A DNA stretch of 23,088 bases from an uncultured virus (IMG/VR IMGVR_UViG_3300028591_000105) (Duplodnaviria; Heunggongvirae; Uroviricota; Caudoviricetes), in IMG/VR virus record IMGVR_UViG_3300028591_000105; one strand, 5' to 3'. Below are positions 1 through 23,088 of the stretch, in pieces. The notes under the pieces were generated by a model. The model saw only the letters and a program-made list of their open reading frames with translations. It did not search any database and had not been told where the DNA came from. The translations under genes were made by a program, and so were the position numbers. Positions within the stretch are counted from its first letter, which is position 1. Every line of letters starts with the position of its first letter.

Positions 1-41
1 ACAAAAAACTTTATTATATCCTTTACATTTGATTTTGTCAT
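1..41 (-). CDS. Hypothetical protein, N-terminal part only (MTKSNVKDIIKFF...), runs off window
   Basis: ATG at 41 on minus strand preceded by AGGAGAG RBS; directly follows the 60..248 gene. Confidence 0.6.
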   Translation of the reverse strand, partial: MTKSNVKDIIKFF

Positions 42-59
42 TTTTTTCTCTCCTTTTTA

Positions 60-248
60 TTATACTAAACGATAAGACCATTCAATATCATCAATTACAT
101 CATCAAGTTCTTCACCAAGTTCTGCGAGAAATTGCGTTAAAGCACTGTCTAAAATGTCTGTGAGATTTTCCCCTGAAATACGATAATCTCTTTCAAAATA
201 ACCGTCACCGTATCCCTCAATATATGTAATTGTAATTGCATATGTCAT
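60..248 (-). CDS. Small acidic hypothetical phage protein
   Basis: ORF track 60..257; ATG at 248 has GAAAGG RBS; promoter at 280-308. Confidence 0.75.
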   Translation of the reverse strand: MTYAITITYIEGYGDGYFERDYRISGENLTDILDSALTQFLAELGEELDDVIDDIEWSYRLV

Positions 249-279
249 ATTAAACACAACCTTTCTTTACTGTAATTAT

Positions 280-308
280 ATTATACCATATTCTAACTCA
301 ATTGTCAA
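280..308 (-). promoter_or_regulatory. sigmaA-type promoter with extended -10
   Basis: TTGACA-N17-TATAAT with TG upstream of -10 on minus strand. Confidence 0.85.
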
Positions 309-338
309 TGAATATTTTGTAAATATTTTGCGAGATTG

Positions 339-378
339 TTATGAACATCTGCGACGCCGCCGTCGTAACTGTTCATAA
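339..378. repeat. 40-bp intergenic palindrome, copy 1
   Basis: TTATGAACA-tct-GCGACG-ccgc-CGTCGT-aac-TGTTCATAA; related copies at 936, 2489, 4907, 5494. Confidence 0.85.
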
Positions 379-411
379 AAAGTTAAAACGGGCATAATGC
401 CCGCTTTACAT

Positions 412-759
412 TTATACTTCTGTTTCTCCTATCTTTTCCTGAAAATTTATATAATAATCAAGTATCATTTCATATTTTTCAATAACCTCTTCCAGTGTAT
501 ATAACACTAAATCATCAAAAATGAAAATATTATCGACAGAATTTTCATCACTAACATCAAACTGATAAAACTCAACATCATCAAGTCCCGCTGATTCATT
601 GTACAGATAAAGTAAAAAACGTTCCTTATCATCATCAGTGCAGTCTGCAAATTTAAAAGGACGTTCCTCTAAAACTACCTCTTCATAAAAAGTATCAAAG
701 TCAAGTCCATTTTCTACCTCTACCCACTTGTTTTCCTTGTTAAATAACATTATTTTCAT
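412..759 (-). CDS. Highly acidic hypothetical protein (115 aa)
   Basis: ORF with GAAAGGA RBS, own promoter (811-839) and downstream hairpin GCGGGCAT/ATGCCCGT. Confidence 0.85.
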   Translation of the reverse strand: MKIMLFNKENKWVEVENGLDFDTFYEEVVLEERPFKFADCTDDDKERFLLYLYNESAGLDDVEFYQFDVSDENSVDNIFIFDDLVLYTLEEVIEKYEMILDYYINFQEKIGETEV

Positions 760-810
760 GGTATCAATTCCTTTCTGTTTTATAGAGTTTTCTCTCTTTT
801 CTTTAATACT

Positions 811-839
811 ATTATATCACACATAAGCCGTTTTGTCAA
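811..839 (-). promoter_or_regulatory. sigmaA-type promoter
   Basis: TTGACA-N17-TATAAT, TG extended -10; divergent from promoter at 1006. Confidence 0.85.
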
Positions 840-935
840 TGAATAAATTGTAAACTATTTATTAATACTTTTTGCCGCCCTACCACATTCTGTCAGGAAT
901 ACCAATTTTTGGTAGGGCGGCGCTTTGTAACTAAA

Positions 936-975
936 TTGTGAACATATACGATGGCAACGTCGTAAACATTTACAA
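936..975. repeat. 40-bp intergenic palindrome, copy 2
   Basis: TTGTGAACA-tat-ACGATG-gcaa-CGTCGT-aaa-CATTTACAA. Confidence 0.75.
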
Positions 976-1005
976 TTTAAATTCAAATTGTTTACATTTT
1001 ATTCA

Positions 1006-1034
1006 TTGACTTCTGCTCAGATATATGCTATAAT
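1006..1034 (+). promoter_or_regulatory. sigmaA-type promoter
   Basis: TTGACT-N17-TATAAT, TGn extended -10. Confidence 0.85.
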
Positions 1035-1110
1035 ATAATTACAGTAAGGGAGAAAAAACTCCACGAACTGAAAAAATCAAATCCCTATAAGGGTAGAAAG
1101 AGGTATTATT

Positions 1111-1629
1111 ATGAAGATGAACAGAGAGTATTTTAACAAGTTAGCAGACATTATGTTTAATGGTGACGATGAGGTTGACGTTCCCGAAAGTTTTCGTAAA
1201 GCAGTCATGCATGGCGTTATTAAGGGAGAGATAAAAAAGGTAGCAGAGGAACTTTATCCTAATCATAAGCTTCCCAGTATTAGTGCTTCAACCACAATTG
1301 CAAAGAAACTGGGAAGAAATGCTAATCAGGTAGCTTATTATCTTAGTGAGTTAATACATGAAGATGAAATTTTTAATTGGGAATGGGAGCCTACTAATAC
1401 TAAGTCTGCAAAGGTTAATGATTTACTTAACAAGACTTTTTCTGAAAAAAATGTTCAGTACATGGACGTTTATACACTCGCAGAGCTTTTTGATATGACT
1501 GTAAATTCTATCATTGCTTGTGTAAGTAATGCCAATAGTCGTTGTGAAAAGTATTTTATAGAAACTCTGGATTGCTACGATGAAAGAGGTAGACGTATGA
1601 TTTATGTAAAACATTATAAGAACAGATAA
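1111..1629 (+). CDS. Hypothetical protein, possibly with HTH-like segments
   Basis: 172-aa ORF, GAAAGAGG RBS; TIAKKLGRNANQVAYYLSEL and TLAELFDMTVNSI resemble HTH patterns. Confidence 0.8.
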   Translation: MKMNREYFNKLADIMFNGDDEVDVPESFRKAVMHGVIKGEIKKVAEELYPNHKLPSISASTTIAKKLGRNANQVAYYLSELIHEDEIFNWEWEPTNTKSAKVNDLLNKTFSEKNVQYMDVYTLAELFDMTVNSIIACVSNANSRCEKYFIETLDCYDERGRRMIYVKHYKNR

Positions 1630-1633
1630 TCTA

Positions 1634-1661
1634 AAGTGGGCGCAAATGCCCGCTTTCTTTT
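1634..1661 (+). terminator. Intrinsic terminator
   Basis: AAGTGGGCG-caaa-TGCCCGCTT followed by T-tract. Confidence 0.8.
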
Positions 1662-1811
1662 ATCCTAATTATTAACAAAATGTTACAAAATGCCGGCGCG
1701 CCATAATAGAAAATTCATAAAATAAATACAATTTATTGATGATTCTAAAGGTGAGATATGGTATAATATAATTACAGTAAAGGGCAAAACCTAAAGGAAG
1801 GAATTGATATT

Positions 1812-2183
1812 ATGGACTATGTAAAAATTGACGTATATATGGAGCAGATTAATTTTGATTATACCAATCTGTTTAAGATAAGAAGGCACAGAAGCTTTTC
1901 AAGTATGGAACTTCTTTATGCTCATCTTCTTTCATCGTGTATCTCAGTTGTTGAAATGGACACAACTAAGATTGAAGATGAAACGAATAAACTTAAAGAG
2001 AAATTAAAGAATAGAGCAATAGAAATTTTACAGCATAGATTTAAAGATTTTGAGCTTAAAGATATTGATTTTAATATAACTTTAAAACAAGCAAGTGAAC
2101 AAACTGCTGAATGGTGTGTCAAAAATTTAACTATTCCGCAGTTAGTTAATATGGGTATATCAATAGTAAATGGCGAAGATTAA
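1812..2183 (+). CDS. Hypothetical protein (123 aa)
   Basis: ORF with GGAAGGA RBS and upstream TGGTATAAT -10 at 1759-1767. Confidence 0.8.
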   Translation: MDYVKIDVYMEQINFDYTNLFKIRRHRSFSSMELLYAHLLSSCISVVEMDTTKIEDETNKLKEKLKNRAIEILQHRFKDFELKDIDFNITLKQASEQTAEWCVKNLTIPQLVNMGISIVNGED

Positions 2184-2196
2184 GGAGGAATTTGTT

Positions 2197-2466
2197 ATGA
2201 TGTCAACTGGAATAATTAGAAGAGTAGACGATTTGGGGCGAGTTGTAATACCAGGAGAGATTCGCCGCTCAATGGGAATAAGAGAGGGCGAGCCACTCGA
2301 AATTTATACTGACCCTGAAACAAATTCGGTGGTATTTAGAAAGCACATAAAAGTTAGTTTTTCGGAGGCTCTTTCAAATCTTATTGAAGATTATGAAATT
2401 GATGAGCAAGCGAAAAATATCATTTCTGAAATTGCCAAAATTTTAATAAAGGAAGATGAGGGGTAA
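2197..2466 (+). CDS. AbrB/SpoVT-family swapped-hairpin transcription regulator
   Basis: STGIIRRVDDLGRVVIPGEIRRSMGIREGEPLEIY is the AbrB/SpoVT N-terminal DNA-binding signature; AGGAGG RBS favours ATG 2197. Confidence 0.92.
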   Translation: MMSTGIIRRVDDLGRVVIPGEIRRSMGIREGEPLEIYTDPETNSVVFRKHIKVSFSEALSNLIEDYEIDEQAKNIISEIAKILIKEDEG

Positions 2467-2488
2467 TACCCCTCATTTTATTGCTAAT

Positions 2489-2528
2489 TTATGAACACTC
2501 GCGACGCCGCCGTCGTAAAGATTCACAC
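2489..2528. repeat. 40-bp intergenic palindrome, copy 3
   Basis: TTATGAACA-ctc-GCGACGCCGCCGTCGT-aaa-GATTCACAC; core identical to copy 1. Confidence 0.85.
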
Positions 2529-2558
2529 CCCTATAAAATAAAATTTACAATTTATTCA

Positions 2559-2587
2559 TTGACTTTTATTTCAAAATATGTTATAAT
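2559..2587 (+). promoter_or_regulatory. sigmaA-type promoter
   Basis: TTGACT-N17-TATAAT. Confidence 0.85.
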
Positions 2588-2644
2588 AAATATAGAAAAT
2601 AAGACAGATGATAAAGTCTTAAAAACATAGAAAGAGGTATTATT

Positions 2645-3091
2645 ATGATGTATGAAGTAACTTTTAAACTCCCTGAAAATGCAACTTTTACGACTAAGGT
2701 TATGGCAAAAGACAAGGATACGGCAGAAGACATTGCTATTGAGGCATTGATGAATAATATTACTACTACTGAAATCAAAGCGCAGAAAATTGACGGCAAC
2801 GCTATCCTCGATTGGGTAACGGATAATATGCCTAATACAAGCGAAATCCTTTTCCGTACTGATGATACCGCTATAATTTTTAGCACATACAACAAAGCAC
2901 AGATGACAGATTTGGCTAATCGTCTTTATTCTGCTTTTGAAGATTTTGCAAAAGATAATTACGATGAAGATTGCAACACCGCGGAAGGCTTGTTTAATTT
3001 CTGCATAACAAAAGAAGCGCCTGATTTTGGTGATGTTTGCTCTATCTATTATAAAGACGATTTTGACGGTAATTTTATCTTTGCATTTTAA
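2645..3091 (+). CDS. Acidic hypothetical protein (148 aa)
   Basis: ORF with GAAAGAGG RBS behind promoter 2559. Confidence 0.85.
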   Translation: MMYEVTFKLPENATFTTKVMAKDKDTAEDIAIEALMNNITTTEIKAQKIDGNAILDWVTDNMPNTSEILFRTDDTAIIFSTYNKAQMTDLANRLYSAFEDFAKDNYDEDCNTAEGLFNFCITKEAPDFGDVCSIYYKDDFDGNFIFAF

Positions 3092-3106
3092 AAGGAGTGA
3101 TATAAA

Positions 3107-3214
3107 ATGTTCATTCTCGGTTATATTCACGGTATAGTTAGTAAACTTTACTTTTGCAATTCGCCGCCCTTTGAAATGATAGTACAATATCTAATTTTAA
3201 AAGGAGTGATGTAA
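3107..3214 (+). CDS. Small hypothetical protein (35 aa)
   Basis: AAGGAG RBS then MFILGYIHGIVSKLYFCNSPPFEMIVQYLILKGVM*; below ORF-track cutoff. Confidence 0.5.
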   Translation: MFILGYIHGIVSKLYFCNSPPFEMIVQYLILKGVM

Positions 3215-3367
3215 ATGGTAACATTTTGTAAGCGTGACGGCAAGCGAATAAAGATTACCAAAAAGCAATTCAGAAATTATTTCCTCAAACTCAAAGCATT
3301 TAATGATGCTAAAAAGGAAATGAAAATAATTGAAGAATCCATACAAATGGAAAATAAGGGAGAGTAA
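3215..3367 (+). CDS. Small basic hypothetical protein (50 aa)
   Basis: AAGGAG RBS, MVTFCKRDGKRIKITKKQF...; stop lies in terminator loop. Confidence 0.65.
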   Translation: MVTFCKRDGKRIKITKKQFRNYFLKLKAFNDAKKEMKIIEESIQMENKGE

Positions 3368-3458
3368 TCTTCCTTATTTTATTAATAAAATGTTACCGCA
3401 CCGGCGCAGAGTGCCGTGAAGTTAATGCTTAGGTAAAGTAAAGTTTACAATTTATTCA

Positions 3459-3487
3459 TTGACAAACAAAAGAAAGTATGATATAAT
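3459..3487 (+). promoter_or_regulatory. sigmaA-type promoter
   Basis: TTGACA-N17-TATAAT. Confidence 0.85.
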
Positions 3488-3513
3488 AGAATTATAGAAA
3501 GGAAGTTGATATT

Positions 3514-3813
3514 ATGAAATGGAATTTTCTTGGAGTTGAGCCTGATTTTGATTATTTCAAGCCTATTGACTTTTGCGGCGACTGGCTTAATGTTATCATG
3601 AATCTTTCTGAGAAAAGTAAAAGAGAGGAGTTAAAAACATACGATACTCCATTTAAAGTCACTATTAGTGTTATAATTGTAATACTAATTATATTTATTT
3701 CTATCATTTTCTCCATTATCGCAATGATAATATATTATGGTACTTTTCCTATAAGATTTTTAGTAGATATTATTTGTGCATTATATGCAAAATTCTCAGA
3801 GATTTTTTATTAA
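3514..3813 (+). CDS. Small membrane protein (99 aa)
   Basis: Long hydrophobic segment VTISVIIVILIIFISIIFSIIAMIIYY; GAAAGGA RBS. Confidence 0.8.
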   Translation: MKWNFLGVEPDFDYFKPIDFCGDWLNVIMNLSEKSKREELKTYDTPFKVTISVIIVILIIFISIIFSIIAMIIYYGTFPIRFLVDIICALYAKFSEIFY

Positions 3814-3822
3814 CAATGTCAA

Positions 3823-3851
3823 TTGACAAATGCCCGCTAATATGATATAAT
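3823..3851 (+). promoter_or_regulatory. sigmaA-type promoter
   Basis: TTGACA-N17-TATAAT. Confidence 0.85.
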
Positions 3852-3877
3852 AATATATAGAAAGAGAGGTAATAACT

Positions 3878-4066
3878 ATGAGTGAATTTTTCAGATTAGT
3901 AGACTGGTATAACGGTTATGAAGATGAGGTATGCGTATCTAACTCTGCGGAGCGTATAATCCATGAGTATGACAAAAGAGTAGAGGACACGGACGGCGAA
4001 TGTAACCTTACTATCTATGATGACCAAGGAACAGAGTTACATCTATTTAAAGATGTGCGGGAGTAA
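3878..4066 (+). CDS. Small acidic hypothetical protein (62 aa)
   Basis: ORF with GAGAGG RBS, own promoter and terminator. Confidence 0.8.
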   Translation: MSEFFRLVDWYNGYEDEVCVSNSAERIIHEYDKRVEDTDGECNLTIYDDQGTELHLFKDVRE

Positions 4067-4187
4067 TCTCGCATTTTTTTTCTATAGCATATAGCCAAAG
4101 TATTATTAAATTATGAACAGCGCGCCGGCAGAGGTTAGCATATGCCAACCGCACAGAAAGTTCAGAAAACTTTGTGCAATTTACCTA

Positions 4188-4216
4188 TTGCAATTCTTTT
4201 TAAAATATGCTATAAT
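4188..4216 (+). promoter_or_regulatory. sigmaA-type promoter
   Basis: TTGCAA-N17-TATAAT preceded by AACTTTGTGCAA box. Confidence 0.8.
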
Positions 4217-4247
4217 ATATATAGAAAAATAGAAAGGACTTGATATA

Positions 4248-4679
4248 ATGAACAAAATCATCAACTTTGACCTTGACGGCACAATTGCTGACCTCTACGG
4301 TGTGACTAACTGGCTTGATTATCTTGAAAGAAGTGACCCTTATCCTTATGCAACCGCTAAACCCCTTGTCAATATGTCTGCACTTGCAAAAGTATTAAAC
4401 AAGCTCCGCCGCGAGGGGTGGACAGTTAATATAATATCATGGCTGTCAAAAACTTCCACCCCTGAATATGACAAAGCGGTTACAACTGCTAAAAAGAAGT
4501 GGTTAGGCAAACATTTGAAAAGTGTCAAGTTTGATAATATTTACATAGTGCCTTATGGTACACCTAAGTACACATTATCAAGTGGCATACTTTTTGATGA
4601 TGAAATAGGAAACCGCACCACATGGCAGGGGAAGGCGTATGACGTTGATAATATAATAGGTGTACTTCGTACACTTTAA
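4248..4679 (+). CDS. HAD-superfamily phosphatase, 5'(3')-deoxyribonucleotidase-like
   Basis: HAD motif I FDLDGT, motif II IIS, conserved K (AKKKWL) and motif IV LFDD. Confidence 0.8.
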   Translation: MNKIINFDLDGTIADLYGVTNWLDYLERSDPYPYATAKPLVNMSALAKVLNKLRREGWTVNIISWLSKTSTPEYDKAVTTAKKKWLGKHLKSVKFDNIYIVPYGTPKYTLSSGILFDDEIGNRTTWQGKAYDVDNIIGVLRTL

Positions 4680-4695
4680 GTAAAGGAGAGATAAT

Positions 4696-4860
4696 ATGAA
4701 ATTTACTGTTGAACTTTCTGCATTTGCAAGTTATGACGGACTTGAATATGACCATGAGCCAACCGCAGAGGAATTAGATGAATTTATTGACTTATTCATA
4801 AACGGTATACAAGATGGTTATTTTGATGTTGATATTCTTTGTTATGAGGAGGACGAGTAA
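4696..4860 (+). CDS. Small very acidic protein (54 aa)
   Basis: AAGGAG RBS; MKFTVELSAFASYDGLEYDHEPTAEELDEFIDLFINGIQDGYFDVDILCYEEDE*. Confidence 0.75.
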   Translation: MKFTVELSAFASYDGLEYDHEPTAEELDEFIDLFINGIQDGYFDVDILCYEEDE

Positions 4861-4906
4861 TCGTTCTCTTTTTATTAATTAGTTAAAAATTTTAATTATG
4901 TCCAGT

Positions 4907-4945
4907 TTACGAACACTGCGACGGTGCGCGTCGCACAGTTCATAG
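4907..4945. repeat. Intergenic palindrome, copy 4
   Basis: TTACGAAC-ac-TGCGACG-gtgcg-CGTCGCA-ca-GTTCATAG. Confidence 0.75.
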
Positions 4946-4996
4946 TCCTGCCGCGCTTCGTTCACAAACTTTTTACAATTAAATTTTCTAAACCTA

Positions 4997-5025
4997 TTGA
5001 CAAATCAAAGTATATGTGCTATAAT
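4997..5025 (+). promoter_or_regulatory. sigmaA-type promoter
   Basis: TTGACA-N17-TATAAT. Confidence 0.85.
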
Positions 5026-5067
5026 ATATATAGTAAAGGGGATAACCCAAAGAAAGGAAATGATACC

Positions 5068-5193
5068 ATGAAGAAGTCTCAGTACAAAAAGACTACAATT
5101 CATGTAGCACAGGCTTATACTTATATGAAGCCTTTTAAGAGGTACGCACATAAGACCACACGGCAGAGTTTAAAGAAATTTGATAAGGAGTGA
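5068..5193 (+). CDS. Small basic protein (41 aa)
   Basis: GAAAGGA RBS before ATG 5068; the track's longer 4924 start overlaps the promoter. Confidence 0.7.
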   Translation: MKKSQYKKTTIHVAQAYTYMKPFKRYAHKTTRQSLKKFDKE

Positions 5194-5197
5194 TAAT

Positions 5198-5452
5198 ATG
5201 ACATTTAAGGAAATCATGCAGAACATCATTTGTTGGACTGAAACTACTGAATGGATAGCAGATAACATTAGTTATCTATTCTGTAGTAGGGTAGGAAAAA
5301 TCAAAGATGAATACTACTCAGAATATCGAGAAAGAGGTAGCAATATAGGAATTATTCGACCAAATTTCTTTTTCAGAACTTATATGTTTAAGCCAAAAGA
5401 TAAAGATTATTCTTATCCAATATATCGTGGTTATGTAGAAAAGTTAAACTAA
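5198..5452 (+). CDS. Hypothetical protein (84 aa)
   Basis: AAGGAG RBS before ATG 5198; terminator hairpin at 5457-5479. Confidence 0.75.
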   Translation: MTFKEIMQNIICWTETTEWIADNISYLFCSRVGKIKDEYYSEYRERGSNIGIIRPNFFFRTYMFKPKDKDYSYPIYRGYVEKLN

Positions 5453-5493
5453 CTCAAAGCGGGCGTTAAGTCCGCTTTTCTATTGTTATTAAA

Positions 5494-5533
5494 TTGTGAA
5501 CATCGCGGCGCGGCACTGTCGCACCATTCATAC
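5494..5533. repeat. Intergenic palindrome, copy 5
   Basis: TTGTGAACA-tc-GCGGCG-cggcac-TGTCGC-acc-ATTCATAC. Confidence 0.7.
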
Positions 5534-5594
5534 TTTCGTCACATTTGCCGCAGGCGGCGTGAAATGTATCCTAACAAATTCATAAAAAGTTTAC

Positions 5595-5623
5595 TTGACA
5601 AATTAGTATATGTGTGCTATAAT
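5595..5623 (+). promoter_or_regulatory. sigmaA-type promoter
   Basis: TTGACA-N17-TATAAT. Confidence 0.85.
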
Positions 5624-5649
5624 AGAATCATAGAAAGGAAGGTGTTACT

Positions 5650-5850
5650 ATGAATTGGTACACATTAAAAGCAGAGTTTAACGAAAAATTTCCTAACTGG
5701 ACAATAAAAATTGACCCGCCTTGTATTTCTAATACTCGCTATACTCATTACTACTATGAAGTTCTTGCGAACGTATTAGGTAAGAAAAATTCTTACAAGG
5801 GTTATATTGATATTGACGAAGACCACAAACTCATCGTACTTCACAGATAA
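5650..5850 (+). CDS. Hypothetical protein (66 aa)
   Basis: ORF with GGAAGG RBS and own promoter. Confidence 0.75.
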   Translation: MNWYTLKAEFNEKFPNWTIKIDPPCISNTRYTHYYYEVLANVLGKKNSYKGYIDIDEDHKLIVLHR

Positions 5851-5870
5851 AAGTTTGTGCAAAATGCCAA

Positions 5871-5899
5871 TTGACAATTAACCTAAAATGTAGTATAAT
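5871..5899 (+). promoter_or_regulatory. sigmaA-type promoter
   Basis: TTGACA-N17-TATAAT preceded by TTTGTGCAAAATG box. Confidence 0.85.
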
Positions 5900-5919
5900 A
5901 GTATACAGAAAGAGAGGTA

Positions 5920-6393
5920 ATGCACATGGCAAAATTCGATATTTCCAACATTACAAAATCAACCGAGGTCGGCGCGTATCTGAAAAAATCAATTTCAGAA
6001 ATCTGCTATAATGCACTTGCCGCAGAATTAGGCGAAGAATTTGTTCGTTTACTTGAATTTGAAATTGTTGCAAGTCCCGATGATGATACTGATGTAACTA
6101 TCAAAAAGAATGCAGTTATTGCAGAGTGTGCAGATACAATCGACAAGGACGGCTTTCCCGTGGGAATACTTGCGGAAATTAATGTCACTATCAAAAAGTG
6201 GAATCCAACTTATTCCAAAAAGGATAATATTTCTCATTCTGCCGTCACTCTTGCTGATGTAGATATTGGCATTGAAAATGCCGCCGAAGTTGAGAAGGCA
6301 AAAGCAGAAAAGAAGGAACGTGAAAAGCAAGCAAAGGAAAAGAAAATTGCCGCAGATAAGGCAAGGAGAGAGAAAAAGGCGAAGGGGAGTTAA
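5920..6393 (+). CDS. Hypothetical protein with K/E/A-rich C-terminal helix; paralog of 12778 and 13251 genes
   Basis: ORF with GAGAGG RBS; shared motifs DI/LxNIxK, DxDGF, TxKxW with the 12778 gene. Confidence 0.85.
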   Translation: MHMAKFDISNITKSTEVGAYLKKSISEICYNALAAELGEEFVRLLEFEIVASPDDDTDVTIKKNAVIAECADTIDKDGFPVGILAEINVTIKKWNPTYSKKDNISHSAVTLADVDIGIENAAEVEKAKAEKKEREKQAKEKKIAADKARREKKAKGS

Positions 6394-6397
6394 TAAT

Positions 6398-6592
6398 ATG
6401 AAGTGTAAAATTTGTAAAAATAAAACCACTTGGGACGAAAGTTTTGGCAGAGAAAATTATATAGTTTGTCCTAATTGTTTAATTAGGTTAGCAAATAGTG
6501 TAGATAGATGTGACAGTGAAGACGGACGGGATATCGCACTAAATATGATTTTTGAAATAAGTAAAATTAAAAAGGAAGCGAAAGGGGAGTAA
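6398..6592 (+). CDS. Small zinc-finger protein (CxxC...CxxC, 64 aa)
   Basis: MKCKIC...VCPNC; GGGGAG RBS before ATG 6398. Confidence 0.75.
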   Translation: MKCKICKNKTTWDESFGRENYIVCPNCLIRLANSVDRCDSEDGRDIALNMIFEISKIKKEAKGE

Positions 6593-6745
6593 TCCCCTTT
6601 TGCTTTTATGAATTAGTTAAAAGTTTTAATTATTGCCAAACTATGAATGCTGCCCGGCGCAGTGTCGCGCTTTCGCACGTTAAAGCGTTAAACTGCCCAT
6701 GCAAAGATCACTCTATTTTCACCGAAACTTTGTGCAAAATGACTA

Positions 6746-6774
6746 TTGACATTTACTCTTTACTATGCTATAAT
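6746..6774 (+). promoter_or_regulatory. sigmaA-type promoter
   Basis: TTGACA-N17-TATAAT preceded by AACTTTGTGCAAAATG box. Confidence 0.85.
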
Positions 6775-6847
6775 ATTAGTACAAGGAACGGACAGACAGC
6801 CAACAAAGTTGACAAATCACAGCCGTTTCAGAAAGAGAGGTTAATAA

Positions 6848-7573
6848 TTGAAAAAGTTTATTGTGCTTGACACAGAAGGGTATTCGACTTGTAGACCATA
6901 TAATATAGGTTTTTTAGTCGGTGATAAATCGGGAAAAACCTATGAGGAACGCAATTATGCAATTATGCCTGCGCTCTATGATAATATGGAATACAAGTAC
7001 GAAAAAAAGGACGTTAAGGGCTTGCAGATAGCGCATGAAATGTTGCATCGTAACGGCAAGGAAATTATGTACAATGAGAACGAAAAGTACACAATTGTGC
7101 ATGATGTCAACAAGATTTTCCATGACCTTATTGAAATAATCACCCGATACAAAATCAAGCGACTTTGGGCATATAATTGCACCTTTGACGAAAGTGAAAT
7201 GTATCTGTTGTTTGGTTATGATAATATGGAGATTTTGAAAAATCTTGTGACTTTTTGCGATATTATCCCCGCTATTCTTTATACCAAACTTTTATCAAAT
7301 GAGTATGTGGAGTTTTGTAAGAAAAATAATTATCTAACAGAAAAAGGTAATATTCGCACTAAAGCAGAAACCGTTTACCGTTATCTGACAGGAAACTTGA
7401 CTTTTGTTGAGGAACACACCGCACTTTCAGATTGTTACATTGAGTTTCAGATTCTTTTATCTGCAATGGCAGAAACCAAAAATCCAAAAAGACAGCCTTG
7501 CCAAGCATGGAGGGTTCTGCAAAAATTTTGTGAAAGCGAAAATATTTATATCCCTGCACTTGACAAAAGTTAA
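6848..7573 (+). CDS. DEDDh (DnaQ-like) 3'-5' exonuclease
   Basis: ExoI LDTEG, ExoII AYNCTFD, ExoIII HTALSD; TTG start with GAGAGG RBS. Confidence 0.88.
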   Translation: MKKFIVLDTEGYSTCRPYNIGFLVGDKSGKTYEERNYAIMPALYDNMEYKYEKKDVKGLQIAHEMLHRNGKEIMYNENEKYTIVHDVNKIFHDLIEIITRYKIKRLWAYNCTFDESEMYLLFGYDNMEILKNLVTFCDIIPAILYTKLLSNEYVEFCKKNNYLTEKGNIRTKAETVYRYLTGNLTFVEEHTALSDCYIEFQILLSAMAETKNPKRQPCQAWRVLQKFCESENIYIPALDKS

Positions 7574-7795
7574 ATGAAGTGCGCTCTCGGGCGCACTTTT
7601 CTTTTTCTAAGTTCACATGAACTTGTGCCGTCTTTAGTACATATCGAACAAATGTTCGGGCGCTGGCACTATGTATAAATTATAACCTAACTATTAATAA
7701 AACATGAACAGTGTCCGGGCGGTGCGGCGGATCAGCGCTTTAAACCCCTAAAGTCAACCGTAACCAAATTGTAATAATTTGTAATCAAAATGTCA

Positions 7796-7824
7796 TTGAC
7801 TTTTTTCTGAAAATGGTGTATAAT
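7796..7824 (+). promoter_or_regulatory. sigmaA-type promoter with no downstream ORF
   Basis: TTGACT-N17-TATAAT. Confidence 0.8.
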
Positions 7825-7830
7825 ATATAT

Positions 7831-7912
7831 GTAAGGTTGAGGGAGACAAGGCGACCTAAGCACTAAGACCGCGGATTTGTGTGATAAACGGTGAAGCACT
7901 CCCAAAACTTAC
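7831..7912 (+). ncRNA. Candidate ~80-nt small RNA
   Basis: Begins at expected TSS of promoter 7796; ends pair (GTAAG/CTTAC, GGGAG/CTCCC); no RBS-ATG ORF. Confidence 0.5.
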
Positions 7913-7959
7913 AAAATTTTCTTTCATAAAAAGTTCATAAAATCTTTTCAGAAAGTTAA

Positions 7960-7988
7960 TTGACTTTCTTAAAGATATGTGATATAAT
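7960..7988 (+). promoter_or_regulatory. sigmaA-type promoter
   Basis: TTGACT-N17-TATAAT. Confidence 0.85.
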
Positions 7989-8067
7989 AAGTATAGAGAA
8001 AAGGGAAAAGCCCTTAACTCAAACCGATTGAGAGCCGAACTCATAAAAACGGAGAAAGAGGTAAATT

Positions 8068-8442
8068 ATGGCAAACACTAAGTACACTTCCCGCGATTTC
8101 TACAATGACGTAATTGAGGGTCGTATCACCGACACCGTTATCAACTACGCCAAGTCCGCTATCAAGAAGATGGACGAAAAGAACAATGCCCGCAAGGGGT
8201 CGCTGACCGAGTCGCAGAAGGCAAACGCGCAGACTAAGGACTCTATCCTTGCCGCTATTCAGGCAGAGCCGAACAAGCGTTTTACCGCTAAGGTAATCGC
8301 CGATATGTTCGATATGTCCTCTACTCAGCGTGCGACTGCACTGCTTATGCAGATGGTCAAGGACGAACTTGTCAAGGTCGAGGACTTTACTCCTTCTGGG
8401 AAGAAGAAGGATATGGTCAAGGGGTACTTTGTAGAGGGTTAA
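8068..8442 (+). CDS. Putative DNA-binding protein with C-terminal winged-helix-like domain
   Basis: FTAKVIADMFDMSSTQRATALLMQMVKDELV resembles a wHTH; codon choice (AAG, TAC, AAC) suggests high expression. Confidence 0.75.
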   Translation: MANTKYTSRDFYNDVIEGRITDTVINYAKSAIKKMDEKNNARKGSLTESQKANAQTKDSILAAIQAEPNKRFTAKVIADMFDMSSTQRATALLMQMVKDELVKVEDFTPSGKKKDMVKGYFVEG

Positions 8443-8646
8443 CCCCTCTACTCCCACCCCTTGAGCGTAAAGTAAAAATAGTTGATAAAGTGCGAGGGCA
8501 ATAGTCCTCGCATTTGTTTTCTTTATCTCTTTAGCCCTTTAAAGCGCGGCGCCCCATGCACCGGCATAGCATTCACATTTTAGTAACATTCGGTTAGTAT
8601 ATACTAACTGCACAAAAATATTCTTAAACTTTGTGCATTTTGCCTC

Positions 8647-8675
8647 TTGATTTTTCCCCTATTCTATGTTATAAT
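8647..8675 (+). promoter_or_regulatory. sigmaA-type promoter
   Basis: TTGATT-N17-TATAAT preceded by AACTTTGTGCA box. Confidence 0.75.
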
Positions 8676-8701
8676 ATAGTTAAAGTAAAGGAGTTGATAC
8701 T

Positions 8702-8854
8702 ATGAAATTCTTAAAAGCAATCGCCGTTATCTTCTGCATAGTTGTTCTGTTTATGCCCGATGGCGTGTCTAATGCAATATGGAATATTTTTCAGTATATT
8801 TTTGCAATTATCGCTTTAATAATTTATCTGCCTACTATTGGCAAGAGAAAGTGA
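8702..8854 (+). CDS. Small two-helix membrane protein (50 aa)
   Basis: AAGGAG RBS; MKFLKAIAVIFCIVVLFMPDGVSNAIWNIFQYIFAIIALIIYLPTIGKRK*. Confidence 0.75.
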   Translation: MKFLKAIAVIFCIVVLFMPDGVSNAIWNIFQYIFAIIALIIYLPTIGKRK

Positions 8855-9025
8855 GGTATAACTGAGTGAGAACATTTGCTCTCACTTTTTTTATTAATTA
8901 GTTAAAATTTTTAACATTAGCGACCGGCCATCCTTTCATAATTTAGTCATATATTAGCAAAGTATGAACATGTGCAGGACCTATCCGGGCGCCGCGCTAA
9001 AGTATTAAAATGGTAATATGCTAAC

Positions 9026-9110
9026 GCTTTAAAGTGCTAAAATTTCATGCTTTAAAGTGCTAAAATTTCATACTTTAAAGTGCTAAAATTTCATACTTTA
9101 AAGTGCTAAA
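9026..9110. repeat. 23-bp tandem repeat x3.7
   Basis: RCTTTAAAGTGCTAAAATTTCAT at 9026, 9049, 9072 and partial at 9095. Confidence 0.95.
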
Positions 9111-9186
9111 TTGGTACTCGATAGACAAGATACGCACATTTCAAGGCAAGATCTGCGAGTTCTGTGCGAGGATGCAGATGCAGGCG

Positions 9187-9433
9187 GCAGCTAAGTAGGG
9201 GTAAGAAGTTGGGATAAGCTGCATCTGGATAAGCTAGAATAAGCTGGGTTAGGGTTAAGCTGCGAACTCCCCTAAGCTGCGACTCCTGTGTACTACTGCC
9301 GCGGCAGCTGCTTCTGGCTAAGCTAGGCTAGCTATTGCACTGTACTAAGCTGCGCCGGCGTGGAGTAGGAGTATGGAGTATACAGCTGCATTTTATGTCA
9401 ATTATTTGACAATTTTATAAAAAAATAAGCTGC
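9187..9433. repeat. Cluster of TAAGCTR / CAGCTR motifs
   Basis: About eleven such AGCT-centred motifs in ~250 non-coding bp. Confidence 0.8.
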
Positions 9434-9512
9434 AATGTCAAATAATTGACAAAGTAGCTCAAAAATTATAAAATTCAGTAAGAAAAATTGAAAAGAATTA
9501 CTAATACTAAGA

Positions 9513-9556
9513 AAAAACCGACAAAATCTCATCTAAAAACCGACAAAATCTCACTT
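9513..9556. repeat. 22-bp iteron-like repeats x2 (downstream of Rep-like gene)
   Basis: AAAAACCGACAAAATCTCAYYT twice in tandem. Confidence 0.9.
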
Positions 9557-9563
9557 AGAACTA

Positions 9564-10316
9564 TTATTTATTAAATTTTATCCCACTCTCATCTCCATAA
9601 AACTCTTCTTTTATTTCAATATCTTGTCTAATTCCATCAAAAAATTCTTGCATATCTTCATCATTATCATAAGAATCTTCCATTTTTAACATCTTTTTAG
9701 ATGGTTTATTGTCAATCCATTTAATCTAATATGAATAATAAGTACGTCCATTATTTAATTCGTGCGGCACTTCTTTTAAACCTAAAAGACCCAAATTCTA
9801 AAATAAAGATAACATAATATAGATACCACGCATATGTGCTTTCGTTTTCTAACCAAAGAACAAGGTACATAAAGAAGATAAAGTAAATTCAGCTTCTTCT
9901 CCACATATATTATAATATCTAGCTAAAACACTATATAAACTTGGCATTATGCCGCCACACTCCTTGTCAAACTATTTACTGTACTTAACTAATAATTTAA
10001 TTAAATTAATATCAAGGGCGGCATAATCTATCCCATAATAAATCTAATAAGACCTAGTCTTTTCATTTTCTGCAATATAATTATTTTTAATCAATGCAGC
10101 AATGGCGCGGCGCCAAGTATTATCTGATATACCTATAATCTCTATTGCATCCTTTATCTTGAAGCTGTTCTTATAAACGAAATAGTGTGCTTCATTAGGA
10201 TTCCATTTACTAATAGATAATAAATAAGCATAAACTAAATACTACTTTTCTGTAAGCGGACCTTTCTAATGTTTCTCATATGGTATTGTTTTATAATATC
10301 TTTCTGATACTGCCAT
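9564..10316 (-). CDS. Putative replication initiator / HTH DNA-binding protein, 250 aa, with 7 in-frame TAG (code 15)
   Basis: AGGAGG RBS, ATG 10316 to TAA 9564; the only interruptions are TAG; LTEK(TAG)YLVYAYLLSIS...IKDAIEIIGISDNTWRRAIAALIKNNYI resembles a wHTH initiator N-terminus; iterons on both sides. Confidence 0.85.
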
Positions 10317-10400
10317 AGTACCACCTCCTATTAATAAGTAGAAAATCCGAACTAAGTCTCTAAGTTGTCGGATATGTATATACAGATGTTAGTTGATGGA

Positions 10401-10510
10401 TAAAACCGACGAAATCTCACTTAGAAACCGACGAATTGTTACCTAAAAACCGACGAAACGTGACTTAAAAACCGATAAAATCTCACCTAAAAACCGACAA
10501 AATCTCACTA
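10401..10510. repeat. 22-bp iteron array x5 (putative replication origin)
   Basis: Consensus AAAAACCGACRAAATCTCACYT at exact 22-bp period (10401, 10423, 10445, 10467, 10489), followed by AT-rich tract. Confidence 0.9.
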
Positions 10511-10726
10511 TTTATATATTACTTTTTCCCAAAAAGTAATCAAAAAAGGTTTCGCGCTGCGCGCTCATGTTTCCTAAAAAATCCTACCCCTTATCAAAAA
10601 GCAACCAACCCCTCTTAAAAAAAAAGAGTGTCAAATAATTGACACCCCTTAATAAAACTAGCCCCTATTAAAAAATGAACCGACCCCTTATTGATAATTG
10701 TTTAAAGAATTTATTGACCCCGTTAT

Positions 10727-10843
10727 TTGACTAACTAATTAATTGACTAACTAATTAATTGACTAACTAATTAATTGACTAACTAATTAATTGACTAACT
10801 AATTAATTGACTAACTAATTAATTGACTAACTAATTAATTGAC
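10727..10843. repeat. Perfect 16-bp tandem repeat x7.3
   Basis: (TTGACTAACTAATTAA)x7 + TTGAC. Confidence 0.97.
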
Positions 10844-10880
10844 ATATGCGCGGTTGGGCTGGTGTATATTTTCTATCATT

Positions 10881-10954
10881 GGCATACATTTTCACTTATT
10901 AACATACATTTTCACTTATTAGCACTTATTTTCACTTACTAATACAAATTTTCA
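10881..10954. repeat. Imperfect 20-bp tandem repeat x3.7
   Basis: RRCATACATTTTCACTTATT-like units. Confidence 0.8.
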
Positions 10955-11142
10955 AAATAACCCCAAGTAACAATAAAGTAAAATTTAGTAGAACAAAGCC
11001 CCTATATTAAGGACCTAGGGAAAGCGAGCTAAGGTAGGAAAATTGAAGCCCACAAACTCAAAGTCATGGGACACTTCATATTTGCACTTCACAGCGGTAC
11101 TTTGTATTAATATTTAGTACGACCCTTAGTACACACCTTTAG

Positions 11143-11352
11143 TACTATTTCTACTTCTACTACTTCTTCTACTACTTCTTCTACTACTACTTCTATTTCT
11201 ACTCTATTCCCTTACTCTATTCTCCTACTCTATTCTTCTTTGTTTTTCCTCTGCCTCTCACGCCGGCCTACCCTATTCATTTTACTTCTATTTCTTACTC
11301 CTATTCTACTCCTATTCTACTCCTATTCTACTACTATTCTACTACTATTCTA
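11143..11352. repeat. Low-complexity pyrimidine-skewed tract (CTA/CTT/CTATT units)
   Basis: Very few G on the + strand; degenerate CTACTACTT and CTCCTATTCTA repeats. Confidence 0.85.
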
Positions 11353-11361
11353 CCACTTCCC

Positions 11362-11661
11362 TTATCCACTATACTCTATACTTATTCTTATCTATTCTTT
11401 TATTTGTCTTATATCCCATTTCTTTTCTTTACTTATTTTATTTATTGTACTATTCTAACTATCCCCTCTTAATAGATCATCTATTATTCTACTTAATCGT
11501 TCCTATACATTCTTTGTTTTACTTTTTACCAAATAATTCTCATACTGCAATACTACAATACCCCTTTTAGGCTCTGTAATACTTAATACATATTCCTTCT
11601 TTTCTCTTTTTAATCTATTATATTTATATCTTTCATTTTCCCAGTTCTTAACTACTTTCAT
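11362..11661 (-). CDS. Basic hypothetical protein, 99 aa, with 3 in-frame TAG
   Basis: AGGAGG RBS, ATG 11661; MKVVKNWENERYKY...NV(TAG)ERLSRIIDDLLRGDS(TAG)...KE(TAG)IRISIEYSG-TAA. Confidence 0.7.
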
Positions 11662-11773
11662 ATTTACCTCCTATAATACTTAATAAAAGATTATTTCCCA
11701 TAGTCAATTTTAAATACTCCACAAAAATTTTTTCTCTAAATTTTCTCATGCGGATAAAGAAATAAGAGAGTTA

Positions 11774-12667
11774 TTACAACTCTCCTATCTCTTTTTCAAT
11801 TTTTTCATAAACTTCTAGATAAAGGTCTAATGGGAAACTTGACACGAAATAACCTTCTTCTCTATGTTGTGCCGCCCAAGCAAAAGCCTCTTGGTCATAT
11901 TTACAATGCTCAATTTCTTCTAACCTATCACAAGATAACTTATGAAGATAAATACTGCCTTCTGTATTCCAAGGGCGGCGATAAATAATAGAATTGGTTA
12001 CATTAATAACTAATGCCATTAAAGCATATGTTGCTACTACCTCTGCAAAATCGTCCCAAGGGCGGTGTAGAGTATAAAGCTAATATCTTTTCCAATATAA
12101 ATATGAGGCTTCAATAAAACTTTTATACTACATTACTTCATTAGTAATCATACTATAAACTTTCTTTTTATCTACCTCACTCCACGGTATAGATTCGTCT
12201 TTCCTATCTGAAGTGCCGGCCTTGGGCCATCCAGTAAGTTCTGCAAAAGTAGAATAAGGACGATGGGAAACATGGTCTGGTCCGTGAGAAATAATTAATG
12301 GTTTATCGCCCCTCTAACTTATCCAGTTATCACATACAGAGCGTGAAGAAGCATTGACGTCATAGCTATAAGGTGAAATAAGATGAGCTTTTACTTCCTA
12401 ATATGGTTCTCTGCCGCCATAAGGAATATTTGGAATTATAATAGGTTCTATATCGTTAAATGCCATTGTATATTTAGCCTCCTTTCCTATTTGTATTAGG
12501 TCTCGATTATTGAAGTTATTTAAAAATTCACAACGCCGGCGCTCATAAAACTCTTCTGAAATATCTTGTGCCGGCGCTTCAGCTTGAGAAATTGCAGCTT
12601 CAAGCTATTTACGAGAATAATCTCTCCAGGCTTTTATAGTTGTAGCAAGTCTGTGGTATGATGCCAT
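11774..12667 (-). CDS. Hypothetical protein, 297 aa, with 5 in-frame TAG
   Basis: AGGAGG RBS, ATG 12667, in frame with track ORF 11774..12019 and interrupted only by TAG; ends TAA-TAA; second AGGAGG-ATG in frame at 12466. Confidence 0.8.
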
Positions 12668-12777
12668 TTTCATCCCTCCTTTTACTTTAAGGTAGAATTT
12701 TACTTAAAATTGTCTATATAGTAAAAACGGCGTAGTACTACGCCGCTAATACTTTAGGTATTATTATCTCTATCTTT

Positions 12778-13158
12778 TTACTCTTTGTCTTCTGCCGCCT
12801 TGCGTTTAGCTAAGCGTTCCTTGCGTTTGATAGTTTGAGGATCCTGACTGTAGGCATCAGCCTCATCATCTAGGTCATACGCAAGGACTTCTCTAACCTC
12901 ACCCTTAAACTTTCGTTGGCTATCGTACCAATGCTTACAAGTTCCATGAGCAACAACAACTAAGTCATGCTCAAATCCATCATCATCAAGAGCCTTTCCT
13001 ATTACGACTCCTACATCTGCATTACCTACCTGACGGACTTTTGTATATCTCTCGTTCAGGAACTCAGTAAGAGCATTGAAAAACTCTTCCTGAACGAGGT
13101 CTTGAATTTCGGACTTCTTTTTGATATTAGTGAGGTCAAGAAAAACCTTATCTTCCAT
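12778..13158 (-). CDS. Hypothetical protein, paralog of 5920 and 13251 genes
   Basis: 126-aa ORF; DLTNIKK, DDDGF, TCKHW motifs. Confidence 0.85.
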   Translation of the reverse strand: MEDKVFLDLTNIKKKSEIQDLVQEEFFNALTEFLNERYTKVRQVGNADVGVVIGKALDDDGFEHDLVVVAHGTCKHWYDSQRKFKGEVREVLAYDLDDEADAYSQDPQTIKRKERLAKRKAAEDKE

Positions 13159-13250
13159 TTAACACCCTTACCTTTCTTAGTACTTAGCGCCGCCGCTTCA
13201 AAAAATTTTCAAAGGGCGGCGTTTTGTACCGCCCATTGATATTTTAAGAT

Positions 13251-13676
13251 TTAGAACTCAACGTCCTTCTCTTCTCTCTTTGCCTTGTCCTTCTCGATCT
13301 TTGCAGCTTTCTTAGAAGCAGCGTCAGCAGCCTTCTCTGCCTTCTCAATTACCCAGTCATCATACTCAGTACGAGCGGCATTAAAATCGAAGGCATCATA
13401 GTGACGCTTTGAAGTATCTCGAGTTACAAACTCAGGAACAGTTGCATTCATCTTAAAGCAGATAGGAAGAACCTCACCATCAACTACCGCATCAGCATAA
13501 TTTACTGCAATCTCATTAGTCTTAGACTGACCGCCAGTTCTTACCCAACCTACATTCTCCTCGCCATACTTCTCGGTAAGATACTCGAAGAACTCAGCCA
13601 TAATAGCTTCCTTAACTGCACTCTTTACCTTAGAAATAGTATTTACCTTGTCTACTACATACTCCATCTTTGCCAT
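13251..13676 (-). CDS. Hypothetical protein with K/A/E-rich C-terminal helix, paralog of 5920 gene
   Basis: 141-aa ORF, AAGGAG RBS; GEExV and EKA(E/K)...KI..DKA.RE.K tail shared with 5920. Confidence 0.85.
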   Translation of the reverse strand: MAKMEYVVDKVNTISKVKSAVKEAIMAEFFEYLTEKYGEENVGWVRTGGQSKTNEIAVNYADAVVDGEVLPICFKMNATVPEFVTRDTSKRHYDAFDFNAARTEYDDWVIEKAEKAADAASKKAAKIEKDKAKREEKDVEF

Positions 13677-13808
13677 TTTTCATTTCTCCTTTTTTAATTG
13701 TTTATTGTTTATTTACTTCGGATTCGAGATACTTAAAGTTTTCATCTTACTTTTTATTCAGCTAAGCGCCGCGCCTTGAAACTTTTCTTTCTCTCTTTTA
13801 CTATATAT

Positions 13809-13837
13809 ATTATATCACATTTTTAGTGATTTTTCAA
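13809..13837 (-). promoter_or_regulatory. sigmaA-type promoter
   Basis: TTGAAA-N17-TATAAT with TG. Confidence 0.8.
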
Positions 13838-13858
13838 ATAATTAATTGCTTTTATTTC

Positions 13859-14116
13859 TTAAAAACGTAACCCTGCTTCACGAAGTTCCTTCTCATCCTC
13901 GGTTATAATTTCATACTTCGTAATGTCTATACCATGCTTTCTCATTGCTCTGCCGAATCGCTTGGCGGCACGGAGTCTTATGATGTCTGCACGATATGAA
14001 TTAGAAAAGAAACGTAGGGAGTAAACAGGATTCCCAGATTCTAAAGTCTGACGAATCTGATTATCTGCCATTATTCTCGCCTGTGCACTCCAAGACTTAG
14101 GTCTATAAGTTTTCAT
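13859..14116 (-). CDS. Basic hypothetical protein (85 aa)
   Basis: AGAGG RBS; own promoter. Confidence 0.8.
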   Translation of the reverse strand: MKTYRPKSWSAQARIMADNQIRQTLESGNPVYSLRFFSNSYRADIIRLRAAKRFGRAMRKHGIDITKYEIITEDEKELREAGLRF

Positions 14117-14164
14117 AGGATACCTCTTTTCTCTTTTTTAAAACTTTTTTTCTTTTCTATATAT

Positions 14165-14193
14165 ATTATACCATAAAAATATGAATAAATCAA
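14165..14193 (-). promoter_or_regulatory. sigmaA-type promoter
   Basis: TTGATT-N17-TATAAT with TG. Confidence 0.75.
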
Positions 14194-14252
14194 TAATATA
14201 GTATTTCTAAAATGTAAAAATTTTCTTAATAAATTGTGAAAGAATTTTTATA

Positions 14253-14447
14253 TTAAACCCAAGTTAAACATATTGGACACTGTATAAATGCCGGCTCACT
14301 AAATTTTATCGAAGGATAATCCTCTTCATAAATAGACTCCCTACATTCTGGACAATACCAGAGTCCTGGATCTTCCGCCGCAGTATCGTAATCCTCAGCT
14401 ATTTGTCCCCATGCTGTAGAGAATGGAATTTGTTTAATTTTTGCCAT
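14253..14447 (-). CDS. Small zinc-ribbon protein
   Basis: YCPEC...CPIC; AGGAGGAG RBS; paralog of 16197 gene. Confidence 0.8.
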   Translation of the reverse strand: MAKIKQIPFSTAWGQIAEDYDTAAEDPGLWYCPECRESIYEEDYPSIKFSEPAFIQCPICLTWV

Positions 14448-14448
14448 A

Positions 14449-15048
14449 TTACTCCTCCTTTACAGCATTATCAAGCACTATAAAATCATAAAGAGTAGCA
14501 GCATCAGTTACTTCAAAACCATAAAATTTTGCATCCACACGCTTAGAAAAGTCTACATAGTCTCCTTCGCATTCATGGATGAAATAGTCAATATTATCCT
14601 GATTATCACCCATCCACTTCTCAAACAATTCTATTGTATAACTCGGTTGTGCTGCCTCACAAAAAACGTCAACTGCACTAGAACCAAGAACCTTTTCTAT
14701 ATTATCTAAGAATTTGTCCATCTTACCAATATTGCAAAGTAAATACACAAACTCTTTTAAGAACTCTTCCTTAGTAACCCTTACAGTAGTGTTCTCTGCC
14801 GGCGCAACATTAGTTTCCTTTGTCTTATCCTCTTCCTCTATTTTGGTAATAGTAATCGAACCACAAGTAAGTACTGGATTAGAACTAATAACAAAAATTT
14901 CCCAGTCAGCAATAAGATTCTTTATCATTTTTATCTTTATATCAGGAGATTCTGCACATCTATGAATAGCCTCTAAGCAATCTAAATAAGCGTCAGCCTC
15001 TCCATCCCATACAGTACAACCTATACCAGTATCTACCTTATACTTCAT
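14449..15048 (-). CDS. Hypothetical protein (199 aa)
   Basis: ORF with GGAGG RBS in a tightly packed operon. Confidence 0.8.
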   Translation of the reverse strand: MKYKVDTGIGCTVWDGEADAYLDCLEAIHRCAESPDIKIKMIKNLIADWEIFVISSNPVLTCGSITITKIEEEDKTKETNVAPAENTTVRVTKEEFLKEFVYLLCNIGKMDKFLDNIEKVLGSSAVDVFCEAAQPSYTIELFEKWMGDNQDNIDYFIHECEGDYVDFSKRVDAKFYGFEVTDAATLYDFIVLDNAVKEE

Positions 15049-15202
15049 TTCTTACCCTCCATGCCTGTACTACAATTTTCTCCCAATGGTTTTCTTTTCT
15101 AAACTCTTCTGCCGCCACCTCGGCTAAGTTTAAAGTATCATAAACTGCGAGAATTTTATTATCATTAGAAGTAGAGCCAAAAACGACATATACTAACTTC
15201 AT
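15038..15202 (-). CDS. Small hypothetical protein (54 aa)
   Basis: ATGA overlap with upstream gene; MKLVYVVFGSTSNDNKILAVYDTLNLAEVAAEEF...; fills the operon gap. Confidence 0.75.
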   Translation of the reverse strand: MKLVYVVFGSTSNDNKILAVYDTLNLAEVAAEEFRKENHWEKIVVQAWRVRNEV

Positions 15203-15399
15203 ATCTCGTCTTCTCCATAGAGCTTAATGGACTTAACTTTAATACCTTCCATCCACTCGTCATAGTTCATACCATTTGTCTTGCCGCTTTCCTGTGCTTG
15301 TTTGTAAGCTCTCATTCGATAGGTCTGCACTCCTTCCATTGAAGTAATTGCAAACTTTAATCCAACATGAGAATCTTTAACATAGTAAATAGTTATCAC
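15199..15399 (-). CDS. Hypothetical protein (66 aa)
   Basis: GTGA overlap with upstream gene, GAGG RBS. Confidence 0.75.
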   Translation of the reverse strand: MITIYYVKDSHVGLKFAITSMEGVQTYRMRAYKQAQESGKTNGMNYDEWMEGIKVKSIKLYGEDEI

Positions 15400-15938
15400 T
15401 GAAGTTCTACCTCCTCAATATAAATTTCCTCATATTGACCTTCGTCTTCTTTGATAGTAATAAGATTAATGTAGCCAGTGTCATCATCATAATCAAATGT
15501 AAAACGATTAAAAAACTCAATCTTAGCATCGTCAGATTCAAAAATGCCTTCGCTCATGTGAGCAGCAAGATAATCACCAAAAATAGCCATAACTTTATTA
15601 TGAGCCGCTGCCCTGTCCTTAAAAGCATAATGGTCGGTAGGCCAGTCAGGCATTTCATAAGCTACTATATAAATCTTCTCCATAGAATTTTCAATCCTTT
15701 CTTTATTTTTATTAGGAAACATTTGTATTTCTTCTATATTCTTAAAAAAGAAAAATTCAGTCCAATTACCAAAATCTACTTGATAATTATTAACATCTCC
15801 TGTGTATTGATAATAATGAGGACTAATATTATGTGAAGTAAGATATTTAACCATTGCCGCCCTAGCATCCATTTCATCTTCGTAAGTACCTATAAGTTCT
15901 GTTTTTTTATAGGTTCCGTATCTTAGCTCCCAGCTCAT
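15396..15938 (-). CDS. Acidic hypothetical protein (180 aa)
   Basis: ORF with GAGGA RBS, abuts upstream stop. Confidence 0.8.
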   Translation of the reverse strand: MSWELRYGTYKKTELIGTYEDEMDARAAMVKYLTSHNISPHYYQYTGDVNNYQVDFGNWTEFFFFKNIEEIQMFPNKNKERIENSMEKIYIVAYEMPDWPTDHYAFKDRAAAHNKVMAIFGDYLAAHMSEGIFESDDAKIEFFNRFTFDYDDDTGYINLITIKEDEGQYEEIYIEEVELQ

Positions 15939-16184
15939 TTAATCCTCCTCACGAGGGTCCCATCCCTCCTCATATTCTATACGGTCACAGAGTGCATTGT
16001 ACTTCTCTTTCCAATCTTCTTCTATCATTATCCATGTCTTTTCAATTTCAGTATCAAGAGACATCTTTTTTAATACTACTTCACACTCTAATGCACTCTC
16101 TTTGTCTAAATAAACCTTATCAAGTTCATAGTCATCAGTTACTACACTCCGATAAAATACAGCCCATCCAACTAAATGTTTCAT
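15939..16184 (-). CDS. Acidic hypothetical protein (81 aa)
   Basis: AAGGAGG RBS. Confidence 0.8.
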   Translation of the reverse strand: MKHLVGWAVFYRSVVTDDYELDKVYLDKESALECEVVLKKMSLDTEIEKTWIMIEEDWKEKYNALCDRIEYEEGWDPREED

Positions 16185-16196
16185 TAGTAATCCTCC

Positions 16197-16385
16197 TTAA
16201 CCAAACTCTTCCTCACAAACAGGACACAATGCAAACCCATCTTTTACATCAATCTGAGGAAAATCATCTTCATAAATGGGTTCTCCACAATGAGGACAAT
16301 AGAAGCAAGGCTCATCGTCAGGATCGCCATCGTAGGATTCTCCGTAAGTAAAAATTACACCTTTTCTAACTTTATTCCAATTCAT
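16197..16385 (-). CDS. Small zinc-ribbon protein (62 aa)
   Basis: YCPHC...CPVC; AGAGG RBS before ATG 16385; the track's longer start overlaps the promoter. Confidence 0.8.
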   Translation of the reverse strand: MNWNKVRKGVIFTYGESYDGDPDDEPCFYCPHCGEPIYEDDFPQIDVKDGFALCPVCEEEFG

Positions 16386-16419
16386 TTTTATACCTCTTTT
16401 CTTTCTCTTTTCTATATAT

Positions 16420-16448
16420 ATTATACCATATTTTTTAAAAATTTTCAA
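16420..16448 (-). promoter_or_regulatory. sigmaA-type promoter
   Basis: TTGAAA-N17-TATAAT with TG. Confidence 0.8.
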
Positions 16449-16479
16449 TAAATTTATTGTTTAAATACTCTATAAATCC

Positions 16480-16563
16480 TACATTTCACGCCGCCGCCCC
16501 TGTCTCCGGAATCTTACTTGCTAGCTTTATTTTTCCAGAGGCGAGGTCGCGGCATGAAGTGTA
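16480..16563 (-). ncRNA. Long GC-rich hairpin at distal end of tRNA cluster
   Basis: TACACTTCATGCCGC...CTCTGGAA pairs with TTCCGGAG...GCGGCGTGAAATGTA. Confidence 0.45.
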
Positions 16564-16650
16564 ATATGAAAAACAGCCCACCACAAGGCAGGCTGTTTTA
16601 ACTATTTGACTTTAGCCCAAGTCAATAGGAGTGCTGAGCACGGAATTGCG

Positions 16651-16724
16651 TGGGAGATGGCAGACTCGAACTGCCAACCTCTCGCTTATCAGACGAGTGC
16701 GCTAACCTGTTGCGCCAATCTCCC
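16651..16724 (-). tRNA. tRNA-Ile(GAT)
   Basis: Cloverleaf; anticodon arm CTCGT-CT-GAT-AA-GCGAG; T loop TTCGAGT. Confidence 0.92.
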
Positions 16725-16730
16725 AAATAA

Positions 16731-16805
16731 TACCGCCGGAGAGACTCAAACTCTCACGCGGACTGGTTCGTAGCCAGTTGTCCTCACTAATTGGACGACA
16801 GCGGT
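16731..16805 (-). tRNA. tRNA-Arg(ACG)
   Basis: ACTGG-CT-ACG-AA-CCAGT; T loop variant TTTGAGT. Confidence 0.85.
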
Positions 16806-16809
16806 ATAG

Positions 16810-16883
16810 TACGGGATAAAGGACTCGAACCTTCAACTTACTGCTTAGAAGACAGTTGCTCTCTCCAATTGAGCTAATCCCGC
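16810..16883 (-). tRNA. tRNA-Arg(TCT)
   Basis: ACTGT-CT-TCT-AA-GCAGT; T loop TTCGAGT. Confidence 0.9.
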
Positions 16884-16945
16884 ATATCCCAACTTTAACC
16901 CAAGTTGGCAGGGTATTGACAATTGTAATCTAGGCTAAAGCCTAA

Positions 16946-17027
16946 TGGGAGCGGTTGGACTCGAACCAACGTAGACCGAAGCCACCGATTTTACAGACCG
17001 TTGCAATTGCCACTATGCGACACTCCC
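16946..17027 (-). tRNA. tRNA-Tyr(GTA)
   Basis: CGGT-CT-GTA-AA-ATCG with long variable arm. Confidence 0.9.
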
Positions 17028-17031
17028 ATAT

Positions 17032-17105
17032 TGGCAGGAGCGCTCAGAATTAAACTGAAGCCTGCGGTTTTGGAGACCGCCATTCTACCACTAAACTACG
17101 CCCCC
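17032..17105 (-). tRNA. tRNA-Trp(CCA)
   Basis: GCGGT-CT-CCA-AA-ACCGC; encoded 3' CCA; T loop variant TTTAATT. Confidence 0.88.
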
Positions 17106-17377
17106 ATGTCATCGAAGGAGCTACCTTCTAACGCTCGATGAGAAAGCGGTGTTTTCTATTAGGAAAAAAAACTACAAAGCCCCGTATTTCACCACCTATA
17201 CTCAAGGTTACTGCTCTCAGTCACAGCACTACTATTGAGACCGTCACGATTCTCAACTACCGTATTTCTATTCTTACAAGCTGAAATAAAGCCGGCATAT
17301 AGCTTAACGCCACAACATGCTTACGGACGACTTTAACTACGCTGTGCCGCCTCCAAGCTGATCGTTTGCAACCGATA

Positions 17378-17487
17378 GAGCTTTTTCAATTCTGCTCAGG
17401 AACACTACAATTAAGTAGATTTATGACTTATATTAGGGTCTAGTCACCAAAGACCTGTGGCAAGCAGTTTAATGTCTTACTCAGGAC
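17378..17487 (-). ncRNA. Three consecutive small H-type pseudoknot RNAs
   Basis: GTC-CTGAGTAA-GAC-ATTAAAC-TGCTT; GGTCT-TTGGTGACT-AGACC-CTAATATA-AGTCA; GTTC-CTGAGCA-GAAT-TGAAAAA-GCTC. Confidence 0.55.
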
Positions 17488-17502
17488 GAAGGTAGATGCA
17501 AG

Positions 17503-17573
17503 AGCTCCCACCCCGATTTGAACGGGGAGCAAGTGATTACAAATCACCTAGTTTACCATTAACCTACAGGAGC
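17503..17573 (-). tRNA. tRNA-Thr(TGT)
   Basis: GGTGA-TT-TGT-AA-TCACT; T arm CCCCG-TTCAAAT-CGGGG. Confidence 0.88.
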
Positions 17574-17788
17574 GTATGTCGTGGGCTGGGCTAAAGCACC
17601 ACTTAAATCCCACGACTGGTGATGATTATAGACACCTATATTGGGGGTGTCTGCCCTCTGGGAATAAAATTTTCGTTGCGCTCCGCAATTACTTACCCAA
17701 TTATTGTCCTCAACTCAATTAAGTCCCGCATGGACTATGTGGGCAGCCTTTTTACAACTTGTCGGTTGGATAGTTGTCAATCAATATC

Positions 17789-18405
17789 AGAACTTTCGTA
17801 CTCAACAACTTCATTAAGAACACACTATGAGTTTTTGTTCGCCCTACGGTCATAATATTCTCTGTTATTCGGTCATAGTGACGATAGGTCTGACCCCAAG
17901 GTAGCTAGCCCTGAAGTTCCTACCGCTGTCAAAGCACTAAAGGGAATTTGTTTACCCCAAACTTTCACCCAAACCATTCAGAATTATATCATCTTAGATT
18001 AAAATTTTCTTAAATTTTACTCTATATATTATAAAACTGTCCTCTTGGGCTACTCGCGCCGCCGTCTGGTTCCGCAGAGATTTCTCCCTACGTTATAGAG
18101 GAATCTTCCTTATTTTGCATTTCCTGCATTGGCTCACATCTTGCGGACGTGGTCTACAGGATTCTTCCCACTGGGCGTCTATTACGGAAGAAACCAGCTT
18201 AGCGCACTTTACAGACCATATTACTCCGTGCCACGACTTCTCTGTTGAGGATGCCCTCTTCCTAATAAACCTTAGATTTATCAGTAGCTGCCGTTTCAAG
18301 GTATCCCTATTACGACAACTAAGCAGTTCCGCCGCACCCATGCAAGGGTGGTTAGCCCCTCTGCACATGGATATAATATATTCTTAATGAAATTGTCAAG
18401 GTTCT
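17789..18405 (-). ncRNA. Large ornate ncRNA, ROOL-like (~620 nt)
   Basis: 27-bp terminal helix (18373-18399 with 17802-17828) in which every non-Watson-Crick pair is G.U on the minus strand; many internal hairpins; starts just after tRNA-Phe; size and tRNA-cluster context fit ROOL; family assignment from recalled motifs only. Confidence 0.7.
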
Positions 18406-18413
18406 TTGTAAAG

Positions 18414-18487
18414 TGGGTAAGACACGACTCGAACGTGCAACACATAGGGCTTCAACCTATTGCTCTTCCAATTAGAGCTACCTACCC
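18414..18487 (-). tRNA. tRNA-Phe(GAA)
   Basis: ATAGG-TT-GAA-GC-CCTAT; T loop TTCGAGT. Confidence 0.9.
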
Positions 18488-18656
18488 ATAATATACTATC
18501 GGCAATCCCAAACGATAGCTTTGATTACTTATATCTTGCAGGATACTTTTATCATTTGTACCACGCTAATACCCCTTCTGCAAAAGGGCGGTATCGGGAA
18601 TGGTTATCCACTTAGGTCTGCCGCATTTCCAAATCATGCGCGCCGCCCTGCACAAT

Positions 18657-18747
18657 TGGGCGACGAGGGACTCGAACCCTACACAGATTACTAAGTTCTT
18701 CGAGGAACTCTCTAACTCACTAAGTTTATCGACATTAGCAAGTCGGC
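18657..18747 (-). other. tRNA-like element: T arm and 3' end without a normal D/anticodon half
   Basis: 3' end AGGG-TTCGAGT-CCCT-CGTCGCCCA; upstream part does not fold into a canonical cloverleaf. Confidence 0.5.
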
Positions 18748-18818
18748 TAGTCTATGAAAGAATCGGACTTTCCTCTCATGGCTGAGAACCATGCGTTCTA
18801 CCACTAAACTAATAGACC
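18748..18818 (-). tRNA. tRNA-Glu(CTC)
   Basis: CATGG-TT-CTC-AG-CCATG; T loop variant TCCGATT. Confidence 0.82.
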
Positions 18819-18905
18819 ATAAGTTGCGAGGACTTAATTTCAGTTACCGTAATCCTCGCTATACGAGTAACAGAGCAAAGTTTCTTAGAAAACTTGCAAA
18901 GCCAA

Positions 18906-18987
18906 CGACTCTGACGGGGCTCGAACCCGCATATGTGTTTCCACTCGGAGAGACAGTCCGATGCCTAACCAATTAGACTACAGAGCC
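18906..18987 (-). tRNA. tRNA-Asp(GTC) with atypical long variable arm
   Basis: TCGGA-CT-GTC-TC-TCCGA, then GTG-GAAA-CAC hairpin; G73 discriminator. Confidence 0.82.
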
Positions 18988-19299
18988 ATACTATAAGCAG
19001 TTTACTGACAATACTTAGGTCATGTCTTATTTATACTCTTAGAACCGAGAGTAGGACAAGCTATTAGTTTTCTTAACTCAAACGTTTCGTACTATGTACC
19101 ATACTGTTGTATTGAAAAGAACTTGATAACTCTTTAAAGATAATCCTATACCTGATGCCCGCAAGGATGGTGCAACTCCGTCACTCCACTGTATATTGCC
19201 TGAAGCCAAAGCTCAGAACCTATTTTTTACAACCTTGGTTCTAGGTTGTGGAAGCTTTTCTGTAGGGAAAATGCCCATTCGATGGTTTACCAACCTTAG

Positions 19300-19372
19300 T
19301 ACACCAGACAAGACTTGAACTTGCACTCTCACAGATTAAGAATCTGTTGTTTTCCCATTAAACTACTGGTGC
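19300..19372 (-). tRNA. tRNA-Lys(CTT)
   Basis: ACAGA-TT-CTT-AA-TCTGT; T loop TTCAAGT. Confidence 0.88.
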
Positions 19373-19525
19373 TTATAAAAATTAATAGACAGGCAGTGAC
19401 TCGTCGTGTGGGTGTACCTCGCTTAATAGCCTACTCTCGTTGTCTGCACTTACGACTAACGTACTTACGATTACGCTTTCAATTTCCTCTATTAATTTTT
19501 TATTTCTTTTTTATTTTCTATATAT

Positions 19526-19554
19526 ATTATACCATAAAATTTAAGAAATTTCAA
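19526..19554 (-). promoter_or_regulatory. sigmaA-type promoter heading the tRNA/ncRNA cluster
   Basis: TTGAAA-N17-TATAAT with TG; no RBS-ATG downstream. Confidence 0.8.
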
Positions 19555-19581
19555 ATAATTTATTGTTTTACCCTTAACAAA

Positions 19582-19804
19582 GGGTGCGGCATTTATTTTA
19601 AACTAACGAGTACCGCATCGTTATGTCCGAGGCACGTTCACAATTTAAGTCTGCCGCTCTCGCTTACTCAGACTAGCAACTACGATGCTAAGCGCTGTTC
19701 TTTATCGAAACCAAGCAGCGAACGGTTCTACTCACACGAAACTAGCGAACTATCTTTTACACCAAAATAGTTAAACGGTTACTGTGTCGCAGCACTGCGC
19801 ACCC
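19582..19804 (-). ncRNA. Candidate ~220-nt multi-stem RNA
   Basis: Closing stem GGGTGCG/CGCACCC; internal stems AACTAT/ATAGTT, CGCTG/CAGCG, GCATCGT/ACGATGC, AGTCTG/CAGACT. Confidence 0.55.
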
Positions 19805-19849
19805 ATAGTCTTTATTTATCCTTGCGTGGATGACCTACCAAGGCTCACC

Positions 19850-20170
19850 TTAAATATCCTTATCAAGTTCTGTAGAATAAGTACACTCATAAACTTCATG
19901 CTTTAAGAAGTTGCCATCTTTGTCGTAAGTATCGCACCAGTTATAAACATAGCACGAAATATCAAGGATATTATGCTCACTATCATATTTATAATAAGGT
20001 GAGTAAGAGATAAGTTCTGTTCCTGTTGAACCATCTTCAAGAGTAGTTTCTCTTGTGAAGTAAGGTGCATTTTCCTTATCAAGAAGAGCAGAACATCTTT
20101 CAAGGTCATTAGACATAAAAGTAAATTTCATTCCGTTATTAGTCGCCGACCAATTGTTTATCTTTTCCAT
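19850..20170 (-). CDS. Hypothetical protein (106 aa)
   Basis: GAAAGGA RBS. Confidence 0.8.
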   Translation of the reverse strand: MEKINNWSATNNGMKFTFMSNDLERCSALLDKENAPYFTRETTLEDGSTGTELISYSPYYKYDSEHNILDISCYVYNWCDTYDKDGNFLKHEVYECTYSTELDKDI

Positions 20171-20184
20171 AAGTCTTTCCTTTC

Positions 20185-20592
20185 TTAATATCTCTCATAA
20201 ATGTTATTAAGTGAAGTATAAATATTCACTCCATCACTAACTACAAAACTCATAGTAATTACGTCAAGTCCACAACTTTCAAAAGCAGTATCTTCGACAT
20301 ATTCGAGGACAGTAAAACCGTAGTGTTCCATAAGAGCTTCAAAGAAATCCTGAAACTCAAACACATAGGTGTCGTCATGTTCGTAGTAAATATACCAAGT
20401 ATCCTCTGCCGGCTTAAAGAAAGTTTTTGCTATCTGACCCCATGAATAGTCCCAAAAGAACTCATTTAAGTCCTCAGAATCAAGTTCCGCATTGGTACCC
20501 ATAGTCTGAAAGAGTTTTTCAAGGTCAGTAAAAAAATTTGGAGAATAACCCATATTATGAAGTTTTATCTTTGAAATTTCATATACATTCAT
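20185..20592 (-). CDS. Acidic, aromatic-rich hypothetical protein (135 aa)
   Basis: GAAAGGA RBS; promoter 20623-20651. Confidence 0.82.
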   Translation of the reverse strand: MNVYEISKIKLHNMGYSPNFFTDLEKLFQTMGTNAELDSEDLNEFFWDYSWGQIAKTFFKPAEDTWYIYYEHDDTYVFEFQDFFEALMEHYGFTVLEYVEDTAFESCGLDVITMSFVVSDGVNIYTSLNNIYERY

Positions 20593-20622
20593 AGAAAACT
20601 TCCTTTCTTATTTTCTATAATT

Positions 20623-20651
20623 ATTATACCATAAAAATAAAAAATTTTCAA
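20623..20651 (-). promoter_or_regulatory. sigmaA-type promoter
   Basis: TTGAAA-N17-TATAAT with TG. Confidence 0.8.
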
Positions 20652-20663
20652 GAAATCAAATGA

Positions 20664-21131
20664 TTATAATTCTGCAATATCGTCTATTGTAGGATTATAG
20701 CACTCAATGCCGAAATAAAGAACAGGAGGACTATCTTTATTTTCTGTATTAGAACTTAGAATATTAAGTAGTGTATTATAAAAGTGTAGAGCAAAGGTAT
20801 AATCTTCAATATCTTGCTTAGCTTCCTCTTTCTCTGATTGTAGTTTTTCATAAGTGTCTAAAAGTTCTTGTAGTTGTACTTGTGTTCGACTAAGAAAGTC
20901 AATACACTTATCTATTTGAGCAATACGTTTCTCTTTGACTTCTATATCATGTTTAATGTGAGCAAAGATAGAAGTAAGGTTAAGATTAGTAAGAGGACGA
21001 AGAGATTCAACAGGAACAGTAATACTTTGTACTGCTACTTGATAAATATAACTACCTCTTGAATACCCATCTATCATTATGAATTTCTCTGAATCGGGAT
21101 GTTTAACATAGAAGTATATATACTGACTCAT
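20664..21131 (-). CDS. Hypothetical protein with central coiled coil (155 aa)
   Basis: GGAGG RBS, ATGA overlap with upstream gene. Confidence 0.82.
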   Translation of the reverse strand: MSQYIYFYVKHPDSEKFIMIDGYSRGSYIYQVAVQSITVPVESLRPLTNLNLTSIFAHIKHDIEVKEKRIAQIDKCIDFLSRTQVQLQELLDTYEKLQSEKEEAKQDIEDYTFALHFYNTLLNILSSNTENKDSPPVLYFGIECYNPTIDDIAEL

Positions 21132-21346
21132 AAGATTTCTATTCCCTCCTTCTTAGCAAGTCCCATTAAAATAAGAACTAATTCACCTTTCTCCCATGAA
21201 TTAATTAAATCATAAGTTTCAACAGAATCCTTTTCTTCATTAGTCAATTCATTTATATAGGAGAATAAAATAGATTTAAGTTTAGGATAATATTCATTAA
21301 AAAATTCTTCTCGCTCTTCATCAGACATAGCATATAAATCTCTCAT
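21128..21346 (-). CDS. Acidic hypothetical protein (72 aa)
   Basis: AGGAGG RBS. Confidence 0.8.
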   Translation of the reverse strand: MRDLYAMSDEEREEFFNEYYPKLKSILFSYINELTNEEKDSVETYDLINSWEKGELVLILMGLAKKEGIEIL

Positions 21347-21379
21347 ATTCTACCTCCTATTTATACATACGTTAGCTAG

Positions 21380-21743
21380 TGGAGAAGAGGGGAATCGAAC
21401 CCCTGTCCACAAAATCTCCAGCATACTTTCTACAAGGTTAGCTACGTCATTTTATCTTTCCTCGCCCTTCGCCGGCGCAGCAAACAAAAGGTTACGTCAA
21501 CTCACTTATACTTGTTGCATTGAGTAAGTACAACAATGAATAGCTTCTATATATAAATCAAAGATTACTGCAAATTGAAACTATCAGAACAAAGCAAATA
21601 ATCTTAGTGCCGACATAGCGCCGGCGCAGCCTTATGCTGCTAAAGTATTAACGTCGTTGTTTAATTTATAAATGCTTCGTAAGGTGATTGCCTACCCCTT
21701 GCTTATATACCTTATAATTCCATGTCGAAACCAATACTTCCCC
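21380..21743 (-). ncRNA. ssrA: tmRNA
   Basis: 5' GGGGAAGTATTGGTTTCGAC; 3' GGACAGGGGTTCGATTCCCCTCTTCTCCA; G3.U70 alanine identity pair; tag frame ...AAC GAC GTT AAT ACT TTA GCA GCA TAA (NDVNTLAA). Confidence 0.93.
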
Positions 21744-21817
21744 ATATTTAGCGCCGCATCAGGGGCGGCGCAAGGTACATTATGTTTCCCTTAATATAAT
21801 TTTAACTGATTATATTT

Positions 21818-22084
21818 TTACAAATAAAGATAGGGATTTAGTATTTGTTTGGTTATGTTTACTATTCCTTCTATTCCAAAATTTTCATCTCCCTTATTTA
21901 AGGATAATGCTAATTTTGAATAAGCATTAGCCAGTTCTTCTGGTGTTTTAATCAATGTTGGAAGCTCATGACAAATATATCTACAGGCGTATTCTTTTGT
22001 ACTAAAAACTTCATAACATTCATTATGCCAATTAACTAACCATACTGAACTATGGTCTCTTGACTTTTTTATCTTAAAAAGCAT
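21818..22084 (-). CDS. Hypothetical protein (88 aa)
   Basis: GAAAGGA RBS. Confidence 0.75.
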   Translation of the reverse strand: MLFKIKKSRDHSSVWLVNWHNECYEVFSTKEYACRYICHELPTLIKTPEELANAYSKLALSLNKGDENFGIEGIVNITKQILNPYLYL

Positions 22085-22107
22085 TATAGTGTTCCTTTCT
22101 TTAAAGG

Positions 22108-22257
22108 TTAATACTTAACCCAATAGGTCTTTACAATCTGTCCGTTTTCATAATCATAGTGAACTATAACCCTTCCACCATTTGTCCGAGCGAAGTGATT
22201 TGCCGCAGTCTCAGATACAAACTCTCGAATGAACTTAGGTGCAGTATTCTTAATCAT
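22108..22257 (-). CDS. Small hypothetical protein (49 aa)
   Basis: GAGGAGG RBS; MIKNTAPKFIREFVSETAANHFARTNGGRVIVHYDYENGQIVKTYWVKY*. Confidence 0.75.
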   Translation of the reverse strand: MIKNTAPKFIREFVSETAANHFARTNGGRVIVHYDYENGQIVKTYWVKY

Positions 22258-22381
22258 AATAAAACCTCCTCAGTTAATTGTTTAAAGATTGGATAGATTA
22301 TATTTCTCCCTTACTAAACATTATTAGCATTATCCAAAGTGAAAACATTTTATACCTCTTTTCTTTCTCTTTTCTATAATA

Positions 22382-22410
22382 ATTATACCATATTTTTAGA
22401 AAAAATTCAA
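22382..22410 (-). promoter_or_regulatory. sigmaA-type promoter overlapping the end of the upstream gene
   Basis: TTGAAT-N17-TATAAT with TG. Confidence 0.75.
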
Positions 22411-23016
22411 ATGATTTATTGTCTTTTTCTTTGCAAATAGAACTATCTTAGAGTCATATCTTTCTCCAAATCCTTCATAAAGACTATCTATTCTTTCTAT
22501 TATATCTGAACCCATCTTATGAAAGTAACCCACTTCAGGATAGTATACTATATAATGATAATCAAAGCCGCCAGTAGCATAGGCAATGCCATATTCATCT
22601 TCCATTAATTCCTCAAAAGAATTTATTAATCGTAAATCAGGAAATGCTGCAAGCATATTATCTACTGCAAGTCGCATTGCTGGCTCAGAATCAAAAGCAT
22701 AATTATACCAAATATCATCATAGTAATGGTTAGTTTCATCTTCATCATGACAATAATTGTTTAAATTGCTATAGAAAGACATATTATAATTATGTGCTTC
22801 TTCTATATATCCTTCATCTACCATGCGGTCAAAAGTAGGTTCACACCAGATTGGACCTCCCCATAAGAAATTTTGAAATGCGAATCCAAAACAATTATAA
22901 TCTCTTATATCGGTATTACATATATTTCGCTCACCAGTGAAGTTAAGAAAATCAATATCATCTACATTTGTTGCAATTTCATGAGGAGCAACAAGTGTTG
23001 CATATATTCCTGCCAT
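22396..23016 (-). CDS. Hypothetical protein, possible papain-like Cys-His hydrolase
   Basis: 206-aa ORF, AAGGAG RBS; YNCFGFA...DYHY...YFHKMG motifs. Confidence 0.7.
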   Translation of the reverse strand: MAGIYATLVAPHEIATNVDDIDFLNFTGERNICNTDIRDYNCFGFAFQNFLWGGPIWCEPTFDRMVDEGYIEEAHNYNMSFYSNLNNYCHDEDETNHYYDDIWYNYAFDSEPAMRLAVDNMLAAFPDLRLINSFEELMEDEYGIAYATGGFDYHYIVYYPEVGYFHKMGSDIIERIDSLYEGFGERYDSKIVLFAKKKTINHLNFF

Positions 23017-23088
23017 AAAGAGGCTCCTTTCTTTTTATATTCTTTTTTACTTTCTATATATATTATATCATATTTTTTAAAAATTTTC

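Follow-up and report, generated by a model that had tools for sequence, protein, structure and literature searches.

The question raised by this locus is why three neighbouring minus-strand reading frames of a large phage should be interrupted by TAG when the genes around them can be read in the standard code, and what kind of module these genes form. The window, by which we mean the whole 23,088-nt stretch that was analysed, is part of a 158,846-bp contig. The original prediction described three frames broken by TAG alone (seven, three and five times), ending in TAA and preceded by AGGAGG-type ribosome-binding sites, and this description was borne out by reading frames, shuffled sequences and stop codons (Table 1). 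None of the three genes has an in-frame TAA/TGA (0/0), against 27/14, 19/4 and 23/16 when the two alternative frames are read, and for each gene none of 20,000 shuffles was free of in-frame TAA/TGA. The AGGAGG-type sites were found 6-8 nt 5' of the start in all three genes. For the 297-aa gene the start at 12667 is preferred because its homologues begin MASYHRL; its TAG codons (23, 92, 120, 178 and 194) are numbered from an upstream ATG at 12673, which gives a 299-aa ORF (11774-12673).

Table 1. Position of the recoded genes, the tRNA genes and the repeated elements of the window.
Feature	Position	Strand	Details
Tandem winged-helix (Rep-like) gene	9564..10316	-	250 aa; 7 TAG, codons 17, 25, 91, 115, 157, 173, 197; stop TAA
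99-aa protein gene	11362..11661	-	3 TAG, codons 53, 69, 90; stop TAA
297-aa protein gene	11774..12667	-	5 TAG; stop TAA
22-bp iterons	10401..10509		4.9 copies, period 22, 79% matches; 85-193 nt 5' of Rep-like start codon
Two more copies of the same 22-bp iteron	9513..9556		just 3' of Rep-like stop; reference copy 9513-9555
16-bp palindrome TGTCAAATAATTGACA, two copies	9396..9451		from repeat search
Third copy of palindrome TGTCAAATAATTGACA	10623..10650	-	terminator-like hairpin and T-run, upstream of iterons
Terminator-like hairpin	12726..12747	-	between TAG-free 126-aa gene and first recoded gene
Non-coding 16-bp array	10723-10843		7.6 copies; between 99-aa and Rep-like genes
Non-coding 20-bp array	10886-10954		3.5 copies; between 99-aa and Rep-like genes
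TAG-dense tandem repeats	11140..11360	-	11-15 bp units; directly 3' of 99-aa gene
23-bp array	9027..9110		3.7 copies; zone where gene arms converge
tRNA array	16650..19372	-	10 genes: Ile, Arg x2, Tyr, Trp, Thr, Phe, Glu, Asp, Lys; none CUA

Alignment of homologues, a check named beforehand, placed glutamine at the TAG sites, in line with the proposal that TAG is read as glutamine. Codon 25 of the 250-aa protein corresponds to glutamine in all of its 20 full-length homologues, and in the DNA of this column the window and two related loci (L005 and L010) carry TAG whereas six of eight other sequences have a glutamine encoded by CAA or CAG. The 99-aa protein shares 84 identical residues out of 98 with its homologue P0032 (94 of 98 if similar residues are counted), and P0032 has glutamine opposite all three TAG codons; codon 92 of the 299-aa ORF is matched by glutamine in all nine homologues that cover it. 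In the 23 alignment columns that contain a TAG, 27 of the 178 cells from other sequences are glutamine, compared with a background of 2.1%. Further evidence comes from contigs of other metagenome runs (X2/X3 and X5), which hold near-identical copies of 9421/9463-10568 that differ from the window at 36-39 letters. All seven TAG codons of the 250-aa gene are unchanged in these copies, and 15 of the 17 differences that fall within the gene are synonymous third-position changes, spread over codons 52-245 downstream of TAGs; read in either other frame, only 2 of the same 17 differences would be synonymous (P = 4e-6).

These data bear directly on the alternative that the genome uses the standard code and that the three ORFs are either decayed pseudogenes or products of programmed readthrough. 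Such a reading would be in keeping with the absence of a suppressor tRNA from the window and of a known family for two of the three proteins; indeed, the 299-aa protein could not be assigned to a family by Pfam, PHROGs, PDB sequences, PADLOC or NCBIfam, its AF2 model is poor (pLDDT 59), and it has no similarity to the same-sized neighbour in the relative G001, described below. However, all 15 interruptions are TAG and none is a frameshift, synonymous substitutions extend over the entire frame, full-length homologues have glutamine at the TAG sites, and none of the window's genes terminates at TAG. The glutamine alignment and the substitution pattern already contradict decay or readthrough, which we regard as extremely improbable. 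As judged from sequence comparison, the TAG codons are real, conserved and translated as glutamine.

Does this recoding form an island, as originally proposed, or is it the visible part of a recoded genome? Forty genes were accepted in the window, of which 33 stop at TAA and seven at TGA; the claim that no called gene stops at TAG thus applies to all 40. Of the 24 glutamine codons in the three recoded genes 15 are TAG, whereas none of the 82 in the remaining 37 genes is (Fisher p = 2e-12), although the 37 were called under table 11 and lack in-frame TAG by construction. What is informative, therefore, is that table 11 and a TAG-sense code tile the regions of these 37 genes equally, and that there are no TAG stops. 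The equal tiling agrees with the view that the neighbouring genes are readable in the standard code. Within the island there is one CAG against 15 TAG, the other genes having 47 CAG and 35 CAA, and GC3 is lower (0.24 vs 0.31). Inside the window a gain in coding density under the TAG-sense code is limited to 9001-13000. Most of the window is TAG-free and consists of small accessory genes and a tRNA/ROOL/tmRNA cluster, which a host with an unaltered code could translate. Several candidate features were discarded: an extension of the NT5C gene at its 5' end when TAG is read as sense (4113-4247), because the DxD motif comes after the ATG at 4248; an ORF at 9098-9391 with five TAG codons and ORFs of 40-45 aa within the TAG-dense repeats, both as low-complexity repeat sequence; and a contig joint from 9416 to 13273 (run X4) that would bypass the whole block, one side of which is only 20 letters long. 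Sigma70-like promoter matches in the window are no more numerous than expected by chance (23 sites vs 19.5).

The wider context was provided by relatives. No hallmark virion gene was identified in the window by Pfam or PHROGs, homologues of its genes sit in IMG/VR records of 155-178 kb, the window as a whole had no megablast match among phage records, and scans of viral contigs with single proteins, and with an alignment of the 299-aa family, recovered no relatives. The most useful comparison is with G001, a complete 178.7-kb relative that is syntenic with the window. Its ORF cover rises from 61.2% under code 11 to 87.2% when TAG is read as sense, compared with 65.5% for a TGA-sense control. 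Of its 80 non-straddling ORFs of at least 200 aa, 36 were scanned for TAG. Genes for the portal, the tail and lysis are rich in the codon, and those for replication and nucleotide metabolism have little of it. Among the TAG-bearing ORFs are those for a sigma-like factor (24 TAG), a virion protein (15), Dit (12), the portal (11) and an amidase (6); TAG is absent from the primase, topoisomerase II, ligase, dUTPase and ThyX genes. An endolysin and a head protease are also TAG-free, so the split between early and late genes is not clean. When comparison loci were read with table 11, ORFs stopping at TAG numbered 4 of 31 in L004, 5 of 37 in L011 and 8 of 29 in L019. A Terminase_6N profile had no match in four relatives. 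In the relatives, too, the winged-helix family carries TAG amid TAG-poor neighbours. The original idea of an island therefore stands as far as the local block of TAG is concerned but not as regards a standard-code genome, since G001 is recoded throughout and the window has no TAG stops; taken together with the size of the contig, these observations indicate that the window is mostly a TAG-poor part of a recoded genome.

Reading 15 of 24 glutamine codons as sense means that full-length products of the three genes would need UAG suppression, and hence that they would belong to a class of genes expressed after a code switch. The window, which covers 23,088 nt of the 158,846-bp contig, encodes 10 tRNAs, none of them with a CUA anticodon, and no release factor or Gln-tRNA synthetase gene was detected in it. 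Because the window holds no tRNA-CUA we can only infer the switch, and the suppressor would be supplied by the phage from outside this stretch. Among the relatives, G002:C4 and G003 have a tRNA-CUA; none was found in G001, G004 or G005, nor in the loci scanned of G006 (19% complete). An RF-1 profile had no match in four relatives, G001 among them. As G001 is complete and heavily recoded, a phage-borne switch does not appear to be universal in this group. G006 encodes a tRNA with anticodon UCA. If a switch operates, TAG could delay the block in time. It may instead be neutral and not a timer, given the lower GC3 of the island and the almost full replacement of CAG.

What, then, is being recoded? 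The AF2 model of the 250-aa protein (pLDDT 77) has two winged-helix units, at about 20-98 and 103-221. In VIA, residues 22-98 were matched to Crp-type wHTH domains (Z 8.5-8.9) and the second unit to TFE-alpha (Z 6.8), and the lists also hold the N-terminal domains of plasmid initiators (4pta, Z 7.3; 4pql and 4pt7, Z 7.5-7.6). RepE/pi-type initiators are absent from the VIA lists and gave no whole-length fold match, and a Foldseek search of the PDB with the model returned nothing at E <= 0.001. By sequence, Pfam gave only HTH_36 (E = 0.0014, below the cut-off), PHROGs a ScpB-like family (1.4e-5), and no Rep family was matched by Pfam, PHROGs, NCBIfam or PDB sequences. The Rep-like label refers to the predicted architecture, the modelled fold matching generic wHTH domains with a best Z of 8.9. 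Some family members have an N-terminal GIY-YIG extension, which is limited to P0014 and P0020 (both PF01541) and to L003 and L005; the 250-aa protein of the window does not match PF01541.

The surroundings of this gene are rich in repeats (Table 1). Upstream arrays of 21-23-bp units accompany all ten stand-alone family members examined (the window, five in G001, and L001, L002, L007 and L004), with 4.2-4.9 copies in nine of them and only 2.7-2.8 in L004. The five paralogues of G001 are diverged, each has different iterons, and they contain 3, 5, 2, 5 and 1 TAG codons. In the window the two palindrome copies at 9396-9451, which bear a pair of divergent sigma70-like promoter matches scoring 11/12, and the third at 10623-10650 bracket the gene together with its iterons. 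Within their 221 nt the TAG-dense repeats have 30 TAG when read on the gene strand, compared with one on the opposite strand. The recoded block coincides with convergent transcription and a peak in cumulative GC skew.

Iteron replicons such as P1 RepA with incC/incA, F RepE and R6K pi have tandem direct repeats upstream of the initiator gene and more copies downstream. The window shares this layout, with five 22-bp direct repeats upstream and others downstream of a gene for a protein of about 250 aa that is modelled as two winged-helix domains. It differs from these replicons in that the protein has neither a Rep-family sequence match nor a whole-length fold match of the RepE/pi type, and in that a relative carries several copies in its genome and some relatives are fused to GIY-YIG. 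Our best explanation, which we hold as a whole to be probable, is that the window belongs to a 158.8-kb phage genome, recovered from gut metagenomes of ruminants or other animals, that reads TAG as glutamine and does not terminate genes with it, and that the recoded block is an origin-like module at the convergence of the gene arms. Such a module would comprise the tandem winged-helix gene with its 22-bp iterons (five on the upstream side, two on the downstream side), the other two recoded genes and the repeat arrays; the 250-aa protein would bind the iterons and initiate or control replication, and TAG would delay the module in time. Two further observations sit uneasily with parts of this explanation: five such cassettes in a single genome (G001) would be odd for an initiator, and by bacterial convention convergent transcription and a peak in cumulative GC skew mark a terminus and not an origin.

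These same observations feed a reading in which the 22-bp repeats serve as operators for the 250-aa protein, which would be a transcription factor that regulates its own gene, or would act in partition or bind a terminus, and would not be a replication initiator. Its best fold matches are the wHTH domains of transcription factors (Crp, CooA and FNR, Z 8-8.9), the repeats are placed where an operator would be expected, with a terminator-like hairpin on one side and the ribosome-binding site of the gene on the other, one genome has five copies, and the block sits at the convergence zone and skew peak. Nevertheless, five direct repeats phased at 22 bp with further copies downstream form the classic layout of an iteron replicon, the predicted two-winged-helix build would suit an iteron initiator, and the initiator N-terminal domains 4pta, 4pql and 4pt7 appear in the fold lists, and we think this reading unlikely. 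A somewhat different possibility, tentative in our estimation and not favoured, is that the gene and its iterons are a modular cassette exchanged horizontally among TAG-recoded phages, whose TAG codons mirror recoded genomes (through drift from CAG to TAG under AT pressure) and are not a timer. This would account for a 1.1-kb unit (9421-10568) that differs by only 36-39 letters in contigs diverging beyond both of its ends, for the 16-bp palindromes that bracket it, for the five diverged copies with differing iterons in G001, for the fusion of some relatives to a GIY-YIG nuclease domain, and for the GC3 and glutamine codon usage of the island. Against it, the differing flanks are tandem repeats, which diverge quickly in any case, and a distant standard-code relative (L004/L006) has a TAG-free homologue beside the same NT5C and phrog_20187 genes, from which it follows that the gene is an old resident of the module. 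Exchange of the cassette and an origin-like module in a recoded genome are compatible, and neither excludes the other.

Mixed code use in gut phages is already known. In a bioRxiv preprint, Borges et al. (10.1101/2021.08.26.457843) set out an early/late model for alternatively coded phages, and describe replication genes as 'variably' recoded, with those of Lak recoded for the most part; the presence here of standard-code-readable neighbours beside genes with TAG as glutamine agrees with that model. As described there, the code 15 gut phages resemble ours in reading in-frame TAG as glutamine, in having standard-code-compatible genes beside recoded ones, in the preferential recoding of structural and lysis genes (seen here in the relative G001), in their animal gut source and tRNA arrays, and in the tRNA-CUA that is present in some relatives of the window phage. 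They differ in that the recoded genes of the window lie in a TAG-poor region and form an iteron/winged-helix origin-like module instead of structural or lysis genes, and in that the window showed no gene for a code change. Similarly, a phAss-1-type phage of 135,976 bp with an alternative code is reported to have TAG inside 41 ORFs (PMC10607447), and is likewise a large phage with TAG in a subset of its ORFs. What is unusual here is that the recoded block resembles a replication-origin module.

The window thus offers a clean and well-controlled case of mixed code use inside one phage, its strength lying in the interchange of TAG, CAA and CAG at an invariant glutamine and in near-wholly synonymous divergence past the TAG codons. 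For annotation, calling with table 11 misses or truncates three genes in the window and leaves roughly a quarter of the genome of G001 without ORF cover. The window further draws attention to a family of unannotated proteins whose stand-alone members, in every case examined, are paired with iterons of about 22 bp, and which bears TAG even among TAG-avoiding neighbours. A bolder proposal, which we consider improbable at present, is that these cassettes, each coupling iterons to a tandem winged-helix gene, form a family not described before, which large recoded gut phages carry in several copies and keep systematically behind UAG. The code switch would then set the time at which origins fire or the mode of replication changes, beyond its part in virion assembly and lysis, and the TAG-dense repeats next to the cassette might contribute to this control. 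Should the module prove to be an origin of replication, code switching in these phages would regulate DNA replication in addition to late functions.

Between about 8,850 and 12,780 the window is nearly free of ORFs under the standard code (table 11), and reading TAG as sense gives three minus-strand ORFs there. The original prediction, that only TAG interrupts these genes, holds: none of them contains an in-frame TAA or TGA (27/14, 19/4 and 23/16 TAA/TGA occur in their two other frames), and none of 20,000 shuffles per gene was free of both. All three end in TAA and carry an AGGAGG-type ribosome-binding site, and the earlier choice of 12667 as the start of the 299-aa ORF is the likely one because homologues begin with MASYHRL. 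No gene of the window stops at TAG (33 of the 40 accepted ORFs end in TAA and seven in TGA), and TAG supplies 15 of the 24 glutamine codons of the three genes as against 0 of 82 in the other 37 (p = 2e-12). When table-11 calls were compared with TAG-sense calls, the TAG-ending table-11 ORFs proved to be antisense or overlapping, to lie inside RNA genes, or to be pieces of the three recoded genes. The table-11 ORF at 18093-18368 is not a gene and is contained in a full-length ROOL RNA within the tRNA array (17810-18394, minus strand; RF03087, 246.7 bits against a gathering score of 99.1). The window also encodes a tmRNA (21377-21743, minus strand; RF00023, 114.5 bits; ARAGORN tag peptide AIHCCTYSMQQV) and a MazE/AbrB-type antitoxin-like gene (2170-2466, plus strand; PF04014 at 3.3e-8, phrog_4681 at 1.4e-17).

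Coordinates of the recoded ORFs, associated repeats and G001 paralogues
Feature	Position	Strand	Remark
250-aa ORF, 7 in-frame TAG	9564-10316	-	ORF call, TAG as sense
99-aa ORF, 3 in-frame TAG	11362-11661	-	ORF call, TAG as sense
299-aa ORF, 5 in-frame TAG	11774-12673	-	ORF call, TAG as sense
22-bp iterons, 4.9 copies	10401-10509		85-193 nt upstream of 250-aa gene start
Two more 22-bp iteron copies	9513-9556		directly past 250-aa gene stop
16-bp palindrome TGTCAAATAATTGACA	9396, 9436, 10629		flanks both ends of 250-aa gene plus iteron unit
Array, 16 bp x 7.6 copies	10723-10843		
Array, 20 bp x 3.5 copies	10886-10954		
Array, 23 bp x 3.7 copies	9027-9110		
TAG-dense short tandem repeats	11140-11360	-	directly 3' of 99-aa gene
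Terminator-like hairpin	12726-12747		between recoded block and upstream TAG-free gene
Paralogues of the 250-aa gene in G001	126719-127411, 129684-130412, 162444-163154, 163551-164363, 164971-165678		

TAG is read as glutamine in these genes. Among 20 homologues of the 250-aa protein (E <= 0.001, from 414 candidates), the column of codon 25 holds Q in every case, and the remaining six TAG columns contain Q, K, E, R, D or another polar residue. Since proteins in the databases may already have been translated with code 15, in which TAG is Gln, we compared homologue DNA: at codon 25, TAG stands in the window and in two homologous loci (L005, L010), and Q encoded by CAA or CAG in six of the eight remaining sequences, so that TAG and CAA/CAG interchange in an invariant column. 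Over the 23 columns in which any of the 11 sequences holds TAG, Q occupies 27 of 178 cells of the other sequences, compared with a 2.1% background. In the family of the 299-aa protein (10 representatives, compared as protein sequences only) Q lies opposite codon 92 in 9/9 covering sequences, codon 23 in 6/8 and codon 120 in 4/9, and a homologue of the 99-aa ORF (84 of 98 positions identical, 94 similar) carries Q wherever the ORF has one of its three TAGs.

Purifying selection acts across the TAGs of the three genes. Contigs from other metagenome sequencing runs contain 9463-10568 with 36 differing letters (X2 and X3, whose identical contig may be one data set deposited twice) and 9421-10568 with 39 (X5), and all seven TAG codons of the 250-aa gene are identical in them. 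The gene itself holds 17 differences, of which 15 are synonymous third-position changes (codons 52-245) and two are conservative replacements; only 2 of the 17 are synonymous in either other frame (chance expectation 33%; P = 4e-6), and selection therefore extends to the entire frame beyond the TAGs. One contig from a further run, X4, joins 9416 to 13273 and omits 3,856 nt holding the three recoded genes and a 126-aa gene; this joint, with 20 letters only on one side, may be a repeat artefact.

The observation behind the original prediction is real and well supported and its interpretation broadly correct, but its placement of the genes as an island in an otherwise standard-code setting is not supported. 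The window's own proteins belong to a 158,846-bp contig, and the phrog_20187 protein and the 250-aa family led to related IMG/VR records of 125-179 kb. One of these, G001 (178,685 bp, CheckV completeness 100%), is syntenic with the window, in that two copies of the 250-aa family are surrounded by homologues of genes 13251, 12778, 6848 and 5920, and is recoded throughout: greedy ORF cover rises from 61.2% under code 11 to 87.2% with TAG as sense, with 65.5% in a TGA-sense control. The island is thus probably the local appearance of genome-wide recoding. TAG density in G001 is 14-24 per 1000 codons over 0-50 kb and 100-110 kb, and 1-5 over 60-80 kb and 120-160 kb. In a function scan (36 of 80 non-straddling ORFs of at least 200 aa), TAG was found in genes for a sigma-like factor (24), a virion protein (15), Dit (12), portal (11), an amidase/endolysin (6), a DnaB-like helicase (3) and NrdD (2), and was absent from those for primase, both topoisomerase II subunits, a Sak4-like protein, ligase, dUTPase, thymidylate synthase, methyltransferases and RNA ligases. 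The functional split is not clean, since one endolysin and a ClpP-like head protease lack TAG too. Of five TAG-free window genes checked, three have G001 homologues without TAG and two have homologues with one.

None of the window's 10 tRNAs is a tRNA-CUA. Relatives differ in this respect: tRNA-CUA is present in two of them (G002:C4 and G003), whereas in the heavily recoded G001 neither ARAGORN (with and without introns) nor the Rfam tRNA model detected one, and no RF-1 domain was found. A tRNA with anticodon UCA lies at 1499-1571 of locus L051, in a further record (G006, which also holds L007), and in this phage the recoded stop codon may be TGA instead of TAG.

AF2 models the 250-aa protein (pLDDT 77) with two winged-helix units. 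Residues 22-98 resemble Crp-type wHTH domains (Z 8.5-8.9), the model resembles plasmid initiator N-terminal domains (Z 7.3-7.6), and residues 103-221 resemble TFE-alpha (Z 6.8), all in a range that the fold-comparison tool calls common; curated families gave no sequence match. These matches establish that the fold is a DNA-binding one but do not establish a function. The protein is coupled to iterons, as all ten stand-alone members of its family that were examined (the window, five diverged G001 paralogues, L001, L002, L007 and L004) have an upstream tandem array of 21-23 bp. In nine of them the array lies at about -65 to -200 and has 4.2-4.9 copies, in L004 it lies at -117 to -260 and has only 2.7-2.8, and its sequence differs from one member to the next. 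The G001 paralogues each contain in-frame TAG (3, 5, 2, 5 and 1) and have their own upstream array (21-22 bp, 4.2-4.8 copies). Four longer forms (L003, with only 260 nt of upstream sequence, L005, L009 and L010) lack such an array. An N-terminal GIY-YIG domain is present in L003, L005 and the proteins P0014 and P0020; the fusions in L003 (261-1307) and L005 (9656-10702), without upstream iterons, look like homing-endonuclease-type derivatives. In a distant standard-code relative (L004/L006) a TAG-free homologue adjoins the NT5C and phrog_20187 genes, which makes the gene a long-standing member of the module; the window's NT5C-type 5'-deoxynucleotidase gene is at 4248-4679 (plus strand; PF06941 at 5.4e-6).

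The gene arms of the window converge at the recoded block, plus-strand genes ending at 8854 and minus-strand genes at 9564, with the maximum of cumulative GC skew close to 9500. Within 9396-9474, two of the TGTCAAATAATTGACA palindromes make up two diverging sigma70-like promoter matches (11/12 each); one faces the 3' end of the Rep-like 250-aa gene in antisense, and the other faces a CAGCT-rich repeat zone (9098-9391). Immediately 3' of the 99-aa gene, the 221 nt of short tandem repeats contain TAG 30 times on the gene strand, which is seven times the window mean, and once on the opposite strand.

According to the mechanism we favour, by a narrow measure, the 250-aa protein would bind the 22-bp iterons and control or initiate replication. 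More tentatively, the TAGs may postpone its synthesis until UAG suppression becomes available. A neutral reading may also apply, in which TAG seems to be a replacement for CAG: the three genes use 15 TAG, 8 CAA and 1 CAG where the other genes use 35 CAA and 47 CAG, and their GC3 is lower. Other runs, moreover, contain the 1.1-kb cassette between different flanking sequences, which is how a mobile module would behave.

The phenomenon of TAG recoding is itself already published. In that account, alternatively coded phages recode structural and lysis genes, and replication genes 'variably', the proposed switch being early production of a suppressor tRNA, aminoacyl-tRNA synthetase or release factor (10.1101/2021.08.26.457843); the TAG distribution of G001 follows the pattern described there. 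The modestly new element is a family of TAG-bearing cassettes that pair iterons with a predicted winged-helix protein.

Follow-up and report, generated by a model that had tools for sequence, protein, structure and literature searches.

Family B is a short motif (about 27 nt) that forms a true, strongly conserved H-type pseudoknot missing from the Rfam catalogue, and it alone is demonstrably real among nine mini-pseudoknots proposed for the tRNA spacers of the window, that is, of the whole stretch of 23,088 nt from an uncultured virus (IMG/VR IMGVR_UViG_3300028591_000105) that was analyzed. Copies of it are carried by unrelated phages and, in bacterial MAGs, by RadC-DUF6573 islands. Its consensus, CCCUG-N5-UUGGGUUAAA-N'5, contains two helices and a 2-nt linker, UG. 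In stem 1 (3 bp) the CCC pairs with the GGG that opens the hairpin loop, GGGUUA; stem 2 is a 7-bp hairpin in which the two inner U-A pairs are fixed and the five outer ones are free to vary.

Covariation and occurrence of family B

Two copies are present in the window, B2 and the divergent B1 (Table 1). The 3' end of B2 is located 5 nt upstream of the 5' end of tRNA-Arg(TCT), and B1 starts 19 nt downstream of tRNA-Ile and ends about 6 nt upstream of the terminator hairpin of the array. Model R1 scores B2 at 42.4 bits (E 1.2e-7) and B1 at 35.6 bits (E 5e-6), partly by construction because both window copies are among its 28 sequences. These matches, and the wide recurrence of the motif outside the window with covariation, bear out the family and the exchange of TTG/CAA for CCA/TGG that the original prediction had noted between its two copies.

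Thirty-seven distinct sequences were aligned over the 10 pairs; those rows that came from a scan in which the inner stem was freed had been chosen for having all pairs formed. In this alignment 369 of the 370 cells pair, 6 of the 10 pairs are changed on both sides, and none of 500 shuffles reaches the observed values. Stem 2 is maintained by compensatory changes, with 5 of its 7 pairs changing on both sides and 99.6% of cells paired. Stem 1 also covaries: it holds one U-G and no unpaired cell, and the pair C6-G16 of 35 rows is replaced by G6-C16 in the other 2 and in a variant at locus L026. The exchange occurs at L215, L217 and this L026 variant, on contigs of the two ROOL relatives that are closest, so that a single kind of compensatory exchange, from a single phage lineage (two loci on one contig and one on a related contig), supports the pseudoknot helix. 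Much of the invariance of family B was imposed by the search patterns. The five G-U or U-G cells, together with the lack of any A-C, point to a motif that works as the gene-sense strand.

An unbiased scan with the 14-nt core returned at least 120 loci; among the matches listed, seven had three extra Watson-Crick pairs, four of these seven had CCCTG upstream, and three of the four were located between tRNAs. When CCCTG-N3-core was searched in IMG/VR, 13 viral loci were obtained and N3/N'3 were complementary in all 12 that could be scored; in genome_contigs 21 loci were found, in which the stem was Watson-Crick in 18, contained G-U in 2 and was mismatched in 1. With the inner stem freed, the 59 scorable loci were distributed bimodally, 21 having five of five pairs and 36 having 0-3. 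The carriers include a phage of rumen Firmicutes type, a phi29-like phage, a 467-kb megaphage and high-GC phages and, among bacterial MAGs, islands of Gammaproteobacteria, Nitrospira and one CPR bacterium; an integrase is present on the RadC-DUF6573 islands that bear the motif. A single copy was found in each of the five viral records searched. By eye, a loose motif pattern gave no further stem-forming member in 401 genomes of the class of genome G006, and the 113 of them that matched the pattern are uninformative because the columns of a reversed-pattern control were filled to a similar order.

No Rfam model matches the motif in the window, viral or bacterial copies; for a 121-nt segment round a bacterial copy, Rfam 15 at E<=10 returned only six noise matches (E >=1.2). 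The core string was not found in print in the literature searched, which took in six supplementary files of PMC10690425, and the motif may still be listed unnamed in other supplements of that paper or of PMC5737381; the same kind of search found no paper mentioning the domain DUF6573. ROOL (RF03087) resembles family B as an RNA of the same operon, flanked there by tRNAs, and as a phage or prophage RNA without assigned function; RNA-only assemblies of ROOL have been reported (10.1101/2024.12.08.627333). The two differ in size, ~580 nt against ~27 nt, and in distribution, family B being absent from the other 42 ROOL loci except for one degenerate copy at L026. A comparison of the B core with the conserved ROOL segment 17961-17974 gave 3 mismatches, a threshold at which the window has 8 matches against 4.8 expected, and the likeness was attributed to chance.

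The motif invariably runs in the same direction as the genes and tRNAs beside it, and its surroundings vary. Eight of the 21 viral and window members are located 4-8 nt upstream of a tRNA. Of 41 members, 9 have a U run after them and 24 are followed by neither a tRNA nor a U run, and several lie 20-55 nt upstream of an ORF start, like 5'-UTR elements. The downstream genes (SSB, an HD hydrolase, a DNA methylase, tRNAs) are unrelated to each other. A purine directly follows the stem in 35 of 37 rows, and the next bases in bacterial copies are often CC or CU. No conserved arms were found round the motif, the flanks being unalignable.

The tRNA operon of the window

The segment 16569-19554 (minus strand) is one non-coding operon of an uncultured ruminant-gut phage, comprising a promoter-like site, ten tRNAs, a ROOL RNA and a terminator-like hairpin (Table 1). 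Judged from this anatomy, the array would be a single transcription unit whose spacers would be freed by cuts at the tRNA ends. The promoter is a consensus match only, at 11 of 12 positions, and precedes tRNA-Lys by ~150 nt. From 5' to 3' on the minus strand the order is Lys-CTT, Asp, Glu-CTC, Phe, ROOL, Thr-TGT, Trp, Tyr, Arg-TCT, Arg-ACG and Ile-GAT. ROOL scores 246.7 bits (gathering score 99.1) and covers model positions 1-574, and hence is full length. The terminator-like hairpin was read directly from the sequence; the consensus scan did not list it.

Table 1. Features of the tRNA operon and the elements proposed in its spacers
Feature	Position	Strand	Sequence or description
Sigma-70-type promoter	19526..19554	-	TTGAAA, 17 nt, TATAAT preceded by TG; the transcript of the array probably starts here
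Ten tRNA genes	16650..19372	-	ARAGORN; 46.8-68.4 bits with the Rfam tRNA model
ROOL RNA (RF03087)	17810..18394	-	full length, within the span of the proposed elements
Candidate terminator-like hairpin and U run	16569..16599	-	CAGCCUGCC-UUGU-GGUGGGCUG-UUUUU; closes the array
B2	16886..16916	-	H-type pseudoknot, AUA-CCC-UG-CCAACUU-GGG-UUA-AAGUUGG-GAU
B1	16603..16633	-	divergent copy, UCC-UA-UUGACUU-GGG-CUA-AAGUCAA
A1	17462..17487	-	grouped with A2 and A3 as 'family A' by the original prediction
A2	18995-19022	-	'family A'
A3	17378-17403	-	'family A'
C	19215..19249	-	7+6 bp candidate, ACAACCU-AGAACC-A-AGGUUGU-AAAAAAUA-GGUUCU
D	17424..17455	-	5+5 bp pseudoknot-compatible string; unsupported beyond chance
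E	17109..17148	-	bulged hairpin ending 3 nt before tRNA-Trp; not exceptional
F	17744..17777	-	6-bp hairpin downstream of ROOL; not conserved

Under relaxed settings ARAGORN called three further tRNAs, none of them credible: a tRNA-Thr(AGT)-like one at ~17144-17230 and two whose introns are implausible. Matches of cultured phages to the window are limited to the tRNAs. Relatives of the window proteins at 15396-15938 and 20185-20592 were found neither in viral_contigs nor in metagenome_contigs, and the Trp/Tyr junction pattern had no match in the latter; an 18-mer of the Thr-Trp spacer, used as a DNA hook, gave two unrelated matches that were ascribed to chance.

In metatranscriptome run X4 one identical contig corresponds to a stretch of the Thr-Trp spacer (17181..17473, minus strand; record 16, 306 nt, 0 differences), which is a candidate stable RNA of ~300 nt; its depth is 56.9 and that of identical contigs over ROOL and 18573-18730 is 2.6-5.2, values that cannot rank genes, contig depth being unsuited to this and RNA libraries possibly containing DNA. 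The X4 contigs do not cover B1 or B2, from which nothing was drawn.

Of the 7 ends whose last 45 nt were folded, 3 were exceptional, namely Thr (z -3.41), Glu (z -3.15) and B1 (z -2.38, a value that 9 of 300 shuffles attain), and a hairpin directly before every tRNA was rejected as a feature of this array. Unusually stable folding of the spacers relative to expectation was not seen.

Other candidates and chance expectation

All nine quoted strings were recovered on the minus strand where they had been placed. Taken together, the 'about eight H-type pseudoknots' do not rise above chance expectation, either in shuffle counts or in similarity scores. With criteria as loose as those of the original prediction (stems of >=3 and >=4 bp, G-U allowed, span <=45 nt), the 1521 nt of spacers contain 2923 pseudoknot-compatible arrangements against 2943±205 in dinucleotide shuffles, 174 of 300 of which reach the observed count; the frequency is therefore not above that of shuffled sequence. 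When only Watson-Crick pairs were admitted, 121 arrangements of 4+4 bp were counted against 85.8±18.1 (reached by 11 of 300 shuffles), and 7 of 5+5 bp, the class of candidate D, against 4.0±2.5 (reached by 48 of 300). Mini-pseudoknots with 3-5-bp stems found by hand thus arise in thousands per 1.5 kb by chance. The similarities that had defined the families are likewise at chance level because 83 of 200 shuffles reach a score of 23, the value of A1-A2 and of B1-B2 (C-F scores 21), the shuffle top mean being 22.3±2.2. The word GGYTAAAGY, chosen post hoc as a possible shared DNA word, has 4 matches against 0.89 expected and occurs on both strands, a number reached by 2 of 100 shuffles.

Nearby relatives in SRA runs X2, X3 and X5 are 90-97% identical to the window, too close for covariation, and among the 40 of 142 variants and 12 of 43 indels listed no informative stem change was found in A, C, D, E or F. 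For A1, A2, A3, D, E and F, no support beyond mere presence was found. The only variant of A2 among those listed is positioned in a loop (19005), and family A has no support beyond chance; the 10-mer common to A1 and A2 is missing from 42 ROOL-tRNA loci, as are motifs A and C/F. In the X2 and X5 contigs, 17628-17803 is replaced by 76 other bases, and F is lost with it. The last 45 nt before tRNA-Trp, where E lies, fold with z -1.03, reached by 49 of 300 shuffles. The best reading of A, D, E and F is that they are hairpins arisen by chance or confined to a lineage. Candidate C, possibly a pseudoknot, is the best Watson-Crick one of the spacers, and an equally good one appeared in 24 of 300 shuffles; in the X2, X3 and X5 relatives the listed changes, A>G (A-U to G-U) and a single inserted nucleotide in the 3' strand of stem 1, fit the fold but are not compensatory.

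Possible roles of family B

The best explanation, held with about even confidence, is that family B, as a real uncatalogued motif of the tRNA/ROOL operon, acts as a compact module for end-capping and recognition. Within the window its copies lie at unit boundaries, one in front of tRNA-Arg and the other after the last tRNA and ahead of the terminator. RNase Z and RNase P, cutting at the tRNA ends, would hence release it either as the 3' end of a spacer RNA of ~61 nt or within a short tail RNA of ~80 nt, where the end-cap would block 3' exonucleases and a conserved partner would bind the module. That loops and helix junction are invariant while the stems covary is proposed to follow from the binding of the cap by such a partner; mere protection needs no invariant loops. 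The mixed contexts, with more than half of the members followed by neither tRNA nor U run and several placed before ORFs, argue against an end-cap, and so does the B2 hairpin, whose thermodynamic stability is unremarkable (z -0.45, a value that 90 of 300 shuffles attain). The nuclease-blocking element that had been offered as the alternative to antitoxin mimicry comes close to this leading explanation.

It is unlikely that the motif is a trans-acting anti-defence decoy, a small mimic, for instance of a tRNA acceptor arm, made by phages and conjugative or integrative islands that would occupy a conserved host nuclease or nucleotidyltransferase of tRNA ends. Such a decoy would agree with the movement of the motif with mobile elements across phyla, among phage tRNAs and beside RadC/DUF6573 on integrase islands, and with the invariant loops and junction, which suggest a specific partner. 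The acceptor stem of TYMV-type valyl tRNA-like structures is an H-type pseudoknot (PMC7749636) with a 3-bp helix stacked on one of 5-6 bp and a 3' strand running into a discriminator-like purine; family B, whose 3-bp G-C helix and 7-bp helix are followed by a purine and in bacteria often by CC or CU, resembles it, in a likeness that is geometric only. The viral tRNA-like structures occupy the genomic 3' end, finish in CC(A) and carry T, anticodon and D arms, whereas family B is internal and has neither conserved arms nor a 3' terminal (C)CA, and hence is not a member of that class. The missing free 3' CCA end, the single copy in the viral records and the fact that nothing links the motif to any defence system weigh against a decoy. 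Unlikely, too, is the proposal that the 27-nt pseudoknot is a portable device common to phages and integrative islands of different bacterial phyla, serving after tRNA-end processing or termination as a trans decoy that binds one highly conserved protein of the cell or of a defence system, such as an enzyme acting on tRNA acceptor ends. If it were true, the original idea of decoys released by tRNA processing would be right in kind for family B; any decoy role would run outside the type III antitoxin family.

A minimal tRNA-like helix with the same 3 + 7 bp geometry, placed at gene and tRNA boundaries, could instead recruit RNase P or another tRNA-end enzyme to cut the polycistronic RNA of the mobile element, and in 13 of 18 bacterial rows the bases after the stem read RCC or RCU. 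Among the molecules cut by bacterial RNase P are some non-tRNA hairpins and the TYMV tRNA-like structure. RNase P substrates require shape and not the invariant loop sequence, however, a cut at the predicted site would ruin the pseudoknot, and an extra signal 4-8 nt upstream of a tRNA would be redundant; this function is quite unlikely.

Very unlikely is a cis-regulatory pseudoknot, sensing a ligand or protein or tuning a terminator for the downstream unit. The members located before ORF starts would suit it, as would the motif hairpin with its pyrimidine- or U-rich tail, which scores as terminator-like in 8 of 26 loci, and the terminators that follow B1 and L165. In size family B is near the smallest known riboswitch pseudoknots. 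The unrelated downstream genes speak against such regulation, and a distance of 4-8 nt to a tRNA leaves no room for an expression platform; no riboswitch family matches in Rfam, where the Rfam 15 riboswitch and ribozyme pseudoknots (preQ1, SAM-II/V, guanidine-III, fluoride, pistol, twister and others) were tried and gave no model match.

A folded single-stranded DNA site for replication, transfer or recombination proteins, as Weinberg and colleagues considered for STAXI (RF01728; PMC2864571), is highly improbable for a motif that is always co-oriented with its neighbours, has G-U pairs and no A-C, and is embedded within tRNA transcripts. The context is STAXI-like: STAXI is a small pseudoknot on mobile DNA near SSB, integrase, replication and antirestriction or DNA-handling genes and on islands, for which the same question of RNA or single-stranded DNA was raised. 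It comes in two to three tandem repeats, often with UUCG loops, in enterobacteria, whereas family B is single-copy, has a GGGUUA loop and is found in low- and high-GC phages and in Gammaproteobacteria, Nitrospira and CPR MAGs; neither a match to RF01728, in any Rfam search of window, viral or bacterial copies, nor tandem units were found.

Scarcely credible is the original reading of the eight elements as a library of ToxI-, CptI- or TenpI-like mimics, freed by tRNA processing and directed against abortive-infection RNases, and it has largely been refuted on its own terms. Its basis was that type III antitoxins are small pseudoknots with a phage-borne mimic as precedent, the pseudo-ToxI of phiTE (PMC3401426, PMC3475682), that tRNA-end cuts would presumably free the spacers, and that family B is a true pseudoknot. 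Such antitoxins comprise 1.9-5.6 tandem repeats of 31-62 nt before a terminator and a toxin gene (PMC3401426, Table 2), and the phiTE mimic is known by its sequence similarity to ToxI and its tandem repetition (PMC3475682); none of these features is present here. The reading fails because the spacers are without tandem repeats and without an Rfam antitoxin match, and because no toxin gene was found. Tandem Repeats Finder (minimum score 30, 16450-19450) reported only 17956-17980, 2 copies x 12 nt within ROOL and none in the spacers; an Rfam scan of 16400-19900 at E<=10, which covers whichever antitoxin families Rfam holds, returned just tRNA, ROOL and six noise matches; and the 22 ORFs scanned contain no toxin-like Pfam match. 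To this are added the chance level of the candidate set and its absence, for A and C/F, from the ROOL-tRNA loci, and a family B that, being single-copy and spread across phyla, is a poor fit to a mimic of one cognate antitoxin. Mini-pseudoknots without repeats or conservation give no basis for such a reading.

With constant loops and a constant junction beside covarying stems, a 27-nt RNA of this kind probably has a partner that is both specific and widespread, and family B is small enough for direct biochemistry, such as probing, pull-down and nuclease challenge. Should the motif cap or mark RNA ends, the tRNA-punctuation logic of phage non-coding operons would gain a compact element; as a decoy, the motif would represent a new RNA-based counter-defence common to phages and conjugative or integrative elements.

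Anatomy of the operon and neighbouring features

The candidate pseudoknots lie in the spacers of a minus-strand tRNA array (see table). This span has a promoter match, tRNA genes and ROOL, and a hairpin with a U run after tRNA-Ile, and therefore is a single non-coding operon. The G+C content of the window is about 33%, its ORFs are for the most part orphans with a few phage-family matches, and the public runs in which it occurs are gut metagenomes, sheep and bovine. A close relative was found neither among cultured phages nor in IMG/VR and the JGI metagenomes searched with several protein and DNA hooks.

Features of the window and candidate pseudoknots
Feature	Coordinates	Strand	Basis
Ten tRNA genes	16650-19372	minus	ARAGORN, confirmed by Rfam
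tmRNA, phage-borne	about 21377-21743	minus	RF00023, 114.5 bits; ARAGORN tag peptide AIHCCTYSMQQV*
ROOL RNA, full length	17810-18394		Rfam 246.7 bits vs gathering score 99.1
Sigma-70-type promoter match (TTGAAA, 17 nt, TATAAT with TG)	19554-19526	minus	consensus scan
9-bp hairpin and U run, 3' of tRNA-Ile	~16599-16569		read by eye; absent from consensus-scan output
Family A candidates A1; A2; A3	17462-17487; 18995-19022; 17378-17403	minus	original prediction
Family B copies B1; B2	16603-16633; 16886-16916 (predicted at 16606-16630; 16889-16914)	minus	original prediction
Candidates C; D; E; F	19215-19249; 17424-17455; 17109-17148; 17744-17777	minus	original prediction
Tandem repeat, 23 nt x 3.7	9027-9110
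Tandem repeat, 22 nt x 4.9	10402-10509
Tandem repeat, 16 nt x 7.6	10723-10843

Several other features of the window were recorded. In the Thr-Trp spacer, 17181-17473 (minus) is matched by an identical 306-nt contig of the metatranscriptome run X4 at a depth of 56.9, and over ROOL and 18573-18730 the identical contigs of this run are at depths of 2.6-5.2, contig depth being a weak measure; the stretch, which may be an abundant RNA some 300 nt long, has no Rfam match at E<=10. At 18655-18745 (minus) a tRNA-like 3' half, with the T-arm GGTTCGAGTCC and an acceptor strand, duplicates sequence from the 3' ends of the real tRNAs (repeat families D1-D3); neither ARAGORN nor, at E<=10, the tRNA model of Rfam calls it, and a tRNA relic is the probable reading. 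At 16400-16466 (minus), an element some 40-60 nt long resembles a promoter (TTGAAA, 17 nt, TATAAT with TG at 16448-16420) and has several matches per locus in many ROOL-phage loci at 82-91% identity. Its contig depth, summed over the runs, is very high (640-5686), and it has the look of a conserved phage promoter or leader present in multiple copies. The roughly 3 kb at 8500-11700, nearly devoid of ORFs of at least 50 aa and dense in tandem repeat arrays, lie close to a switch in the sign of the GC skew and are possibly an origin or iteron region.

Chance level of the predicted set and the antitoxin reading

The original prediction read about eight small H-type pseudoknots in the spacers as an arsenal of antitoxin mimics, and each of the nine strings it quoted is present in place. 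H-type arrangements were enumerated across the 1521 nt of spacers, with dinucleotide shuffles as the control. By criteria as loose as those of the prediction (stems of at least 3 and at least 4 bp, G-U allowed) the spacers hold 2923 arrangements against 2943±205 in shuffles, 174 of 300 of which reach the observed count. Watson-Crick stems of 4+4 bp number 121 against 85.8±18.1 (reached in 11/300) and those of 5+5 bp 7 against 4.0±2.5 (48/300); one arrangement as good as the best candidate, C (7+6 bp), is present against 0.08 in shuffles (24/300). The similarities that define the predicted families are at chance level: the top local alignment score between spacers is 23, for A1-A2 and B1-B2 alike, C-F scores 21, and shuffled spacers give a mean top score of 22.3±2.2 and reach 23 in 83 of 200 cases. 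Whole-spacer folding was no better than in shuffles either (z of +0.29 for the whole Thr-Trp spacer, and +0.70, -1.58 and -0.37).

Contigs of three public DNA runs (X2, X3 and X5) contain relatives at roughly 90-97% identity, which are thin evidence on the stems. In these relatives candidate C carries A>G at 19249, turning an A-U pair into G-U, and one inserted base on the 3' side of stem 1; among the variants listed, both fit the fold and neither is compensatory. The sole listed variant of A2 falls in a loop, and in X2 and X5 a different run of 76 bases takes the place of 17628-17803, the stretch that includes F. As to the reality of the mini-pseudoknots, the prediction holds for B1 and B2, members of a widespread family; C is possible, and nothing supports A, D, E or F. 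Two strong hairpins were found besides, one of 8 bp at 17578-17613 (minus; z -3.41) stopping 4 nt upstream of tRNA-Thr, the other of 7 bp with an extension at 18826-18859 (minus; z -3.15) stopping 6 nt upstream of tRNA-Glu; together with B2 they suggest that the spacers tend to finish in structure just upstream of the next tRNA.

Type III antitoxins are described in passages of PMC3401426 as tandem arrays of 1.9-5.6 repeats of 31-62 nt, upstream of a terminator and the toxin gene, and the phiTE mimic, according to passages of PMC3475682, was identified from ToxI similarity and repeat expansion. The tRNA spacers hold no tandem repeats; the Rfam search at E<=10 returned tRNA, ROOL and six noise matches and no other family; and of the 22 ORFs scanned, not one matches a toxin-like Pfam family. 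Motifs A, B and C/F were looked for in 42 other IMG/VR ROOL-tRNA loci (241,511 bases with the window counted in) and were not found, one chance C/F match apart. With the set itself at chance level, the proposed arsenal of antitoxin mimics finds no support. Outside the operon, 2170-2466 (plus) is a gene resembling antitoxins of the MazE/AbrB type (PF04014, E 3e-8; phrog_4681, E 1e-17), and the scanned ORFs include no obvious toxin to partner it.

Recurrence and covariation of the family B pseudoknot

Sequence similarity by itself does not set B1 and B2 apart; their hairpins do, each with a perfect 7-bp stem in a shared register and with outer pairs that differ between the two. A scan of IMG/VR with the 14-nt core gave at least 120 loci; among those listed, seven have three more Watson-Crick pairs, and CCCTG stands three bases upstream in four of these seven and in none of the remaining loci listed. 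Three of the four sit between tRNA genes. With CCCTG-N3-core as the pattern, 13 viral loci were obtained, N3 and N'3 being complementary in 12 of the 12 that could be scored, the thirteenth being cut by a contig end. Bacterial and archaeal contigs (one genome per species) yielded 21 loci: 18 with Watson-Crick stems, two with G-U and one with a mismatch. When two inner stem positions were freed, the 59 scorable loci divided into 21 with 5/5 pairs, two with 4/5 and 36 with 0-3, the new pairs being G-C, C-G, G-U and U-A; the two at 4/5 were left out because their number is about that predicted by chance. Freeing the first loop G gave two further copies (L215 and L217), in contigs of the two closest ROOL relatives, where CCC...GGG becomes CCG...CGG 7 nt upstream of tRNA-Glu. 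The same swap occurs in L026, a degenerate copy 6 nt upstream of tRNA-Gly.

An alignment of 37 distinct rows has standard pairs in 369 of 370 cells and double-sided changes in 6 of 10 pairs, values reached by none of 500 shuffles; eight of its rows, from the freed-inner-stem scan, were selected for formed pairs, the bimodal count of 5/5 against 0-3 being the unbiased evidence. Sliding the partners lowers pairing to 51-52%. Five cells hold G-U or U-G and none holds A-C, which indicates the gene-sense strand. The consensus, much of whose apparent invariance was forced by the fixed parts of the search patterns, is CCC-UG-[N5-UU]-GGG-UUA-[AA-N'5]-R. Stem 1 (3 bp) pairs CCC with the loop GGG, stem 2 has 7 bp, a 2-nt loop spans stem 2 and a 3-nt loop spans stem 1. 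The motif is a very compact, sterically ordinary H-type pseudoknot of about 27 nt, beyond which the members cannot be aligned. No Rfam family matches it, a 121-nt search included, and its core string was not found in the papers searched, which took in at most part of the supplements of two large motif catalogues. The family is real, recurs in phages and bacterial islands, and is widespread, uncatalogued and carried on mobile elements.

Genomic settings and possible working mode

Forty-one distinct members were counted, to which B1 and the variant in L026 are added. Of the 21 members from viruses and the window, eight have a tRNA 4-8 nt downstream (Ser, His twice, Pro, Met, Glu twice, Arg), and a U run follows the motif in nine members; the remainder are intergenic, commonly 20-55 nt upstream of an ORF start. 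The viral gene neighbours are mutually unrelated: the motif occurs in the p6-like/SSB intergenic gap of a phi29-like contig, upstream of a DNA methylase, in a 467-kb contig upstream of an HD hydrolase and 3' of a tRNA that contains an intron, and upstream of a terminator facing a replication gene. In bacterial MAGs it lies, at most loci examined, 3' of a G+C-rich hairpin and of genes for RadC (PF04002) and DUF6573 (PF20213), with an integrase gene close by in several; the carriers are mostly Gammaproteobacteria, and also Nitrospira, a Rhodothermaceae and a CPR genome. The copy is single in five of five viral records searched, and no extra copy beyond that of the carrier genome G006 was noticed among the matches listed for 401 genomes of its class, a noisy and untabulated listing.

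Some loci show further RNA features. In the 467-kb contig a group I intron (L169:285-483; RF00028, 75.7 bits) adjoins a tRNA-like T-arm and acceptor end (~520-560), about 45 nt upstream of the pseudoknot. Two phage tRNA arrays with the pseudoknot have below-threshold matches, one HDV-like ribozyme (L166:214-308, minus; 34.2 bits, E 0.002) and one YrlA (L167:203-259, minus; 31 bits, E 0.0014). The islands L187-L204 carry a covarying G+C-rich hairpin about 30 nt upstream of the motif and a linker AYCUUGY, and in many a pyrimidine-rich tract downstream (65-85% C+U over 20 nt); in the islands the RNA may be longer.

The structure and distribution of the motif are established; its working mode we infer. 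The 3' end of B2 is 5 nt from tRNA-Arg(TCT), in a 61-nt spacer that opens with a small hairpin directly after tRNA-Tyr, and B1 lies between tRNA-Ile and the terminator. In bacterial tRNA processing RNase Z and RNase P cut at tRNA ends. After such cuts the pseudoknot would stand at the 3' terminus of a short freed RNA, with a tail too short for a 3' exonuclease to grip, and in the U-run settings termination would do the equivalent job. That the loops and the junction do not vary suggests a reader of the motif as well. We therefore favour a module that marks a boundary or caps an RNA end and that has a conserved partner. To this statement as a whole we give about an even chance, and to the function alone a much smaller one.

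Other explanations remain. A trans-acting decoy has in its favour the geometry, which resembles the pseudoknotted acceptor stem of 3 + 5-6 bp of viral tRNA-like structures as passages of PMC7749636 present it. The motif could also be a single-stranded DNA site, for which a precedent is discussed for the STAXI pseudoknot motif in passages of PMC2864571, a processing signal for RNase P, or a cis-regulatory pseudoknot. Of the whole finding, the family B pseudoknot is the part worth following.
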